Below, piece by piece: positions 1 through 51,155 of a stretch of 51,155 nt of DNA. This DNA comes from Butyricicoccus sp. Its GTDB lineage: Bacteria; Bacillota; Clostridia; Oscillospirales; Oscillospiraceae. The translations under genes and the position numbers were made by a program. Where the stretch lies: NCBI GenBank assembly GCA_023664105.1, contig JAMPGF010000001.1, positions 1-51,155 of the forward strand. The letters run 5' to 3'. Numbering within the stretch: the first letter of the stretch is position 1; each line of letters starts with the position of its first letter. The notes beneath the pieces were generated by a model. The model did not search any database, was not told the origin of the DNA, and saw only the letters and a list, made by a program, of their open reading frames with translations.

Positions 1-213
1 AAAAACTACAAAATTTCTTCGGCGTTTTCTTACAATTTCAAATCGGCGTTGACAGCGTACAAAGCTCATCATGCGTTTAAGCTCCGGCCTGTCCATGCTC
101 TTACCGCTCATTCGGTCTATGTATACCTGCTCAACACCAAGCTCACGCATAAGCACCTCCTGTCTGGCCGTGTTCTGATCCACCGTGCTGGTTCGGATAT
201 AACCTATTTTCAA
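1..213 (-). CDS. Small serine recombinase (resolvase/invertase), N-terminal region, partial at the window edge
   Basis: Not in the ORF track. Minus-strand translation from TTG at 213 (GAGAGGTGG RBS ~6 nt upstream) gives MKIGYIRTSTVDQNTARQEVLMRELGVEQVYIDRMSGKSMDRPELKRMMSFVR, the classic resolvase N-terminus with the catalytic Ser in YIRTSTVDQ. After FVR the expected GD..vV.S.sRl.R motif is replaced by CQRRFEIVRKRRRNF, so it may be disrupted. Confidence 0.5.
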   Translation of the reverse strand, partial: MKIGYIRTSTVDQNTARQEVLMRELGVEQVYIDRMSGKSMDRPELKRMMSFVRCQRRFEIVRKRRRNFVVF

Positions 214-230
214 TTTTACCACCTCTCATT

Positions 231-328
231 CCCAATAGGGTCCCTTCTGCAAATGGCATATGCCAAAAGCCGGAAAATGACCCTATTGGGATGCTTTTTT
301 ACCATGTCAATAGGGTGTACCCTAATGG
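231..328. repeat. Cluster of CCCAATAGGGT half-sites (res-like or operator-like) between the DUF3846 gene and the resolvase start
   Basis: CCCAATAGGGTC at 231-242 has its perfect inverted copy GACCCTATTGGG at 279-290. Palindrome TGGCATATGCCA lies at 254-265. An abutting imperfect inverted pair TCAATAGGGTG/TACCCTAATGG lies at 307-328. Confidence 0.45.
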
Positions 329-351
329 CACTGCTTCTTCCCCCTTCTTGC

Positions 352-714
352 TCACGCCATCGGCAGTACTACAAGATGACCGTTCAAGCTTATGAAAATC
401 TCCGGTACGGCAAACTTAGCTGTGAACTTCTCGATTTGCTCATCTGTCAGCGAAGCAAAGCTGTCTCCGTCTATCCCGCAAATAAAGAAGACCCCGCACA
501 CAACATCATAGAGCTTGTCGCTGCTGTTCTGCATAATACGGTTAGCTGGCAGTCCAAGTATTTTACCCTCATCATTACAGACTAAGGCAACAGGGTCATC
601 AAAAGGGTATAATGCCTGTATAAGCCCGCCTACAGTTTCCTGCATAGATTCCAGCGTACCGTCGATATCTCTGATTTTCGGCTTCCTTTCTGGTTCAACC
701 ACTAAAATGCGCAT
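352..714 (-). CDS. DUF3846 domain protein (typical of conjugative-element and phage accessory regions)
   Basis: N-terminus MRILVVEPERKPKIRDIDGTLESMQETVGGLIQALYP matches the DUF3846 pattern (M.vlvVEPgk.P....I.g.LesmQ..VGG.Ie). Its start is 3 nt from the upstream ORF stop. Confidence 0.75.
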   Translation of the reverse strand: MRILVVEPERKPKIRDIDGTLESMQETVGGLIQALYPFDDPVALVCNDEGKILGLPANRIMQNSSDKLYDVVCGVFFICGIDGDSFASLTDEQIEKFTAKFAVPEIFISLNGHLVVLPMA

Positions 715-716
715 AT

Positions 717-941
717 CTATCTTACCTCCTTAGCCAGATTGCTGAAAAGCTCATCTACCATATCGGCGTCAAAGCCGTCAATGATGTCATAGTCACGGCA
801 GAAGGTCAGAAACCGCTTGAACATGCCTCGACCGAATCCGGCCTCGATGCGGCTTATAATATGACCTTGACGTATGGAATCAAGGCAGTCTGTTAAATCT
901 CCGCTGGTATTGCGGAATCTGCAATAGCTCATGTTTGACAC
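717..941 (-). CDS. Hypothetical small protein (74 aa)
   Basis: GTG start with a GGTGGG RBS ~9 nt upstream. It sits in an operon between the amidotransferase and the DUF3846 gene. No family recognised. Confidence 0.5.
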   Translation of the reverse strand: MSNMSYCRFRNTSGDLTDCLDSIRQGHIISRIEAGFGRGMFKRFLTFCRDYDIIDGFDADMVDELFSNLAKEVR

Positions 942-969
942 TGTTGTTATCCCACCTTATAAAAGCTCG

Positions 970-1896
970 TTATAGCCTTCCACAGTAAAGGAAATCCTCT
1001 ACATCTTCCAAGGTAAAGCCCTGCTCTAATATCGCGTCTATGTTCTCCGGAGTGTAGCCGAAGGATGCCGCCACAGACTTCACCTCGTCAAGATGCTTCT
1101 GCTCACGGCTTGCCCTGCGCTGATAGGAAAATCCCGTATAGAAGCCATACCGCATTGGCCAGCCAGACAAGAAGGATGACGTATCAAACTCAGCGCGAGT
1201 GATACCGCCAGCAGGGGAGACTTTCAGAATTTCTCCGCAGTCAGCCTTGATTTTTACGGGCTTTCCCATACGGAGCCGTGCCTTCCCCAAAAATTTGCTG
1301 AGTATTTCATCTGTAGAGGCATAGAGATACAGACTATAACGGGGGAAGTGCAACAGGCACATGGGGTTGTCTCCCTTAACCAGATACCAGTTATTCGCCT
1401 CGTCCAGAACGGTAAAAGTAAAAGAGCCCTCGACATGTTCAGCCATGTATTTCAGGCTGTCAAAGTCGAGGGCTTTCTTCTTCTCAATAAGCTGAACGGC
1501 AACGTAGCTGTCAGTCTGTATTTTGGTCTGTGGAAGCTTTTGAGAGCGGCGCAGTATGTGGTCGTTATGCAAAACGCCGTTGTGCGCCAGAGCAAAGCGT
1601 TTTCCACCCACCTGTCCTAAAAACGGGTGATTGTTATAGTTTTTCTTCTCACTGCCTTGGGTGGTCATCCGTGTGTGGCCCATTACAGCTACAGCGTCGT
1701 TGGGAATACGGAAGTTCAGCTTATGAGCTGGAACAGGGCGCTTATAGACATGCAAGCTCCCGCCGGAATTATAGGCTATTCCGGTAGCGTCCGTGCCTCT
1801 TGCCTCACACTCAGCTGCAAGGACAGACAACAGCGCTGTTTTCTGCCTTCCTGTAAAGTTTCCTCCATAATCAAGCATACCAAAAAGACAGCACAT
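970..1896 (-). CDS. Class-II (Ntn-type) glutamine amidotransferase domain protein
   Basis: N-terminal MCCLFG places a nucleophile Cys directly after Met. GHTRMTTQG and HPF...ALAHNG motifs are typical of the GATase_2 / Ntn hydrolase fold. The start codon overlaps the amidoligase stop (TGATG). Confidence 0.8.
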   Translation of the reverse strand: MCCLFGMLDYGGNFTGRQKTALLSVLAAECEARGTDATGIAYNSGGSLHVYKRPVPAHKLNFRIPNDAVAVMGHTRMTTQGSEKKNYNNHPFLGQVGGKRFALAHNGVLHNDHILRRSQKLPQTKIQTDSYVAVQLIEKKKALDFDSLKYMAEHVEGSFTFTVLDEANNWYLVKGDNPMCLLHFPRYSLYLYASTDEILSKFLGKARLRMGKPVKIKADCGEILKVSPAGGITRAEFDTSSFLSGWPMRYGFYTGFSYQRRASREQKHLDEVKSVAASFGYTPENIDAILEQGFTLEDVEDFLYCGRL

Positions 1897-3008
1897 CAGA
1901 TTTCCTCCTCATTTGTTACAGGCTCATTGACATACAGACGCTGTTCCTTCAAATACTGCACCAGCTCCGGCTGGGTACAGCCGGACACAAACGAGGTCCA
2001 CGCCATTGCTTGCAGAAGCTCATCAGACATATTGACGGCCAAATCACATATCCTGTCTACAAGCTGCACGGTGGCGATCAGGGTATTGTATTTGAGTGTC
2101 CCCCGAAAGATGCGGAACTCTATTGTGTCGCTGTTTTGAAGGTTTACCGAGGCATAGCGCCCTCGGCCGCAGCCGCTCTTGGCGCTGTCAAGTATTTCCA
2201 TTGGTTGATCCTTATAGCCATATCTGGCAGCCCAACGGTCAAGTTGGCTTTTGCTGCGGCGGCTGAATTTCAGAAGCTCGTCCCAGAATTTCTCCACTAT
2301 GTAGAGTATACGGGCGATGCACATCTCCTGCTGTGTTTCCGTATAGCCGAAAGCGGAGCGGTTGACATGGATATGCAATCCGCAGGTATTCGCCTTATGC
2401 GACAGGTAGCCCATTTTAACAGCCTCACCCAAGAGCTCCAGCCATGGCATAGATTGTTGGTGGTATTCCAGCGTCATAGGGTGAGTGACGATTTCAAAGC
2501 CGTCGGAAAGGCTTCCGTCGTGCTTGCAATATACCCGCTCCACACCTCGGTTTGCCTGTCGCATTAACTGACAGGCATGGTCGGAGTCTTCGCCGCCAGC
2601 GTCTATTTCAAGCTCCACGCCGTAATAGCGGCTGCCCTTGCCGTAGAAGATGGGTGTTGGCTTATAGGAGTAGTCGTGTATTTCCTTGTCACGTTGGCTC
2701 CTGCAATAGCAGCTCCAACATAACGGGTCATCCTGATCGCAGTCCTCGTCAGCATAATAGGCGTCATCGCAGTTGATGGTCCTGCCGCAGTGTTCACAGG
2801 TGGTATAGAAATTGTCATAGCAGGATCGGCAGAGGGGTATGCGGTCGTCTCCGGCGTTGTCGTCGTTCCAGATGCGCCGTCCACAGCGGGAGCAGGTTGT
2901 TGTTTCCAGCCCTATACAGCTTGGACACAGGAGCTGATCGTCAAACTCTATGAGCGATCCAAGGGAATGGGCTTCGCCGCATACGCTGCATCTTTCGAGT
3001 TCTCTCAT
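1896..3008 (-). CDS. Amidoligase (Amidoligase_2 / glutamine-synthetase-like COOH-NH2 ligase) with an N-terminal triple zinc-ribbon region
   Basis: Motifs YGVELEID, KHDGSL.DGFEIVTHP, CGLHIHVN and TIEFRIFRGT match the putative amidoligase enzyme family. The N-terminal ~110 aa carry six CxxC pairs. RBS is GGAGGTAATACC-ATG. Confidence 0.8.
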   Translation of the reverse strand: MRELERCSVCGEAHSLGSLIEFDDQLLCPSCIGLETTTCSRCGRRIWNDDNAGDDRIPLCRSCYDNFYTTCEHCGRTINCDDAYYADEDCDQDDPLCWSCYCRSQRDKEIHDYSYKPTPIFYGKGSRYYGVELEIDAGGEDSDHACQLMRQANRGVERVYCKHDGSLSDGFEIVTHPMTLEYHQQSMPWLELLGEAVKMGYLSHKANTCGLHIHVNRSAFGYTETQQEMCIARILYIVEKFWDELLKFSRRSKSQLDRWAARYGYKDQPMEILDSAKSGCGRGRYASVNLQNSDTIEFRIFRGTLKYNTLIATVQLVDRICDLAVNMSDELLQAMAWTSFVSGCTQPELVQYLKEQRLYVNEPVTNEEEI

Positions 3009-3032
3009 GGTATTACCTCCATAAATAAATTG

Positions 3033-3055
3033 CGCGGAGCAGTCAGCTCCGCGCT
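3033..3055 (-). terminator. GC-rich hairpin downstream of the XRE gene and immediately upstream of the amidoligase RBS
   Basis: GCGCGGAGC-AGTCA-GCTCCGCGC. On the minus-strand RNA it is followed by AAUUUAUUUAU. Only ~25 nt separate it from the amidoligase start, so it may act as an attenuator rather than a full stop. Confidence 0.45.
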
Positions 3056-3146
3056 TTCTATGAAGATAATATATAATTTCAGATTTTTTTGCTTGCGATG
3101 ACAGTCATTGTCCATATTGTTTGTTACAATTACTGATAGAATGTTG

Positions 3147-3380
3147 CTAATCGTCGAATTTCAGGAATTTGTAGGCAGGAATATCCAGCGCTTCGGCAAT
3201 AGCGAACAGCGTATCCATGGAAATTGCTTTGCTGATATTCGGCGCTTCTACATGGCCGATAAAGGCGGGAGTGCAGCCTATTTCTTCCGCAAGCTGTTCC
3301 TGTGTTAATCCTGTCAATTTCCGAAAGTATGAAATTTTCAAGCCAAGCTGTAAATATTGCGATTTATAGTGGGGATCCAT
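3147..3380 (-). CDS. XRE-family helix-turn-helix transcriptional regulator
   Basis: LKISYFRKLTGLTQEQLAEEIGCTPAFIGHVE is a canonical HTH_3 (Cro/CI) signature. It is divergent from the WYL operon. Confidence 0.85.
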   Translation of the reverse strand: MDPHYKSQYLQLGLKISYFRKLTGLTQEQLAEEIGCTPAFIGHVEAPNISKAISMDTLFAIAEALDIPAYKFLKFDD

Positions 3381-3424
3381 ATATTCACCTCGTTTATCTC
3401 TATTTTACTCCGCAGCGACAACTA

Positions 3425-3453
3425 TTGACATGACTTGAAAATTATAATATTAT
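3425..3453 (+). promoter_or_regulatory. Sigma-A-type promoter candidate for the WYL operon
   Basis: TTGACA (3425-3430), 17-nt spacer, TATTAT (3448-3453). Palindrome GCTCTGACAGAGC (3495-3507) lies in the predicted 5' UTR. Confidence 0.45.
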
Positions 3454-3523
3454 ATCTCTAAGACAGTGATATATATTTTTGAGATACTTAACATGCTCTG
3501 ACAGAGCAAAAAGAGGTAAAATT

Positions 3524-4474
3524 ATGGAGCGAATTTCGGAGGCAAAATCCACACGTTTGCTGACAATATACGCAAGGCTCCTGTCGGGACAAGTATTGAA
3601 CAAGAGGGCACTTGCCCTTGAGTTCAATGTTACGGAGCGGAGCATACAGCGTGATATGGATTCCCTGCGCTGCTTTTTGTCAGATCAGGGATTGGCTCAA
3701 AACGTGCTGTACGACCGCGGCAAGTATGGCTACTACCTGACAGACATCTTACCAAGGGGACTGTCAAACAGCGAGATACTTGCGGTGTGCAAAATCCTTC
3801 TTGAAAGCCGTTCGATGAGGAAAGACGAGATGTTCCCGATTCTGGACAAACTTATAGACTGCTGTGTGCCAAAATCTAACAGGGCTCTTGTTCTGAATTT
3901 GCTTTCCAATGAAAAGCACCATTACATCGAGCCGCATCACGGCGTATCCGTTCTTGATTGGCTCTGGGAGATTGGACAGGCAGTGCAGCAGCACCGTGTG
4001 ATGGAGATCGAATACCAGAAGCTGAACGCGAGGGAATGGGTACATCGCGTTATAGAGCCGGTAGGTATACTGTTTTCCGAGTATTACTTTTACTTAGCTG
4101 CTTATATCCGAAATATTGACCGGAAAGAATCATTTGAAAACCCAGCGGACAATTTTCCAACAATTTACAGAATTGACCGTATACGTTCTCTGTGTGTGAC
4201 GGATGAACGATTTTCACCTGCTTATTCGGGCAGATTTCAGGAGGGGGAGTTCAGAAAGCGCGTTCAGTTTATGTACGGAGGCAAGCTGCAAACTGTGCGG
4301 TTTACCTATTCCGGACCATCTATCGAGGCTGTGCTGGACAGGTTGCCGACAGCTAAGGTAGTGGATGAGCAGGAGGGGGTGTATACGGTCCAGGCAGAGG
4401 TGTTCGGCAAGGGAATCGATATGTGGCTACGCAGCCAAGGGGAGTTTGTGAGAACAATTAACCAGATTAATTAG
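3524..4474 (+). CDS. WYL-domain transcriptional regulator (HTH + WYL; YafY/PafBC/BrxR/CapW-like architecture)
   Basis: Start moved to the ATG at 3524 (AGAGG RBS). The N-terminal HTH is TRLLTIYARLLSGQVLNKRALALEFNVTERSIQRDMDSLRCFL. The WYL-like core is PVGILFSEYYFYLAAYI...TIYRIDRIRSLCVTDERF. Confidence 0.8.
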   Translation: MERISEAKSTRLLTIYARLLSGQVLNKRALALEFNVTERSIQRDMDSLRCFLSDQGLAQNVLYDRGKYGYYLTDILPRGLSNSEILAVCKILLESRSMRKDEMFPILDKLIDCCVPKSNRALVLNLLSNEKHHYIEPHHGVSVLDWLWEIGQAVQQHRVMEIEYQKLNAREWVHRVIEPVGILFSEYYFYLAAYIRNIDRKESFENPADNFPTIYRIDRIRSLCVTDERFSPAYSGRFQEGEFRKRVQFMYGGKLQTVRFTYSGPSIEAVLDRLPTAKVVDEQEGVYTVQAEVFGKGIDMWLRSQGEFVRTINQIN

Positions 4475-4485
4475 GAGGTTATTTT

Positions 4486-5325
4486 ATGCTTTATGTGAAA
4501 CCAAAAAAAGAAGCACTTGCCATCCATGAGAAAGCAGTGGTCAAATACAATTCTGCCTTTCAAGAGATGGAAAAATTAGGAAATCGTCTTTATGACAAGC
4601 GACTTGATTGTGTTGCACTAATACAAGAGATTGAGCTGCTGGTGAACAGTATTGCCAATCGTCCAAAGGAATTTGAAAAAAAATTCTCCGAAATTGAGGA
4701 GGCAAGTAAGAAGTTTAAGGAAACTGAGGCTTATGCGGTGGAGGCAATGGAAGCTACTATAAAATCAGGAGCAAGTGTTGCTGCTGGTATAGCAGGTGGC
4801 GCTGCTGTAGCTGGTTTGGCACCCTCAGCTGCTATGTGGGTTGCTACAACATTCGGAACGGCCTCTACGGGAACAGCGATATCTGCGTTACATGGTGCAG
4901 TTGCCACTAAAGCAGCATTGGCTTGGTTAGGTGGTGGTGCATTATCTGCTGGTGGTGCAGGCATTGCGGGAGGAAAAGCACTTTTAGCACTTGCTGGCCC
5001 CATTGGTTGGGGGATTAGCGGAGTAACCACAGCAGCATCGGCTGTGGCACTGGGGCACAAAAACAAAGAAATCTCGGATAAGGCCATTGCTGAGGCAAAG
5101 GAAATTACCATTGCTGGTGCGGAAGTAAGCGAAGCCAGTGCAAAAATTCAACATCTTACGGATGAAACTCTTATGCTACTGGGTTCTCTGCGAGATATGA
5201 CACAAGCAAATATGCCTCTAAAGGGTGCAGACTACTTGGAACTGAGTGACAATGAGCAATATCGCCTCGGAACAATGGTAAACAACACCTTGGCTTTGGC
5301 AGAAATGCTTAATAAAACGATCTAA
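4486..5325 (+). CDS. Uncharacterised protein: charged helical N- and C-terminal segments flanking a ~100-aa Gly/Ala-rich glycine-zipper hydrophobic core
   Basis: GGAGG RBS 7 nt upstream, and the start is 11 nt after the WYL gene stop. The core reads GASVAAGIAGGAAVAGLAPSAAMWVATTFG...LGGGALSAGGAGIAGGKALLALAGPIGWGISGV, with repeated small-xxx-small spacing. No family recognised. Confidence 0.7.
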   Translation: MLYVKPKKEALAIHEKAVVKYNSAFQEMEKLGNRLYDKRLDCVALIQEIELLVNSIANRPKEFEKKFSEIEEASKKFKETEAYAVEAMEATIKSGASVAAGIAGGAAVAGLAPSAAMWVATTFGTASTGTAISALHGAVATKAALAWLGGGALSAGGAGIAGGKALLALAGPIGWGISGVTTAASAVALGHKNKEISDKAIAEAKEITIAGAEVSEASAKIQHLTDETLMLLGSLRDMTQANMPLKGADYLELSDNEQYRLGTMVNNTLALAEMLNKTI

Positions 5326-5336
5326 GGAGGATGGCT

Positions 5337-6797
5337 ATGGACGCTGCACAAATCGTAAAAAGCACACAGGAACAGGGCGTTGCTGCATGGGTAAATTACC
5401 TGAATCAACTGAGGTTGAATGAGCTGGTGACAAAGCTTACTGCACAAGATACAAACCTGGAGGAGGCATTGGCAGAAATCCAAAAATTCAAATGTTTTAT
5501 CGGAGACCCAAATCATATTTTAGGCAGTGCAACTACGAAGCATGGTGAAATTGCGGAGAATGCCCAGGTCTATATTTCAAATGCCAGAAGGTTAATTGAG
5601 GGTTTATCTAAAGAGTTCACTTTTGAAGGAGTTGCCCGGACCGCTCCAGAAGATTATTTAAAAAATGGTCAACAAATTCAATCGAAATTTTTGCATGATG
5701 TGAAAGCAACACTAAACGGAAGCGGGAATGCCGAAGGCATCAGGCAACATATAGGAAAATATCCTTGGTTTGTGAAAAATGGTGGCTCTTATGATATCCC
5801 TAAAAATCAGTATGACGAAATCATGCGTGTTCTGCAATTACGGCAGGATTCCCCCACTCTATTAACAAGAGGGGATAGACGTTTGCTTGCAGCTATTGAT
5901 TCCTTTGAGAAAGAAACTGGATTACGCATATCTAAAGATGTGCGTCCCGCTGTGGTAAACTATAGCGATGTTCAGCAAGGAAAAGCCAATAAAACCATTT
6001 TAAAAGAAGAAACATCAATTAAAGATACAGACCAGAAGCGTCGTGATAACGCATATGAAGCCAGCAAACCCACGCTGAAACAGGGGGCGCAGGCCACTGT
6101 TGTTTCGGCTGCGGTGGAAGGTGGCATATCATTTTGCCTTGGCATAGCGAAAAAGCATAAACAAGGCAAACACCTTGCAGATTTCACGGCGGAGGATTGG
6201 CAGGAAGTTGGCATTGATACCGTAAAAGGAACAGCTCAAGGAGGTATCCGGGGTGGAGTAATTTATGCCATGACAAATTTTACTGCCACTCCCGCAGCTG
6301 TTGCAAATGCATTGGTAACAGCATCTTTTGGAATTGCAGCACAGGCTTATCAACTTCGGCAAGGCAATATTACGGAGGAAGATTTTATTGTAAACTCAGA
6401 GGTGCTTTGTCTTGATGTGTCTGTAAGCGCACTTGCTTCAATGTTGGGTCAGGTTTTGATTCCCATCCCCGTCCTTGGAGCAATAATTGGAAATGTGGCA
6501 GGCATGTATATGTATCAGATTGCAAAGGAACACCTTTCTGAGAAGGAGCAGGAACTGATTGCCAACTATCGCGAGAGTTTTGCAAATCTCAATGAAATAC
6601 TGGAGGAAAGATATAAAGAACTGATTGCCCGATTGAAAAAGGAATTTGCAAAGTATACTTCTGTATTGGAACTCGCCTTCGACATTAATGTCAATGTTGC
6701 TTTCAGCGGTTCCATTGCCTTGGCAAATTATGTTGGTGTAGCTCCTGAAAATATATTGATGAGCAAGCAGGATATTGATAAATTTTTTTTGAATTAA
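5337..6797 (+). CDS. Uncharacterised protein: ~235-aa soluble N-terminal domain plus a polytopic hydrophobic C-terminal region and a coiled-coil tail
   Basis: The second ATG (5337) has better spacing from AAGGAGG than the track start at 5331. Hydrophobic segments are VVSAAVEGGISFCLGIA, GGVIYAMTNFTATPAAVANALVTASFGIAA and LASMLGQVLIPIPVLGAIIGNVAGMYMY. No family recognised. Confidence 0.7.
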   Translation: MDAAQIVKSTQEQGVAAWVNYLNQLRLNELVTKLTAQDTNLEEALAEIQKFKCFIGDPNHILGSATTKHGEIAENAQVYISNARRLIEGLSKEFTFEGVARTAPEDYLKNGQQIQSKFLHDVKATLNGSGNAEGIRQHIGKYPWFVKNGGSYDIPKNQYDEIMRVLQLRQDSPTLLTRGDRRLLAAIDSFEKETGLRISKDVRPAVVNYSDVQQGKANKTILKEETSIKDTDQKRRDNAYEASKPTLKQGAQATVVSAAVEGGISFCLGIAKKHKQGKHLADFTAEDWQEVGIDTVKGTAQGGIRGGVIYAMTNFTATPAAVANALVTASFGIAAQAYQLRQGNITEEDFIVNSEVLCLDVSVSALASMLGQVLIPIPVLGAIIGNVAGMYMYQIAKEHLSEKEQELIANYRESFANLNEILEERYKELIARLKKEFAKYTSVLELAFDINVNVAFSGSIALANYVGVAPENILMSKQDIDKFFLN

Positions 6798-6813
6798 AAG
6801 GAGGATATGTTAA

Positions 6814-7350
6814 ATGGAAACAAATAATAGCGTCAACTATGAGGATGATTTTTTGGAGGATGTCCAAGAGTACGAGTACAAGGAGATGATTGAAAAGGCC
6901 AATAACATTGTGCTTGGCTTTACAGCATCCACTGGTGTGACTGGTGTAGTTCCCATACCGTTTGCTGATGCTCCACTGCTAATTGCGCAGCAAGTAGCTA
7001 TGATGGTTGCTATTAATGGAGTTTTTGAGTTTGACATTGAGCGTGACGCACTCAAATCTCTTGCTACGGCGGCGATTGGTGTTGGAGGCGCAACTGTGAT
7101 AGGTAAAACCGTTGCATCAAATCTCTTGAAGATGATTCCTGGAGTTGGATCGGTAGCAGGAGGAGCTATTTCTGCTGGCACAGCAGGGGTAATTACATTG
7201 GCATTGGGTAAAGCCTACATAGAAGTATGCAAGGCAATCAAAATGGGTAAGTTGGATCAGAGTGATTTGACAAAAAAAGCTGGGTTGGATATGCTCAAAA
7301 AATCTTTCAAGGAGCAGATGAAGAAAAAGAAGAGTGGCGATTCAGATTAA
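6814..7350 (+). CDS. DUF697-like membrane-associated protein (YcjF-type domain), stand-alone
   Basis: AAGGAGG RBS. GVVPIPFADAPLLIAQQVAMMVAINGVFEF fits the DUF697 core pattern (sP.p..D...l...q..Mi..Ia..yG). It is followed by Gly-rich hydrophobic segments and a lysine-rich tail. Confidence 0.6.
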   Translation: METNNSVNYEDDFLEDVQEYEYKEMIEKANNIVLGFTASTGVTGVVPIPFADAPLLIAQQVAMMVAINGVFEFDIERDALKSLATAAIGVGGATVIGKTVASNLLKMIPGVGSVAGGAISAGTAGVITLALGKAYIEVCKAIKMGKLDQSDLTKKAGLDMLKKSFKEQMKKKKSGDSD

Positions 7351-7388
7351 AGTCCTGACACGGTTATCTACCTATGAGCTTAATTAAG

Positions 7389-7417
7389 TTGACACTTACC
7401 CAACATCATGGTAAACA
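7389..7417 (+). promoter_or_regulatory. Promoter candidate for the excisionase-like gene
   Basis: TTGACA (7389-7394), 17-nt spacer, TG-n-TAAACA (7409-7417; extended -10-like). Confidence 0.35.
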
Positions 7418-7442
7418 ATCCACCGCAAAGGAGTGCGATACC

Positions 7443-7631
7443 ATGCTGGACGAATATGCTGATATCCTGACTGCTGACGAGGCTTGCGAGGTGCTGCGGG
7501 TAGGTTATAACACCCTGTACGCCATGCTCAACTCTGGGGAACTTAAAGCCTACCGAAACGGGCGCAGCTGGAGGATACCAAAGCTGGCTGTGCAGGAGTA
7601 CATACTGAAAAATGCCAGACTCAGCGCATAA
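7443..7631 (+). CDS. Excisionase-family / MerR-superfamily helix-turn-helix DNA-binding protein (HTH_17)
   Basis: Start moved to the ATG at 7443 (AAGGAG RBS). ILTADEACEVLRVGYNTLYAMLNSGELKAYRNGRSWRIPKLAVQEYI is the typical excisionase-type wHTH signature. Confidence 0.75.
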   Translation: MLDEYADILTADEACEVLRVGYNTLYAMLNSGELKAYRNGRSWRIPKLAVQEYILKNARLSA

Positions 7632-7637
7632 GAGGGG

Positions 7638-7667
7638 AGGCACCGGAACAGCTCCGGTGCCTTTCTC
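7638..7667. terminator. Bidirectional intrinsic terminator between the excisionase-like and relaxase genes
   Basis: AGGCACCGGA-ACAGC-TCCGGTGCCT followed by TTCTC. It lies between convergent stops at 7631 and 7672. Confidence 0.6.
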
Positions 7668-7671
7668 ACAC

Positions 7672-8163
7672 TTAATAATCTTTGCTTGACACATATTGTA
7701 GTTTATTGATACCGTAGTGTCTCAGTATGCCTCTCAAGGCGCTCTGAAACGCATAAAACTCCGATTTTCGTCCGTAATAGCGCGCACCAGTACGGTAACT
7801 CACTGAGTTATGTACAAGATGAAAATGAAGATTGGGCTTGTCCTCATGTACCGAGTAGAGGGCTTGATATTCTTGCCCTATATACTTTGCTGTATGTTGA
7901 GCAATTTCATTGGCAACAGCAGGATCATTCAATTCCCATGCCTCAAAGGAAATTATAAAGTGCCGAAGCTGAACACCATCCGTTTTGCCAAACCGCTCAG
8001 ATACAAGCGTCATACTTCCGGCGGGATTTATAAGGTCAACGCCTACTCCGCCAAAATACCCATGGATTGCTTTGTCCGCGCGGAAAATGTATTCGGTAAG
8101 CACCTCCTTGGCGTCTTCATTAAAGTATCTGCCTTTTCCATTTGCAGTTTTTAATATTGCCAT
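7672..8163 (-). CDS. Relaxase/mobilisation nuclease domain protein (MobA/VirD2-type), unusually short at 163 aa
   Basis: LRHFIISFEAWE and the histidine triad region HEDKPNLHFHLVHNSV fit the relaxase H.D...H.H..N motif. It is flanked by an AT-rich upstream region. Confidence 0.75.
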   Translation of the reverse strand: MAILKTANGKGRYFNEDAKEVLTEYIFRADKAIHGYFGGVGVDLINPAGSMTLVSERFGKTDGVQLRHFIISFEAWELNDPAVANEIAQHTAKYIGQEYQALYSVHEDKPNLHFHLVHNSVSYRTGARYYGRKSEFYAFQSALRGILRHYGINKLQYVSSKDY

Positions 8164-8434
8164 TTTAATCTCTCCTTATATTATCCTATATATTCTAATT
8201 ATTATATATTATCTTATTAATTATCTATATACAGTGTATATAACTAATCTAATACATAATTTTAATCTACTTACTTTTACTTTCTATATTGGTAGCAAGG
8301 GGAAGAACAGTATATATGTCCTTCCCCTTGGGGGCCCAAGTATTCTTTACATAATCGTTAGTTCCGTTATAAAAAATTACCTTGCGTTTTGCTCTATAAA
8401 TTCAGCCCTCACAAGCATTGCTGCCTTGTGGGGG

Positions 8435-9880
8435 CTAAATCTTCCATATGATGTTGACGCGGTTATCTTCCAGCAGGATGCGTTCTATAAACTCCGATGC
8501 TATCAGTTTCTTTTCCTCAAAGCTGGCGGCATCAAAGTCAAGACGTTTGCTGCATGGGGCCGGAGCTGTGCTTTGCGTAAGCAGAGTCTCGCGCTGTTTG
8601 TGAAGCTTGTCAATTTGCCTGGATATATATACGGCGGATATCTCGCTGCTCTCAGCCAAGGCATTGACCAGGCGCTCTATTTTTTGTTCCACGGCAAGAA
8701 GTGCCTCGGATATTTCCTGATTGTCTGTGCCTATGTCCTCCGCAGGACAGTCTGACAGCACATCTTTGATCTGAGCAGCAATCTGCTGCTCCAGCTCACG
8801 AAGGTCAATATGAATAGCTGCATCGCAGTTGGCCAGGTTGGAGCGGCCTGAGCATATCAGATAAAAACGTTTATCCGGTTTACTGTAGTTTATCTTCACC
8901 GCATAGCCACATTTATTGCATTTCATCAGTCCGGTAAGCCACGAGTATTTTCCGGCATTGGCGTGGGAAATCTGAGGGTTCTTTGCCAGCTTTTCCTGTA
9001 CGCGGAGCCAAAGGCCGGAGTCAATAATTCCCCCGTGGTTGGCAACTGTTAATTGTTGTCCCTCGAGGGAATTGTACTTATTCCTGCTTCTGTCTCTTCG
9101 TCCGATAACATTACATGCGTGAACGCCGTCAAAAGCCTCTAATGGCTGCTGTATCTGCATACCCATAGCCAGATAGTGTAAATACACATCCTCGTCCGCG
9201 CAAACGTACAGAGGGCTATGTAAGAGGCGAGAGAGGGTAACATTGTCCCAAGCCTCGCGCTTAGGGCCGTGGATACCCTGCGCAGTCAGATCTCTGGCGA
9301 TGCTGCGAAGGGAAACCTCCGGCCTTGCATACTCCTCAAAGATTTTCCGGACAATACTTGCCTGTCCGTTGGCGCGCAGCGATGACACCCGACGTTCATT
9401 GTCTGTGACCTTGATTAAATCAAAGCCATATGGAGCGGGGCCTCCTGGCCATGCACCCAGGGAAAAACGGTGAATATAGTTATCCTTGACACGTTCAGCA
9501 GTTGTCTCCCGCTCCAGCTGTGCAAAGACAAGCACGATGTTGAGCATTGCCCGACCGATAGGGGAGGATGTGTCAAAATTCTCGGTTACAGACAGGAACT
9601 CCACACCATACTTCTGAAACACCTCCCACAATCGACTGAAATCCGCTATAGACCGACTGAAGCGGTCAAGGCGGTATACATACACCTTTTTGATCTGACC
9701 CGCCTCTACGGCCTGCATAAGCTCTGTAAAGGCGGGGCGCTTTGTGTTCTTACCCGAAAAACCCTTGTCCTGAAAAACGCGGTAGTTCTCGTTCGCGTAT
9801 TTGCGGCAGTACTCTATCTGCCCCTCTATGGACAAACTGTCTTTTTTGTCTATAGATTGTCTTGCGTAAATTGCGTCCAT
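8435..9880 (-). CDS. Large serine recombinase (integrase)
   Basis: N-terminal resolvase domain MDAIYARQSIDKKDSLSIEGQ with catalytic Ser, YVYRLDRFSRS, a recombinase domain, a zinc-ribbon (CNKCGY...CSGRSNLANC) and a C-terminal coiled coil. Confidence 0.95.
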   Translation of the reverse strand: MDAIYARQSIDKKDSLSIEGQIEYCRKYANENYRVFQDKGFSGKNTKRPAFTELMQAVEAGQIKKVYVYRLDRFSRSIADFSRLWEVFQKYGVEFLSVTENFDTSSPIGRAMLNIVLVFAQLERETTAERVKDNYIHRFSLGAWPGGPAPYGFDLIKVTDNERRVSSLRANGQASIVRKIFEEYARPEVSLRSIARDLTAQGIHGPKREAWDNVTLSRLLHSPLYVCADEDVYLHYLAMGMQIQQPLEAFDGVHACNVIGRRDRSRNKYNSLEGQQLTVANHGGIIDSGLWLRVQEKLAKNPQISHANAGKYSWLTGLMKCNKCGYAVKINYSKPDKRFYLICSGRSNLANCDAAIHIDLRELEQQIAAQIKDVLSDCPAEDIGTDNQEISEALLAVEQKIERLVNALAESSEISAVYISRQIDKLHKQRETLLTQSTAPAPCSKRLDFDAASFEEKKLIASEFIERILLEDNRVNIIWKI

Positions 9881-9883
9881 GGC

Positions 9884-9997
9884 TCAACCCTCCGAGCGAT
9901 GCGCGCGTATAAGGAGAATGCAGCGGCGGTGAATTGCAGCCTGACGTGCCAGACGTTCTTTAACGTCTTTTGTTGTGAATGTGTTTGTAATAATCAT
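9884..9997 (-). CDS. Small ORF (37 aa) immediately upstream of the serine recombinase; possible DNA-binding or directionality factor
   Basis: Not in the ORF track (<60 aa). A strong GAGGAGG RBS lies 8 nt before the ATG. It encodes MIITNTFTTKDVKERLARQAAIHRRCILLIRAHRSEG. Its TGA lies 3 nt before the recombinase ATG. Confidence 0.35.
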   Translation of the reverse strand: MIITNTFTTKDVKERLARQAAIHRRCILLIRAHRSEG

Positions 9998-10211
9998 GAT
10001 AGTGTCCTCCTCATGAAAATGATATGTAGCTGAACCGAACCAATATTACTGAACGAACAGCCTTATGAGAAGGTTATGTCTTGTGTAAAACTTTACAAAC
10101 GCACAGTGATTAGCCGCTTGGGCAGCTCTGGCTAACAAGGATGATATAAGGTCGCTTTTTGTCCACGATAACTTATATAGAAAGAATAAGAATTTTCCCT
10201 ACAAAATCACT

Positions 10212-10240
10212 TTTCCTACAAGCGTAAGTTGTGATATAAT
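10212..10240 (+). promoter_or_regulatory. Extended -10 promoter candidate reading into repeat copy A and the 603-aa ORF
   Basis: TG-A-TATAAT at 10232-10240 with a weak -35 (TTTCCT, 10212-10217). Confidence 0.45.
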
Positions 10241-10270
10241 TAGCAAAAAGGAGTGAATTCACAAATGCTA

Positions 10271-10430
10271 ATACTAAAAACCGTTAAAAAGCTTTAATTC
10301 TATGTAAAGCTTTTTATAGCGCCGAAGGCGCGTCGGTTTTTTAATGAGACGGCACGCCGCGCAAAGCGCGGCGTGAGCGTGCGCAGCACGCGGAATTTCA
10401 AATTAAAGAATTTAATTTGAAATTAGTATA
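10271..10430 (+). repeat. Structured dispersed repeat, copy A (~160 nt; ATACTAA...TTAGTAT closing helix)
   Basis: Shares the conserved blocks ATACTAA, TATAGCGCCGNAGGCGCGTC, TTTTAATGAG, GAGCGTGCGNAGCACGCG and AATTAGTAT with 40441-40680 and, inverted, with 48061-48207. It contains five hairpins plus two enclosing helices. Confidence 0.85.
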
Positions 10431-10478
10431 AACGATTATGATGACATTCTTTGCGGCTACCACGTTGATAAGCGTTAT

Positions 10479-12290
10479 ATGTACATCAAGGATATAGAAA
10501 AACAAAAAAAGGACCGTCGACAAGAGATTATCGATACAATTAATGCGAGAGCATATATTAGCAATAGAAACCGATGTTATCCACCCTATTCCACTCCACA
10601 ATATCAAAATCCAGCGCTTTTCTTTTGGGCTATAAATGAGAATTTGCGGATACTTGGAACGAACCTGGAGCTTAATATGACCAGCATCGATGAATTGAGT
10701 CCTTATAGACAAAGAGAAATAAAAAGCGTATTGGGAGATTCGTGGTGGGAAGAACCTTTGCAAGACGTTTATTTTTATTTGGAAACACTACAATTTTCAG
10801 AATACTATAACGCGTTGCTGGCTTTTAAATGGGCAGCTCATTTGATATCATTTCCTTTGTTTGAGCAATATAACTGCGTACAAATGATTGACGGTAAGCT
10901 GTTTTGCAGATTATCCAACCAAAATGAGCTAAAGGATGATTATACTCGTATAGTACGATTAAGTAATGGTTTATACTTGTATAAGTATGATCCTCAAAAG
11001 AGTGTGAAGAAAGGCGAGCAAGGGGAAGGTTTGTTACTGCTGACTGATGAAATAGTGGGCGGATTAATCCGGCTGAATGGTGGTCAAAAGGATTTTTCAT
11101 TACGAAAGAAAAAGGATTTGGGTAAACACTTGGTCGAACTGCATGAGGATGATCCGTACGCTAAAAGGAACAGATTAGAAGGCGAAAAGGTAGTGCGCTA
11201 TCGGGAAGGTGTACTGGAATATGTTCCAACTATGGCTAAGGTACGATTCTCCCAAAAAAATGTTCCCGAATTGATATATTTGCCTTCTTTGGGCGGCTAT
11301 CCAGAGGAGGCCAAGCCATCAAAGCGCCTGGAAAATACGTTGCTATCTTTAACAAATGGGGATTTAGATAAGTTAGATGTTCTGGCAGAATTTCTGGCAC
11401 GTACATTTTGCATATCTGCACCGTCTAAGTACCTTTGGTATGTTCATGGAAATAGCGCAGCATTTGCCCAGTGGGTCGAAAAAATGGTTGAGGGCAAAAC
11501 GTGCAGCACAGTTTACAATCCCAAGCTCACTCAGGCAAGAATGGATCTCATATATGATCAAATAAAACAGCACCTAATTCAGTTTAATTCTGATCCGATA
11601 TCCGCAACAGAGTTCGCCAAATTGAACCACTCAAAATTAAATGGATACATAAACGGTGGTGAAATTATTGTCGTTGATGATCCCTATCAAATAAAGGAGA
11701 CCGAAAGCTACTATCCCCTTGTTGCATTTTTTAGCGAGGGGAACAGTATGGACACTGAAAAAGCATTTAGATCATTACCATATAAGGAAATCAATGTTCC
11801 AGACGGATGGACCTCAAAAGACCTCTCCCGTGAGGATTTCCAATGGCTGAAAATTTGCTTAGTTGCGAAAGGGTTGCAGTTAATTCAAGGATATGAACGT
11901 CGCAAAGTACAATCGGAACAAATAAATATAGATCACGTTGTTCGTCGGTTTGCAAATGATTTTTGCAAGCGCATTAAAGACAGTCGTACTGGATGTAAAA
12001 CGTTTTATAAAGCTTTGAAAAATTATTTAGATACTCTTCCGTATGATGGTAAGCTCGAAGGTTCGACCAAGACCACTGAATATGTGGCAGCACTAATGAA
12101 TTGGGAGTGTAAAGATGACAGGAAGAACAAAAATAGAAAAGCCTTCTGGGATATCTATCTTGATGAGGACAAGCTAAATGCAGCGATAGAAGAAAACAAG
12201 GCCAAAAAAGAGCAAGAGCAGCAGGAACGGGCTGCTCGCAGCTTCCACGAATACTTAAACGAGATTACTGAGCTTGTAATCTGGTCGTAA
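10479..12290 (+). CDS. Hypothetical 603-aa protein; C-terminal half weakly resembles P4/D5-type primase-helicase C-terminal regions but with a degenerate Walker A
   Basis: The long AT-rich ORF has no competing frame. KYLWYVHGNSAAFAQWVEKMVEG sits where G.G.NGKS is expected. GGEIIVVDDP is Walker-B-like. VVRRFANDFC...TFYKALKNYL is D5-C-terminal-like. No clear RBS at 10479, so the start is uncertain. The stop coincides with the element junction. Confidence 0.55.
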   Translation: MYIKDIEKQKKDRRQEIIDTINARAYISNRNRCYPPYSTPQYQNPALFFWAINENLRILGTNLELNMTSIDELSPYRQREIKSVLGDSWWEEPLQDVYFYLETLQFSEYYNALLAFKWAAHLISFPLFEQYNCVQMIDGKLFCRLSNQNELKDDYTRIVRLSNGLYLYKYDPQKSVKKGEQGEGLLLLTDEIVGGLIRLNGGQKDFSLRKKKDLGKHLVELHEDDPYAKRNRLEGEKVVRYREGVLEYVPTMAKVRFSQKNVPELIYLPSLGGYPEEAKPSKRLENTLLSLTNGDLDKLDVLAEFLARTFCISAPSKYLWYVHGNSAAFAQWVEKMVEGKTCSTVYNPKLTQARMDLIYDQIKQHLIQFNSDPISATEFAKLNHSKLNGYINGGEIIVVDDPYQIKETESYYPLVAFFSEGNSMDTEKAFRSLPYKEINVPDGWTSKDLSREDFQWLKICLVAKGLQLIQGYERRKVQSEQINIDHVVRRFANDFCKRIKDSRTGCKTFYKALKNYLDTLPYDGKLEGSTKTTEYVAALMNWECKDDRKNKNRKAFWDIYLDEDKLNAAIEENKAKKEQEQQERAARSFHEYLNEITELVIWS

Positions 12291-12292
12291 AA

Positions 12293-12562
12293 ACGTCCCT
12301 TGAAGCCGCTGCCAGTGGGGACAGTCTCGACTGGAAGGAGCTTTCGGCCTCGGAGATACATAAGCGTGTGACTGGGGGCGTGCAGGCGGGGAGCATTGTG
12401 CTGTTCCACAACGCCGCGCTGCACACGCCGGAGGCGCTGGCGGGGATAATCGAATACCTGCTGGCAAACGGCTATAATATTGTGCCTGTATCCGAGCTTT
12501 TGCTGACGGGGGAGTTTGAAATGGATCACACGGGCAGAATGTGCAGGCCCGGAACGGCCTGA
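12293..12562 (+). pseudogene. 3' fragment of a polysaccharide deacetylase (NodB/PdaB-like) gene, truncated by the element
   Basis: The in-frame translation from ~12293 is ...GDSLDWKELSASEIHKRVTGGVQAGSIVLFHNAALHTPEALAGIIEYLLANGYNIVPVSELLLTGE. This is the C-terminal third of NodB-fold deacetylases (DxxDW and LxH motifs). There is no N-terminal catalytic part and no start or RBS. The exact 5' boundary is uncertain. Confidence 0.7.
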
Positions 12563-12578
12563 CGGATTCAGGTTTTAC

Positions 12579-12621
12579 GCCGGTGCGGGGCAGCGTTTGC
12601 TTCCCTCACCGGCATTTTTTT
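12579..12621 (+). terminator. Intrinsic terminator after the deacetylase fragment
   Basis: GCCGGTGCGGGGCAGC-GTTT-GCTTCCCTCACCGGC (two G-U positions) followed by ATTTTTTT. Confidence 0.7.
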
Positions 12622-12684
12622 GCCGAAGCAGAAAATAAATGCTGTTTTTCCAACAAAAAATGTCTTCTGAAGGCCTTTAATTAT

Positions 12685-12700
12685 TGTCAATCGATTGACA
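12685..12700. promoter_or_regulatory. Perfect 16-bp palindrome (operator candidate) upstream of the nfnAB promoter
   Basis: TGTCAATCGATTGACA, 5 nt upstream of the -35 element. Confidence 0.4.
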
Positions 12701-12705
12701 GGCGC

Positions 12706-12733
12706 TTGACAATCGGCAGGATAGTAGTATAAT
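12706..12733 (+). promoter_or_regulatory. Sigma-A-type promoter candidate for nfnAB
   Basis: TTGACA (12706-12711), 16-nt spacer, TATAAT (12728-12733). Confidence 0.55.
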
Positions 12734-12834
12734 ATACATAAATTAAAGGGGAAAAAATTATAGTTTATGCCCTATTAAGTACACTGTAATCAATTCAATG
12801 ACAAGGGATAAAATATATTTAGGAGGCAGTACGT

Positions 12835-13677
12835 ATGTACAAAATTGTCAAAAAGGAGGCGCTCAGGCCCGCGGTCATACTTTACGAGATTGAAGCGCCT
12901 CGCATCGCCAGGAAGGCTCAGCCCGGTCAGTTCATAATCCTTCGCGTGGACGAAAACGGCGAGCGTATCCCCATAACCGTTCATGATACGGACGCTGAGA
13001 AGGGGACCGTCACCATTATCGTGCAGATCGTTGGTTCGACCACGGCCAAGCTCAATCACCTCAAGGAGGGCGATTGCCTCCAGGATTTTGTGGGCCCGCT
13101 GGGACGGCCTACGGAGACCGAGGGAAGGAAAAAGGTCTGCGTTGTCGGCGGCGGTGTCGGCTGCGCGATCGCGTATCCCGTGCTGCGTAAGTTCCACGAA
13201 AGCGGAGCGGAGGTACATGGAGTCATTGGATTCAAGAGCAAGGACTTCGTCATTCTTGAGGATAAGTTCCGCGAATCTTCCTCGCTGCTGAAGGTATGTA
13301 CGGATGACGGCAGCTACGGCGAAAAGGGTCTCGTTACTCAGGCTCTGAAGCAGCTGATAGACGACGGCAACGAGTACGACGAGGTTTTCGCAATCGGCCC
13401 GATGATAATGATGAAGTTTGTCAGCGAAACCACGAGGCCGTACGGCATAAAGACCACGGTGTCGATGAGCCCCATCATGATAGACGGAACCGGCATGTGC
13501 GGCGGCTGCCGTCTCAGCGTCGGCGGCAAGACGAAGTTCGCCTGTGTCGACGGCCCCGACTTCGACGGTCACGAGGTGTCCTGGAACCTGGCTATCGACC
13601 GCAACAAGAGCTATATGGAGTTTGAAAGGCACAGATACGAAGAAACCTGCAGGCTGTTCCAGCAGGAGGAGGGTTAA
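12835..13677 (+). CDS. nfnA: NfnA-type sulfide/dihydroorotate dehydrogenase-like FAD/NAD-binding subunit
   Basis: AGGAGG RBS. The N-terminus MYKIVKKEALRPAVILYEIEAPRIARKAQPGQFIILRVDENGERIP, the Rossmann VCVVGGGVG and the C-terminal cluster motif GTGMCGGCR...FACVDGP are typical of NfnA/GltD-partner proteins. Confidence 0.85.
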   Translation: MYKIVKKEALRPAVILYEIEAPRIARKAQPGQFIILRVDENGERIPITVHDTDAEKGTVTIIVQIVGSTTAKLNHLKEGDCLQDFVGPLGRPTETEGRKKVCVVGGGVGCAIAYPVLRKFHESGAEVHGVIGFKSKDFVILEDKFRESSSLLKVCTDDGSYGEKGLVTQALKQLIDDGNEYDEVFAIGPMIMMKFVSETTRPYGIKTTVSMSPIMIDGTGMCGGCRLSVGGKTKFACVDGPDFDGHEVSWNLAIDRNKSYMEFERHRYEETCRLFQQEEG

Positions 13678-13681
13678 TGAT

Positions 13682-15067
13682 ATGGCCAACATGAGTTTGA
13701 AGAAGAACCCCATGCCCGCGCAGGAGCCTGAGGTTCGCAACAAGAATTATAGCGAGGTGGCTCTCGGCTACACCGAGGAAATGGCCCTTGACGAGGCAAA
13801 GCGCTGCCTTAACTGCAAGAACAGCCCCTGCATCAAGGGCTGTCCGGTACAGATACATATCCCCGAGTTCATCTCCAAGGTCGCGGAGGGCGATTTTGAA
13901 GCGGCGTATCAGATAATCGCGAAAACAAGCTCACTGCCCGCCGTGTGCGGCCGCGTCTGCCCGCAGGAGACCCAGTGCGAGATGCACTGCGTGCGCGGCA
14001 TAAAGGGCGAGGCTGTCGGCATCGGCCGTCTGGAGCGTTTTGTTGCCGACTGGCACAACGCCCACAGCACCGAGAAGGCGGAAAAGCCCGAGCCCAACGG
14101 CCACAAGGTCGCGATAGTCGGCTCCGGCCCCGCGGGACTTACCTGCGCGGGAGACCTGATAAAGAAGGGCTATGACGTGACTGTGTTTGAGGCCCTGCAT
14201 GTCCCCGGCGGCGTGCTGGTGTACGGTATACCCGAGTTCCGTCTGCCGAAGTCCATAGTCAAGAAGGAAGTCGACGGCCTCAAGGCTCTCGGCGTGAAGA
14301 TCGAGACAAACACTGTTGTTGGCAGGACCATCTCCATCGAGGAACTCATGGAGGACGAGGGCTTTGAGGCTGTGTTCATCGGCTCCGGAGCAGGGCTTCC
14401 CATGTTCATGGACATTGAGGGAATAAACAGCCGCGGCGTCTGCTCTGCCAACGAGTTTTTGACCCGCATCAACCTCATGAAGGGCTACCTGCCCGAGTCT
14501 GACACGCCAGTGCAAAAGGTAAAGAACGTCGCGGTCATCGGCGGCGGCAACGTGGCGATGGACGCCGCCCGCTGCGCAAAGCGCCTGGGCGCGAATGTTT
14601 ACATCGTATACCGCCGCGGCATGGATGAGCTTCCCGCACGTAGGGAAGAGGTCGAGCACGCCGAGGAGGAAGGAATAATCTTCAAGACCCTGACCAACCC
14701 GGTCGAGGTGCTTGCCAACGATGACCACGAGGTCACGGCAATACGCTGCATAAAGATGGAGCTTGGCGAGCCCGACTCCTCGGGACGTCCCCGTCCGGTG
14801 CCGGTTCCGGGAAGCGAGTTTGACATTGAGGTCGACACCGTTATCATGTCTCTGGGAACCAGCCCCAACCCGCTTATCAAGGACACCACGGATCATCTGG
14901 AGACAAACCGCAAGGGTGGCATAATCGTCAACGAGGACGGCTTGACCTCGCTGCCGAATATCTACGCAGGCGGCGACGCCGTGACCGGCGCGGCCACGGT
15001 TATCCTCGCCATGGGCGCGGGCAAAACCGCTGCCGCCGCGATTGATAAGTCGCTGAGCGGTAAATAA
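13682..15067 (+). CDS. nfnB: NfnB / NADPH-dependent glutamate synthase homotetrameric-type subunit
   Basis: Start moved to the ATG at 13682 (GGAGGG RBS). Cys clusters are CLNCKNSPCIKGCP and CGRVCPQETQCEMHC. Dinucleotide folds are VAIVGSGPAGLTCA and VAVIGGGNVAMDAA. Confidence 0.9.
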   Translation: MANMSLKKNPMPAQEPEVRNKNYSEVALGYTEEMALDEAKRCLNCKNSPCIKGCPVQIHIPEFISKVAEGDFEAAYQIIAKTSSLPAVCGRVCPQETQCEMHCVRGIKGEAVGIGRLERFVADWHNAHSTEKAEKPEPNGHKVAIVGSGPAGLTCAGDLIKKGYDVTVFEALHVPGGVLVYGIPEFRLPKSIVKKEVDGLKALGVKIETNTVVGRTISIEELMEDEGFEAVFIGSGAGLPMFMDIEGINSRGVCSANEFLTRINLMKGYLPESDTPVQKVKNVAVIGGGNVAMDAARCAKRLGANVYIVYRRGMDELPARREEVEHAEEEGIIFKTLTNPVEVLANDDHEVTAIRCIKMELGEPDSSGRPRPVPVPGSEFDIEVDTVIMSLGTSPNPLIKDTTDHLETNRKGGIIVNEDGLTSLPNIYAGGDAVTGAATVILAMGAGKTAAAAIDKSLSGK

Positions 15068-15077
15068 TTGAAGCTTG

Positions 15078-15110
15078 AAAGAGGCCGTTTCTTTGAAACG
15101 GCCTCTTTTC
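15078..15110. terminator. Bidirectional intrinsic terminator between nfnB and tex
   Basis: AAAGAGGCCGTTTC-TTT-GAAACGGCCTCTTT followed by TC. Confidence 0.75.
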
Positions 15111-15116
15111 GCGTCT

Positions 15117-17276
15117 TTATTTCCCCTTTGCCTGCTTTATGCTCAGGCTTATGCGGCCCTTCTTCGCGTCAGCGTCGAGAATCACGACTTTGACTATGTC
15201 ACCGACGGAGAGTACCTCGTTCGGGTTCCTTATAAACCGGTCGGATATCTGGGAGATGTGCACAAGCCCGTCCTGATGGACACCTATGTCAACAAAGGCG
15301 CCAAAATCAATTACATTGCGCACTGTGCCGGTGAGCAGCATGCCGGGCTTTAGGTCCTTTATCTCCATAATGTCGCCGCTGCGCATTATGGGCGCAGGCA
15401 ATTCTTCGCGCGGATCGCGGCCGGGCTTTGACAGCTCCCGGATAATATCGCGGAGCGTCGGAAGTCCGACCAAGCAGTCAGCAGCCAGCTTTTCAAGGCC
15501 GAGGCTTTCGGCTTTATGGGAAATGTCCGGCAGTCCGGCAGTTGTGACCTGCTCAAGAGAATAGCCGCACTCTTCCAGCAGCTTCTCCGCGGCCTTGTAG
15601 CTCTCGGGGTGGACGCCCGTGTTATCGAGGGGGTATTTGCTCTCAGGAATGCGAAGGAATCCCGCACACTGTTCGTAGGCTTTTGGGCCGAGCTTGGGTA
15701 CATTTAGCAGCTCCTTACGGCTCTTGAATGGGCCGTTTTCTTCGCGGTAGGCGACAATGTTTTTCGCTGTGGTTTTCGTCAGGCCGGAGATATAGCCCAG
15801 CAGAGAGGGGGATGCGGTGTTCAAATCCGCTCCCACGGAGTTTACGCAGTCCTCGACCACCGCTCCGAGGGCCTCGGACAGGCGCGCCTGCGGCATATCG
15901 TGCTGGTACTGCCCTACGCCGATGGCCTTCGGGTCTATTTTCACCAGCTCGGAGAGCGGGTCCTGCAAGCGCCGCGCTATTGAAACAGCCGAGCGCAGAT
16001 TTACGTCGTAGTCGGGAAACTCCTCCGCGGCGAGCTTTGAGGCCGAATACACGGACGCGCCGGACTCGCTGACCACCATGTAGCTGACCTGGGGCATGGT
16101 GCTTATAAGCTCGGCAATGAGCTTTTCGGACTCGCGCGAGGCGGTTCCATTGCCGATGGCGATGTTCTCTATGCCGTATTTGTCTATAAGGCGTGTGAGC
16201 ACGCTCTTTGCCTCGGCAACCTTGTTGTAGGGCTGGGTGGGATATATGACCGCCGTGTCGAGCACCTTGCCTGTACCGTCAACCACGGCAAGCTTGCAGC
16301 CGTTGCGGTAGCCGGGATCGAAGCCGAGAGTGACCTTACCCTTCACCGGGCGCTGCATCAGCAGTGGCTTCAGGTTCAGCGCAAAGCTTCGTATAGCCCC
16401 GTCGCAGGCCGTCTCCGTCAGCGCGTTCCGTACCTCGCGCTCGATGGAGGGATAGAGCAAGCGGGAATAGGAGTCCTCTACGGCCGAGCGGACGAAATCG
16501 CCGTATGGCCGTCCGGCTATGACAAACTGCCGGATGAGCGGCGGCAGGGCGGTCGGCCCGTCAACGTTTATGGAAAACTTCAAATACCCCTCGGCCTCGC
16601 CGCGGTTGAGAGCGAGGACCTGGTGGCCCTGGAGCTTCGATACCGGCTGGGTGAAATCATAATATGTGCTGTAAACGGAGTCTTCCTCCTTGGCGGCCTT
16701 GGAACACGCGCTTCCGGAGCGCATTACGCACCCGCGAAGTGTCTGGCGTGCAGCGGCGCTGTCGGACACTGTTTCGGCGATGATATCCGACGCGCCGGCA
16801 AGCGCGTCCTGAGCCGTTTCCACGCCCTTTTCGGCGTTGATGTATTCCGAGGCAAGCTCGGAGATGTCCGGGGCGTTTTTGTCCTGGCGCAGCAGCAGCT
16901 CAGCCAGAGGCTCGAGCCCCTTTTCCTTCGCGATCGTCGCGCGGGTGCGACGCTTCGGGCGGTAGGGGAGATAAATATCCTCAATTTCAGTGAGCGTTTT
17001 CGCCGCGTCTATTGCTTTGACAAGCTCGTCGGTAAGCTTGTCTTGCGCCTCGATCGCGCCCTTGACCTCCTCGCGCCGCTTTTCCAGCCCGCGCAGATAG
17101 GCAAGGCGCTCCTCCAGCGTTCGCAGCACGCCGTCATCCATTGAGCCGTGCAGCTCCTTGCGGTAGCGGGCTATGAAGGGGATTGTGCTGCCCTCGTCCA
17201 GCAGCTGCGCGACATTTCTTACATGCTCATCGCTCTGTCCGAGCTCCTGGGCCAGAATTTTAATGATGTCCTGCAT
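15117..17276 (-). CDS. tex: Tex-like transcription accessory protein (YhgF) with a C-terminal S1 domain
   Basis: The N-terminus ...VRNVAQLLDEGSTIPFIARYRKE, the YqgF/HhH middle region and the C-terminal S1 domain LLTGTVRNVIDFGAFVDIGVHQDGLVHISQ are all present; 719 aa. Confidence 0.95.
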   Translation of the reverse strand: MQDIIKILAQELGQSDEHVRNVAQLLDEGSTIPFIARYRKELHGSMDDGVLRTLEERLAYLRGLEKRREEVKGAIEAQDKLTDELVKAIDAAKTLTEIEDIYLPYRPKRRTRATIAKEKGLEPLAELLLRQDKNAPDISELASEYINAEKGVETAQDALAGASDIIAETVSDSAAARQTLRGCVMRSGSACSKAAKEEDSVYSTYYDFTQPVSKLQGHQVLALNRGEAEGYLKFSINVDGPTALPPLIRQFVIAGRPYGDFVRSAVEDSYSRLLYPSIEREVRNALTETACDGAIRSFALNLKPLLMQRPVKGKVTLGFDPGYRNGCKLAVVDGTGKVLDTAVIYPTQPYNKVAEAKSVLTRLIDKYGIENIAIGNGTASRESEKLIAELISTMPQVSYMVVSESGASVYSASKLAAEEFPDYDVNLRSAVSIARRLQDPLSELVKIDPKAIGVGQYQHDMPQARLSEALGAVVEDCVNSVGADLNTASPSLLGYISGLTKTTAKNIVAYREENGPFKSRKELLNVPKLGPKAYEQCAGFLRIPESKYPLDNTGVHPESYKAAEKLLEECGYSLEQVTTAGLPDISHKAESLGLEKLAADCLVGLPTLRDIIRELSKPGRDPREELPAPIMRSGDIMEIKDLKPGMLLTGTVRNVIDFGAFVDIGVHQDGLVHISQISDRFIRNPNEVLSVGDIVKVVILDADAKKGRISLSIKQAKGK

Positions 17277-17316
17277 TTGTTTGATCTGTCCTTTGCTTTG
17301 TTTTTTACTCCCGCTA

Positions 17317-17344
17317 ATGAGCCCTGACGAAAGTCAGGGCTCAT
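17317..17344 (-). terminator. Hairpin downstream of the ABC-F gene (no clear U-tract)
   Basis: ATGAGCCCTGAC-GAAA-GTCAGGGCTCAT, 13 nt after the stop at 17357. Confidence 0.4.
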
Positions 17345-17356
17345 CTTATCGCGGTT

Positions 17357-18949
17357 TTATTCTTCCTTATAGATATTCATGTACTCGTCGTAGGTCATCA
17401 TGCGGTCGATAATGCCGTCGGGAGTTATCTCGATTATGCGGTTTGCCACGGTCTGGGTTAGCTCATGGTCGTGGCTGGTGAAGATTATATTGAAGGGGAA
17501 GGCACTCATGCCGTTGTTGAGAGCCTGCACGCTTTCAAGGTCAAGATGGTTTGTCGGCTGGTCGAACAGCAGCACGCTGCGGCCCTCGAGCATCATCTTG
17601 CTGAGCATACAGCGCACCTTTTCACCGCCGGAGAGAACCTTCACGCTCTTGTACACCTCGTCGCCGGAAAAGAGCATGCGGCCAAGAAAGGTGCGAAGGT
17701 AGCTCTCGCGCTTATCCACGGAGAACTGGCGCATCCAGTCAATGAGGTTTTCGTCATGGCCGGCAAAGTAGCTCTCGTGGTCCTTCGGGAAATACGACTG
17801 AGTGGTGGACACACCCCACTTTATAGTGCCCTCATCCGGCTCAAGCTCGCCGGCAAGGAGCTTGAACATGGTTGTGACGGCAATCTCGCTGCTGCCGATG
17901 AGGGCGATTTTGTCCTCCCTGCCCATGATGAAGCTGACGTTGTTGATAAGCTTCACGCCGTCCACTGTCTTGCTCACGCCGTCGACAAAGAGCCTGTCCT
18001 TGCCGGGCTCTCGCTCGGCCTTGAAGCCGACCCAGGGATAGCGGCGCGAGGACGCGGGCAGCTCCTCCACGCTTATCTTTTCCAGCAGCTTGCGGCGGCT
18101 GGTGGCCTGGCGGGACTTGGATTTGTTGGCGGAGAAGCGGGCGATGAAAGCTTGCAGCTCCTCAATCTTCTGCTGGGCCTTCTTGTTCTGATCCTTCATC
18201 AGCTTCTGGATAAGCTGGCTGGACTCGTACCAGAAGTCGTAGTTTCCGACGTACATCTTTATCTTGCCGTAGTCTATATCGACGATGTGGGTGCACACAT
18301 TGTTGAGGAAGTAGCGGTCATGGGAGACAACGAGCACGGTGCCGTCGTAGTCCATGAGAAAATCCTCAAGCCAGACCACGGAGGCAAGGTCAAGGTTGTT
18401 TGTCGGCTCGTCCAGCAAAATGATATCCGGCGCGCCGAAAAGGGCCTGGGCAAGCAGGACCTTGACCTTCATGCGCGGGTCCATGGCGGACATCTGAGTG
18501 TAGTGAAGGTCAACGGGAATGCCGAGTCCCTGGAGTATTTTGGAGGCATCGGACTCGGCCTCCCAGCCGCCGAGCTCGGCGTATTCCTCCTCCAGCTCCG
18601 CGGCGCGAAGACCGTCTTCGTCAGAGAAGTCCTCCTTTTCATATATGGCATCCTTTTCGTTGCCGCACTGGTACAGACGCATGTTGCCCATTATGACGGT
18701 ATCCATGACGCTGTATTCATCGTACATGCTCTGGTTCTGCTTGAGCACGGACATCCTCGCCCTGGGGTCAATGTAAACATGCCCGCTGGTGGACTCCACC
18801 TCGCCGGAGAGTATGCGCAGGAAGGTGGACTTGCCGGCGCCATTTGCCCCGATTATGCCGTAGCAGTTGCCGCGGGTGAATTGCAGGTCCGCCTGGGAAA
18901 AAAGGACCTGGCCGCCGTATTGTAAGCCTAAATTTTCAACAGTTATCAT
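17357..18949 (-). CDS. ABC-F family ATPase (YbiT/EttA-like; two ABC cassettes, no TM domain)
   Basis: Two Walker A / signature sets (GANGAGKST ... LSGGEKVR) are joined by a charged linker (KKAQQKIEELQAFIARF); 530 aa. Confidence 0.9.
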   Translation of the reverse strand: MITVENLGLQYGGQVLFSQADLQFTRGNCYGIIGANGAGKSTFLRILSGEVESTSGHVYIDPRARMSVLKQNQSMYDEYSVMDTVIMGNMRLYQCGNEKDAIYEKEDFSDEDGLRAAELEEEYAELGGWEAESDASKILQGLGIPVDLHYTQMSAMDPRMKVKVLLAQALFGAPDIILLDEPTNNLDLASVVWLEDFLMDYDGTVLVVSHDRYFLNNVCTHIVDIDYGKIKMYVGNYDFWYESSQLIQKLMKDQNKKAQQKIEELQAFIARFSANKSKSRQATSRRKLLEKISVEELPASSRRYPWVGFKAEREPGKDRLFVDGVSKTVDGVKLINNVSFIMGREDKIALIGSSEIAVTTMFKLLAGELEPDEGTIKWGVSTTQSYFPKDHESYFAGHDENLIDWMRQFSVDKRESYLRTFLGRMLFSGDEVYKSVKVLSGGEKVRCMLSKMMLEGRSVLLFDQPTNHLDLESVQALNNGMSAFPFNIIFTSHDHELTQTVANRIIEITPDGIIDRMMTYDEYMNIYKEE

Positions 18950-19091
18950 TTTTAGCTCCTAAAAAACTTAAAATACCTTGTCTGTGAGTCAAATGTGGTA
19001 TAATCATCCGTGTAGACTTATTAAGTATACCATAAAATACCGCGCCATGTACAGTATTTTCAAAAAACTGAGTGAAAAAACAAAAAAGCTA

Positions 19092-19122
19092 TTGACATTC
19101 CACCTTGTGTAACATGTACCAT
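19092..19122 (+). promoter_or_regulatory. MerR-type promoter candidate with a 19-nt spacer and an imperfect dyad
   Basis: TTGACA (19092-19097), 19-nt spacer, TACCAT (19117-19122). An imperfect dyad TGTAACATGTACCA is centred on ACATGT within the spacer. Confidence 0.4.
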
Positions 19123-19152
19123 GTGGCTTGCAAGGGGAGAAGGAGTAAGGCA

Positions 19153-19794
19153 ATGAGGATCAAAGAAGTAGAGGACATCGTCGGAATAACAAAGAAAAAC
19201 ATACGCTTTTATGAGAAAGAAGGGCTGCTCAGCCCGGGAAGGGAGAGCGAAAACGGCTACCGCAATTATGACGAGGCCGATGTATGGCGGCTCAAGCAGA
19301 TAAAGCTGCTCCGGACGCTGAATATGCCGATAAGCGATATCAGGCTGCTTTTCGAGGGGGGACTGTCCCTGTCAGAGGCGGCGCGGCGGCACATTGACGC
19401 GCTCGACAGGCAAAGGCGAAGCATTGAAAAAGCGCGGGTGATGTGCGGAATACTGCTCGAGGAACAGTCAGATATTAATTCTATTGATATCGATTCATAT
19501 CTCTCGGAGATCGACAGGCTTGAAGGGGAGGGGGTGACATTTGTGGATATTCGGAAAAATGACGTAAGGAAAAAATATGTGGAATCTGTGGCGGCATGCG
19601 TCGTGGTCGTTGCCGTTGTGATGCTGCTTCTTACCGGCGTGCTCTATACTAACAAGATTTACCCGACACCAAAGGGGATTTTTTTGACCACTATCGCTGT
19701 GCTGGCAATAGTGGCTATCGGCACCGTGGCATCACTTATATCAAGGATCAGGGAAATTAAAGGAGGAGAAGAAAATGATCTTGGTAAATACTGA
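19153..19794 (+). CDS. MerR-family transcriptional regulator with C-terminal transmembrane helices
   Basis: Start moved to the ATG at 19153 (GGAGAAGGAG RBS). MRIKEVEDIVGITKKNIRFYEKEGLLSPGRESENGYRNYDE is a MerR HTH. The C-terminal hydrophobic segments are AACVVVVAVVMLLLTGVLY and IFLTTIAVLAIVAIGTVASLI. Confidence 0.85.
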   Translation: MRIKEVEDIVGITKKNIRFYEKEGLLSPGRESENGYRNYDEADVWRLKQIKLLRTLNMPISDIRLLFEGGLSLSEAARRHIDALDRQRRSIEKARVMCGILLEEQSDINSIDIDSYLSEIDRLEGEGVTFVDIRKNDVRKKYVESVAACVVVVAVVMLLLTGVLYTNKIYPTPKGIFLTTIAVLAIVAIGTVASLISRIREIKGGEENDLGKY

Positions 19795-20086
19795 TTATAT
19801 CACAGGCAAAAATCTTGAAATGCTCGGCATAGTGAAGGGCAGCACGATACAGTCCTCACACGCCGGCAAGGACATAGGCTCTGCGTTCAAAACCCTCGTC
19901 GGCGGCGAGCTGCACGCCTACAATGATATGATGAACACCGCCCGCGCCCTTGCCACAAAGCGCATGACCGAGGAGGCGGAGGGGCTGGGCGCGGATGCCG
20001 TGGTGAATATCCGCTACGCCTCCGCCTCCGTCATGCAGGGCGCCGCGGAGGTCATGGTGTACGGCACAGCCGTGAAGTTCGTTTGA
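19775..20086 (+). CDS. YbjQ/UPF0145 family protein
   Basis: MILVNTDYITGKNLEMLGIVKG...VVNIRYASASVMQGAAEVMVYGTAVKF is the typical YbjQ_1 pattern. It overlaps the MerR gene by 20 nt. Confidence 0.9.
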   Translation: MILVNTDYITGKNLEMLGIVKGSTIQSSHAGKDIGSAFKTLVGGELHAYNDMMNTARALATKRMTEEAEGLGADAVVNIRYASASVMQGAAEVMVYGTAVKFV

Positions 20087-20105
20087 GGTTTATAAAATAT
20101 GCAGC

Positions 20106-20131
20106 AAAAACGCCCCTTCGGGGGCGTTTTT
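20106..20131 (+). terminator. Intrinsic terminator after ybjQ
   Basis: AAAAACGCCCC-TTCG-GGGGCGTTTTT. Confidence 0.85.
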
Positions 20132-20349
20132 GAGCGTGTCGAAAAAGTGGCAAAGCCACTTTTTCGAGAAGGCTTCGCTCCGCTCTGCGCACTCGCTGTC
20201 CGCCGCTGGCGGACAACTCGCACGCTCGCTACGCGCAAAGTGTTTTTTCCGACGTACACGCCGCCGGAAAAAACGATTAGACTTTTTTCGCGGCGTGCGC
20301 GCCGCGAACTCTACGAGGTTTTTTGCTGTTTTCGGGGGCTTGCGCGAGC

Positions 20350-21153
20350 TTATGGCCGCAGGCCCATGCCGCCCTCGAGGGTGAGGGTTTCGCCGGTGAG
20401 GTACTTGAAGTCGGGGCTGGTCAGCTGGACGCAGACGCGGCCGATCTCGGTCTCGGGGTCGCCGTAGTGGCCCATGGGGGGCATTTTGACGTTGGCCTTG
20501 AAGGCCTCGGGATAGGCGTTCTGGAAGTTCTCCAGCTGGGCGGTCCAGGCGATGGGGCAGATCACGTTCACGTTGATGCCGTCGGGGCCCCACTCGGTGG
20601 CGGCTACACGGCTCAGGCCGCGGATGCCCTCCTTGGCGGCGGCGTAGGCACACTGGCCGTAGTTGCCGAACAGGCCGGCGCCGGAGGCGAAGTTGATGAC
20701 AGAGCCCTTCGTCTCCTTCAGATGGGGATAGCAGGCCTGCATGTAGTAGAACGCGGCGTACAGCCCGGAATAGACGGCCAGGTCGAACTGCTCGGTGGAG
20801 TGGTCGGCCAGGGTCACGCCGGAAGCGGAGGCCTGGGCGTTGTTGATGAGCGCGTCGATGCGGCCGAAGGCCTTGACGGTCCCGTCAATGACGTGCTGTA
20901 CGGTGGCCTTGTTGTCGGTGCCGGAGGCCACGTCGGCCTGGACGGTGAGCACCCTGACGCCGTAGAGCCGCTCGAGCTCATCCTTGGCGCCGTCCAGCTT
21001 TTTGACGTTGCGCCCGGTGATGACGATGTTGGCGCCCTCCTTGGCAAAGGCGGTGGCGATTCCGTAGCCAATGGAGCCGCAGCTTCTGCCGTCGCTCAGG
21101 ACGGCCCGGCCCGCGCCGGTGATGATAACAGTTTTACCAGTCAGATGTCCCAT
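20350..21153 (-). CDS. SDR-family oxidoreductase
   Basis: Start moved to the ATG at 21153 (GGAGG RBS). It has a TGAG...GSIGYGIA glycine motif with an insertion, NNAQ, and the Y..AAK catalytic motif (CAYAAAKEG). Confidence 0.85.
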   Translation of the reverse strand: MGHLTGKTVIITGAGRAVLSDGRSCGSIGYGIATAFAKEGANIVITGRNVKKLDGAKDELERLYGVRVLTVQADVASGTDNKATVQHVIDGTVKAFGRIDALINNAQASASGVTLADHSTEQFDLAVYSGLYAAFYYMQACYPHLKETKGSVINFASGAGLFGNYGQCAYAAAKEGIRGLSRVAATEWGPDGINVNVICPIAWTAQLENFQNAYPEAFKANVKMPPMGHYGDPETEIGRVCVQLTSPDFKYLTGETLTLEGGMGLRP

Positions 21154-21309
21154 GTGAAAATCCTCCGTTCTTTTAAAAATCAGGCACAGGATTTTTGCCT
21201 TTGATATTATACCACAAAAACGGAGCTCATGGTTCAATAAATTTCGTTATTTTGCAATAAATTCGCAAGACTGTAGGAATGCACAAAAATCAGGCGGGCG
21301 GGTGGGCGC

Positions 21310-23109
21310 TCAGGCCAGCTCCAGATACAGCTCCTTATACAGTTTCGCTGAATTCTCCCAGGACAGGTCCTTGGCCATATCCCGCTGTACCATTTCGTCC
21401 CAGCACCAGCGGTTTTCAAAATAGAAGTTCTTGGCCCTGTTGATGGCGTCGAGCAGCAGTCCGGCGTCGTAGCGGTCAAAGGTGAAGCCGTTGCCCGTGC
21501 CGGCGTACACGTTGCAGGGCTCGACCGTATCCTTCAACCCGCCGGTCTCCCGGACGATGGGCACCGTGCCGTAGCGCATGGCGATCAGCTGCGTCAGCCC
21601 GCAGGGCTCAAACTGGGACGGGACAAGCAGCGCGTCCGCTCCGGCGTAGATCCTGTGGGAGCGCGCCTCGTCATACATGATGCAGGAGCACACGTTCCCC
21701 TTGTAGGCGTTCTCAAAATACCGGAAGGAGTTCTCGTATTCGTACTCCCCGGTGCCGAGCACCACGATCTGCGTATGCTCGTCCATGACCTGCGGCAGGA
21801 TGGCGTTGACCAGATCCAGGCCCTTCTGGTTGGTCAGGCGGGAAATCAGCCCGATCACAAATTTGTGGCCGTCCTGCTCCAGCCCCAGCTCTTCCTGTAA
21901 TTTGCGCTTGTTTTCCTTTTTCGCGGCAAGCACGTTCGCGATGCCGTAGCTGGCGTGCAGCAGGGTATCTGCGGAAGGATTCCAGATATCGTAGTCGATG
22001 CCGTTTACGATGCCGCGCAGCTTACCGGAATGATAGCGCAGGTGCGCGTCCAGGCCCTCGCCGTAGTAATCGCTCTGGATCTCGCCGGCGTAGGTCGGGC
22101 TCACCGTCGTGATGGCGTTGCAGTATGCAAGCCCGCCCTTCATCATGTTCGCGTTGTCCCAGCCGGTCTTGAGCGCATCCTTGTTGAAGACGTAATCCGG
22201 CAGGCCGGACCAGTAGCGGACGGACGGGATGTTGTAGATCCCCTGGAAGCGCAGGTTGTGGATGGTCAGGACGGTCTTTGCCCCGGCCAGCTTTGTCCCG
22301 GAGAAGTGGGTCCTCAGATAGACCGGCACCAGCGCTGCCTGCCAGTCATGGCAGTGGATGATGTTGGGGATCCAGTCCAGATAGTTCAGCGCCGCCAGCG
22401 CCGCCTTGGAAAAGTAGCAGTATTTCGGGATGTCGTCAACGAGATTGGTGTACGGATTTCCGGCGCTGAAAAATTCCTCGTTGTCAATGAAATCATACAC
22501 CACGCCGTCCCAGACATACTCCATGATGCCCACGTAGAAGGAGCGGCCGTCCGCGAACAGGTCCATCTCAAACGAGCCGCGGTATACCATCTTCTGCTGA
22601 TACTCCCAGGGGATGCATTTGTAGCGGGGAAGTATGACCTTCACGTCGCAGTTGTCCTTCACCAGCGCCTTGGGCAGCGCGTACATGACGTCGCCCAGGC
22701 CGCCGGTCTTGACGAAGGGATAGCACTCCGAGCCGATAAACGCGACGCTGCGCCTGGGGGAGACATAGGCTTCTTCCGCCGGAGCGGCGGCTTTCGCGGG
22801 CTCCTCCTTTTCTACAGGCTCCGCCGCCGGGGACTCTTCCGCGACTGCCTCCGCGGGCTCCTCCGCAGGCTCCGCCGCAGCGGGCTCTTCCGCGACTGCT
22901 TCAACGGCGGCTTCCGCGGGCGCGGTCTTTGGCTGCTCTTCCGGGAGCGCTTTTGCTTTTTTCGTCTTCGGCGCGGCCTTGACGGCCTGCTCCTCGAGGG
23001 CCTCAAGCGGCTTGTCCGCTTTTTCCTTTTTGACAGGCTGGGCCCGGCGCTTTGCCGCCGCCGGGGCTTTGCTCCTGCTTGCTGTTTGCACATCTTTCTT
23101 CTGTGCCAT
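21310..23109 (-). CDS. glgA: Glycogen/starch synthase GlgA (GT5) with a ~120-aa Ala/Glu/Pro/Lys-rich N-terminal extension
   Basis: The core VAFIGSECYPFVKTGGLGDV...HCHDWQAALVPVYL...PSQFEPCGLTQL is canonical GlgA. Start set at the ATG at 23109 (GAGGTGA RBS). The extension contains an imperfect 51-bp tandem duplication. Confidence 0.9.
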   Translation of the reverse strand: MAQKKDVQTASRSKAPAAAKRRAQPVKKEKADKPLEALEEQAVKAAPKTKKAKALPEEQPKTAPAEAAVEAVAEEPAAAEPAEEPAEAVAEESPAAEPVEKEEPAKAAAPAEEAYVSPRRSVAFIGSECYPFVKTGGLGDVMYALPKALVKDNCDVKVILPRYKCIPWEYQQKMVYRGSFEMDLFADGRSFYVGIMEYVWDGVVYDFIDNEEFFSAGNPYTNLVDDIPKYCYFSKAALAALNYLDWIPNIIHCHDWQAALVPVYLRTHFSGTKLAGAKTVLTIHNLRFQGIYNIPSVRYWSGLPDYVFNKDALKTGWDNANMMKGGLAYCNAITTVSPTYAGEIQSDYYGEGLDAHLRYHSGKLRGIVNGIDYDIWNPSADTLLHASYGIANVLAAKKENKRKLQEELGLEQDGHKFVIGLISRLTNQKGLDLVNAILPQVMDEHTQIVVLGTGEYEYENSFRYFENAYKGNVCSCIMYDEARSHRIYAGADALLVPSQFEPCGLTQLIAMRYGTVPIVRETGGLKDTVEPCNVYAGTGNGFTFDRYDAGLLLDAINRAKNFYFENRWCWDEMVQRDMAKDLSWENSAKLYKELYLELA

Positions 23110-23241
23110 ATGTATCACCTCATATAAAATGTAATAGTTGTCTTATGTGCAACCACATCATGGCTATTATAGCACACTTGTGTATCAAAATAAATCGAAG
23201 CGTAGATTTTTTTATGTTTTTTTCCGGGCGCGGCGGGGCGT

Positions 23242-24099
23242 TTACGGATTTTTGACCCAGCCAACGCGGCCGCTGACGGGCGGGGTCTCGTGGAAGCGGG
23301 CCGTTTTGTCGCGGTGGGTGTCGTTCCATTTGTCGAAGCCAAGGGCAGAGATGTGGGGCCCGTAGGCGCAGTTTTCAAAGACGCAGAGGCCGTAGTCTCG
23401 CCAGGGGCGGGCCAGAAAGATGCTGCCGGGGGTGACGCCTTCCTCCGCGGTAAAGCGGCAGTCCCGGAAGCGGAAGCCCTCGCCCTGCTCCGGGGCGTGG
23501 GCGGGCGCGGCGGCGTAGCCGATGTTGCGCGCGTCGCGCAGGGAGCGGATCTCGCAGCGGTCAAACAGCGCCTCGCCGCAGCCGAAAATGAAGTCCACCG
23601 TCCCCTCGATAAGGCAGCCGGTAAAGCGCTGCCGGCAGGGCTTGTCCTGCCGCAGATGCTCCGGCAGAAAGCCGTCGTAGCGCTCGATAAGGTCGCCGGG
23701 CAGGGGGCCGAGAAAAAGCGTGTCCTGCGTCGAGCTCAGGCGGCAGCGCTCCATTGTGAAGCCGTCGCCGTAGACGGTCAGGGCCACCTCCTGGCCCTTT
23801 TCCTCCGGGCGGAGGGCGCCGTTGATTATGGACAGGTCACGCATGGTGACGCCGTCGGCGCACACTGCCAGCGTCCAGGTGCGGAAGGTGTTCAGCTCTA
23901 CGCCCTTTTCGTCGGGCTTTTTTGCGTAGTCGTCCCAGATTATGCGGGTGCGGTCCGCCCCTGCGCCGAGGACGGTCAGCCCTGGGGTGAAGACGGTGGA
24001 TTTTATCCTGTAGTCTCCCCCGGCCAGCTCAAGGGTTTCGCCGGGGCGGGCGCTGTCAAATGCCTGCTGAAGGTCGCAGCCGGGGTCAATGCGAAGCAT
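23242..24099 (-). CDS. Pectinesterase (pectin methylesterase, CE8)
   Basis: The signature motifs QDTLF and DFIFG and the downstream ARPW are present. Confidence 0.9.
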   Translation of the reverse strand: MLRIDPGCDLQQAFDSARPGETLELAGGDYRIKSTVFTPGLTVLGAGADRTRIIWDDYAKKPDEKGVELNTFRTWTLAVCADGVTMRDLSIINGALRPEEKGQEVALTVYGDGFTMERCRLSSTQDTLFLGPLPGDLIERYDGFLPEHLRQDKPCRQRFTGCLIEGTVDFIFGCGEALFDRCEIRSLRDARNIGYAAAPAHAPEQGEGFRFRDCRFTAEEGVTPGSIFLARPWRDYGLCVFENCAYGPHISALGFDKWNDTHRDKTARFHETPPVSGRVGWVKNP

Positions 24100-24369
24100 G
24101 GGGAAGCCTCCTTTCGGTTGAATGTATCATAAACCGCCTTGTTTCCCGTGCCTGCGCCCGGAAACGAAGGAAATCTTTTTTGTGCATAAATTTTATTATT
24201 TTATCTATATACATGCAAGGAGACAAAATATATAATTATAAAAGAATGTGAGCGGCTAAAAGCGGCATTTTGCACAAAAAGTGTTAATAAATTTTGACAT
24301 AGAGGCAGACAAGGGCGGGGTCAAACCCGCGCGGGACGATACATATACATAAGGCGGGTGAGCGTCCGG

Positions 24370-24933
24370 GTGAAAAGGCAGCGGACATGGAAGGAATACA
24401 GGGCTATTGATTTGTCGCTGCTGGCGCTTGCACTGGCGATTTTTGAGTTTATTATAGTCCGGGCCTCAAACTGGTGGTTCCCGGGCCAGCCCTTTACGGT
24501 GTCGCTGGCGGCGGCCATGGCCTCCATCGTCTATATGCGATGGGGAGCGTGGGGCGCTATCCACGCGTTCGAGGCGGGATTTGTTTTCTGTTATTTCTCC
24601 GGAGGGACCGGGGAGCAGTTTATTATTTATTGCGTCGGCAATCTCCTTTCCGCGGCGGCGGTGCTTTTGCTAAGGGCCGTCGGGAAGGAGCGGGTGCGCG
24701 CGGGAAGGCTTTCCCTGCTGTTCCCGCTGCTGGTCCAGCTGCTGATGCATGCGGGGAGGGCTATCGTGGCGCTGGCGCTGGGCGCCGGGCCGGGCGATGC
24801 GCTGGGCTTTTTCACCACGGACAGCCTTTCCCTGCTCTTTACCTTTGTGATCATCTGGATAGCGAGAAAGCTGGACGGTGTCTATGAGGATCAAAAACAC
24901 TACCTGCTCCGCATCCACGCGCAGCAGGAATAA
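24370..24933 (+). CDS. Hypothetical polytopic membrane protein
   Basis: Five or six hydrophobic segments. The start is uncertain (GTG at 24370 or 24358). It lies directly upstream of the ABC permease gene. Confidence 0.55.
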   Translation: MKRQRTWKEYRAIDLSLLALALAIFEFIIVRASNWWFPGQPFTVSLAAAMASIVYMRWGAWGAIHAFEAGFVFCYFSGGTGEQFIIYCVGNLLSAAAVLLLRAVGKERVRAGRLSLLFPLLVQLLMHAGRAIVALALGAGPGDALGFFTTDSLSLLFTFVIIWIARKLDGVYEDQKHYLLRIHAQQE

Positions 24934-24950
24934 AAAGGAGGAGGTAAACT

Positions 24951-26006
24951 ATGAAAGTTAGGGCAGCGGATTTTCTCGAGTTTGACAAAGAAAAAAATGT
25001 CTACCGAGTAAGTCCGGAGCAGGCCGTTCGCGACGACGTGGAAAAGCACTACTGGAAGCATGTGGGCGTGACTATCGCCAAGGACTGGCGGCTGTATCTC
25101 ATGCTGGTTCCCATGCTGCTTGTATTCCTGTTCTGGCGCTATTTCCCAATGTACGAGCTGCTGGGATGCTTCAAGGTATCAGACGACGTTGTGCCCGTTT
25201 CACAGCAGCTGTTTTCCGGCTTCTCGTATTTCAAGCGGCTGTTGGTTGGCGGGGACACCCTTTCCACCGATTTCTGGAGAGCGCTGCGCAACACGTTCAT
25301 CCTCAGCTTCTACGGGTTGTGCTTCGGCTTCCCGATCCCCATCATCCTGGCGCTGTTCTTTAACGAGATCCGTTCCAACGCCGCGCGGAGCATCTATCAG
25401 GTGCTCACCTACCTGCCGAAGTTCATGTCTACCGTCGTTATGACCTCTCTGGTGACCATGCTGGTCAAACAGGGCTCCCTCACAACCGGTATGGGCATTG
25501 TCAGCCAGGCGCTGGCGAACCTCGGACTGGTCAGCAGCGAGGTGGCAAACGGAGGACTGCTGAACAACCCGTCCTTCTTCCGCTCGATCTATCAGATAAG
25601 CGGGATCTGGGAGGGCGCGGGCTACGACAGCATCGTCTTCTTCGCGGCGATCATCGCCATATCGCCCACCAGCTATGAGGCCGCACAGATCGACGGCGCG
25701 GACAAGATGGCGCAGATGCGCTATGTGGTGCTGCCCAGCATCCTGTCCACCATCGTCATCATGCTCATCACCCGTATCGGCTCGCTGCTGAACATCGGGT
25801 ATGAAAAGGTCCTGCTGCTGTACAACACCAACACCTATGTCACCGCCGACGTGGTGTCCACCTTCGCCTACCGGCAGGGCATGGCCGCCGGAGCAGGCAC
25901 GGGCATTGCCGCCGCGGCGGAGATGATGAACAACGTCATCGGGATGCTGCTGGTCATAGGCGCCAACACCATCGCGCGCAAGGCGTCCAACACCTCGCTG
26001 TACTGA
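24951..26006 (+). CDS. Carbohydrate ABC transporter permease (LplB-like, long N-terminus)
   Basis: GGAGGAGG RBS. The EAA-loop region is YEAAQIDGADKMAQMRYVVLP. Six TM segments. Confidence 0.9.
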   Translation: MKVRAADFLEFDKEKNVYRVSPEQAVRDDVEKHYWKHVGVTIAKDWRLYLMLVPMLLVFLFWRYFPMYELLGCFKVSDDVVPVSQQLFSGFSYFKRLLVGGDTLSTDFWRALRNTFILSFYGLCFGFPIPIILALFFNEIRSNAARSIYQVLTYLPKFMSTVVMTSLVTMLVKQGSLTTGMGIVSQALANLGLVSSEVANGGLLNNPSFFRSIYQISGIWEGAGYDSIVFFAAIIAISPTSYEAAQIDGADKMAQMRYVVLPSILSTIVIMLITRIGSLLNIGYEKVLLLYNTNTYVTADVVSTFAYRQGMAAGAGTGIAAAAEMMNNVIGMLLVIGANTIARKASNTSLY

Positions 26007-26019
26007 CGGGAGGGGCGAC

Positions 26020-26910
26020 ATGAAAAGAAAACTTGAAATTTCCGAGCTGATATTCAAGATAATCAGCTACACCCTGCTGACAGTGTTCGCCCTGTGCTGC
26101 CTGTACCCCTTCGTGTACGCGATCTCCGCGTCCATCAGTGAACGCGCCGCCGTGGAATACGGCCAGGTCGTCCTGTTTCCAAAGGGCATACAGTTCGACG
26201 CCTTCGCCCGTATGTTCGGCAACAACATGTTCTGGAACGCGTATTCCAACACGCTGTTCCTGACGCTGTACGGCACGCTGTGGTCCATGCTCACCGCCAT
26301 CCTGGGCGCTTACGCCCTGAGCAAGCGGCGGCTGCTGTTCCGCAAGTTCTTCAACTTCTTCCTGGTGTTCACGATGTGGTTCTCCGCCGGCATTGTGCCG
26401 CAGTACCTCAACTACATCGCCACCCAGAAGGTGTTCAACAGCGTGGGCATCATGGACGACAAGTGGCTTGTCGTTATCGCCATGGGCATGGCGGCAATGA
26501 ACATCATCCTGCTGCGCAACGCTTTCGAGGGCGTCCCGTCAGAAATTGAGGAGGCCGCCATCGTGGACGGCGCCAGCGAGTTCCAGGTGCTCAGCCAGGT
26601 GTACATACCCATGAGCAAGTCCACCATCGCCACCGTGGCGCTGTTCTTCGCAATTTCCCGCTGGAACGGCTACTTCTGGGCACGGCAGATGATCTCCAAC
26701 CCCAACGAGCAGCCGCTTCAGGTGTTCATCCGCCTCCAGCTGGAGCAGTACACCGACCCCGAGGTCATAGCGGGCTGGAACGAGGCCTTCGCCTCCGACT
26801 CCGTTATCTACGCGCTGATCGTCTGCTCCATCGTACCTATACTTATTATCTATCCCTTCATCCAGAAGTACTTCGCCAAGGGCGTCAACGTCGGCGGCGT
26901 GAAGGAATGA
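26020..26910 (+). CDS. Carbohydrate ABC transporter permease (LplC-like)
   Basis: The EAA loop is EEAAIVDGASEFQVLSQVYIPMSK. Six TM segments. Confidence 0.9.
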   Translation: MKRKLEISELIFKIISYTLLTVFALCCLYPFVYAISASISERAAVEYGQVVLFPKGIQFDAFARMFGNNMFWNAYSNTLFLTLYGTLWSMLTAILGAYALSKRRLLFRKFFNFFLVFTMWFSAGIVPQYLNYIATQKVFNSVGIMDDKWLVVIAMGMAAMNIILLRNAFEGVPSEIEEAAIVDGASEFQVLSQVYIPMSKSTIATVALFFAISRWNGYFWARQMISNPNEQPLQVFIRLQLEQYTDPEVIAGWNEAFASDSVIYALIVCSIVPILIIYPFIQKYFAKGVNVGGVKE

Positions 26911-26973
26911 TACTCAAATGACGCGCTCCCCGGAGAAGTCCGGGGGAAACAGATCTGTTTTAAGGAGGACCTT

Positions 26974-29172
26974 ATGAAAAAGTTTAAAACCCTGACCGCG
27001 CTGCTCCTCGTGGTCGTGATGACTGTCGCGCTGTTTTCCGGCTGCGGCCCCAGCCTTGAGGTTCAGAGCTCCGGCACCTCGCAGTCCGACACCTCGCAGT
27101 CCGGCACCGGCACCACCCCCAGCAGTAGCGGCAGCTCCTCGAACGGCAGCGACCAGCCTGGCAGCGCAGAGCCCGCAAGCCTGAGCTTCGCCCAGGGCAC
27201 CGTGCTCCGCATGGCCACCGGATACAACAAGTCCAACACCGGCCTGTTCTTCGACGCTGACACCGCCGGCGAGGGCATCACCCTTGCCAACGGCAAGACC
27301 TACCACACCGGTGAGCTCAAGCCCACCTGGGAGGTAGTCGAGGAAAAGCTGGGCATGGTATTTGAGGACAAATACCAGGGCAACAGCGCCAGCGCCGAGT
27401 TCGATTACTGGAAAGAGCGCCTTGGCGACGTTGACATGGTCAGCGGCACCGCCACCAAGCTCAACGAAAACGGCATCGCCGGCAACATGGTCAACATCGC
27501 CGAGTATCTGGATATGATGCCCAACTTCAAGGCCTATCTGGAGGCCAACCCCATCGTGCGCATGTCCATCACCGGCGACACCAGCACCGGCGCCATCTAC
27601 TTCAGCCCCTACTTTGACGGCGTGGACGACATCGAGCGTATGCCCCTGATGCGTACCGACTGGGTCGAGAAGCTGCTCAACGGCGAGGGCGAGTTCACCG
27701 CCGACGCCAGCGGCAAGACCGCAAACCCCGTCTACGAGCCCTATATGCCCACCTCCGGCAAGATCGAGATCGACGTTGTCAAGGCTGACGGCTCCGGCAC
27801 CGAGAAGGTCACCAAGGACTATGATGCCGCCGGAAACATCATCGCGAACATGAACGCCGCCGGCTCTATGAGCGGTGTGGACGCGGTCAACATGCTCCGC
27901 ACCTACATCGACGAGGCGTACGGCGGATACTACGGCACCGACCGAGCAAACCTGTTCGTGGGCCAGAACGCCGCCTGGGACGCCGACGAGCTGACCGCCC
28001 TGCTGCGCTGCGTGGTGGCCAACCCCCAGACCCTCAACGGCACCGGCTCCATCCAGGGGCTGTTCTCCCGCGAGGACGACAACAACCAGCGCCGCGTTGA
28101 TATGTTCCGCTTCGCCGGCACCCTGTTCGGCGTGCGCGGCCTGGAGTCCCGCCAGGATTACCTGTACGTGGGCAGCGATAACGCCATGCACGACGCACGC
28201 CAGGAGCCCGAAGCCTACCAGGCTATGGAGCGTATGCACGCCATGGTGCAGGAGGGCCTGATCTCCGAGGCGTTTGTGAAGAACTCCTCCGAGAACTCCG
28301 GCACCTATCTGGAGAACGACCTGGGCTTCATGCACTACGACTACAACCAGACCCAGACCCTGATGAACGCCACCAAGCTGAACAAGAACGGCGATGAGGG
28401 CGAGAAGTACATGGCCGTCATGATTCCCGTGGCGCGCTGGTACGACGGCAGCGACCCCAACGGCGTGTACATGCGCTTCAGCGAGTCCTGGCGTTCCGTC
28501 AAGACCGACGGCTGGGGCATCTCCGTGGCCGGCGTGGGCAAGGACCAGGATAAGCTGTATGCCTGCCTGGCGCTGATCGACTTCGCCTACTCCGAGGAGG
28601 GCCAGATCCTTATGAGCTACGGACCCGAGGAGTGGCGCTCGAGCGAGACCTTCACGTTCAACGGCAAGGAAATGCCCAAGATTTCCGACGATTGCTGGAA
28701 TGAGCTGTGGGATCTTGCCAACGGCAACTACACCAACTACGCCCGCTGGTATCTGGGCTCGACCCTGTCCTTCATGAAGAGCCAGGCCTTCGAGTACCAG
28801 TGCACCCACGAGGTCGGCCAGGAGGGCGCGGGCTACATCTCCACCGCCATCGGCCTTGGCACCATCAAGCACCCCGAGCTGGCAATGGCCAGTAATCCCT
28901 GGTACACCATCGTTCCCACCGTCCTGCCCACCACCAAGGTTGAAAACGACACCGTCAACGGCTACACCGATCTGACCGACCGCTTCAACCAGCAGAAGGA
29001 CGGCGCGAACATGCTGCTTGACATCATCATCAACGGATACACCGAGTCCGGCATGCAGGATGCCCAGAGCACCGCGGACACCGTGACCAACTCCTGGTCC
29101 GGCAAGCAGTACCTGGCCATCAAGGAAGATGCCTGGCAGCGCGACATTTCCTATTACAACGCACTCAGCTGA
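26974..29172 (+). CDS. Extracellular solute-binding lipoprotein, unusually large (732 aa), for the carbohydrate ABC transporter
   Basis: AAGGAGG RBS. The lipoprotein signal is MKKFKTLTALLLVVVMTVALFSGC, followed by a Ser/Gly/Thr-rich linker. Its position is LplA-like. Confidence 0.85.
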   Translation: MKKFKTLTALLLVVVMTVALFSGCGPSLEVQSSGTSQSDTSQSGTGTTPSSSGSSSNGSDQPGSAEPASLSFAQGTVLRMATGYNKSNTGLFFDADTAGEGITLANGKTYHTGELKPTWEVVEEKLGMVFEDKYQGNSASAEFDYWKERLGDVDMVSGTATKLNENGIAGNMVNIAEYLDMMPNFKAYLEANPIVRMSITGDTSTGAIYFSPYFDGVDDIERMPLMRTDWVEKLLNGEGEFTADASGKTANPVYEPYMPTSGKIEIDVVKADGSGTEKVTKDYDAAGNIIANMNAAGSMSGVDAVNMLRTYIDEAYGGYYGTDRANLFVGQNAAWDADELTALLRCVVANPQTLNGTGSIQGLFSREDDNNQRRVDMFRFAGTLFGVRGLESRQDYLYVGSDNAMHDARQEPEAYQAMERMHAMVQEGLISEAFVKNSSENSGTYLENDLGFMHYDYNQTQTLMNATKLNKNGDEGEKYMAVMIPVARWYDGSDPNGVYMRFSESWRSVKTDGWGISVAGVGKDQDKLYACLALIDFAYSEEGQILMSYGPEEWRSSETFTFNGKEMPKISDDCWNELWDLANGNYTNYARWYLGSTLSFMKSQAFEYQCTHEVGQEGAGYISTAIGLGTIKHPELAMASNPWYTIVPTVLPTTKVENDTVNGYTDLTDRFNQQKDGANMLLDIIINGYTESGMQDAQSTADTVTNSWSGKQYLAIKEDAWQRDISYYNALS

Positions 29173-29323
29173 CCGGGCAAGCCGGCCCGAAGCGAGTTGA
29201 GTATATCCGCATCCGCGGATAAGCTATAAAACCGGCATAAAGCCAGTGAATCAGTCATGATCCTCCGTCCCGCGCGGTTGCGGGCGGGGCGGGGCGACAT
29301 GCTCTCTCTGGGAGGAGGTCGTC

Positions 29324-29914
29324 ATGTATAAAAAGCAAATGACCGCGCAGAAAATTATTTGTATGGCGGCTATCATTGTCAGCGTGATATTTTTCCTGTA
29401 CGCGCTCGGCATCATGACCGATTTGTATGATAGCCTCTATGATACAATGCGCAATCCCAACGACGTTTATCAGACCGACGTTCCCGGCTCTATCGTTTAT
29501 TATCAGATGCAGGAGTTCAACCGGATGTTCCTCATGCTCAGCATCGGTCAGATCCTGCTGGGAGTGCTGCTTTACCTGACCAACACGCACTGCCGCAGAA
29601 GGTACTACATCGGCAACTTCGTCACCACCGGGCTGTTTATAGCGGGCGGCGTGTACAACGCCGTGTTCGCCCACTATTACATCGAGATCTTCAAGGCCAG
29701 ATTCCTTCAGGTGGATTTCGCCGCGCTGAAGGAGCATGCCGAGATGTGGGGCACGCTGTACACCGAGTCCACCTTCTGGTTCGACGCGCACTACTTCGTG
29801 TTTGGGCTGGTGCTCATTGCGTGCGTCCTGCTGGCGGTCAACGCGGTCTGGAAGGTGCGCCTGATGAAGGATGAACAGGCGCTCGTGGAAGAAGGAAGGA
29901 GGATCGCCGGATGA
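29324..29914 (+). CDS. Hypothetical 4-TM membrane protein
   Basis: GGGAGGAGG RBS. Four hydrophobic helices. It overlaps the next gene by 4 nt. Confidence 0.7.
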   Translation: MYKKQMTAQKIICMAAIIVSVIFFLYALGIMTDLYDSLYDTMRNPNDVYQTDVPGSIVYYQMQEFNRMFLMLSIGQILLGVLLYLTNTHCRRRYYIGNFVTTGLFIAGGVYNAVFAHYYIEIFKARFLQVDFAALKEHAEMWGTLYTESTFWFDAHYFVFGLVLIACVLLAVNAVWKVRLMKDEQALVEEGRRIAG

Positions 29915-30402
29915 ACAGCGAAGAACGCGCCATAAAACGGGACCGGATGCGCTTTATCAAAAATTCCATGGCCGCAAATCTGGCTCTCCTTGGAATTCTG
30001 GCAAACGTATTCTATTTCGTGAGCATCTGCAAGTCCGATGTGGACACCTACTACTACAACTATATCATCGGCATTTCAATTATTTACAACCTGGTCTTCA
30101 TGCTGGCGGTGTTCCTTTCCTCCGAGGGCGTGAAGAACTACAAGAAGAATTATTCCTATCTGCTGGCCGCCGCCGGCGTGATTCAGATCGTGCGGATATT
30201 CATTATCCCCGTGAAGGCACACGCCACCGAGGTCATCGTCAACGGCGAGACCGTGCTGGTTATGCAGAACGCTCAGTTTACCCGGGTGCTGGTTTACCTG
30301 GTTGTCTCCGCGGCCTGCCTCATCGGCTCGGCTGTGGTCAACTACATCCGGTGCGGCGAGCTGGAAGCACACCTCAAGACCCTGGGCATCCAGGGCGCGT
30401 AA
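29911..30402 (+). CDS. Hypothetical 4-TM membrane protein
   Basis: GGAAGGAGG RBS. Four hydrophobic helices. Confidence 0.7.
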
Positions 30403-30414
30403 GGAGGCGAAGAC

Positions 30415-31500
30415 ATGGCAACACTGAATTTGCAGCATATCGACAAGATATATGACAATAACGTGCAGGCGGTCTTTGACTTCAATCTGGACGTGAAGGA
30501 CGGCGAGCTGATAGTCCTGGTCGGCCCGTCCGGCTGCGGCAAGTCCACCACGCTGCGCATGGTGGCCGGCCTGGAGGACATCTCCAACGGCAAGCTGCTG
30601 CTCGACGGCAAGGACATCACCGCCACCCCCGCCAAGGACCGCGACATGGCCATGGTGTTCCAGAGCTACGCCCTGTACGGCCACATGACCATCTATGAGA
30701 ACATGGCGTTCTCCCTGACCCTGCGCAAGGAGAACCCCAACGTCATCCACAAGAAGGTGCTGGCGGCGGCGGAGATACTCGGCCTGACCAGCCAGCTGAA
30801 CAAAAAGCCCGCGCAGCTGTCCGGCGGCCAGCGCCAGCGCGTGGCAATGGGCCGCTCCATCGTGCGAAACCCGAAGGTGTTCCTGTTCGACGAGCCGCTT
30901 TCCAACCTCGACGCGAAGCTTCGCGGCGCGACACGGCGCGAGATCCTGCTGCTGCACAAGCGGCTTCAGGCCACCATGCTTTACGTCACGCACGACCAGA
31001 CCGAGGCGCTGACCCTGGCTGACCGCATCGTGTGCATGTCCATGGGCCACGTACAGCAGGTGGGCACGCCGCTGGAGCTGTACGACTCCCCGGCAAACGT
31101 GTTCGTGGCAAGCTTCATAGGCCTGCCGCCCATGAACTTCTACGACGTGCATGTCGACGGCGAAAAGCTCACCGGCGCGGGCTTCCAGGTGTCACTCAGC
31201 ACTGAGGAGCAGCACACCCTGCGCGCGTACAACAACAAGGACATCATCCTTGGCGTGCGCCCGGAGAACATCGTCGAGGGCACCGAGGTGCCTGTCACCG
31301 TGACCACCAACGAGAACCTGGGTATGAACACCCTCGTTCACGGACACATCGGCGGCGCAAAGGCAGCCGGCACAAAGATCTCCGCCAAGCTCAAGGGCTG
31401 GCGGGACTACAAGAGCGGCGACACGGCGACCTTCAACTTCAAGCGCAAGCATTTCTTCGACAAGGAGACTACCAACGCTATCAAAGGGGGTGAGGGATGA
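30415..31500 (+). CDS. Sugar ABC transporter ATP-binding protein (MsmX/MalK/UgpC type)
   Basis: Walker [23 protein letters not shown], Walker [12 protein letters not shown], and a C-terminal TOBE-like domain. Confidence 0.95.
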
Positions 31501-32111
31501 TGGCGGAAAACAAGAACAACAAGGGCGTGGTGGAGCTGGAGATGCAGCACCGCAAAAGCGCGGGCGCCATGGCCAGGGAGTCCTGGCGTAAGTTCCTCGT
31601 ATCCCTCAAGCGCCGCCCGCAGATGATCCCCCTGGTGGTGCTGGTCGTGGCGTTCCTGTTTTACTCCCTGAACCTGATGCACGTTTCGGATACCACCGCC
31701 CGCATCCAGGGCCCGGGCATGGGGCTCGCCGGCTTCGCGACGATGCTGTTTTCCATGCTGTCGTTTATGTGCTTTCTCAACGCCTTCCCCTATCGGAAAA
31801 AGCCCAACATTCCAATGGTGGTGCTGATGTTCGTGCTCATCGCCATCGTGATCGGCGCGGACGCGTATTACATCAGCGCGATCCTCAACGCGGTCACCCG
31901 CGCGGACAACCCGATCGTGATCACGGAGTCCACCATCTATATCGCGACGGCTTACAGCAACCTGTACACCCATATCTTTATCCTGGTGGCCGCGGTTGTG
32001 CTGGTCCTTCTGCTGCCGGTGTATTCCAAGCTGCTGCGCAAGATAAAGACCTCCATCGACGTGGGGGACAACGGCAATATGGAAGCCATCGACATATCCG
32101 GCGAGGCCTGA
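31497..32111 (+). CDS. Hypothetical 4-TM membrane protein
   Basis: The start overlaps the ATPase stop (ATGATG). Four hydrophobic helices. Confidence 0.7.
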   Translation: MMAENKNNKGVVELEMQHRKSAGAMARESWRKFLVSLKRRPQMIPLVVLVVAFLFYSLNLMHVSDTTARIQGPGMGLAGFATMLFSMLSFMCFLNAFPYRKKPNIPMVVLMFVLIAIVIGADAYYISAILNAVTRADNPIVITESTIYIATAYSNLYTHIFILVAAVVLVLLLPVYSKLLRKIKTSIDVGDNGNMEAIDISGEA

Positions 32112-32191
32112 TCGCATGAAGTGAATGATCGAACGGACGGATTTGGGAGGCTCGGCGTTTGGGCCTCCCAATCTGCCAAACAGGAGATTTC

Positions 32192-32818
32192 ATGAGCAAA
32201 AAGCAAAAAAACAAAGCCGAAAAGCCTGAAATCGAGACGCAGTCGGACTACTACAGGCTGAAGACCAGGGCGGTCGACGACCTTGTCAACGCCAATGAGG
32301 AGAATTCGCCCGAGGTGTCCGAGAAGGAGCTTCGCGCCTACCGCTCCGGCCCCAAAATGAAGATGGCCGACTGGGTGAAGATGCTCTTCATCAAGGCATG
32401 GTTCGCGGGCGCGGTGTGCTTCTTCTTCATCTGGGGCCTGGGCGGATATCTGGCCGACGAGCTGGATGTCCTGTTTGTCACCGGGTTGGCGCTGGGCGTG
32501 GTCACAGACCTGCTGACGAACCCCGTGCTCCGCTTCTTCGAGAAAACCAAGGGGGAGAACGCCCGCTGGATGATGGTGACCAGAAAGACCTTTTCCGGGC
32601 TGTTCCTCAACATCCTGTACGGCTATGCGGTGCTGATTCTGGTTTACATGCTGTATAACGTGATAAACCTGATTGCCGCGCACCTGACCGGCGTGACGGA
32701 TCAGGTCGTGCTGGGGGTGGGGCCGGTATTCTTCGGGCTGTTCTACCTGGGCTTTGATTTGCTCCTGATACAGGTAAAGCACACGATCAGCAAAATGATC
32801 CACGGCGCGGCAAAATAA
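32192..32818 (+). CDS. Hypothetical membrane protein with a charged N-terminus
   Basis: Start moved to the ATG at 32192 (CAGGAG RBS). MSKKQKNKAEKPEIE... is followed by four hydrophobic segments. Confidence 0.65.
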   Translation: MSKKQKNKAEKPEIETQSDYYRLKTRAVDDLVNANEENSPEVSEKELRAYRSGPKMKMADWVKMLFIKAWFAGAVCFFFIWGLGGYLADELDVLFVTGLALGVVTDLLTNPVLRFFEKTKGENARWMMVTRKTFSGLFLNILYGYAVLILVYMLYNVINLIAAHLTGVTDQVVLGVGPVFFGLFYLGFDLLLIQVKHTISKMIHGAAK

Positions 32819-32840
32819 CCGTTTCCATGAGGTTTTGAAC

Positions 32841-34409
32841 ATGATACGAACGCTATACCGCGGGAGCTGCTCCGCCTGCCTTGAGCTTGAGGGCAGCAGC
32901 CCGTATTACGCCAAAAGCGCCTATACGGTGCTGGTGGACGGAGAGGAACGCCTCACCGGGAACACCAACGTTTTTTCCCTGTACGGCCTGAGGCCGGATA
33001 CGCAATATGACGTTGCCCTCCGCTTCGACGGCGGCGGGGAGGAATGGGTCAGTCTGACGACACGGCCCGAGAGCTGCTGCGCCAACGTCCGGGACTTCGG
33101 CGCGGTGGGGGACGGCGTCCATGAGGACACCGCCGCTATCCAGGCCGCGATCAGCTTCCTGCCCAAGGGCGGGCGGCTGCACTTCCCGGCGGGGACATAC
33201 CTGAGCCTTCCGCTGTGCCTGAAAAGCCATATTACACTTGATTTGGACGAGGGAGCCACGATCCTGGGCTCCACAGAGCGGGAGCGATACCCCATCATCC
33301 CCAGCCTTACGGAGGACCCGGAGACCGGGAAAACCCTGCTCCAGGCCGGCTTCGAGGGGCAGGAGCTGAAAAGCTACCAGTCGCTGATCCAGGCGTCTTA
33401 CGCCGAGGACATCGCCATCGTGGGCCGTGGCACCATCGACGGCAACGGCCAGAACGGGGACTGGTGGGGGGATTTTAAAAGCTTTCCCGCCTCGCGGCCC
33501 CGTGTGATTTTCCTCAACCATACGAAAAACGTGACGCTGCACGGCGTGACGGTGAAAAATGGTCCGGCCTGGCACATACATCCCTTTTATTCGCAAAACT
33601 TTTCCATGCTGGACTGCTTCGTCACGGCCCCCAGGGTCAGCCCCAACACCGACGGCACCGACCCGGAGAGCTGCGACGGGGTGGACATCATCGGCTGCCG
33701 CTTCTCCGTAGGGGACGACTGCATCGCCGTGAAGTCCGGCAAGGCCGAAATGGCCCTGAAGTACAAAACCCCTGCCGACCGCCACACCGTCCGCAACTGC
33801 CTGATGGAGTTCGGCCACGGCGCGGTGACGCTGGGCAGCGAGCTGTCGGCGGGCATCCATAACCTGAGCGTGACGCAATGCCTGTTCCACGCCACCGACC
33901 GGGGGCTGCGCATAAAGACCCGCCGGGGCCGCGGAAAGTCCAGCGTCATCGACAACGTGCTGTTCGAAAACATCCGCATGGACAAGGTGCTGACCCCCAT
34001 CGTCATCAACATGTGGTACAACTGCTGCGACCCGGACGGCGAATCCGAGTACGTCCGATGCCGTACGCCGCTGCCCGTGGATGACAGGACGCCGCACCTG
34101 GGCTCCTTCGCCTTCCGGAACATGGAGTGCACCGGCGCGGAGGTCGCCGCCTGCTACATTGACGGCCTGCCTGAAAGCCCCATCGACGAGGTGACGCTGG
34201 AGAACATCAGCGTGTCCTTCGCCGGGGACGCCAGGCCCGATTTTCCATCCATGAAGAACGACAACCGGGAGCATTGCCGCCTGGGACTGTACCTGGATAA
34301 CGTGAGGAGGATACGGGTCAAAAGCGTTAAGCTCCGCGGCGTGGAGGGGAAGTGCCTGGTAGCCGGCCACATTGAGAACATAGTGACCGAGGACTTAGAG
34401 GGAAACTGA
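32841..34409 (+). CDS. Glycoside hydrolase family 28 (polygalacturonase / exo-galacturonosidase)
   Basis: NVRDFGAVGDGVHEDTAAIQAAI, NTDGTDP, GDDCIAVKSG, GHGAVTLGSE and RGLRIKT are the canonical GH28 motifs. Start set at the ATG at 32841. Confidence 0.9.
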   Translation: MIRTLYRGSCSACLELEGSSPYYAKSAYTVLVDGEERLTGNTNVFSLYGLRPDTQYDVALRFDGGGEEWVSLTTRPESCCANVRDFGAVGDGVHEDTAAIQAAISFLPKGGRLHFPAGTYLSLPLCLKSHITLDLDEGATILGSTERERYPIIPSLTEDPETGKTLLQAGFEGQELKSYQSLIQASYAEDIAIVGRGTIDGNGQNGDWWGDFKSFPASRPRVIFLNHTKNVTLHGVTVKNGPAWHIHPFYSQNFSMLDCFVTAPRVSPNTDGTDPESCDGVDIIGCRFSVGDDCIAVKSGKAEMALKYKTPADRHTVRNCLMEFGHGAVTLGSELSAGIHNLSVTQCLFHATDRGLRIKTRRGRGKSSVIDNVLFENIRMDKVLTPIVINMWYNCCDPDGESEYVRCRTPLPVDDRTPHLGSFAFRNMECTGAEVAACYIDGLPESPIDEVTLENISVSFAGDARPDFPSMKNDNREHCRLGLYLDNVRRIRVKSVKLRGVEGKCLVAGHIENIVTEDLEGN

Positions 34410-35540
34410 ATGAATTACCAAAAAATCGACGAGTTTGTCGACCGCCTGGTGGCTGACTCCACCCCGGAGCGCACGGTGTGGAATATGGAGAAGATACGCG
34501 AGGGCAAGAGCGCGTCGTGGAACTACATAGACGGCTGCATGCTCACGGCCCTGACGGAGATGGAGCGTATCACGGGGCAGGAGAGCTATTTCCGCTTCGT
34601 GAAGGACTGCGCCGACCACTTCGTGGGCGAGGACGGCTCCATCCGCACCTTCAAGCCCGAGGCGTACAACCTGGACGATATCAACGAAGGCCGCGTGCTC
34701 TTCGCGCTGTACGAGCGCACCGGCGAGGAGAAATACCGCAGGGCAGCGGACTTTCTCCGCGGCCGGCTCGGACAGCAGCCGCGTACCGAGGAGGGGAACT
34801 TCTGGCACAAGGCCATTTACCCCAACCAGGTCTGGCTGGACGGCATCTATATGGCCCAGCCCTTTTACGCCCTGTACGAGACGCGCTTCGGCAGCGGGGA
34901 CTGCTCCGACACTGTGGGGCAGATAAAAAATGTGCGCGCAAAGATGTTTTCAGAGGAGAAGGGCCTGTATTTCCACGGCTATGACGCGTCCCGGACGGCC
35001 TTCTGGGCCGACCGGTCGACGGGCTGCTCGAAAAACTTCTGGCTGCGCTCATTGGGCTGGTTCGCCGTGGCGCTGGCCGACCTGCTGGAGATCCTGCCCG
35101 AGGGCGGGCAGCGCGAGAGCCTGCGCGGTTTTTTCACCGAGCTGATGGCCTCCGCCGCGCGCTACGCCGATGCGGAGACCGGGCTGTACTGGCAGGTGCC
35201 GGACCAGGGCGGGAGAGACGGCAACTATCTCGAGACCAGCGGCAGCGCCATGATGGCATACGCCATGCTCAAGGGCGCGCGGCTTGGCGCGCTGGATAAA
35301 GAATACGCCGCCAAAGGCCAAAAGACCTTCGACGGCATAGTGGAAAAATATCTGAGCTTTACGGAAAGCGGGCTTAATCTGGGCGGCATCTGCCTCGTGG
35401 CGGGGCTTGGCCCGGAGAACAACCGCCGGAGGGACGGCTCGTATGAGTACTACATCTCCGAGCCGGTGGTGGAAAACGACGCCAAGGGCGTTGCCCCCTT
35501 TGTGCTGGCCTACACGGAGATAAAGCGCATTATACCATGA
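34410..35540 (+). CDS. Unsaturated rhamnogalacturonyl/galacturonyl hydrolase (GH105, YteR/YesR-like)
   Basis: WNYIDGCMLTAL, FWHKAIYPNQVWLDGIYM and ETSGSAMMAYAM fit the GH88/GH105 alpha6/alpha6-barrel hydrolases. Confidence 0.85.
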   Translation: MNYQKIDEFVDRLVADSTPERTVWNMEKIREGKSASWNYIDGCMLTALTEMERITGQESYFRFVKDCADHFVGEDGSIRTFKPEAYNLDDINEGRVLFALYERTGEEKYRRAADFLRGRLGQQPRTEEGNFWHKAIYPNQVWLDGIYMAQPFYALYETRFGSGDCSDTVGQIKNVRAKMFSEEKGLYFHGYDASRTAFWADRSTGCSKNFWLRSLGWFAVALADLLEILPEGGQRESLRGFFTELMASAARYADAETGLYWQVPDQGGRDGNYLETSGSAMMAYAMLKGARLGALDKEYAAKGQKTFDGIVEKYLSFTESGLNLGGICLVAGLGPENNRRRDGSYEYYISEPVVENDAKGVAPFVLAYTEIKRIIP

Positions 35541-35622
35541 CCGCAAAGCGGTCACGGTATAATTGGCCATGCGCGTATGCGCGGCCAGGAAATCAATGTA
35601 ATAACCGCTTCGCGGTTATTAC
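35538..35622. terminator. Three tandem hairpins between the convergent GH105 and araC-family genes
   Basis: TGACCGC-AAA-GCGGTCA (35538-35554); imperfect TGGCCATGCGC.../...GCGCGGCCA (35564-35587); GTAATAACCGC-TTC-GCGGTTATTAC (35598-35622, overlapping the AraC stop). Confidence 0.5.
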
Positions 35623-36392
35623 ACCATAATTTTCAGGTCGTCCGACTCCGTGTGCGGCAAAGCCGCCTCCGAGATGTAATTCCTGGGTGAGACTCCGTAC
35701 TGCTTCTTGAACAGGCGCGAGAAGTAAAGCGGGTCGCTGAAGCCGCACATCGCGGCGGTTTCCGAGACGTTCACCTTCCCGCAGTACGAGGCCAGTATGC
35801 TGGCGGCGTTTTCAAGGCGCTTTTTCGTCAGGTATTGCAGCGGCGTCACGCCGGCCTCCTTCTTGAACAGCTTTTTCAGATACTCGGTGTTGAACGGCTG
35901 CGAGTCGAGAAAGGCGTTCAGGTCATAGCTGGAGTCCGGATAGTGCCGGAGGATATCGTCCTCGACCAGCTGGACGGCATCGTTGTTCCGGCGCGTGGTC
36001 TGGCGCCTGGAAAGCAGGGAGACGATCAGCTGCCCGTAAATCGGCAGCAGGGCCGGCCCGTCGTCCGCCTGGGAATAGTAATAGAATGCGGCGGAAAACG
36101 CATTAAGGAGAAAGCCGTTGGAGTCGGCCCGGACGATGACCGGCTCGGAGCAGCTCAGCGCGGCGTCCGTGAGATTGATGTGTATGTTTGTGAAGCCCTC
36201 CGCACTGACGTTGGAGTGGGGGATCATGGGCGGGATGATGGCCACGTCGTTGGCGCCGTAAGGCAGGGTATCGCCGCCGAAGCTGAGTTCTCCGCTGCCG
36301 CTGGTGCAGTAGATGAGCTCCCAGCCCCTGTGACAGTGGCGGGAGACAGTCCATGTCAGCGCGTGCTTTCCCACGTAGACGATGTTATTCAT
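35619..36392 (-). CDS. AraC-family transcriptional regulator (cupin + HTH)
   Basis: The C-terminal HTH_18 region is YLTKKRLENAASILA...FSDPLYFSRLFKKQYGVSPRNY. The N-terminus is a cupin-like sensor. Confidence 0.9.
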   Translation of the reverse strand: MNNIVYVGKHALTWTVSRHCHRGWELIYCTSGSGELSFGGDTLPYGANDVAIIPPMIPHSNVSAEGFTNIHINLTDAALSCSEPVIVRADSNGFLLNAFSAAFYYYSQADDGPALLPIYGQLIVSLLSRRQTTRRNNDAVQLVEDDILRHYPDSSYDLNAFLDSQPFNTEYLKKLFKKEAGVTPLQYLTKKRLENAASILASYCGKVNVSETAAMCGFSDPLYFSRLFKKQYGVSPRNYISEAALPHTESDDLKIMV

Positions 36393-36546
36393 GTAAGGTC
36401 AGATCCTTCCTGCTTCATTAAGTCGCGCAAAGAATTATACCGTATTTTGTCGGTTTTGTCTATACCATAATGGACAAAAAAGATTCGTCAATCAAACCGC
36501 AGATCCCGGCGCAAGCCATAAATCCAAGTATAAGGAGCCAAAGACT

Positions 36547-37638
36547 ATGTCCTATTTAACCCTGAAAGACATCAACAAGATCTACCCCAACGGCTACCAT
36601 GCGGTGCACAACTTCAACCTGGAGATCGACAAAGGGGAATTCATCGTCTTTGTCGGCCCGTCCGGATGCGGAAAGTCCACCACACTGCGGATGATCGCCG
36701 GGCTTGAGGACATCTCCAACGGCGAGTTCCTCATCAACGGCCAGCGGGCCAACGAGCTCGGTCCCCGTGAGCGTGAGATCGCCATGGTGTTCCAGAGCTA
36801 CGCCCTCTATCCCCAGATGACGGTGTTTGACAACATCGCCTTCGGGCTCACCCTCCAGGGAGTGGACGAGGAGGTCATCGAGGAGAAGGTTAAAAAGACC
36901 GCAGCCATCCTGGGCCTGACGGACTATCTGGACCGCCTGCCCCGCGCGCTGTCCGGCGGCCAGCGCCAGCGTGTCGCCATCGGCCGCGCCATCATCCGCA
37001 AGGTGGGCGTGTTCCTGATGGACGAGCCGCTGAGTAACCTCGACGCCAAGCAGCGTGTCACCATGCGCTCGGAAATCGCGCAGATCCACAAGGAGACCGG
37101 TGCCACCACCATCTACGTCACCCATGACCAGACCGAGGCCATGACCCTGGCCGACCGCATCGTGGTTATGAAGGACGGTTATGTCCAGCAGATAGGAACG
37201 CCCTACGAGCTCTACTACAAGCCCGTCAACGTGTTCGTCGCCGGGTTCATCGGAGAGCCGCCCATGAACTTCATCCGCGCGAAGGTCAAGGACGGAAAGA
37301 TCCCCTTCGGCTCCAACCGGCTGGATGTGGCGTCGCTTCTGGGCGGCAGGGCCGCGAAGTACGAGGGCAAGGAGATCGTCTTTGGTTTCCGGCCCGAGGC
37401 CATTGAGCTGGGTGAGAAGGCCGGCGCCTGCAACATAAAGGCCGAGGTGGAGCTGACCGAGATGCTCGGCGACAACACCAACGTCTACATTTGTGCCGGT
37501 GAGGACAGGGCAATTCTGAAGGTCGACCCCCATGACACGCCGGAAATTGACAGCACCATCACCTTCTCCGTTCCCCTTGAGGATATCTACCTCTTCGACG
37601 GGGAGACGGAAAATGTTATTGAAAAGGCCGCGAAGTAA
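36547..37638 (+). CDS. Second sugar ABC transporter ATP-binding protein (MsmX type)
   Basis: [33 protein letters not shown], and a TOBE-like C-terminus. Confidence 0.95.
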   Translation: MSYLTLKDINKIYPNGYHAVHNFNLEIDKGEFIVFVGPSGCGKSTTLRMIAGLEDISNGEFLINGQRANELGPREREIAMVFQSYALYPQMTVFDNIAFGLTLQGVDEEVIEEKVKKTAAILGLTDYLDRLPRALSGGQRQRVAIGRAIIRKVGVFLMDEPLSNLDAKQRVTMRSEIAQIHKETGATTIYVTHDQTEAMTLADRIVVMKDGYVQQIGTPYELYYKPVNVFVAGFIGEPPMNFIRAKVKDGKIPFGSNRLDVASLLGGRAAKYEGKEIVFGFRPEAIELGEKAGACNIKAEVELTEMLGDNTNVYICAGEDRAILKVDPHDTPEIDSTITFSVPLEDIYLFDGETENVIEKAAK

Positions 37639-37659
37639 CAGGCAGCAAAGGAGAGTTTT

Positions 37660-38502
37660 ATGGATATTCGCTATTCCGCAAGCCCCAGGGATGTAAAGCG
37701 CTACACGACCCAGGAGCTTCGCGATGAGTTTCTGATTCAGGATCTGTACGTGCCGGACACCGTCAAGGCAACCTATTCCCATGTCGACCGCATGGTGGTC
37801 ATGGGCATCATGCCGGTGAACGAAAAGGTGTCCATCGACAAGGGCATCGACGTTTGGGCCAACTTCGGCACGGACTTCTTCCTCGAGCGCCGCGAGGCCG
37901 GCGTGTTCAACCTGGGCGGCAAGGGCTACATAGAGGCCGACGGCACGCGCTATGACCTGGGCTATGAGGACTGCCTGTACATCTCCAAGGGTGTGCGCGA
38001 GGTTTACTTCGGCAGCGAGGACGCCGCCGATCCCGCAAAGTTCTACCTGGCCTCCACCCCCGCGCACAAGGAGTGCAAAACCACCCTGCTGACCATGGAA
38101 AACGCCAACCACCGCCCCTGCGGCGAGGCCGCGCTGTCCAACAAGCGGGTTATCAACCAGTTTATCCACCCCGACGTGCTGGAGACCTGCCAGCTGTCCA
38201 TGGGCCTGACCCAGCTGTCCGAGGGCAGCGTCTGGAACACCATGCCCAGCCACACCCACGAGCGGCGCATGGAGGTCTACACATATTTTGAGATCCCGGA
38301 AAACCAGGTGGTGTTCCACATGATGGGCCAGCCGCAGGAAACCCGCCATCTCGTGATGAACAACTTCGACGCGGTCATCTCCCCGTCCTGGTCCATCCAC
38401 AGCGGCTGCGGCACCGCCAACTATACCTTTATCTGGGCAATGGGCGGCGAAAATCAGGCCTTCGATGACATGGACACCATGAAACCCTGTGAGATGAAGT
38501 GA
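37660..38502 (+). CDS. kduI: 5-dehydro-4-deoxy-D-glucuronate isomerase
   Basis: MDIRYSASPRDVKRYTTQELRDEFLIQDLYVPD...YSHVDRMVVMGIMP parallels E. coli KduI (MDVRQS...GLRNEFLVEKVF...YSHIDRIIVGGIMP). The cupin His motif is HTHERRMEVY. Confidence 0.95.
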   Translation: MDIRYSASPRDVKRYTTQELRDEFLIQDLYVPDTVKATYSHVDRMVVMGIMPVNEKVSIDKGIDVWANFGTDFFLERREAGVFNLGGKGYIEADGTRYDLGYEDCLYISKGVREVYFGSEDAADPAKFYLASTPAHKECKTTLLTMENANHRPCGEAALSNKRVINQFIHPDVLETCQLSMGLTQLSEGSVWNTMPSHTHERRMEVYTYFEIPENQVVFHMMGQPQETRHLVMNNFDAVISPSWSIHSGCGTANYTFIWAMGGENQAFDDMDTMKPCEMK

Positions 38503-38512
38503 GGCGCGAATT

Positions 38513-39313
38513 ATGGATATGAAAGAAATGTTCTCCCTTGAGGGGAAAACCGCCCTGGTCACCGGCGGCGCTTACGGCATCGGCTTCGCCATCGCCGAGG
38601 CTCTGGCAGGCGCGGGGGCGAAGGTCTCCTTCAACTGCCGCAGCCAGGCGAATCTGGACAAGGCTATGGCCGACTACGCCGCCAAGGGCATCGACGCCCG
38701 CGGCTACATCGCCGACGTTACCGACGAAGCGCAGGTCACGGAGCTGGTGGCAAAAATCGAGAGCGAGCTGGGCGGCGTGGATATTCTGGTCAACAATGCC
38801 GGAATTATCAAGCGCATTCCAATGACGGAGATGAAGGCCGAGGAATTCCGTCAGGTGGTGGATATCGACCTTATCGGGCCGTTTATCTGCGCCAAGGTCG
38901 TCATTCCCGGAATGCTGAAAAAGGGCCACGGCAAGATCATCAACATCTGCTCAATGATGAGCGAGCTGGGGCGCGAGACCGTTTCCGCCTATGCCGCCGC
39001 CAAGGGCGGGCTCAAAATGCTCACGCGCAATATCTGCTCGGAGTACGGCGAGGCCAACATCCAGTGCAACGGCATCGGCCCCGGCTACATCGCAACGCCG
39101 CAGACCGCCCCGCTGCGCGAGCGCCAGGCCGACGGCAGCCGCCATCCCTTCGATCAGTTTATCATCGCCAAGACTCCCGCTGCCCGCTGGGGCGAGCCGG
39201 AGGACCTGATGGGCCCGGCGGTATTTCTGGCCTCGGACGCGTCCAACTTCGTCAACGGGCACATCCTCTATGTTGACGGCGGCATCCTGGCCTATATCGG
39301 CAAGCAGCCGTAA
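38513..39313 (+). CDS. kduD: KduD-type SDR (2-dehydro-3-deoxy-D-gluconate 5-dehydrogenase / gluconate 5-dehydrogenase family)
   Basis: FSLEGKTALVTGGAYGIG, NNAG, YAAAKGG and PAARWGEPEDLMGPAVFLASDASNFVNG are present, and it lies immediately downstream of kduI. Confidence 0.8.
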   Translation: MDMKEMFSLEGKTALVTGGAYGIGFAIAEALAGAGAKVSFNCRSQANLDKAMADYAAKGIDARGYIADVTDEAQVTELVAKIESELGGVDILVNNAGIIKRIPMTEMKAEEFRQVVDIDLIGPFICAKVVIPGMLKKGHGKIINICSMMSELGRETVSAYAAAKGGLKMLTRNICSEYGEANIQCNGIGPGYIATPQTAPLRERQADGSRHPFDQFIIAKTPAARWGEPEDLMGPAVFLASDASNFVNGHILYVDGGILAYIGKQP

Positions 39314-40092
39314 TGGAGCCTGTCTCGTTTCAGGCGCTGGACGCCCCGGTGAGGGGATACCTCTGGGACGACTATGACACACTTAAAGCCCATAAGGTGC
39401 GCCCCGCACTGATCATCTGCCCCGGCGGGGCATACCGTTGGCGCTCGCCGAGGGAGAAGGACGCGCCCGCGATGGAGTTTCTGTCCATGGGGTATCAGGT
39501 GTTTATCCTTGAGTACTCCTGCGCCGAGCGCGCGGGGGAGTACCGGCCGCTGCGCGAGCTGGCAGAGACGGTGCGGCAGCTTCGGAAAAGGACCGGTCAC
39601 TGGCACATCGACCCGGCGAAAATCGCCGTGCTGGGCTTTTCCGCGGGAGGGCACCTGGCCGCGAGTCTGGGCGCGCTCTGGAACGATCCTGAGCTGGCCC
39701 TGCCTGAGCAGGCGAGGCCGGACGCGCTGGTGCTGTGCTATCCGGTGGTCAGCACGAAGGAGTTCGCACATGAGGAATCGGCCCGCCTGGTGTCCGGGGG
39801 AGACCCGGATTTGCGGGAAAAGCTGCATCTCTGGGATAGAGTGACGCCGGACTTTCCACCCACCTTTATGTGGCACGGCGGGGAGGACGCAAGCGTCCCT
39901 CCGGAGAACAGCCTGCTGCTGGCGGTGGAGCTGAAGAGGCACGGAGTGCCGCTGGAGTACCACCTTTTCGGCTCGGGCGCGCACGGGATCTCCACCTGCA
40001 CACAGGAGGTGGAGACCCCGGACGGGGCCTGCCGCGCGTGGCTTCCCCTGTGCAAAGCCTGGCTCAACCGCCGGTTTGACTATATGCCGTAG
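39313..40092 (+). CDS. Alpha/beta-hydrolase esterase (acetyl-esterase-like)
   Basis: The nucleophile elbow is GFSAGGHLA and the oxyanion region is ICPGGAY. The start overlaps the kduD stop (TAATG). Confidence 0.8.
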   Translation: MEPVSFQALDAPVRGYLWDDYDTLKAHKVRPALIICPGGAYRWRSPREKDAPAMEFLSMGYQVFILEYSCAERAGEYRPLRELAETVRQLRKRTGHWHIDPAKIAVLGFSAGGHLAASLGALWNDPELALPEQARPDALVLCYPVVSTKEFAHEESARLVSGGDPDLREKLHLWDRVTPDFPPTFMWHGGEDASVPPENSLLLAVELKRHGVPLEYHLFGSGAHGISTCTQEVETPDGACRAWLPLCKAWLNRRFDYMP

Positions 40093-40246
40093 GACAGGCT
40101 GGAGGAGCCGCAAGAGGCCGCATCTGGCACGTTTTTGGAGCTATTGCACAAAAATGAGCTGTCTGAATTGAATATATCGTACAAACCACCTCTTGTTTTT
40201 TCCGCGTGATTGCCGTATACTCTCACGCAAGAAAGGAGGTGGCAGG

Positions 40247-40372
40247 ATGCTTGACTTATTTGTCCTCTTCGACGGAACGGAGCGGGAGGAAAGCTCCTCC
40301 GACACCCCGGACGAGGTTAAGTTCGCGCGTGTCTATTTCTCGTACTACCCCTATCTGGCCGCGAACAACTGA
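40247..40372 (+). CDS. Small ORF (41 aa), hypothetical
   Basis: Not in the ORF track. A strong AAAGGAGGTGG RBS lies 6 nt before the ATG. It encodes MLDLFVLFDGTEREESSSDTPDEVKFARVYFSYYPYLAANN and is followed by a clean terminator. Confidence 0.4.
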   Translation: MLDLFVLFDGTEREESSSDTPDEVKFARVYFSYYPYLAANN

Positions 40373-40398
40373 TACTACTGATACATGAGATAGTACCG

Positions 40399-40434
40399 AA
40401 AGCGGGCTTTCCACGACGGAAAGCCCGCTTTTTG
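40399..40434 (+). terminator. Intrinsic terminator after the 41-aa ORF
   Basis: AAAGCGGGCTTTCC-ACGAC-GGAAAGCCCGCTTT followed by TTG. Confidence 0.8.
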
Positions 40435-40440
40435 TTCCTT

Positions 40441-40680
40441 ATACTAAACCCTGATAAAAAGCTCAAAGAGCATTTTCCCCAAAGGGGATGCGGCATCCCT
40501 AAGGCGGCGAAGCCGCCAAGGGCTGCCGGATATAGCGCCGCAGGCGCGTCAGGGTTTTAATGATGAGATAGCCGTTGGCGGCTTCGCCGCCTTACGGATA
40601 TCCATGCACAGCAGACGGCGCGGCGCGAGCGTGCGAAGCACGCGGAATTCTCGATTGATCTTTCGATCGAGAATTAGTAT
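40441..40680 (+). repeat. Structured dispersed repeat, copy B (240 nt; expanded by extra GC-rich triloop hairpins)
   Basis: It has the same termini (ATACTAA / TTAGTAT) and conserved blocks as copy A. The enclosing helix and the terminal hairpin are maintained by compensatory changes. It ends 30 nt before the next gene start. Confidence 0.85.
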
Positions 40681-40710
40681 TACACTATACTGCTACAGGA
40701 GGAAAAAAAT

Positions 40711-41565
40711 ATGCAGCTTGGAATCAGATTGCACGATGTAAACGCCGGGCTTGCCCCGGAGCTCCAGACGATGGAGGCACGGGCGACGAAGGCGCGGGAG
40801 GAGGGCTTTTCCTGCGTCCATCTGGCCCTGTCGAAGGTCATCAAGGGCGTGGCCTTTGACGAAAGCGCCCTGACCGAGGGGCTGGCGATGCACACAAGGC
40901 GGGTTTTCGGGCAAAACGGCCTGGACATTGCCGTGCTCGGCTGCTACCTCAACCTGGCGCACCCGGACGCGGAAAAGCTGCGGGACATACAAAGCCGCTA
41001 TTTCGGCCATCTGCGCGCGGCGGCGCTCATGGGGGCGGGCGTTGTCGGCACCGAGACGGGCGCGCCCAACGCGGAGTACAAAACCGATGCCAACACACAC
41101 AGCGACGAGGCGCTGGATACCTTCATCCGCGGCCTGGCCCCGGTGGTGGAGTGCGCCGAGCGCTGGGGAGTTTCGCTGGCTATCGAGCCGGTGTGGAAGC
41201 ACATCGTCTATGACGCCGGCCGCGCCCTGCGCGTGCTGGACGCCATCAAAAGCCCCAATCTGCGCATCATTCTCGACCCGGTGAACCTGCTGTACGCAGG
41301 TAACGCGGACGAGCGGGAGCGCGTCATCGGCGACGCCATCGAAAAGCTGGGCGAGCGCGTGGCGGTGGTGCACCTGAAGGACTTCGCGCGTGAGGGAGAC
41401 GAGCTTCGCTCCATCGCAGCCGGGACAGGGGAGATGGACTATGTGCAAATCCTGCGCTTTATGAAGGAGCGCAAGCCCTATATCCATGCCACGCTGGAGA
41501 ACACCACAAACGACAACGCCGTGCAGTCGCGGGAATTTTTGCAGCGGCTGTACGACGGGCTTTGA
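40711..41565 (+). CDS. Sugar phosphate isomerase/epimerase (xylose-isomerase-like TIM barrel)
   Basis: GGAGG RBS. The AP_endonuc_2-like pattern is present: GFSCVHLAL..., VVGTETG, LAIEPV, ILDPVNL, VVHLKD. Confidence 0.8.
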   Translation: MQLGIRLHDVNAGLAPELQTMEARATKAREEGFSCVHLALSKVIKGVAFDESALTEGLAMHTRRVFGQNGLDIAVLGCYLNLAHPDAEKLRDIQSRYFGHLRAAALMGAGVVGTETGAPNAEYKTDANTHSDEALDTFIRGLAPVVECAERWGVSLAIEPVWKHIVYDAGRALRVLDAIKSPNLRIILDPVNLLYAGNADERERVIGDAIEKLGERVAVVHLKDFAREGDELRSIAAGTGEMDYVQILRFMKERKPYIHATLENTTNDNAVQSREFLQRLYDGL

Positions 41566-41576
41566 GGGGGACAGGC

Positions 41577-42983
41577 ATGAAATACGATAAGAATCAGCAT
41601 AAGGCGACCGATATCCGTCTGGCCTATATCGGAGGCGGCTCGCGCAGCTGGGCCTGGAAGCTTATGACCGACCTCGCCATGGAACCCGATTTGAGCGGCG
41701 AAGTGCTGCTCTACGACATCGACCGCGCGGCGGCAGGGGCAAACGAAATTATCGGCGGGCGCATAGAGGGCATGCCGGAGACGCGCGGGCAATGGAGCTA
41801 CCGCGCGGCGGATACTCTGGAGCAGGCTCTGACAGGGGCGGACTTCGTTGTGATCTCCATCCTCCCCGGTACATTTGACGAGATGGAGGTGGACGTGCAC
41901 CTGCCGGAGCGGCTGGATATCTGGCAGTCGGTGGGGGACACGGCGGGCCCCGGCGGAATTATACGCGCCCTGCGCACCATACCTATGCTCATTCCGATCG
42001 TCCGGGCCGTTCGGGATGTCTGTCCCGGCGCATGGGTAATCAATTACACAAACCCCATGTCGCAGTGCGTGCAGGCGCTGTACCATCTCTTCCCGGAGAT
42101 AAAGGCCTTCGGCTGCTGTCACGAGGTTTTCAATACGCAGACGGTGCTCGCCGCCGCGGCGGGGGAGGCCCTGGGCATCCCTGCTCCCGGGCGTAGGCAG
42201 ATACATGTCAACGTGATGGGCATCAACCATTTTACATGGTTCGACAAGGCGTCGTACGGGGGAGTGGATCTGTTTTCGGTATACCGGGAGTTCGTGGACA
42301 AATACTACGGGCCCGGATTCAATGAGCCGGGAAGGGACTGGACCAAAACGCCCTTCGACTGCGCCCACAGGGTGAAATTTGACCTGTTCCGGCGCTACGG
42401 CCTGATTGCCGCCGCCGGGGACCGCCATCTCGCGGAGTTTATGCCCGGCGACGAATATCTGCGCGACCCGGATACGGTCAGGAGCTGGAAATTCGGCCTG
42501 ACACCCGTGCAGTGGCGCAAGGACGACCTGAAGCAGCGCCTGGAAAAAAGCCGGGCCATGGCCTCCGGTGAGCGCGAGGTGGAGCTGGAGCCCTCCGGGG
42601 AGGAGGGTATACTGCTTATCAAGGCGCTGTGCGGGCTGTGCCGGACGGTGAGCAATGTGAACCTGCCCAACAGGGGGCAGATCCCCAATCTGCCGATGGG
42701 CGCGGTGGTGGAGACAAACGCAGTGTTCTCCAGGGACAGCGTACAGCCTGTGCTTGCCGGAGAGCTGCCTGAGGAGATACGGCGGCTCATTCTGCCGCAT
42801 ATTGAGAACCACGCACTGACGCTGAAGGCGGCGCTCAGCTTCGACCGCGAGCCAGTGGTGCGGGCATTTTTGAACGATCCCAACGCCGCGGCTAAGTGCC
42901 GCGACGAGGCGAAAATACGCGCGCTCGTCGATGACATGCTTTCCGGCACCGCGGCGTATTTGCCGAAGGAATGGAACGCATAA
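41577..42983 (+). CDS. Glycoside hydrolase family 4 (NAD/Mn-dependent; LplD-like alpha-galacturonidase/alpha-glucuronidase candidate)
   Basis: Start moved to the ATG at 41577. It has the N-terminal Rossmann IRLAYIGGGSRSW, NYTNPM, CHEV and GINHFTW motifs of GH4. Confidence 0.85.
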   Translation: MKYDKNQHKATDIRLAYIGGGSRSWAWKLMTDLAMEPDLSGEVLLYDIDRAAAGANEIIGGRIEGMPETRGQWSYRAADTLEQALTGADFVVISILPGTFDEMEVDVHLPERLDIWQSVGDTAGPGGIIRALRTIPMLIPIVRAVRDVCPGAWVINYTNPMSQCVQALYHLFPEIKAFGCCHEVFNTQTVLAAAAGEALGIPAPGRRQIHVNVMGINHFTWFDKASYGGVDLFSVYREFVDKYYGPGFNEPGRDWTKTPFDCAHRVKFDLFRRYGLIAAAGDRHLAEFMPGDEYLRDPDTVRSWKFGLTPVQWRKDDLKQRLEKSRAMASGEREVELEPSGEEGILLIKALCGLCRTVSNVNLPNRGQIPNLPMGAVVETNAVFSRDSVQPVLAGELPEEIRRLILPHIENHALTLKAALSFDREPVVRAFLNDPNAAAKCRDEAKIRALVDDMLSGTAAYLPKEWNA

Positions 42984-42991
42984 GAAAAATC

Positions 42992-43026
42992 GCGGCTCCC
43001 TGTTTGCGCAGGGGGCCGCTTTTTTA
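42992..43026. terminator. Bidirectional intrinsic terminator between the GH4 and AEC transporter genes
   Basis: GCGGCTCCCTG-TTTGCG-CAGGGGGCCGC followed by TTTTTT, with AAAAAT on the other side. Confidence 0.8.
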
Positions 43027-43027
43027 A

Positions 43028-43972
43028 TTAAAACATCCCCAGAGACTTAAACAGGAAAATCCACAAAAACAGGGTGGCGGCGGAGAGCAGTGTGCTCACA
43101 GTCACGGCGCTGGCGGCAAGCTCCGGGTTGCCGCCCATCTGCACGGCCATGCTGAAGGAGGCAACGGCGGTGGGCGTGGCGAACATGGAGATGAGCACCG
43201 CGAACTCCGGCCCGCGCAGCCCTGCCAGCGCGGCCAGCGGCAGCGCCGTGCCGGGGAAAACCACAAGCCGCAGCAGCGTGCACACGGCAAGATTTCGCCG
43301 GTGCGCGCTCACGTCGTGGAACTCAAACTGCGCACCCAGCAGCAGCAGCGCCACAGGCGAGGCCGCCGCGCCCAGCTGGGAGATGGGGCTTGCAAGGCAG
43401 CTTGGCAGGGTGAGGCCGGAGAGGTTGACCGCGATGCCCAGGACAGAGGCGATGATAAGCGGGTTTCTGGCGATGCCCAGCAGGATTTTTTTCACGTCGA
43501 TCTGCCTGTGGTTGAAGGTCTCCAGCGTGATGACGGCAAGGGCGTTATAGCACGGCACCACGATAGCCAGCATCACTGAAACGGTGGCAAGGTCGGCGTC
43601 GGGGCACAGCTCCCGGATAAGCGGAACCCCCAGAAGAAGGAAGTTGCTGCGAAAGGACGCCTGGATCATCACGCCGCGCAGGCTGTTCTCGCTCTCGATG
43701 CGCCTGACCAGAAGCCAGGTCAGCAAAAACAACACCAGAAGCACCGACAGCGCCAGACACAGGCAGCGCAGGTTTACGCCGCCGCGGATGTCGGATGAAT
43801 AGATGTTGTTGAAGAGCATTATCGGCAGCAGGGTGTGGAACACCAGGGAGTTGAAGCGCCGGACGCTGTCCTTGTCGATTTGCAGCAGCCGCTTGGCCGC
43901 GTAGCCCACCGCCATCATCACGAAAATGGACACAACGGCGTTGAGCGAAAGAAGAAAGCTGTTTAGCAGCAT
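43028..43972 (-). CDS. AEC-family (auxin efflux carrier / malate permease-like) transporter
   Basis: About 10 TM segments. The N-terminus MLLNSFLLSLNAVVSIFVMMAVGY and the C-terminal half are typical of Mem_trans proteins. Start set at the ATG at 43972. Confidence 0.8.
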   Translation of the reverse strand: MLLNSFLLSLNAVVSIFVMMAVGYAAKRLLQIDKDSVRRFNSLVFHTLLPIMLFNNIYSSDIRGGVNLRCLCLALSVLLVLFLLTWLLVRRIESENSLRGVMIQASFRSNFLLLGVPLIRELCPDADLATVSVMLAIVVPCYNALAVITLETFNHRQIDVKKILLGIARNPLIIASVLGIAVNLSGLTLPSCLASPISQLGAAASPVALLLLGAQFEFHDVSAHRRNLAVCTLLRLVVFPGTALPLAALAGLRGPEFAVLISMFATPTAVASFSMAVQMGGNPELAASAVTVSTLLSAATLFLWIFLFKSLGMF

Positions 43973-43996
43973 GGTTTCACCCGCTTTCAAAATGTA

Positions 43997-44905
43997 TCAC
44001 GGGAAGAAAAGCCTTTCCGCGTTGCCGGAGAGGATTTTTTCCCTGTCCTCCTGCCCAAGGCCGGGGTGGAGGGCGATGAAGTCGATGAAATGCCGGTAGC
44101 TGTCCCAGGTCATGGCCGAGGGCATGTCGCTGCCCCACAGAAGGCGGTCGGCGCCCACAATATTCACCGCGTCGAGCACATAGCCGCGCGCGGTGGGGTA
44201 GGGGAAGGGCTCGGGCTTGCAGTTGCTGCACAGCGCGGCCAGGTCGAACCACACGTTCGGCAGGGCCAGCCGCTCAAGGGAGCGCCTGAGCAGCTCGCCG
44301 TCCCCGAGCTGGGGCGAGAGCAGGTGGCAGACCACAAAGCGAAGCTCCGGATAGCGGGCAATGGCCCGGGCGAGGGCGTCCGCCTGCCAGCTGACGCTGC
44401 GCGGCTTGCCAATGTCGATGACGAAGATGAGGTTTCGTTCCGCCGCGTGGCGGTAGGCCGCATGCATGACCTCCCCGTCCAGGTCCACCGGCGGGTGGTT
44501 TGCCATCAGCCCGGAGCCGCTGCTGACCTCAAACTTCACGATACGAAAGCCCAGCTGGTCAAAGAGGTGGGCTTTTATCCTCTCCGCCTGCGCGGAAAAG
44601 GGGTCGTACGCCGCCGCGCCGGTGAAGCGATCGGGGTATTTTTGCATGGCTTCCCAGGTGTAGAGGTTCTGGAAGCCGAAATAGTTGCCCTGGAGCAGCA
44701 CGGCCTTTTCCACGCCGTGCGCGTCCATCACACGCAGCAGGGCCTCGGGAGCGGCGTCATACTCGCCGATCTCCGGCGGGAGGATCTGAAAGACGCTTCC
44801 GGTGGCGTAGACCGCCCGCCCGCCGCCGCAGGGGCGCAGCTCCCCCTGGGAGCCGGTGCCGGCGATGCACTGTACGACATGGGCGTGGGCGTCGATGATT
44901 TTCAT
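43997..44905 (-). CDS. Amidohydrolase_2-family metal-dependent hydrolase (TIM barrel)
   Basis: MKIIDAHAHV at the N-terminus, an internal H.L, and a C-terminal LWGSDMP motif. Confidence 0.8.
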   Translation of the reverse strand: MKIIDAHAHVVQCIAGTGSQGELRPCGGGRAVYATGSVFQILPPEIGEYDAAPEALLRVMDAHGVEKAVLLQGNYFGFQNLYTWEAMQKYPDRFTGAAAYDPFSAQAERIKAHLFDQLGFRIVKFEVSSGSGLMANHPPVDLDGEVMHAAYRHAAERNLIFVIDIGKPRSVSWQADALARAIARYPELRFVVCHLLSPQLGDGELLRRSLERLALPNVWFDLAALCSNCKPEPFPYPTARGYVLDAVNIVGADRLLWGSDMPSAMTWDSYRHFIDFIALHPGLGQEDREKILSGNAERLFFP

Positions 44906-45181
44906 GGCGGGAAGCTCCTTCCGGGGAAGAAAAAATATTGCCTAAAGTATAGCATGATTTTGGGCGTTTGAAAATAGACTGTTCGGAGAACTTGTGTCAA
45001 ATTCCGTCACCGGGGAGAGAAAAAATCCCCCGCTTTCGCGTTTTGAGAACGAAAAAAAGAAAAAAGGCGGCTTGAGGATTGAAATTCCGGCTTTACAGTG
45101 CTAAACTGTTAGAGCCTGTATTCAAAAGCGACACAGGTTCTTGAAAATTACGCGAAGGGCATACCAGGAAGGAAACAGGCA

Positions 45182-45955
45182 ATGATAAAAACATGGAATG
45201 TGACAATCCCCGAGCTGACCGGAAAAGAGGAGAGAAAGGCCTATATCTATTTGCCGGCCGGCTATGAGCTCGAGCCGGAGCAGCGCTACCCGGTGCTGTA
45301 TATGTTTGACGGACACAACGTCTTTTTCGATACCGACGCCACCTACGGCAAGAGCTGGGGCCTGGGGGAGTATCTGGACGAGTTTGAGCTGCCGCTTATC
45401 ACGGCGGCGGTGGAGTGCAACCACAGCCCGGACCACGGGCGGCTTTCGGAGTACTCGCCCTACACCTTTTATGACCCGGAATTTGGACACATCGTCGGCC
45501 GGGGCAAAACCACCATGGAATGGTTTACCCGCTCCTTCAAGCCGTACATCGACAGGAAATACCGCACCCTGCCGGGCCGGGGCTGCACCTTCATCGCCGG
45601 AAGCTCCATGGGAGGGCTGATGAGCCTGTACGCCCTGCTGGAATACAACAACGTCTTCTCCCGCGCGGCGGCGCTGTCCCCGTCCCTGTGGGCGGCCCCC
45701 GACAGGATAGCACGCATGGTGCGCGGCGCGGACGTGCAAAGCGACACGGTGCTTTACATGGACTACGGCGAGAATGAGCTCGGCAACCACGAAGTCATGG
45801 CCGGGCAGTTCGCCCGCGTGACAAGCCAGCTGCTCACCCGCGGGATAAAGCTCACCAGCCGCATCGTCCCCAACGGCGGCCACTGCGAGGCCAGCTGGCA
45901 GCGGCAGATCCCGTTTTTTATCAGCACGCTGATGTATGATATTCAGAATATATAA
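45182..45955 (+). CDS. Esterase-family protein (putative esterase / esterase D-like alpha/beta hydrolase)
   Basis: YPVLYMFDGHNVF and the nucleophile elbow GSSMGGLMSLY. Confidence 0.8.
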   Translation: MIKTWNVTIPELTGKEERKAYIYLPAGYELEPEQRYPVLYMFDGHNVFFDTDATYGKSWGLGEYLDEFELPLITAAVECNHSPDHGRLSEYSPYTFYDPEFGHIVGRGKTTMEWFTRSFKPYIDRKYRTLPGRGCTFIAGSSMGGLMSLYALLEYNNVFSRAAALSPSLWAAPDRIARMVRGADVQSDTVLYMDYGENELGNHEVMAGQFARVTSQLLTRGIKLTSRIVPNGGHCEASWQRQIPFFISTLMYDIQNI

Positions 45956-45966
45956 GGAGAAACAAC

Positions 45967-46725
45967 ATGGAAACACAGTATCTCAAGGACTACAGCCACG
46001 CCCTGGGGCGGGATATGGAGTGCCAGGTCTACGGGCACGCCGGACAGCCGGTGCTGTACATCCCCTGCCAGGACGGGCGCTTCTTTGATTTCGGCAACTT
46101 CCACATGGCCGAGACGCTCTCGCCCTGGATCGAGTCCGGGCAAATCATCGTCTTCTCGGTCGACACCGTTGACGCGGAAACCTGGTCGGACAAAAACGGC
46201 GACCCCTACTGGCGCATCCGGCAGCACGAGCGCTGGATGAGTTACCTCACCGACGAACTGGCCCCCTTCATCCTGCACTGGACCGACGCGCCCGGCATCA
46301 TCGTTTTCGGGTGCAGCCTCGGCGCCACGCACGCCGCGAACCTCTACCTGCGCCGCCCTGATATCTTCAGCGGGATGCTGGCGCTCAGCGGCATCTATAC
46401 CGCCGAGTACGGCTTCGACGGCTACATGGACGACGAGGTCTATAAAAATTCCCCCGTGGACTACATGGAGCATCTGCCGCCGGACCACCCCTACATCGAG
46501 CTGTACAACAACCAGCGCGCGGCGATCTGCGTCGGCCTCGGCCCCTGGGAGCGCCCGGACTCGACAAGGCAGCTGGCGGATATTTTCTACCGCAAGGGCA
46601 TCCACACCTGGGTGGATTTCTGGGGCTACGACTGCGCCCACGACTGGGACTGGTGGTACAGGCAGGCGGTCTATTTCTTCCCCTGGCTGCTTGGGGGAGA
46701 ACCGGGCCAGCCTACTTTTTCTTGA
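45967..46725 (+). CDS. Esterase-family protein, second paralogue
   Basis: PVLYIPCQDGRFFDF and GCSLGATHAANLY. GGAG RBS. Confidence 0.75.
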   Translation: METQYLKDYSHALGRDMECQVYGHAGQPVLYIPCQDGRFFDFGNFHMAETLSPWIESGQIIVFSVDTVDAETWSDKNGDPYWRIRQHERWMSYLTDELAPFILHWTDAPGIIVFGCSLGATHAANLYLRRPDIFSGMLALSGIYTAEYGFDGYMDDEVYKNSPVDYMEHLPPDHPYIELYNNQRAAICVGLGPWERPDSTRQLADIFYRKGIHTWVDFWGYDCAHDWDWWYRQAVYFFPWLLGGEPGQPTFS

Positions 46726-46738
46726 AAGAAAAAGTAGG
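46711..46738 (+). other. Near-perfect 13-bp-arm palindrome enclosing the stop codon of the second esterase gene
   Basis: CCTACTTTTTCTT-GA-AAGAAAAAGTAGG. No U-tract follows, so terminator function is uncertain. Confidence 0.4.
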
Positions 46739-46864
46739 CAAAAAGAACTTTAAATTCGCTTCCACACCTCTGCTGCCCCAAGATTAGCGCACGGTAACGT
46801 TATTGCGCTGCTAAACGAAAAATCTTAAAAGTGAAAACAAAAAGATAAAACAGGAGAATGAGCC

Positions 46865-48061
46865 ATGAAAAACGTAATTTTCATTTCCCCGAACTTCCCC
46901 ACCAACTACTGGCAGTTCTGCCGCGAGTTGAAAAACAACGGCATGAACGTGCTGGGCATCGGCGACGCCCCCTATGACGAGCTGACGAACGAGCTCAGGG
47001 ACAGCCTGAACGAGTACTACAAGGTCCCCAGCCTGGAGGACTACGACGCGGTTTACCGCGCGGTGGCCTTCTTCATCTTCAAGCACGGCCCCATCGACTG
47101 GCTTGAGTCCAACAACGAATACTGGCTCGAGCGCGACGCCGCGCTGCGCACCGCCTTCCATATCACCAGCGGCTTCCAGACGGAGGATATCCCCCGCATC
47201 AAGTACAAATCCAAGATGAAGGAGTACTACCAGGCCGCGGGCATCGCCACGGCGCGCTACCACCTCGTCGACGATTTCGACGGCTGCATGGCATTCATCA
47301 ATGAGGTCGGCTGGCCCGTGGTGGTCAAGCCGGACAACGGCGTGGGCGCGTCGGATACCCACAAGCTCTCCAGCGAGGAGGAGCTGAAGTACTTCCTTGA
47401 GACGAAGCATGACGTTATCTACATCATGGAGGAGTTCATCCACGCCGAGGTCAACTCCTACGACGCCGTCATCGACTCCAACGGCGAGCCCATTTTCGAG
47501 ACGGGCAACGTCTCCCCCATATCCATCATGGACATCGTCAACGAGGAGGGCAACTGCGTCTACTACATAGTCAAGGACCTGCCCGACGACACACGCAGGG
47601 CGGGCCGCGCCACGGTCAAGAGCTTTGGCGTGAAAAGCCGCTTCATCCACTTTGAGTTTTTCCGCCTCACCGAGGATCAGGAGGGCATGGGCAAGAAGGG
47701 CGACGTGGTTGCGCTCGAGGTCAACATGCGCCCCTGCGGCGGCTTCAGCCCCGACATGATGAACTATGCAAACTCCACCAATGTATTTAAGATCTGGGCC
47801 GACATGATAGCCTTCGACCGCTCCACCCAGGCAGGCGGCGAGCACTACTTCTGCGCCTACGCAGGCCGGCGCGATGGCAAGGCCTTCGTCTATGACCACC
47901 AGGCTATCATGGACAAGTACGGCGCGAATATGAAGATGGTCGACCGCATACCCGACGTTCTTGCCGACGCCATGGGCAACCAGATGTATGTCGCGACCTT
48001 CCCCACCCAGGAGGCTATGGACGAGTTCTATCACGATGTCCTGCTGTGCCGGGAGGACTGA
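46865..48061 (+). CDS. ATP-grasp domain protein (carboxylate-amine ligase-like), substrate unknown
   Basis: The pre-ATP-grasp N-terminus is MKNVIFISPNFPTNYW and the central fold is WPVVVKPDNGVGASDTHKL...IMEEFI...ALEVNMRP. Confidence 0.8.
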   Translation: MKNVIFISPNFPTNYWQFCRELKNNGMNVLGIGDAPYDELTNELRDSLNEYYKVPSLEDYDAVYRAVAFFIFKHGPIDWLESNNEYWLERDAALRTAFHITSGFQTEDIPRIKYKSKMKEYYQAAGIATARYHLVDDFDGCMAFINEVGWPVVVKPDNGVGASDTHKLSSEEELKYFLETKHDVIYIMEEFIHAEVNSYDAVIDSNGEPIFETGNVSPISIMDIVNEEGNCVYYIVKDLPDDTRRAGRATVKSFGVKSRFIHFEFFRLTEDQEGMGKKGDVVALEVNMRPCGGFSPDMMNYANSTNVFKIWADMIAFDRSTQAGGEHYFCAYAGRRDGKAFVYDHQAIMDKYGANMKMVDRIPDVLADAMGNQMYVATFPTQEAMDEFYHDVLLCRED

Positions 48062-48207
48062 TACTAATTTCAAATTAAATGCTTTAATTTGAAATTTCGC
48101 GTGCTACGCACGCTCACGCCGCGCAAAGCGCGTCGTGCCGTCTCATTAAAAACCTGACGCGCCTACGGCGCTATAAAAAACTAAAGTTTTTTAACAGGTT
48201 TTAGTAT
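48061..48207 (-). repeat. Structured dispersed repeat, copy C (147 nt, inverted relative to A and B)
   Basis: The reverse complement aligns end-to-end with copy A apart from a shorter first hairpin. Its first base is the A of the ATP-grasp TGA stop. Confidence 0.85.
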
Positions 48208-48271
48208 GATACTTTTCCGGGGACAGCAAAGCAGCCGGTATGGCGAAAGCCATACCGGCTGCTTTTGGTTT

Positions 48272-49405
48272 TCAGCGTGCCGCTGGCCAGACGTCCGTCT
48301 CACGCACGGCGCGAAGGTCGAGCTGCATCTCGTCCATGGCGCGCAGCAGGGGCAGAATAAAACCGCTTGTGACCGCGTCGGCGGACAGAAACAGCGATGA
48401 GGCGACGGCCCGGATCTCCAGAACGCTGACTATGTTGGACGCGTAGATGGTCACGGCGTCCGTGCTCATGCCGTCGAGGTCGTAGGACCAGAAGATGAGG
48501 CCGTTTTCCTCTGCCATGCTTCGGCACTCCGGCGCGTCGTCGCCCAGCGCGGTGACCAGCAGGGTTTTCGTGCGCGCGGTCTCGAAGATGAGCGCGGATG
48601 TCTCCTCGTAATCGGCAAGCGCGTCGTCGGAGCAGAGCACCCCTAATTTAAAGCCCTCGCCGTCAAGCTGGCGCACCAGAGCGGGATCCGACCTGACCTG
48701 CTCAGCGGTGAGGAAAAAGCAGGCTTCGGCTCCCTCGCGGCGCAGCGCGGAAAGAATAGCCGCGTCCGGCAGCCCCGTGAAGCTGAGGTAAACCGCCGTG
48801 CCGCTGTGGTTGTGTACCATCTCGGCGGTCACCTCCGGCGCGGCGGTCTCGGCGGGCTTCTGCGCGGCCATGTACGCCTCATAGCGCGATTGAAGGGGAA
48901 GATCGGCCGCGAGCATGAACTGCGCGTCCGTGAGCACGAAGCTGCCGTCCTTTATGCGCAGCACGTCGCCGTACTTTCCCCCGCTCAGATAGGTGCAGGA
49001 CATGCCGCCGAAGAAGCTGCACACCAGCGACGCCGGAACGTAGACAACGCCGTTTCGCAGCACGGCGCGGTAGTTGTAGCTGTTGTCGCGGTCGTCATAG
49101 GCGGTGTTGTTCACCATGTCGAAAAACAGCTGATGGTCGGAATTGTAGAGCATCGCGGTGGAAGCGTCGGCGAGGTAGGAGTAGTAGATCTTGATGTCGT
49201 AGTCCGTGAAAACCCAGTAGGGCACATATGTCACGCCGCCGGAAAAATATGCGGTGGAGTTTATCTCCAGGAGCCTGTCGTTGACCGAGATGAAGCTCAC
49301 CCCGCCGTCGGCCGCGGTGCCCGGCCCCGCCAGACAGCAGCACAGCAGGCAGGCACACAGCGCCAGTATCAGAATTTTTCGCTTCACCGTCAGCTCTCCT
49401 TTCAC
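48272..49405 (-). CDS. Secreted protein with an N-terminal copper-amine-oxidase-N-like (stalk) domain and a degenerate NodB/polysaccharide-deacetylase-like C-terminal domain
   Basis: The signal peptide is KRKILILALCACLLCCCLAG. VNDRLL...GVTYVPYWVF...RNGVVYVPASLVCSFFG are stalk-like repeats. The C-terminal fold resembles NodB, but the TFDDG position reads LSFTGLPD. Confidence 0.5.
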   Translation of the reverse strand: MKGELTVKRKILILALCACLLCCCLAGPGTAADGGVSFISVNDRLLEINSTAYFSGGVTYVPYWVFTDYDIKIYYSYLADASTAMLYNSDHQLFFDMVNNTAYDDRDNSYNYRAVLRNGVVYVPASLVCSFFGGMSCTYLSGGKYGDVLRIKDGSFVLTDAQFMLAADLPLQSRYEAYMAAQKPAETAAPEVTAEMVHNHSGTAVYLSFTGLPDAAILSALRREGAEACFFLTAEQVRSDPALVRQLDGEGFKLGVLCSDDALADYEETSALIFETARTKTLLVTALGDDAPECRSMAEENGLIFWSYDLDGMSTDAVTIYASNIVSVLEIRAVASSLFLSADAVTSGFILPLLRAMDEMQLDLRAVRETDVWPAAR

Positions 49406-49574
49406 GGGGTTTGCATTTTCTTAAAAATAATGATACCATAAACATGCCCTTTTTACAAGACACAGCGCGGAGGAAAAAGTTTGCGCGCGGCTCTTTTCTT
49501 TGCCGGCGGGATATGCTAAACTGATACTGCTGCTGAAAAAGGCCCCGACGGGGCGGAAATGTGAGGTCAGGGAT

Positions 49575-50117
49575 TTGAGAGAGCTGATTGAGCTTTTTGT
49601 GAGCTTTGCCAAGGTGGGAGTGTTGACCTTCGGCGGGGGGCTGGCGATGCTGCCGATGCTCCAGCGGGAGATCGTTGAGCGCCGCGGCTGGGCCAGCGAG
49701 GAGGAGCTGACGGACTATTACGCCATCGGCCAGTGCACGCCGGGGATAATCGCGGTGAACACGGCCACCTTCGTCGGCCAGAAGCAGCGCGGCACCGTCG
49801 GCGGGATAGTGGCGACGCTGGGGATGGTGTTCCCCTCGCTTGTCATCATCACGCTTGCCGCGGCGGTGCTGGGCAATTTCTCCGAGCTGCCGCCGGTGAA
49901 GAACGCCTTCGCGGGCGTGCGCGTTTGCGTGTGCGTGCTGATACTCAACGGGGCGGTCAAGCTGTGGAAAAAGACCGTGGTTGACAGGGTGACGCTGGCT
50001 ATTTTCGCCGTGGTTTTCGCCGGGGCGGTGTTCACGGACCTGTCGCCGGTGCTGTTCGTGCTGCTTGCCGCGGGGGCGGGGCTGACGCTCAAGGGATTGG
50101 AGGCGCGCGGGAAATGA
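49575..50117 (+). CDS. chrA: Chromate transporter family protein (ChrA half-size, N-terminal paralogue)
   Basis: LFVSFAKVGVLTFGGGLAMLPMLQREIVERRGW is the CHR signature. Start provisionally set at TTG 49575 (GAGG RBS); the track start at 49500 is a non-ATG codon. Confidence 0.8.
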   Translation: MRELIELFVSFAKVGVLTFGGGLAMLPMLQREIVERRGWASEEELTDYYAIGQCTPGIIAVNTATFVGQKQRGTVGGIVATLGMVFPSLVIITLAAAVLGNFSELPPVKNAFAGVRVCVCVLILNGAVKLWKKTVVDRVTLAIFAVVFAGAVFTDLSPVLFVLLAAGAGLTLKGLEARGK

Positions 50118-50698
50118 TTTATTTGAGGCTTTTCTATGAGTTTTTCAAAACCGGGCTCTTCGCCGTCGGCGGCGGTATGGCTACGCTGCCGTTTCTGCGC
50201 GACATGGGCGCGCGCACCGGCTGGTTCACCGAGGCGCAGCTGACGGATATGATAGCGGTTTCCGAGTCCACGCCCGGCCCCATCGGCGTGAACATGGCGA
50301 CCTACGTCGGCTACGAGACGGCGGGGCTGCCCGGCGGGATAATTGCGACTCTGGGACTCGTCGCGCCGTCGATCATCATTATTCTCATCATCGCGGCCTT
50401 CTTAAAAAGCTTCCGCGACAACCGCTATGTCGAGCGCGCGTTCTACGGCATCCGGCCGTGTTCGACGGCGCTTATTGCCGCGGCGGGCTTCTCGGTAATG
50501 CTGCTGTGCCTGTTCGACACGGAGGCGTACAGGGCCGTCGGCGGGCTGGCGGCGCTCGTGAGCCTGAAGGGACTCGCGCTTTTCGCGGTGATTTGGGTGC
50601 TGACGAATCTGGTCAAGCCCGTGAAAAACCTGCATCCAATTATCTTCATCGCGCTGTCCGCCGCGGCAGGGATAGTGTTCCGCTTCGCGGGGGCATAG
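50114..50698 (+). CDS. chrA: Chromate transporter family protein (ChrA half-size, second paralogue)
   Basis: FFKTGLFAVGGGMATLPFLRDMGARTGWF. It overlaps the upstream gene by 4 nt. Confidence 0.85.
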   Translation: MIYLRLFYEFFKTGLFAVGGGMATLPFLRDMGARTGWFTEAQLTDMIAVSESTPGPIGVNMATYVGYETAGLPGGIIATLGLVAPSIIIILIIAAFLKSFRDNRYVERAFYGIRPCSTALIAAAGFSVMLLCLFDTEAYRAVGGLAALVSLKGLALFAVIWVLTNLVKPVKNLHPIIFIALSAAAGIVFRFAGA

Positions 50699-50699
50699 C

Positions 50700-51155
50700 T
50701 CAAAAAAACACCGAAGCAGCGACAAAAGTAAACAGCGCTGAGATCAGCGCGTGGAGAATGCGTCCGGCGAAATGCCGGGCGCATTTCATGTCTGTGCCCT
50801 CGAGCACGGAGAGGGTCTGGCAGTGCACGCTCAGCCCGCCGAAGCCCAGCAGGAAGGAGCACAGCGCCAGATTTTCCGGCAGCACGGCAAGCCCGCGCAT
50901 CGCGCCGATGCCGCCGCCCAGCTCCAGCAGCCCGGTGAGCAGCGCGCGGGTGAAGCTCAGCGAAGCGCCTGTGCGCGCGGAGAGCTCTCCGGCGGCGGAG
51001 GAGAAGATCCCCGCCCGGTCGAGCAGCGCGGTCACAACGCAGAAAAACAGCACGAAGCCGCAGACGTTCAGGCAGGAGCTTACCGCGCCCTTCACGCTTT
51101 CGGCAAGCGCGGCGGGGAAGGGGCGGGGCTGAGGGCCTGCCGGGGGCGCGGAGGC
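50700..51155 (-). CDS. ylbJ: Sporulation integral membrane protein YlbJ-like (nucleoside-recognition-domain membrane protein), C-terminal part; partial at the window end
   Basis: The frame stays open to the window edge. ...SVKGAVSSCLNVCGFVLFFCVVTALL...LLTGLLELGGGI...GFGGLSVHCQTLSVL matches the YlbJ C-terminal pattern. Confidence 0.65.
   Translation of the reverse strand, partial: ASAPPAGPQPRPFPAALAESVKGAVSSCLNVCGFVLFFCVVTALLDRAGIFSSAAGELSARTGASLSFTRALLTGLLELGGGIGAMRGLAVLPENLALCSFLLGFGGLSVHCQTLSVLEGTDMKCARHFAGRILHALISALFTFVAASVFF

Follow-up and report, generated by a model that had tools for sequence, protein, structure and literature searches.

Does the WYL-headed operon that lies on a mobile element in the 51,155-nt stretch of Butyricicoccus sp. 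DNA analysed here (the window) encode a defence system, and if so, of what kind? A sequence-only reading had proposed an undescribed module of three membrane proteins under WYL control, which would disrupt the membrane in abortive infection. The coordinates (Table 1) confirm the layout on which that proposal was built, with the WYL regulator gene and genes A, B and C forming an operon on the plus strand (3524-7350), divergent from an XRE regulator gene. The gaps that had been given between the WYL gene and gene A (11 nt) and between B and C (16 nt) were found as described, whereas the A-B gap is 11 nt only if gene B starts at ATG 5337. Judged by its sequence context, ATG 5337 is the better predicted start than ATG 5331, because a GGAGG motif lies 6 nt upstream of it but abuts ATG 5331, and because the homologues, 486 aa in length, conserve M3 at 90% or more. 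The GGAGG-type ribosome-binding sites claimed for every gene are present before A, B and C (AGGAGG in each case), but the WYL gene is preceded by AGAGG.

Table 1. Positions of the genes and of the promoter and operator candidates in the window
Feature	Positions	Strand	Remarks
XRE-family HTH regulator	3147-3380	-	HTH_3 7.4e-10
Sigma-70-type promoter TTGACA-17-TATTAT for WYL-A-B-C	3425-3453	+	11/12 match
Candidate operator region	3451-3508		Inverted repeats and perfect palindrome (repeat search)
Inverted repeat TATATCTCT/AGTGATATA	3451-3473		Candidate operator
Inverted repeat TATCTCTAA/TTTGAGATA	3453-3486		Candidate operator
Perfect palindrome TGCTCTG-A-CAGAGCA	3494-3508		Candidate operator
WYL regulator	3524-4474	+	316 aa; first operon gene
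Gene A (PDC-M09A)	4486-5325	+	279 aa
Gene B (PDC-M09B)	5337-6797	+	486 aa; ORF opens at 5331
Gene C, DUF697 small membrane protein	6814-7350	+	178 aa
Mobility module of carrier element	7374-9880	both	Pfam; low-GC block
HTH_17 excisionase-like gene	7374-7631	+	HTH_17 1e-15; likely real start ATG 7443
Relaxase-domain ORF	7672-8163	-	Relaxase 2.8e-21
Large serine recombinase	8435-9880	-	Resolvase/Recombinase/Zn_ribbon_recom (Pfam)

Full-length matches of gene A to PDC-M09A (2.2e-97 and 1.1e-96) and of gene B to PDC-M09B (1.7e-181) among the models of PADLOC-DB v2 indicate that the locus is almost certainly a member of the PDC-M09 family, with the two genes arranged and oriented as in that cassette and with the same predicted role as a defence candidate. 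The earlier reading had recognised no named system and had suggested a PADLOC check of the island, adding that a clear match to a named system would count against it; the check gives such a match for A and B, and the claim of an undescribed system therefore falls, the name itself being a bare candidate label. PDC-M09 is a catalogued candidate that was predicted through "guilt-by-embedding" and defined as the cassette FAM_02775>>FAM_02807 (number 380 in its row of the supplementary table), which was originally found nested within BREX, DISARM or type I RM loci (Payne et al. 2024, bioRxiv 10.1101/2024.01.29.577857). That definition comprises two genes and carries no description of function or domains, whereas the window adds a conserved DUF697 gene (gene C) and the WYL regulator, and its proteins share only 80-82% identity with the closest relatives in the database. 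What is new relative to the PADLOC entry is the A-B core across phyla, the A-B fusions, the accessory DUF697 gene, the optional WYL regulator, the variable surroundings with their frequent defence genes, and the α/β head of B.

Of 92 loci from several phyla, 84 have A immediately before B; the A stop and B start often overlap in Actinomycetota, and three independent A-B fusion proteins (P0369, P0404 and P0482) occur. The A-B pair is the conserved core of the system and is present in Bacillota, Actinomycetota, Klebsiella, Lactococcus and cyanobacterial plasmids. Gene C, which has no matching PADLOC model, belongs to DUF697 as had been supposed (PF05128, 2.8e-11 by Pfam). It stands immediately 3' of B in 42 loci, with 74-87% identity among close relatives, and is absent from the A-B pairs of actinobacteria, Klebsiella, Lactococcus and Leptolyngbya; DUF697 is an accessory third gene confined to the mainly Clostridia clade that these 42 loci make up. 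Homologues of the WYL regulator precede A in 25 of 93 loci, making it a frequent but optional operon head rather than a fixed component, and a homologous XRE cluster adjoins the cassette in 12 loci. Other than A, B, C, WYL and XRE, no conserved neighbour was found across the loci compared.

The surroundings of the relatives are variable and often rich in defence genes, and they are not conjugation, secretion or envelope housekeeping loci, an outcome of the synteny comparison that agrees with the defence reading. Neighbours of A-B include GmrSD/SspE/HEC-06, PD-T4-6, PD-Lambda-1, MkoA-like proteins, BrxC, SIR2, HerA and integrases, as well as HsdR, PprDinG and PDC-S37/Hhe; the Leptolyngbya pair is flanked by a restriction endonuclease and an AAA ATPase. 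Dynamin neighbours, the presence of the family on plasmids and its position as sole cargo of a widespread element (all described below) also speak for a defence context. Within three genes of the pair, many loci lack any defence gene, and in one study only four of eight PADLOC candidates protected E. coli. We consider it probable that PDC-M09 has an anti-phage or anti-MGE defence role.

The regulatory region of the operon was consistent with inducible control. The single promoter candidate that had been noted upstream of the WYL gene is the top-scoring one in the region, and its -35, -10 and downstream sequence are kept in three homologous WYL-headed loci (L087, L011 and L020); the first part of the candidate operator region is likewise conserved across WYL-headed loci. 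The assignment of the first gene as an HTH+WYL regulator was upheld by Pfam (WYL PF13280 at 8e-10, with a weak HTH_11 match at 0.001) and by two PADLOC WYL models (8e-19 and 7e-15, the latter over residues 144-310), and the XRE protein gave HTH_VI, capH and C-protein-like matches in PADLOC. CapW and BrxR are WYL repressors that sense ssDNA or DNA-damage signals (PMC11662680, PMC9122601). As in the BrxR and CapW loci (PMC9122601, PMC9122589, PMC11662680), the HTH+WYL gene of the window comes first, immediately ahead of a candidate defence cassette, its promoter carries inverted repeats, and the gene is separable, being found in some loci only. Unlike BrxR and CapW, however, the window regulator has no detectable similarity to solved WYL regulators or other solved structures at E<=0.01, its HTH falls below the Pfam threshold, its repressor role and operator are predicted, and an additional divergent XRE regulator is present. 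By analogy with CapW and BrxR, the WYL-headed operon would be repressed until ssDNA or DNA-damage signals lift the repression.

Gene B had been described as a soluble domain fused to a polytopic membrane region, with no confidently recognised enzyme signature. Its product is built of a long N-terminal helix, an α/β head (residues ~60-245), membrane-associated helices (~250-400) and a C-terminal coiled coil. The soluble head is retained, with AF2 pLDDT values mostly of 85-96 (dips of 74-84) over residues ~40-240, but the polytopic part is unproven, as only one segment (357-395) is strongly hydrophobic; pLDDT is below 50 over most of 300-410. In 132 representatives (mean column identity 28%), G65, G72, E76, Q117 and K119 were invariant, and H71, D108, H140, Y144 and Y154 were at least 90% conserved. 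The invariant polar residues in this N-terminal domain speak against the absence of any enzyme signature, and a conserved, confidently modelled head makes a membrane-only effector set doubtful; gene B appears instead to provide a cytoplasmic α/β head of ~200 residues with catalytic-looking invariant positions.

A QxK variety of the PD-(D/E)xK nuclease site occurs in TnsA and Mrr, and the residue pattern of the B head resembles it, with a conserved acidic residue in the first helix, D before β2, Q-x-K on β3 and a predicted α-β-β-β-α-β arrangement (in the DSSP order of the AF2 model, helix 70-89, strands 109-111 and 114-118, helices 124-149 and strand 153-156). The nuclease reading is based on this residue pattern and strand order only, and, unlike for known PD-(D/E)xK nucleases, no such family was recovered with gene B by profile or fold search. 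Searches of Pfam, NCBIfam and PHROG gave no family for the head, nor did profile searches against PDB sequences give any match, and a Foldseek search of PDB and BFVD with the whole model had no hit at E<=0.001, nor any nuclease in its top 50.

Gene A encodes N-terminal helices, a Gly/Ala/Thr/Ser-rich central segment (~94-190) and C-terminal helices, and its AF2 model is poor (pLDDT 42). With A and the membrane half of B modelled so poorly, we infer the topology of both proteins; since signal peptides are lacking in each, the two ends of A and the B head should lie in the cytoplasm. Our best guess, to which we give a probability of roughly 0.4, is that the cassette encodes an inducible, membrane-tethered enzymatic defence complex. 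The strict adjacency of A and B and their natural fusions suggest that they would assemble into one complex at the membrane, on its cytoplasmic face, anchored by the Gly/Thr-rich hairpin of A, the IPIPVLG hairpin of B and the DUF697 protein. The catalytic part would be the B head, with E76, D108 and Q117-x-K119 as well as the conserved H71, H140 and Y144, acting as a putative PD-(D/E)xK-type nuclease of the QxK variety. Tethering would hold the enzyme off the nucleoid and near the entry of foreign DNA, as demonstrated by experiment for the unrelated SNIPE (PD-λ-1), a membrane-bound nuclease that cuts phage DNA during injection (bioRxiv 10.1101/2025.11.03.685801). The proposed logic of a cytoplasm-facing enzymatic domain tethered to the inner membrane at the site of DNA entry is shared; however, SNIPE consists of one protein, which combines an N-terminal TM segment, DUF4041 and a GIY-YIG nuclease, whereas gene B has no PD-Lambda-1, DUF4041 or GIY-YIG match, its anchor is C-terminal to the head, it would need its partner A, and its nuclease activity is putative.

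The main rival, the abortive infection by membrane permeabilisation favoured by the sequence-only reading, would have the glycine/threonine zipper of A, the B hairpin and DUF697 form a gated pore or channel with the B head as sensor or gate instead of effector; opening upon infection would collapse the membrane potential and halt the phage while sacrificing the cell, and WYL repression, used by toxic abortive-infection systems such as CBASS, would limit toxicity. From Clostridia to Klebsiella and cyanobacteria the central ~80 residues of A hardly vary, a constraint beyond what a simple anchor would require, and this extreme conservation of a Gly/Thr/Ser motif suits a channel or pore no less than an anchor. 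Gly-rich IPxP motifs are also present in B and C, A weakly resembles hydrophobic segments of phage tape-measure proteins (phrog_1272, 7.8e-4) and LeoBC (PADLOC, 0.0054), and residues 311-440 of B match the N-terminal region of δ-latroinsectotoxin marginally (E 0.035). Hydrophobicity is modest, however (Kyte-Doolittle maximum of 1.5 in A), similarity to known pore-formers or PADLOC transmembrane effectors is not significant, and a pure pore leaves the catalytic-looking residues of the B head unexplained. As most A-B pairs lack a dedicated repressor, the complex cannot be very toxic in itself, which also counts against a pore, and we regard this explanation as unlikely.

Two further explanations look beyond phages, or beyond defence altogether. 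The cassette is, as had been proposed, cargo of an integrative mobilisable element, marked by excisionase-like, relaxase and recombinase genes and by a low-GC block (37-53% over 1-13 kb vs 55-65% in nearly all later 1-kb windows), and across the assembly collection (2058 index blocks) a very widespread ~9 kb serine-recombinase element, located at three or more chromosomal sites, carries nothing else as cargo. It might therefore serve the carrier, excluding or destroying competing plasmids or ICEs, or stabilising or addicting the element; the family's occurrence on 61 plasmids (30 of them conjugative, including Klebsiella IncFIB plasmids near psiA), its near absence from phage genomes and a membrane location suited to blocking DNA entry would agree with this. 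Nevertheless, the Actinomycetota and many Clostridia pairs are chromosomal, beside restriction and helicase defence genes and outside transfer modules, and resemble no known exclusion proteins or toxin-antitoxin pairs. We judge such a role improbable as an explanation in its own right, although it overlaps with the tethered complex, anti-plasmid and anti-phage activities being compatible.

Hardly more probable is a non-defence accessory membrane function, such as an envelope or membrane-stress module, with the association with defence islands merely reflecting horizontal mobility. DUF697 and DUF3482 occur elsewhere as membrane modules attached to GTPases whose role is unknown but presumably housekeeping, and such a module would be akin to these: gene C is a DUF697 protein and residues 285-360 of B show weak, recurrent DUF3482 similarity in 16 of 42 members. 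Dynamin-family proteins and DUF4230 recur as neighbours, the tellurite ter cluster adjoins the Klebsiella pair, and rubrerythrin and Fur adjoin one locus. However, the spread over many phyla on mobile elements is patchy, there is no conserved metabolic or envelope neighbour, and the cassette was first recognised within defence loci (BREX, DISARM or type I RM). A, B and C have no GTPase domain, their similarities to Eleos (LeoA/LeoBC) and to the GTPase-linked proteins are sub-threshold, and most A-B loci lack a dynamin neighbour. LeoBC-like dynamins adjoin A-B in Lactococcus pSD96_06 and in gut Clostridia, and these neighbours are themselves Eleos-like defence candidates.

The sequence-only reading had found no named system that matched the three genes behind the WYL regulator (genes A, B and C), and for two of them this did not hold, as PADLOC-DB v2 places genes A and B end to end in PDC-M09. 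Gene A matched the PDC-M09A models PDLC04406 (2.2e-97) and PDLC04407 (1.1e-96) with residues 1-279 against 1-280/282, and gene B matched the PDC-M09B model PDLC04408 (1.7e-181) with residues 4-488 against 3-486/486, whereas no model of this database matched gene C. Since A and B are also adjacent on the same strand, the locus is, by these sequence-based tests of membership, a further member of the catalogued, uncharacterised PDC-M09 candidate family. Payne et al. (2024, bioRxiv 10.1101/2024.01.29.577857) derived 145 PDC ('phage defence candidate') cassettes, stated to be untested candidates, by the criterion that at least one copy be embedded in a BREX, DISARM or type I RM locus, and their supplementary table lists PDC-M09 as the two-family cassette CAS_00055, number 380. 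Our literature search found no paper that names PDC-M09 or characterises it later, and it is absent from the PADLOC candidates tested elsewhere. Relative to PDC-M09, the variant features of the window's locus are its DUF697 subunit, its WYL/XRE head and its carriage by an integrative mobilisable element, and we found no description of any of these for PDC-M09 in the literature.

Comparison with known systems indicated that, by sequence, the locus belongs to neither SNIPE, Eleos nor any known Abi family. SNIPE (PD-λ-1) has DUF4041, a GIY-YIG nuclease and an N-terminal transmembrane segment, whereas A, B and C matched neither PD-Lambda-1 in PADLOC nor DUF4041 or T5orf172 in Pfam. Eleos (LeoA/LeoBC) is marked by a dynamin-like GTPase domain; gene A has only a marginal LeoBC match (E 0.0054), and the Pfam domains Dynamin_N and MMR_HSR1 are absent from all three proteins. 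Known Abi, CBASS transmembrane-effector, Kiwa and Zorya-type proteins were also considered and rejected, because PADLOC gave A and B only their PDC-M09 matches and gave C none.

The proposed operon of four same-strand genes, with an XRE gene divergent from it, proved to be real in the ORF listing. The intergenic spacing is 11 nt between the regulator and A and 16 nt between B and C, while that between A and B is 5 to 11 nt depending on the start of B. The ATG at 5337 (11 nt) has a GGAGG at the proper distance, coincides with the conserved M3 and agrees with the 486 aa of the homologues. The top promoter match in the region is TTGACA-17-TATTAT at 3425-3453, and this promoter is kept among WYL-headed loci, as are inverted repeats that overlap and follow its -10 element. 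A perfect palindrome lies at 3494-3508.

Features of the operon and its surroundings in the window
Feature	Coordinates	Strand	Basis or remark
HTH-WYL regulator	3524-4474	+	ORF listing
Gene A, 279 aa	4486-5325	+	ORF listing
Gene B, ORF	5331-6797	+	ORF listing; likely start ATG 5337
Gene C, 178 aa	6814-7350	+	ORF listing
XRE gene, divergent from operon	3147-3380	-	ORF listing
HTH_17 excisionase-like gene			Pfam; flank of operon
Large serine recombinase			Pfam; flank of operon
Relaxase-domain ORF, 163 aa	7672-8163	-	Pfam; MobA/VirD2 nuclease domain only
phrog_3777 protein	352-714	-	Opposite-strand module (352-3008), XRE side away from operon
74-aa protein	717-941	-	Same module
Class-II glutamine amidotransferase	970-1896	-	Same module
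Amidoligase_2 protein, N-terminal Cys-rich repeats	1896-3008	-	Same module; phrog_16683, 8e-98

The family to which these genes belong is large. At 90% clustering 981 relatives of gene B were found, up to 80% identical to it, and in an exhaustive search its relatives formed about 800 clusters at 50% identity, of which 261 scored below 1e-30; the nearest neighbours of A and C are 82% and 88% identical, so that among close relatives A and C are more conserved than B. A scan of one genome per species with a closer B alignment as query yielded 80 loci, distributed over Oscillospiraceae, Lachnospiraceae, Peptostreptococcales, Erysipelotrichaceae, Synergistales, one treponeme and many Actinomycetota (e.g. 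Arthrobacter, Nocardia, Microbacterium, Gordonia and Eggerthella). The synteny of the WYL gene and its three partners was checked in 93 loci and is general only for A-B: A lies directly 5' of B in 84 of them (the exceptions include contig ends), but C follows B in 42, a WYL homologue occurs in 25 and a related XRE gene in 12, with any other gene family in at most 11. Nearly all C-bearing loci fall in a clade in which B shares at least ~45% identity with that of the window; they are mainly from Clostridia, joined by one bin each from Synergistales, Treponemataceae and Bacteroidales. In actinobacteria, Klebsiella, Lactococcus and Leptolyngbya the cassette consists of A and B alone, and the stop codon of the one often overlaps the start codon of the other. 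Natural A-B fusions of 758-876 aa exist (P0369, P0404 and P0482, the last with an extra N-terminal extension of ~90 residues). From these synteny counts and fusions we conclude that A-B is the obligatory unit, which very probably forms one complex, that C is a lineage-specific third subunit, and that WYL and XRE constitute a separable regulatory head.

AlphaFold/Foldseek examination of A and B succeeded in part: in the AF2 model of B, a long N-terminal helix and a C-terminal coiled coil accompany an α/β domain at ~40-240 that was modelled well (pLDDT mostly 85-96, with dips to 74-84), while the helices over most of 300-410 fell below 50, the model of A was poor (pLDDT 42), and the whole B model returned nothing at E<=0.001 from the PDB or BFVD, its matches being dominated by long-helix noise. 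In B, five residues (G65, G72, E76, Q117 and K119) are invariant among 132 representatives (mean column identity 28%), and all of them lie in the conserved α/β domain, or head (~60-245); conservation reaches at least 90% at H71, D108, H140, Y144, Y154 and P157. By DSSP of the model, E76 sits in helix 70-89, D108 directly precedes strand 109-111, and Q117-x-K119 closes strand 114-118, after which come helices and a strand at 153-156. This residue pattern and order of secondary structure suggest that the head mimics the α-β-β-β-α-β core and the E...D...(D/E/Q)xK site of PD-(D/E)xK nucleases, QxK variants of which occur in TnsA and Mrr. Membership of that superfamily is not demonstrated: the head matched no family in Pfam, NCBIfam or PHROGs, a Pfam scan of 42 members at E<=1 gave no PD-(D/E)xK family for B, a PDB sequence search gave nothing meaningful, and PDB profile searches with diverse B and B-head alignments returned only coiled-coil or low-complexity noise, together with a marginal match to the latrotoxin N-terminal region (E 0.035) that is not interpretable. 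A TnsA-like gene beside the B of Rhodococcus pDF03 was discarded as a link to nucleases, as that B is a truncated remnant beside a transposon gene. Some B homologues (e.g. P0039 and P0075) carry the precomputed tag PF27347.1, and these two gave no PF27347 match against local Pfam.

Outside the head, only residues 357-395 of B are strongly hydrophobic, and they include the conserved GQxLIPIPVLGAxIGN. Gene A consists of helices at 4-93 and 182-278 around a central Gly/Ala/Thr/Ser-rich segment that is nearly invariant across phyla (ATTFGTASTGTAIS-LSGAAA-NAALAWLGGG...LALAGPIGW). Because A lacks a signal peptide and its C-terminus is, in the fusions, continuous with the cytoplasmic N-terminus of B, this segment would both enter the membrane and exit it on the cytoplasmic side. 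Gene C is a DUF697 protein (PF05128, 2.8e-11, 43.9 bits against a cutoff of 27.7, residues 14-153) with Gly-rich IPxP motifs. Pairwise hhalign comparison of the membrane portions of the three proteins gave no significant homology (probabilities 0.8-3.6%), a PDB profile search with the A alignment produced only coiled-coil or low-complexity noise, and sequence searches for solved-structure relatives of A, B, C and the WYL regulator returned nothing meaningful.

The regulator carries a WYL domain (PF13280, 8e-10, residues 149-223; PADLOC WYL models, 8e-19) and an N-terminal HTH_11 match that falls below the Pfam cutoff (E 0.001, 19.4 bits against 25). The alignment of PADLOC WYL model PDLC01652 to residues 144-310 points to a C-terminal extension. 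WYL repressors of the BrxR/CapW type stand at the front of many defence loci, and the signal sensed by CapW is ssDNA (PMC9122601, PMC9122589, PMC11662680). By analogy with these repressors, the operon would probably stay repressed until DNA damage or infection induces it.

The neighbourhoods of A-B vary, and defence genes recur in them. Within three genes we found GmrSD/SspE/HEC-06, PD-T4-6 kinases, HerA, PD-Lambda-1, PDC-S04, PDC-S48, MkoA-like helicases, BrxC, SIR2, Fic and integrases; in Nocardia and Frigoribacterium, HsdR, PprDinG and a PDC-S37/Hhe helicase directly adjoin the pair, and in Leptolyngbya a restriction endonuclease and an AAA ATPase lie near it. LeoBC-like dynamin proteins surround A-B in two unrelated lineages, Lactococcus and gut Clostridia. 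On Lactococcus lactis pSD96_06 (L095, 2250-13325) the genes run HEC-06, dynamin, A, B, dynamin, DUF4230, so that the HEC-06/DUF262 protein and DUF4230 adjoin the A-B/dynamin group; one dynamin is LeoBC-like, and both have a weak N-terminal match to an XRE-type HTH, the stronger of the two in the LeoBC-like one. In gut Clostridia (L002/L003), dynamin pairs lie upstream of A-B-C with a HerA-like ATPase and a WHH nuclease/SUKH immunity pair. At another gut locus (L001, 975-11977) the WYL gene heads a longer co-directional array of a CxxCxxCC protein, a 726-aa protein, a HerA/DUF87 ATPase, a WHH nuclease, SUKH immunity and A-B-C, and this array suggests 'super-operons' in which several candidate modules of defence or toxin type come under one WYL regulator. 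A conserved conjugation, secretion or envelope-synthesis context, the setting that would have spoken against the sequence-only reading, was not seen around the A-B loci. A conjugation or secretion role as the main reading was rejected, as the 93-locus synteny showed no conserved adjacent transfer gene.

The cassette also travels on diverse carriers. One and the same A protein (variant P0222) turns up in 2058 index blocks of the assembly collection, mostly from gut metagenomes, on a ~9 kb element (L087-L093, e.g. L087 4375-12839) that consists of a serine recombinase, NikA-like, DUF6809 and XRE genes and then WYL-A-B-C on the opposite strand as essentially its sole cargo. This element, found at three or more chromosomal sites (beside a PBP5, KARI or pantothenate kinase gene), is very successful in the gut microbiome. 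The window's WYL-A-B-C module sits on a different backbone, and the module therefore moves between elements. B relatives also occur on 61 plasmids (46 from Klebsiella, 5 from Lactococcus, and others); the Klebsiella B is about 35% identical to that of the window, and on the K. pneumoniae IncFIB plasmid NZ_CP031790.1 (L094, 8153-10452) A-B is flanked by psiA and by the ter cluster for tellurite resistance. Prophage cargo was rejected, with one unannotated match among 50,697 phage records.

We consider a defence role for the cassette the best reading (probability about 0.65); its defence neighbourhood agrees with PADLOC's independent embedding criterion, although guilt by association is not proof. 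As to mechanism, A-B, with C in the window, would assemble at the inner membrane face into a complex of which the B head would be the catalytic part, probably a nuclease, held by tethering off the chromosome and close to the DNA entry site, with WYL contributing inducibility. This tethered-enzyme mechanism is plausible at somewhat below even odds; its logic has been demonstrated experimentally for SNIPE/PD-λ-1, an unrelated, single-chain, membrane-bound GIY-YIG nuclease (bioRxiv 10.1101/2025.11.03.685801). Its main rival is the pore-forming, abortive-infection module originally envisaged, and the extraordinary conservation of the Gly/Thr zipper of A speaks for such a pore, but the catalytic-looking head of B and the lack of a repressor at most loci count against it, and we regard it as unlikely. 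A membrane-stress role outside defence, related to GTPase-linked DUF697 and DUF3482 proteins, is improbable; residues 285-360 of B do show weak recurrent DUF3482 similarity (16 of 42 members, best E 0.003). An anti-plasmid, exclusion or addiction function that serves the carrier element is about as improbable.

More broadly, and more doubtfully than the tethered-enzyme mechanism, PDC-M09 may represent a mechanistically new class, a membrane-embedded immune complex. Its nuclease-like enzymatic head, hitherto unrecognised, would bear the signature HGxIAE...D...QxKF...HxxxY and be joined to the ultra-conserved Gly/Thr-zipper partner, to a DUF697 subunit added in the mainly Clostridia clade, and to membrane modules of a kind otherwise attached to dynamin-type or other GTPases. 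Such a complex would act at the DNA entry site, be inducible through a WYL repressor, and have spread via the minimal ~9 kb element in human-gut Clostridia and via IncF plasmids in Klebsiella. Should PDC-M09 prove to work in defence, it would be a widespread system without a characterised mechanism, ranging from clinical Klebsiella IncF plasmids and dairy Lactococcus plasmids to the gut-metagenome ~9 kb element, and it would bear on Klebsiella phage therapy and on the phage resistance of dairy starter strains; otherwise it is still a striking conserved membrane module. Our analysis makes the family experimentally tractable, with A-B as the minimal unit, DUF697 and WYL as accessories, mutation targets now named in the B head (E76, D108, Q117 and K119) and in the motif of A, and a candidate conserved promoter-operator.

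In the window itself, positions 1 to about 12.3 kb have a GC content of 37-53%, against 55-65% in nearly all later 1-kb windows, and this block is therefore foreign DNA. The left end of the carrier element falls outside the window. Its relaxase of 163 aa could be minimal or truncated, which makes the mobilisability of the element uncertain. A 603-aa ORF (10479-12290, plus strand) in its lowest-GC part (37-41%) matched nothing in Pfam, NCBIfam, PHROGs or PADLOC and counts as a further uncharacterised gene that the element carries as cargo or uses for replication. Just to the right of this ORF, the GC content climbs at ~12300-12600, and a short ORF (12368-12562, plus strand) resembles by eye the C-terminal end of a polysaccharide deacetylase, which together suggest that the element inserted into or beside a deacetylase gene. 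The glutamine amidotransferase and amidoligase pair on the XRE side of the operon also adjoins the cassette in two other loci.

Follow-up and report, generated by a model that had tools for sequence, protein, structure and literature searches.

The three dispersed repeats in the window, a 51,155-nt stretch of contig JAMPGF010000001.1 from Butyricicoccus sp., are with a probability of roughly 85% copies of a non-autonomous transposon (MITE) of roughly 150 bases with a five-hairpin fold kept by compensatory changes. The family is undescribed but belongs to a familiar kind of element; it is not a new kind of RNA gene. A non-autonomous transposon was among the options raised by a sequence-only reading of this DNA. 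Target-site duplication, inverted repeats, identical copies at many sites, nesting and a mini derivative support that option, and together they argue for a MITE and not for an IS200/IS605-type element.

Copies in the window and their target-site duplications

The copies, called A, B and C here, lie at 10271-10430 (+), 40441-40680 (+) and 48061-48207 (-). Direct reading of the sequence bore out these coordinates from the earlier reading, and the blocks that it described as shared by the three copies are present. One of them, TATAGCGCCGNAGGCGCGTC, occurs exactly three times in the window versus 0.02 occurrences expected from shuffles, and an nhmmer search of the window with the family profile matched just copies A, B and C. 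One copy had been placed in an AT-rich part and two in GC-rich DNA, consistent with our finding of copy A in a 37-47% GC island and copies B and C in DNA of roughly 60% GC. The repeats are DNA elements of 145-240 bp that encode no protein, with no ORF within their cores. Cores measure 145-238 nt in the three window copies, and lengths of 116-229 nt occur across the wider family. Features of the three copies are listed in Table 1.

Table 1. Positions of the three copies, their flanking duplications and their internal parts in the window
Feature	Position	Strand	Basis
Copy A, left target-site duplication TAA	10269..10271	+	read directly; identical to 10429-10431
Copy A, element proper, 157 nt, TACTAA...TTAGTA	10272..10428	+	nhmmer E-value 4.7e-34
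Copy A, helix P1, 5' arm AAAAACCG; partner of 10334-10341, with hp1 and hp2 between them	10276..10283	+	fold
Copy A, hairpin hp1: A-run, stem, T-run	10285..10316	+	fold and covariation
Copy A, hairpin hp2, GCGCC-GAA-GGCGC, within conserved block TATAGCGCC...GGCGCGTC	10319..10331	+	fold
Copy A, helix P1, 3' arm CGGTTTTT	10334..10341	+	fold
Copy A, unpaired linker TAATGAGACGG; ATGAGACG kept across subfamilies	10342..10352	+	fold, subfamily comparison
Copy A, hairpin hp3, 10 bp	10353..10375	+	fold
Copy A, hairpin hp4, GCGTGC-GCA-GCACGC	10377..10391	+	fold
Copy A, hairpin hp5, terminal and AT-rich, with the right inverted repeat as its 3' arm	10394..10424	+	fold
Copy A, right target-site duplication TAA	10429..10431	+	read directly
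Copy B, left duplication TTA	40439..40441	+	read directly
Copy B, element proper, 238 nt, a long variant containing two additional modules	40442..40679	+	nhmmer, fold
Copy B, first of the two additional modules, which form a 30-nt inverted pair; itself a GGCGGC-GAA-GCCGCC hairpin, between hp1 and hp2	40495..40524	+	
Copy B, second of these modules, other arm of the pair, inserted in the linker after ATGA and before GACGG	40570..40599	+	
Copy B, right duplication TTA	40680..40682	+	read directly
Copy C, left duplication (minus-strand TCA)	48207..48209	-	read directly
Copy C, element proper, 145 nt	48062..48206	-	nhmmer, fold
Copy C, right duplication (minus-strand TCA)	48059..48061	-	read directly

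The sequence-only reading saw no evident target-site duplication, and this proved wrong: TAA (copy A), TTA (copy B) and TCA (copy C, on its own strand) are directly repeated at the flanks. Its pairing of the ends, ATACTAA with TTAGTAT, stands for the part that is element sequence and falls for the part that is duplication. An identical TNA was found on both sides of 58 of the 64 delimited copies from about 40 species genomes, and of 79 of the 92 copies in an independent metagenome scan with a looser pattern. Chance agreement of the flanking TNA is about 0.33, and binomial tails for these counts are about 1e-21. Although the search did not constrain the left T and the right A, these positions always read T and A. 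In the right TNA the middle base is always that of the left flank, yet copies in one genome that are identical in all other respects carry different ones (TCA, TTA, TGA). Since this base matches the flank yet varies among identical copies, it is target-derived and the duplication is a true one. The expected empty site is the same for a 3-nt TNA duplication and for a 1-nt duplication with element ends A...T between T and A, so that sequence alone does not separate the two. We rejected an IS630-type TA duplication, which leaves the matching middle base unexplained. We also rejected the core of a site-specific recombinase, which needs matching middle bases in donor and target, while identical copies carry different ones.

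The target-derived middle base also bears on the analogy to IS200/IS605 PATEs drawn in the earlier reading. An element of this type, or another Y1/HUH single-strand transposon whose enzyme recognises subterminal hairpins and for which TNA would be a cleavage motif, could account for the density of hairpins, several of them with C-GNA-G loops, and for the orientation bias relative to the target described below. However, IS200/IS605 elements make no target duplication and insert 3' of a fixed tetra- or pentanucleotide, and the analogy is contradicted by a 3-nt direct repeat with a site-varying middle base and by symmetric TACT...AGTA ends, which are inverted repeats and not asymmetric. The Y1-transposase (TnpA) or TnpB with matching ends that such an element would call for was not found, as no Y1 or TnpB gene adjoins any copy examined. 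The GNA loop of hp2 turned out to be an artefact of our first search pattern: the hp2 stem is constant, and its loop in unbiased samples is GAG, GAA, AAC, AAG, AAA or GCA. For the same reason we rejected the idea that a conserved hp2 G-N-A loop forms an extra-stable DNA mini-hairpin. We regard a single-strand transposon as very improbable.

A fold kept by compensatory changes

The interior of the element consists of hairpins almost throughout. Helix P1, with hp1 and hp2 inside it, comes first; the unpaired linker (C)TGCATGAGACG then leads to hp3 and hp4, and hp5 stands at the end. Inserts comparable to the second arm of copy B were found at the same linker position in three other loci (L034, L008 and L024). 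All three window copies fold far better than dinucleotide shuffles (z = -6.6 for A, -7.5 for B and -4.5 for C). The long-range helix, built from different sequences in A, B and C, and the terminal hairpins and variable triloops are all as first described. Across the family, 47 distinct cores adopt the fold with 97% Watson-Crick pairs, the three 3' hairpins hp3-hp5 are formed in 42 of 43 standard-length elements (at most 175 nt), and hp3 has more than 12 different stem sequences with pairing kept in all of them.

Compensatory changes were counted in 39 further sequences, in which 95.6% of cells were paired versus 79.7% in shuffled and 40-54% in slid controls. Both sides had changed in 17 of 28 pairs, and cells changed on both sides numbered 189, against a control value of 58.5. 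Both-sided changes across the family affect 6 of the 7 pairs of P1 and all 7 counted pairs of hp5. We rejected the explanation that P1 and hp5 covary merely as a result of both copying the inverted repeat, with a match of 15.7 to an element's own end and 14.7 across subfamilies. Within one subfamily there are 0.52 variants per paired position versus 1.10 per unpaired position. The pairing frequencies support the earlier inference from covariation that a folded strand is under selection, and so does the lower variability of stems, which vary half as often as loops. The fold is kept by selection; it may act as RNA or as DNA, and on either strand. Selection would most simply act on lineages of copies that are still transposable or tolerated, and the hairpins may have their role in transposition or in rendering the insert harmless within transcripts.

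A conserved fold with strong covariation could also be expected of a stand-alone small RNA gene family, or of a riboswitch-like cis-regulator, multiplied by duplication and not mobile. Rfam 15 gave no gathering-level match anywhere in the window, and a permissive Rfam scan returned noise alone (best 27.1 bits against a cut-off of 70). This agrees with the earlier statement that the repeats are not assignable to a known RNA family, so an RNA gene of this kind would be new. The novel ncRNA proposed at that stage holds up as far as selection on a folded strand is concerned but finds no support as a free-standing RNA gene; none of the three window copies has a promoter-like site. No promoter or terminator is conserved, and the target-site duplication, inverted repeats and nested insertions speak against such a gene. 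Identical copies are present at unrelated sites beside unrelated genes in both orientations, and orthologous sites in close relatives are without the element. We consider an immobile RNA gene or cis-regulator highly improbable.

Typical MITEs keep neither five internal hairpins across dozens of species nor a constant unpaired ATGAGACG and hp2 stem amid otherwise changing sequence. This unusual constancy of hairpins and core suggests that the element may do more than move. One possible, though unlikely, reading is that the MITE also carries a functional module, made up of a constant core (the ATAGCGC...GCGCGTC hp2 stem and the ATGAGACG linker) with hp3 and hp4. The core could be a cis-acting RNA, such as a 3'-UTR stabiliser or processing site, or a binding site for a host factor or transposase accessory, spread by the transposon and selected at the loci where it is inserted. 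In its favour, the core is constant across subfamilies whose P1, hp1, hp3, hp4 and hp5 sequences all differ, although this constancy is partly imposed by our search patterns. The lower variation of stems within a subfamily points the same way, but half of the single stem variants break pairing, as expected of decaying copies. Single stem changes give G-T more often than A-C (11 vs 4), and internal G-T likewise outnumbers internal A-C (12 vs 6), which hints at one folded strand; however, the G-T excess is not significant (p = 0.12). The related bcr1 is transcribed (PMC3184786), while the window copies are without promoter-like sites.

Inverted ends, mobility and insertion sites

About 20 nt at each end form imperfect inverted repeats, the left one reading TACT(A/G)-N7-9-(A/T)TAAAA and the right one its complement. 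TACT does not vary at either end, and positions 13-18 read (A/T)TAAAA. The terminal repeats match on average at 15.7 of 22 nt, with 13-15 of 22 in the window copies and 19-20 of 22 in a high-copy subfamily with the ends TACTAGTTCTTGATAAAAAG and TACTCTTTCTTGATAAAAAT. The element is intergenic, has short GC-rich hairpins and often lies just after genes or terminators, which would suit a REP/BIME-like extragenic palindrome kept by a RAYT-type enzyme. REP units, however, are single palindromes of about 20-40 nt without duplication, whereas this family is composite, measures 145-240 nt and has both defined inverted ends and a TNA duplication, and no RAYT-like gene was seen in the window. An origin of this kind is extremely improbable.

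Copies of the MITE are scattered through gut and rumen Oscillospiraceae genomes. We detected the family in about 40 Oscillospiraceae/Clostridia species genomes and another 120 metagenome contigs, and a profile search gave 140 matches in 738 kb. Copy-rich Oscillospiraceae include Oscillibacter, Dysosmobacter, Lawsonibacter, 'Limivicinus' and 'Faecousia'. Identical cores were found at 12, 9 and 5 distinct flank pairs, and some copies lie at true contig ends. At one locus (L037) a copy is nested in hp5 of a copy of another subfamily, with TAA duplicated. At another (L067) a copy sits in the hp1 loop AAGCTT-TCA-AAGCTT; the same loop is uninterrupted in L058, so that the two form a paralogous filled/empty pair. 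A 49-nt mini derivative (L084) consists of just end-hp1-end flanked by TCA on both sides, and since it has its own duplication without the core it counts against a functional module. A search of plasmid and phage collections gave no match or noise, and a scan of viral contigs with hp2 gave 0 matches. An end-pattern scan of viral contigs returned chance matches and one divergent MITE (L138).

Sites without the element were sought in related genomes. Orthologues of the ATP-grasp gene next to copy C have the same terminal stop codon in close relatives and no element behind it. The genes flanking copy B are 618 nt apart here and 59 nt apart in relatives. Exact look-ups of the flanking proteins returned no record. 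Homologues without the element are 87-94% identical, and their neighbouring sequence also differs, so these sites are not isogenic. The predicted empty junction of copy A was absent from the metagenome contigs scanned; that predicted for copy C is GGGAGGACTGATACTTTTCCGG.

The orientation of insertion is biased relative to the central base of TNA, at 45:13 in species genomes and 68:11 in metagenomes (TYA:TRA of 3:1-6:1). A symmetric transposase complex would not predict such a bias. Read on the plus strand, the right duplication of copy C is TGA and serves as stop codon for the ATP-grasp gene (46865-48061). In a stricter test, limited to ORFs of at least 250 aa, stop codons were enriched as targets: a third of the insertions fall precisely on one, mostly in one orientation. 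We grade this preference as suggestive because a first, looser count with ORFs of at least 80 aa was not above the local control, spurious ORFs being abundant in GC-rich DNA, and because greedy gene calls are unreliable for this test. Insertion on stop codons in one orientation is what a functional module selected at its insertion sites might show, but a crude count of neighbour orientation (6 vs 6 co-directional) gave no bias. Two further readings are still less likely. In one, transposition sets the core down preferentially on stop codons and in the orientation in which the upstream gene's 3' UTR receives the antisense strand of the core; the core would then serve across Oscillospiraceae as a portable cassette for 3' ends, stability or regulation. 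In the other, insertion is unconventional, depends on orientation and needs the fold. Should the preference for stop codons and the orientation bias be true, the family would be a natural transposon that spares genes while rewriting 3' UTRs.

For the mobilisation of the MITE we searched for an enzyme acting in trans. There is no autonomous element or transposase with matching ends in the window, and no autonomous partner in about 2 Mb around roughly 230 copies, whose sources are mostly MAGs in which IS copies are rarely assembled. All-against-all BLAST of the loci for IS-sized repeats gave no autonomous partner, and the ORFs downstream of truncated copies include no transposase. End pairs at IS-like spacing in five loci (L013, L057, L173, L176 and L193) were rejected as chance pairs or two MITEs bracketing ordinary genes. 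The IS1031 subgroup of the IS5 family prefers TNA targets (PMC1676026). Since TNA is this subgroup's known preference, the mobiliser is most likely an IS5-superfamily (IS1031-like) DDE transposase, a suggestion drawn from the TNA duplication alone. Supplied in trans, such a transposase would bind both ends of the element and cut the target at T-N-A with a 3-nt stagger, and repair would leave TNA duplicated on each side of the insert.

Significance and comparison with known systems

Oscillospiraceae are abundant in gut and rumen and for the most part uncultured, and hardly any of their mobile DNA has been catalogued. The family breaks assemblies, with copies at contig ends, and inflates intergenic regions. 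It could pass for a structured RNA gene, and its recognition aids both annotation and RNA-motif discovery. It is also a marker of recent transposition, and its signature TNA/TACTAG...CAGTA/TNA may prove useful in hunting for the transposase.

MITEs range in size from about 50 to 800 bp (PMC11602168), and their terminal inverted repeats span at least 10-15 bp. The repeats are likewise small without a transposase gene, have terminal inverted repeats and a target-site duplication, and occur as dispersed near-identical copies. A 3-nt T-N-A duplication is also made by IS5/IS1031 elements and by the eukaryotic PIF/Harbinger elements with their Tourist MITEs (PMC1676026; PMC4482050), and in these groups non-autonomous derivatives are mobilised in trans. 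Unlike in the IS5/IS1031 case, no IS5-type transposase or full-length partner was found here, so that the link is the duplication alone, and the TACTAG ends could not be matched to any known IS in the searches used here.

IS200/IS605 PATEs and REP/BIME are similarly hairpin-rich, short, non-coding and dispersed. They differ in having no target duplication, in being asymmetric or single-palindrome, and in depending on Y1/HUH enzymes, whereas the family described here has a TNA duplication and inverted ends. In Correia/NEMIS, RUP, ERIC and similar bacterial MITEs, the duplicated target is TA or another sequence, and the element forms a single long hairpin. The Oscillospiraceae family is unlike them in its modular multi-hairpin interior, optional inserted modules and constant core. 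It resembles them in being small and multi-copy, with inverted ends and a short duplication, and it might share their folding as RNA when co-transcribed (PMC3184786; definition in PMC11602168).

The best analogue in function and anatomy is bcr1, from the Group A bcr repeats of the Bacillus cereus group. Differences between the two are evident: there is no sequence similarity, the hosts are Bacilli in one case and Oscillospiraceae in the other, and bcr1 is transcribed while the Oscillospiraceae family is known from sequence. bcr1 has a 5-bp direct repeat and a two-stem cruciform, in contrast to the 3-bp TNA and the five hairpins with a long-range helix found here. However, bcr1 is also a dispersed, intergenic, protein-less element of about 155 bp with short direct repeats, and it likewise combines a non-conserved distribution among strains with a multi-hairpin fold kept by compensatory changes (PMC3184786).

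Three repeats and the duplications that flank them

The sequence-only reading had placed three copies of a dispersed hairpin-rich repeat in the window (A, B and C; listed in the table), and all three were recovered at those positions. The window has exactly three occurrences of the 20-nt block TATAGCGCCGNAGGCGCGTC, against 0.02 expected from shuffles, and a profile built from 39 relatives matched only copies A, B and C. Their folds are much more stable than those of dinucleotide shuffles (-67.5, -117.8 and -54.0 kcal/mol for A, B and C; z-scores -6.6, -7.5 and -4.5), and the helices described earlier are present with sequences that differ among the three. A known Rfam family is ruled out by Rfam 15, as that reading had supposed: the whole window gave no match at gathering thresholds, and a permissive scan of copy A returned only noise (top match 27 bits against a cut-off of 70). 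The earlier observation was largely right. Its statement that no target-site duplication is evident was wrong, as a direct trinucleotide repeat flanks every window copy.

Features of the window, with the flanking duplications of the three copies
Feature	Position	Strand	Remarks
Copy A	10271-10430	+	duplication TAA, 10269-10271 and 10429-10431
Copy B	40441-40680	+	duplication TTA, 40439-40441 and 40680-40682
Copy C	48061-48207	-	duplication TCA on copy C's own strand, 48207-48209 and 48059-48061
GATase	970-1896	-	
Amidoligase_2 protein	1896-3008	-	
WYL regulator	3479-4474		
PDC-M09A	4486-5325		PADLOC candidate defence pair member, E-value 1e-97
PDC-M09B	5331-6797		PADLOC candidate defence pair member, E-value 1e-181
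DUF697 protein	6814-7350		
HTH_17 excisionase-like protein	7374-7631		
MobA/VirD2 relaxase fragment	7672-8163	-	
Large serine recombinase	8435-9880	-	

Because of this duplication the element proper runs from TACT to AGTA; of the end pairing proposed earlier (ATACTAA/TTAGTAT), the outer A...T belongs to the duplication and the remainder to the element. An identical T-N-A triplet (TNA) stands on both sides of 58 of the 64 delimited copies in the genome set (TTA 24, TCA 21, TGA 9, TAA 4) and of 79/92 copies in the metagenome set (TTA 34, TCA 34, TGA 9, TAA 2), where sites were partly sampled repeatedly and 54 are distinct. Chance agreement of the middle base is 0.33-0.38, which gives binomial tails of about 1e-21. 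One copy-delimiting pass left the left T and the right A free in its search expression, yet they were T and A without exception. Near-identical copies within one genome are flanked by TCA, TTA or TGA, and the middle base is therefore supplied by the target, not by the element. These flanks indicate that the duplication is real and general across the family, and we write TNA by convention, since a 1-nt duplication around an element with ends A...T would leave the same sequence.

Base composition is roughly 60% GC around copies B and C and 37-47% around copy A. The low-GC region at 1-12700 (37-53%), whose genes are listed in the table, resembles an integrative mobilisable element that carries defence genes, and copy A lies directly past its large serine recombinase gene. 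Directly downstream of copy A, a 603-aa ORF (10479-12290, 37-41% GC) had no Pfam or PADLOC match, and the 4 kb around it had no match in a plasmid collection.

A family with a common plan and a covarying fold

The element has five hairpins, hp1 to hp5 from 5' to 3'. Scanning one genome per bacterial species for the hp2 block gave at least 104 loci outside the window, and a looser pattern, TTATAGCGC-N5-9-GCGCGT-N7-14-ATGAGACG, gave at least 120 additional loci on metagenome contigs. A profile search of the first locus set returned 140 matches, some of them from additional subfamilies in which hp2 has another loop or hp4 is missing. Among the listed matches, carriers are almost all from about 40 Oscillospiraceae, Clostridia or 'Clostridiales' MAGs from the gut of goat, deer, cattle, rabbit, chicken and human, with multiple copies per genome and several at true contig ends; a handful of matches from unrelated phyla were discarded as chance, the element being absent there. 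Judged by its own genes, the window belongs near Oscillibacter, Dysosmobacter and Lawsonibacter. A divergent member was seen on a viral contig of 68% GC (IMG/VR; L138, 4886-5055). It has TACTG...TTAGTA ends, the long-range helix P1 and a terminal hairpin but neither the hp2 block nor ATGAGACG. TAA and TAG flank it, and it fills a gap between two ORFs, after the stop codon of the first and before the ribosome-binding site of the second.

All members share one plan. Between the two TNA triplets follow, from 5' to 3', the left end TACT(A/G)(G/A), the variable 5' arm of P1 (6-8 nt), (A/T)TAAAA, hp1 (A-run, stem, T-run), TATA, hp2 (GCGC(C)-loop-(G)GCGC), GTC, the 3' arm of P1, an unpaired linker (C)TGCATGAGACG(G), hp3 (10-15 bp), hp4 (5-9 bp), hp5 (an AT-rich stem of 10-17 bp) and the right end N-AGTA; P1 thus encloses hp1 and hp2. 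When the 3' segment was folded alone, its three hairpins formed in 42/43 standard-length elements, each with a dozen or more different stem sequences. The first 22 nt match the reverse complement of the last 22 at a mean of 15.7 positions, rising to 19-20 in the high-copy subfamily TACTAGTTCTTGATAAAAAG / TACTCTTTCTTGATAAAAAT, and these ends are terminal inverted repeats, though imperfect ones. Copy B is one of the long variants, in which optional modules are inserted at set places, the hp1/hp2 interval and the linker between ATGA and GACGG. The two modules of copy B (40495-40524 and 40570-40599) form an inverted pair of 30 nt (93% complementary), and either arm is itself a GGCGGC-GAA-GCCGCC hairpin. 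This unit has no further occurrence in the window or in 285 loci; in the long variants L025, L034 and L100 both places are taken by other GC-rich hairpins. A G-A mismatch in the stem context CAGC/GATG recurs across L001-L104 and L166-L285, in hp3 for one subfamily and in hp4 for others.

The covariation claimed from the three copies proved real in control counts on 39 distinct sequences. RNAalifold predicted P1, hp1, hp2 and hp5, and 17 of the 28 pairs were changed on both sides. Paired cells made up 95.6% against 79.7% in column shuffles (0/500 reached the observed value) and 40-54% with partners slid by 1-3 columns, while cells changed on both sides numbered 189 against 58.5 in shuffles. Hp2 was invariant in this set, but this was forced by the search pattern. 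A gap-free subfamily of 149 nt, sampled at 43 sites with 28 distinct sequences, had 0.52 distinct variants per paired position and 1.10 per unpaired position; 16 of its 56 stem variants were compensated, 12 led to G-T and 28 broke a pair. Taken together, the substitutions argue that the fold is under selection. Single stem changes in three gap-free subfamilies, counted separately, gave G-T 11 against A-C 4, and internal mismatches in the 3' hairpins G-T 12 against A-C 6; the ratio leans, non-significantly (p = 0.12), towards the plus strand as the one that would fold, as RNA or single-stranded DNA.

Insertion, nesting and target sites

Identical cores were found at 12, 9 and 5 different flank pairs. 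In L037 a main-subfamily copy flanked on either side by TAA has inserted into hp5 of a copy from another subfamily, the latter with a TCA duplication of its own; in L067 a copy sits inside the loop of AAGCTT-TCA-AAGCTT, which is intact in a paralogous copy (L058), and L059 and L062 show the same nested pattern. L084 (2254-2340) holds a minimal derivative, a 49-nt perfect palindrome with TCA/TCA flanks in which nothing but hp1 separates the left inverted repeat from the repeat's second occurrence.

Copies B and C are absent from the corresponding neighbourhoods of close relatives. The ATP-grasp gene adjoining copy C has the same final codon in relatives (GAGGA(C/T)-TGA or TAA) with no element behind it, both on contigs of 87-89% identity and among members of the 90%-identity cluster to which the window protein belongs. 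The two genes on either side of copy B, 618 nt apart in the window, are separated by 59 nt in relatives at 92-94% identity, so the 346-nt stretch upstream of the copy (40093-40438) is also an insertion relative to them. These are not clean empty sites, because nearby sequence differs too, and the empty junction predicted for copy A was not found in metagenome contigs. The 346-nt stretch holds a 41-aa ORF with a ribosome-binding site (40248-40373) and a strong terminator-like hairpin (40398-40432).

The flanking sequences approximate a palindrome, T-Y-[TNA]-R-A, and the central base of TNA is a pyrimidine on the element plus strand in 45/58 genome and 68/79 metagenome cases. At 26 of 80 distinct sites the element sits on a stop codon that ends an ORF of 250 aa or more, with the gene reading into the 3' end of the element in 20 of them, whereas 24/432 neighbouring TNA triplets within 60 nt lie on such stop codons (Fisher p = 1.6e-10). 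A preference for stop codons is only suggestive, since cruder controls showed no enrichment and part of the effect stems from selection against insertions within genes. Copy C, for which the stop-codon position was verified, lies between the stop codon of the gene at 46865-48061 (+) and a bidirectional terminator-like hairpin (48228-48265; A-run, 17-bp stem, T-run) common to this gene and the convergent one at 48272-49405 (-), so that the 3' UTR of the former would hold the element antisense.

A MITE and its probable mobiliser

The family is a MITE as defined in PMC11602168, being small and without an ORF, with inverted ends, a short duplication, high copy number, nested insertions and a mini derivative. 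The sequence-only reading had offered a non-autonomous transposon as one option; that part stands, while the type it suggested does not. IS200/IS605 PATEs have asymmetric ends and no duplication, in contrast to the inverted ends and duplication found here, and REP/BIME elements, which are single short palindromes without duplication, are ruled out by the TNA duplication and the composite structure of five hairpins. Nor does the element look like a free-standing RNA gene, as the window copies have no promoter-like sites and copies adjoin unrelated genes in both orientations.

The MITE reading leaves some features unexplained. The orientation bias relative to the central TNA base, the stop-codon sites and a constant core, in which the hp2 stem and unpaired ATGAGACG persist while every other helix changes (a constancy partly imposed by the search patterns), keep alive the idea that the transposon carries a functional module, which we consider unlikely.

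For the MITE itself, the likeliest mobiliser would be a DDE transposase of the IS5 superfamily making a 3-nt staggered cut, because members of the IS1031 subgroup (IS5 family) are stated to prefer TNA as their target (PMC1676026); the same rule is known in PIF/Harbinger-like eukaryotic relatives of IS5-family elements (PMC4482050). Searches of the window and of about 2 Mb surrounding some 230 copies found no transposase; this absence is weak evidence, as the sources are mostly MAGs, in which IS copies are seldom assembled. Apparent IS-sized units were rejected as MITE pairs bracketing ordinary genes. One such arrangement, a 300-aa ORF between two TTA-flanked MITEs of different subfamilies, one without hp2 (L176, 10924-12346; also in L254, L272 and L275), was considered as a 1.4-kb mobile unit and rejected as two separate insertions.

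We found no description of this family in the literature, and the main text of a large automated MITE survey does not mention Oscillospiraceae (PMC11602168). We conclude that Oscillospiraceae harbour a MITE family not described before, whose conserved fold is unusually elaborate. Among described elements, the one that comes closest to it is bcr1 from the Bacillus cereus group, an element of about 155 bp with short direct repeats and a strain-variable distribution, which is transcribed and whose fold is likewise maintained through compensatory changes (PMC3184786).

Follow-up and report, generated by a model that had tools for sequence, protein, structure and literature searches.

The first 12,319 nucleotides of the 51,155-nt window (the whole stretch of DNA analysed) form the right-hand 12.3 kb of an integrative element that encodes a large serine recombinase (LSR), is truncated by the end of the contig and is inserted within a PdaB-like polysaccharide deacetylase gene, the displaced 3′ third of which directly follows the element (Table 1). 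As shown in its relatives, the element is a member of a large gut Oscillospiraceae family with a common recombinase, attachment (att) arms and target, and with exchangeable cargo; such a family has apparently not been described before in gut Clostridia, and a literature search for the deacetylase gene or pdaB as an LSR attB or as the target of an intervening element found no report. The explanation that the LSR element splits this gene and is excised in the mother cell, as a skin/gin-like gene-intervening element, is considered as a whole to have an even chance of being correct.

Table 1. Features of the LSR element and the split deacetylase gene, in window coordinates.
Feature	Position	Strand	Details
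Small serine resolvase gene	52..213	-	First 54 codons; runs off contig start
Conserved backbone genes	352..3008	-	Colinearity shared with L147, L148 and many further relatives
DUF3846 protein	352-714	-	Backbone gene; backbone also has a 74-aa ORF
Class-II glutamine amidotransferase	970-1896	-	Backbone gene
Amidoligase_2	1896-3008	-	Backbone gene
XRE-type HTH regulator	3147..3380	-	Also in L147
Cargo block	3479..7350	+	WYL regulator, candidate defence system PDC-M09, DUF697 protein
PDC-M09A	4486-5325	+	324 bits
PDC-M09B	5331-6797	+	602 bits
Excisionase-family HTH_17 DNA-binding protein	7374..7631	+	85 aa; also in L146 and L147
Small relaxase-domain protein (MobA/VirD2 nuclease domain)	7672..8163	-	163 aa; PF03432, 76.6 bits
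Large serine recombinase (LSR)	8435..9880	-	481 aa; Pfam domains
Conserved 37-aa ORF	9884..9997	-	MIITNTFTTKDVKERLARQAAIHRRCILLIRAHRSEG; immediately precedes the LSR gene, with which it is coupled
Predicted conserved sigma-E-like promoter of recombinase operon	10019..10048	-	TAATATT, 15-nt spacer, CATATCAT
603-aa ORF	10479..12290	+	Variable cargo slot between recombinase promoter and attR; no domain match
P arm of attP	12299..12319	+	CTTGAAGCCGCTGCCAGTGGG; element-terminal, predicted recombinase-binding arm
Predicted attR crossover core GA	12320..12321	+	From comparison of attR, attL, intact attB and a natural empty site
Displaced 3′ third of PdaB-like NodB polysaccharide deacetylase gene	12320..12562	+	80 codons and stop
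Intrinsic terminator of deacetylase gene	12579..12621	+	Hairpin 12579-12613, then T7; -26.6 kcal/mol, z -2.9

The deacetylase fragment has neither a start codon nor a ribosome-binding site; the plus-strand frame from 12272, closed upstream by a TAG at 12269-12271, translates to ACNLVVKTSLEAAASGDSLDWKELSASEIHKRVTGGVQAGSIVLFHNAALHTPEALAGIIEYLLANGYNIVPVSELLLTGEFEMDHTGRMCRPGTA and ends with the stop codon at 12560-12562. The fragment matches the NCBIfam PdaB model TIGR02764 over model positions 127-191 of 191 (E = 5.5e-13; 49 bits for the fragment alone), has no Pfam match when the 96-aa fragment is searched alone, and shares 60-77% identity with the C-termini of approximately 80 intact orthologues. 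Both conserved motifs, DSLDW and LFHNAA, are retained, the DSLDW and LFHNA residues being invariant. The first 175 codons are missing from the window, and a tblastn search of the whole window with the N-terminal part (residues 1-176) gave a best E-value of 0.47. The TIGR02764 and tblastn results agree with the preliminary description of this DNA, which had reported the C-terminal third of a NodB/PdaB-type deacetylase without N-terminal part, ribosome-binding site or start; the terminator and the compositional switch it had noted are likewise present, the former as the hairpin and T-tract in Table 1 and the latter as a GC content of 0.37-0.53 over 1-12 kb versus 0.55-0.65 past 13 kb. Uninterrupted orthologues, with which it had proposed a comparison, are intact in approximately 80 species, in addition to a natural empty site described below. 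These intact orthologues carry the NodB domain PF01522 (Polysacc_deac_1) in precomputed annotation, and PdaB is their best family; since their scores of 194-216 bits lie under the curated whole-protein cut-off of 237.4 bits for the PdaB equivalog TIGR02764, the gene is named PdaB-like and is not filed as PdaB.

The insertion point is one GA within the codons W-D-V-D/S-L-D-W of the deacetylase gene, deduced by comparing attR (the window, L003, L096, L147 and L176), attL (L091, L147 and L176), approximately 50 intact attB sequences and one empty site; owing to the GGA overlap with attB, GG is also possible as the crossover core. Homology to intact deacetylase genes begins at 12316-12320. The junction lies inside the deacetylase gene as first proposed, but the crossover falls approximately 40 bp further right than the position 12280 originally given. 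The P arm is conserved at the ends of otherwise unrelated elements, reading CTTGAACCCGCTGCCAGTGTG in L003, CTTCCAACCGCTGCCGGTGGG in L096 and CTTGAACCCGCTGCCGGTGGG in L147, and forms an imperfect inverted repeat with the P′ arms found at attL, attP being an imperfect palindrome of the form CTTGAACCCGCTGCCGGTGGG-GA-TACGCTGGCAGCAGTTGGAATCC. Hybrid attP/attB sites are present at both ends of five complete relatives, whereas the window shows attR only; the attL expected for its element would read ...CAGTGGGAYGTG-GA-(T/A)NCGCTGGCAGC.GTTGGAA.... A 2-bp core, an inverted repeat in attP and attL/attR sites that are hybrids of attP and attB, as expected for an LSR, are thus all found in the family. A search of metagenome contigs for the exact P-arm pattern returned 0 matches. 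The attP pattern CTTGAASC-N13-GA-N13-GNTTCAAG gave 24 matches in viral contigs, none of which was near an LSR gene; this is about the chance number by a rough estimate, and these candidates were rejected.

The recombinase combines PF00239 Resolvase (131.7 bits), PF07508 Recombinase (59.2 bits) and PF13408 Zn_ribbon_recom (41.6 bits), all above Pfam cut-offs, so that the three domains required of an LSR occur in one protein within the expected range of approximately 450-700 aa. An LSR had been suggested as the likely agent of the insertion, which is borne out by relatives of 64-85% identity that adjoin the same gene fragment: in approximately 50 of 80 metagenome loci the deacetylase C-fragment lies 1-6 kb upstream of the LSR gene, and the remaining loci are mostly on contigs too short to extend to it. 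The LSR of locus L096 (481 aa, 63.5% identical) has the same layout as that of the window, namely a minus-strand LSR gene with a small ORF upstream of it, next a cargo gene, and then attR and the C-fragment. Homologues of the 37-aa ORF, 36-41 aa in length, accompany every LSR relative examined, and its product is a candidate recombination directionality factor. LSR matches of approximately 2.1 kb were considered as a possible intron in the LSR gene, which was ruled out; they reflect a separate small resolvase-like ORF upstream.

The 603-aa ORF has no match in Pfam, NCBIfam or PADLOC and is unrelated to the 714-aa ORF in the same slot of L003, with other genes there in other family members; a hidden recombinase among these ORFs beside attR was ruled out, as they are mutually unrelated and have no domain matches. 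The relaxase-domain gene occupies the same position in most relatives reaching that far, whereas the cargo at 3479..7350 is missing from the colinear relative L147. The truncated small resolvase shares 80% identity with the 182-aa resolvase of L147, and colinearity with this relative suggests a whole element of approximately 15 kb, with attL approximately 2.7 kb left of position 1, beyond the contig. With its own integrase and a relaxase domain, although in a protein of only 163 aa, the window's element looks mobilisable; the scanned ORFs of the window and a scanned subset of L147 ORFs included no type IV secretion gene. The element had no megablast match in plasmid and phage collections, and a full-length single-protein scan of viral contigs likewise returned no match.

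The prediction that the missing 5′ part would lie beyond the other end of the element holds in the five complete relatives examined, the window's own attL being off the contig. In these whole-element contigs the two deacetylase halves lie on either side of the element and share one orientation: L147 (12,139 bp, LSR 82% identical, colinear with the window), L148 (11,954 bp), L176 (6,719 bp, as in nine others), L221 (7,084 bp) and L207 (15,729 bp). When joined in silico at the GA, L148, L176, L221 and L207 yield a full-length in-frame ORF, and thus show both the flanking halves and the ORF restoration that characterise gene-intervening elements; the fifth, L147, is also in frame when joined, yet its 5′ half is cut further upstream, approximately 65 codons in. 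The joined L176 protein is found intact in nature as P0310 (100% identity; its cluster has 825 members). The contig encoding P0310 represents an empty site in nature, sharing 99.2% identity with both L176 flanks and having the GGA overlap. In an N-terminal profile search, 22 of the 120 best matches were N-fragments reading ...IQWDV(D/E) followed by the translated P′ arm, fragments accounting for approximately 1 in 5 of the matches. A 9:1 excess of fragments among the best matches of the first protein search was rejected as a frequency, as it probably reflects candidate collection and clustering. Empty alleles of the polymorphic insertion site are common, as would be expected of any active mobile element.

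Of particular relevance to a developmental role is the predicted sigma-E-like promoter upstream of the recombinase operon, which is matched once in the 51-kb window versus 0.12 matches expected. The block KMATAHH, 14-15 nt, CATAYHAT is the sole conserved block upstream of the LSR operon in seven diverged lineages, and occurs in all 51 distinct upstream regions of relatives and in 0 on the reverse strand; this strict pattern was derived from the same sequences, and the 51 relatives represent only approximately 7 independent lineages. The operon upstream region contains no sigma-70-like site, and the prophage LSRs at the same insertion site (L001 and L108) are without the sigma-E-like motif. ATA is the sigma-E -35 element, and CATATTAT has been termed the "canonical -10 box for mother cell sigma factors" (PMC3789822). 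These patterns suggest that the LSR gene and the 37-aa ORF are co-transcribed from a conserved sigma-E-type promoter. Upstream of the target gene, in 25 of 89 distinct loci, the motif ATA-N16-18-CATA...T precedes the deacetylase start by 45-60 nt, with 1 on the reverse strand and 1.0 in shuffled controls. Three deacetylases of C. difficile are sigma-E-dependent (PMC3789822), and pdaB of B. subtilis is a member of the sigma-E regulon and is required for sporulation (PMC4703394). Host sporulation genes lie beside the deacetylase gene in related loci, namely sigG in L001 and genes for SpoVT and a SleB-like hydrolase in L091; no sporulation gene was found in the window. Putative sigma-E-type promoters before both the recombinase operon and the target gene lend indirect support, at the level of sequence, to a skin-like role.

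Under the proposed explanation, the LSR and the 37-aa candidate directionality factor would be transcribed from the mother-cell (sigma-E-type) promoter, and during sporulation the element would be excised solely in the terminally differentiating mother cell, where excision would rebuild the sigma-E-dependent deacetylase gene at the place it is needed; the forespore chromosome would retain the element. The relaxase-domain gene and cargo, as in an ordinary mobilisable element, speak against this mother-cell reading, and with a recombinase driven solely by a sigma-E promoter, integration into a new vegetative host would be hard to account for. The 80-codon C-fragment is open in 53 of 56 occupied alleles; the 3 of 56 that are broken, together with the truncated 5′ half of L147, indicate that restoration is not always maintained. 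For dN/dS analysis the split alleles contain too little variation, 43 of the 56 being identical. In contigs of the source isolate run (X1) the junction appears as one unitig at approximately 14x with no alternative form, and neither an excision product nor a circular form was seen, although contigs cannot show rare forms.

The main rival of the skin-like reading, to which a probability somewhat short of even is assigned, is plain insertion by an ordinary integrative mobilisable LSR element for which the conserved NodB-motif DNA is a safe, invariant landing site; the deacetylase would be inactivated or redundant while the element stays, and excision would serve transfer alone, unlinked to sporulation. 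The family's relaxase-domain gene, excisionase-family HTH gene and exchangeable cargo are consistent with this, as are a site that is polymorphic within one species, the decay of some split alleles, and the unrelated element types at the same site, which include prophages (L001 and L108), whose LSRs lack the sigma-E-like motif, and an element with relaxase and coupling-protein genes (L003). It is less easily reconciled with a sole conserved block upstream of the LSR operon that fits a mother-cell promoter type and not sigma-70, with mother-cell-type promoters at the target gene itself, or with the C-fragment remaining open in nearly all occupied alleles. Minimal 6.7-kb members also weigh against it, as they are common in human gut assemblies although their scanned ORFs gave no relaxase-domain match and contained no further mobilisation gene.

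It is improbable that the fragment in the window is instead a functionless leftover displaced by an element whose left side carries a replacement 3′ end, in the manner of phage 21/e14 in icd. Loci L007-L010 do have an intact 258-aa gene with a second C-terminal fragment, only approximately 76% identical, 2.7 kb downstream, and loci of the L007 type are the only ones that resemble such target-restoring elements. In class-1 elements, the type found in the window, the N-halves run on for 10-60 codons beyond WDV(D/E) and stop inside element sequence, without any replacement, and the attL of L147 is followed by unrelated genes; the deacetylase gene is thus truly split, as class-1 elements bring no replacement 3′ end. 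An assembly chimera joining an element contig to a host contig can be practically dismissed, for although the other end of the contig does break in a high-copy repeat (bases 1-54 in X1), a single 3573-base unitig of that run covers 11300-13800 at uniform depth and the junction type recurs base for base in dozens of independent assemblies.

The skin-like reading has its nearest parallel in gin, a non-phage element that splits the mother-cell sporulation gene gerE in Bacillus cereus ATCC 10987 and encodes an LSR (GirC) with a tiny accessory protein of no known motif, the 42-aa directionality factor GirX, which provides a size precedent for the 37-aa candidate (PMC5595907). Precise excision rebuilds the ORF in gin, as it does in silico in relatives of the window's element, and additional serine recombinase genes are carried in both. 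The systems differ in target and host, here a PdaB-like deacetylase gene in gut Oscillospiraceae, and in gene order, girX not being adjacent to girC whereas the present small ORF immediately precedes the LSR gene, with which it is coupled. Experiments established the sporulation timing of gin; for the present element such timing is an inference.

The spoIIGB gene encodes sigma-E. The skin element in sigK of B. subtilis (recombinase SpoIVCA) and skin(Cd) of C. difficile (PMC5025042) are likewise LSR-bearing elements in a mother-cell gene, and the title of a reference cited in PMC5595907 states that spoIVCA depends on the spoIIGB product. The germ line keeps skin because excision affects the mother-cell copy only, which for the window's element is a proposal. 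Unlike skin, a 48-kb defective prophage, the present family consists of non-phage elements of 6.7-16 kb with modular cargo, and in C. difficile control resides in a sigma-E-dependent directionality factor and not in the recombinase. SPbeta in spsM (SprA/SprB) also relies on an LSR and a directionality factor to rebuild a split mother-cell gene, and has an attB with dyad symmetry inside coding sequence (PMC4191935, PMC5499854). SPbeta differs in being an active phage whose excision is also triggered by DNA damage, and the prophages at the present site (L001 and L108) would be its nearer analogues. The clostridial LSR transposons Tn5397 (TndX) and Tn4451 (TnpX) cross over at a GA dinucleotide, as predicted for the window's element, and possess a mobilisation function, which the window's element may also have. 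Their target choice is looser, they carry resistance cargo, and they are not known to be linked to a sporulation gene or promoter.

A broader joint reading, put forward tentatively and thought rather more likely to fail than to hold in full, is that widespread modular LSR cassettes of gut Oscillospiraceae occupy a sigma-E-dependent spore-cortex deacetylase gene, and that the LSR and a new 37-aa directionality factor, both expressed from a sigma-E promoter, would excise them in the mother cell alone. Prophages and conjugative elements would share the conserved NodB-motif DNA with these cassettes as a general landing pad, and the cassettes may carry their cargo (defence systems, iron uptake genes and surface proteins) at no sporulation cost.

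Developmentally excised gene-intervening elements are established for a handful of genes (sigK, spsM, spoVFB, spoVR, gerE and yabG) in Bacillus and Clostridium. The present family offers a natural set of LSRs with base-precise attP, attB, attL and attR sites and a candidate mini directionality factor, both of practical interest to genome engineers. Should excision prove not to be developmental, the deacetylase gene is still a clearly defined hot-spot of integration and accounts for hundreds of "truncated deacetylase" calls in metagenome catalogues. If the skin-like explanation is true, the deacetylase target in hard-to-culture gut Oscillospiraceae would add both a new gene and a new bacterial family to those known, and gene-intervening elements would be common in the human and animal gut as carriers of defence systems and other cargo.

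On the plus strand, an open frame running from 12272 up to a stop codon at 12560-12562 reads ...SLEAAASGDSLDWKELSASEIHKRVTGGVQAGSIVLFHNAALHTPEALAGIIEYLLANGYNIVPVSELLLTGEFEMDHTGRMCRPGTA*. It aligns to positions 127-191, the final 65 of 191, in the NCBIfam PdaB model (E 5.5e-13) and shares 60-77% identity with the C-termini of approximately 80 intact Oscillospiraceae orthologues. PdaB is the best match of these orthologues (194-216 bits), and the gene is named PdaB-like because they score under the equivalog cut-off of 237.4. The truncated deacetylase and terminator recognized in the preliminary description are confirmed by this frame, the model match and a hairpin plus T7 at 12579-12621, as is the compositional switch, with GC at 0.37-0.53 across 1-12 kb and higher, 0.55-0.65, past 13 kb. 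The reported lack of a 5′ part also holds: the fragment has neither a start codon nor an RBS, a TAG at 12269-12271 closes its frame on the 5′ side, and a tblastn search of the window, queried with residues 1-176 from an intact orthologue, found nothing (best E 0.47). An assembly chimera is ruled out, since a single unitig from the source isolate run covers the junction with uniform depth. Further downstream, a sigma-70 promoter that fits the consensus perfectly (TTGACA, 16 nt, TATAAT) at 12706-12733 precedes a sulfide/dihydroorotate dehydrogenase-like gene (12835-13677).

The junction was initially placed at 12280, a position that had to be revised, as alignment to intact genes begins only at 12316-12320. 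Intact genes in approximately 50 species read ...ATCCAGTGGGAYGTG-GA-CAGCCTGGACTGGAAGGA, encoding Q W D V D S L D W K, and the window reads ...CTTGAAGCCGCTGCCAGTGGG-GA-CAGTCTCGACTGGAAGGA. The 21 bases 5′ of GA are found again at the termini of elements that are otherwise unrelated (in loci L003, L096 and L147) and therefore belong to the element itself, as its terminal arm P. From these alignments, the predicted crossover core is the GA at 12320-12321. A large serine recombinase (LSR) element has integrated at this GA, within the NodB-motif codons, splitting the deacetylase gene.

Features of the window element and of related loci (L-numbers), with window genes listed leftwards from the junction
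Feature	Locus	Position	Strand	Detail
ORF in slot, 603 aa	Window	10479-12290		No family match
Small ORF	Window	9884-9997	minus	MIITNTFTTKDVKERLARQAAIHRRCILLIRAHRSEG
LSR, 481 aa	Window	8435-9880	minus	Resolvase, Recombinase, Zn_ribbon_recom domains
Relaxase-domain protein, 163 aa	Window			Left of LSR
Excisionase-family HTH protein	Window			Next after relaxase-domain protein
Cargo	Window	3479-7350		WYL-domain regulator, PDC-M09 gene pair and DUF697 protein, from low to high coordinates
XRE regulator	Window			Between cargo and Amidoligase_2 pair
Amidoligase_2 and glutamine amidotransferase pair; DUF3846 protein	Window			Left of XRE regulator
Small serine resolvase	Window	213-52	minus	First 54 codons, runs off contig
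Slot gene	L096	5573-9841		1422-aa SLH surface protein
Slot gene	L003	7315-9459		714-aa unknown
Small ORF	L096	5055-5165
Small ORF	L176	9885-9995
Promoter block	Window			TAATATT-15-CATATCAT
Promoter block	L147			TCATACA-15-CATATTAT
Promoter block	L148			GAATAAT-15-CATATTAT
Promoter block	L150			TCATATT-15-CATATTAT
Promoter block	L176			GAATAAC-14-CATACATT
Promoter block	L096			GCATATC-14-CATAGGCT
P arm	L003			CTTGAACCCGCTGCCAGTGTG
P arm	L096			CTTCCAACCGCTGCCGGTGGG
P arm	L147			CTTGAACCCGCTGCCGGTGGG
Complete element	L147			12,139 bp between cores
Complete element	L148			11,954 bp
Complete element	L176 and nine others			6,719 bp
Complete element	L221			7,084 bp
Complete element	L207			15,729 bp

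Window-type recombinases recur with the same target. The LSR of L096 (63.5% identity) has the same layout, and a metagenome scan with the window LSR gave 80 loci at 64-85% identity, with the deacetylase C-fragment 1-6 kb upstream of the LSR in approximately 50 of the 80 and most remaining contigs too short to reach it, a co-occurrence that ties the window-type recombinase to the deacetylase site. Several relatives' contigs carry whole elements flanked by both gene halves in direct orientation, placing the 5′ half at the other element end, where it had been expected. The proposed reconstruction of attB, carried out in these relatives, was also favorable: joining at GA in silico restores a full-length in-frame deacetylase ORF in four of five relatives (L148, L176, L221 and L207), and in L147 the join is in frame at the junction, with the 5′ half cut approximately 65 codons in. 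At 20122-21388 of L147 an unrelated 300-aa ORF replaces the deacetylase N-terminus, cut at about residue 65, an arrangement that could mean the gene was disrupted a second time. The attP rebuilt from L147, CTTGAACCCGCTGCCGGTGGG-GA-TACGCTGGCAGCAGTTGGAATCC, is an imperfect palindrome, fitting the expectation for an LSR site. The joined L176 protein is found in nature as the empty-site protein P0310 (100% identical, in a cluster of 825 member sequences), whose contig matches both L176 flanks at 99.2% identity with a GGA overlap, and therefore occupied and empty alleles coexist in one species. Precise LSR recombination would rebuild the deacetylase gene.

The L147 LSR is the closest full-length relative (82% identical), and its element and the window are colinear over the stretch between attR and the small resolvase, the L147 element lacking only the WYL/PDC-M09/DUF697 block, which is therefore an inserted cargo module; PDC-M09 is a candidate defence system (PADLOC) with very strong matches (A 324 bits, B 602 bits). 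By this colinearity, the window attL is expected approximately 2.7 kb left of position 1, giving an element of approximately 15 kb, and the equivalent of the missing stretch in L147 encodes the resolvase, an HD-domain protein and a protein of 172 aa, with attL and the N-half lying beyond them. The contig ends at position 1 because bases 1-54 are a high-copy repeat with three different continuations (~1500-1700x depth in the source run vs 15.6x elsewhere, ~100-fold). A near-identical copy of the exact element was found only in the source isolate run. Among the ORFs scanned, the 6.7-kb members carry the LSR unit with FeoA/FeoB, a receiver-domain protein and a DUF4143 fragment, and neither a relaxase-domain match nor any further mobilisation gene was seen in them. 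Between the recombinase promoter and attR, the large gene that fills the slot differs from element to element, which suggests that this end is a cargo position.

The target may be a mother-cell sporulation gene. In Bacillus subtilis, pdaB (spoVIE) belongs to the sigma-E regulon and its loss reduces sporulation efficiency to 5% (PMC4703394), and three polysaccharide deacetylases of Clostridioides difficile are sigma-E-dependent (PMC3789822). An ATA-N16-18-CATA...T motif (typically ...TCATAGGAT) precedes the deacetylase start by 45-60 nt in 25 of 89 distinct sequences (reverse strand 1, shuffles 1.0); two of these, L054 and L059, are syntenic with the window downstream of the gene. Sporulation genes neighbor the target in relatives, namely sigG (L001) and SpoVT with a SleB-like hydrolase (L091); none was found among the ten window host ORFs scanned.

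The LSR upstream regions of seven diverged lineages are unalignable but for one block, KMATAHH, 14-15 nt, CATAYHAT, a predicted mother-cell-type promoter upstream of an operon of the LSR and a small ORF. PMC3789822 gives ATA as the −35 element of sigma-E promoters. The pattern has a single match across both strands of the 51-kb window, at 10019-10048 (minus; 0.12 expected), and occurs in 51/51 distinct upstream regions with none on the opposite strand, the strict pattern being drawn from these same sequences and the 51 regions amounting to no more than about seven independent lineages. The upstream region of the LSR operon yielded no sigma-70-like site, and the motif is absent from prophage LSRs at the same site. 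Every LSR of the window's clade is immediately preceded by the small ORF (36-41 aa; consensus MIIKNTYSTVDPIERSARQAAICRRCLLLLAARAQR), which has no family match and stops a few bases ahead of the LSR start. Just upstream of this ORF and LSR unit, many relatives, L152, L154, L159 and L160 among them (~10001-10327), carry a short resolvase-like ORF with 35% identity to LSR residues 35-146, perhaps what is left of another serine recombinase.

The skin-like behavior raised in the preliminary description could be framed as follows: sigma-E would switch on the operon in the mother cell, the small ORF would act as directionality factor, and the deacetylase gene would be rebuilt in the mother cell, where it is expressed, with the forespore keeping the element. 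The gin element offers a precedent in GirX, a 42-aa directionality factor without motifs (PMC5595907). We give this reading an even chance. Its main rival, plain inactivation of the deacetylase gene by an ordinary mobilisable element, is a serious contender that we rate somewhat short of even. In favor of this rival, the element carries a relaxase-domain gene and cargo, and the site is polymorphic and also used by unrelated elements. The contexts at the site vary widely and include prophages with the LSR directly at attR (L001, L108), an element with a relaxase and coupling protein (L003), and islands with surface-protein or sugar-metabolism genes (L091, L096, L100). Signs of decay favor it too: the N-half of L147 is additionally truncated, the C-fragment is frameshifted or shortened in 3 of 56 occupied alleles (at L155, 2807-2975, and at two further loci), and the split gene is therefore decaying in some strains.

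That the element brings a replacement 3′ end fits L007-L010 only, where an intact gene is followed by a second C-terminal fragment, and does not fit the class-1 junctions (window included), at which attB homology ends at GA; in class 2 (L001, L007, L100) it continues through TGGGATGT. Proteins retrieved by a search with the fragment were mainly C-terminal fragments of 81-150 aa, all cut at one residue after related translated P arms (...LEAAASG/DSLDWK..., slash at the cut). N-fragments made up 22 of the 120 best matches to an N-terminal profile (186-230 aa, reading ...IQWDV(D/E)) and continue into a conserved foreign stretch (xSQTxSSxW), the translated P′ arm of attL; the gene is therefore truly split, its 3′ end not replaced. 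In L007-L010 the intact gene encodes 258 aa and the diverged second fragment, with a class-2 junction, lies 2.7 kb downstream (6517-7293 and 10053-10306 in L007), with a DUF3298 lipoprotein and no recombinase between them; the arrangement looks like a scar left by an element that carried a 3′ end with it, or by one that has decayed. Three IMG/VR contigs (L111, L114, L115) encode LSRs 34-36% identical to the window's that directly adjoin much more distant NodB deacetylase C-terminal fragments (35-40% identity to the window fragment), starting at or near a DSLDW-type motif by protein alignment; this motif may serve as a landing site well beyond the PdaB-like family.

The structural hallmarks of skin-, SPbeta- or gin-type elements were found in relatives, and under sigma-E-driven excision the window's family would work like these systems, above all gin. 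Open-literature text searches returned no description of a deacetylase or pdaB as an LSR attB site or intervening-element target. Interest in the family is raised by its wide gut-metagenome spread, modular cargo and conserved promoter, and its 36-41-aa ORF is a candidate mini directionality factor.
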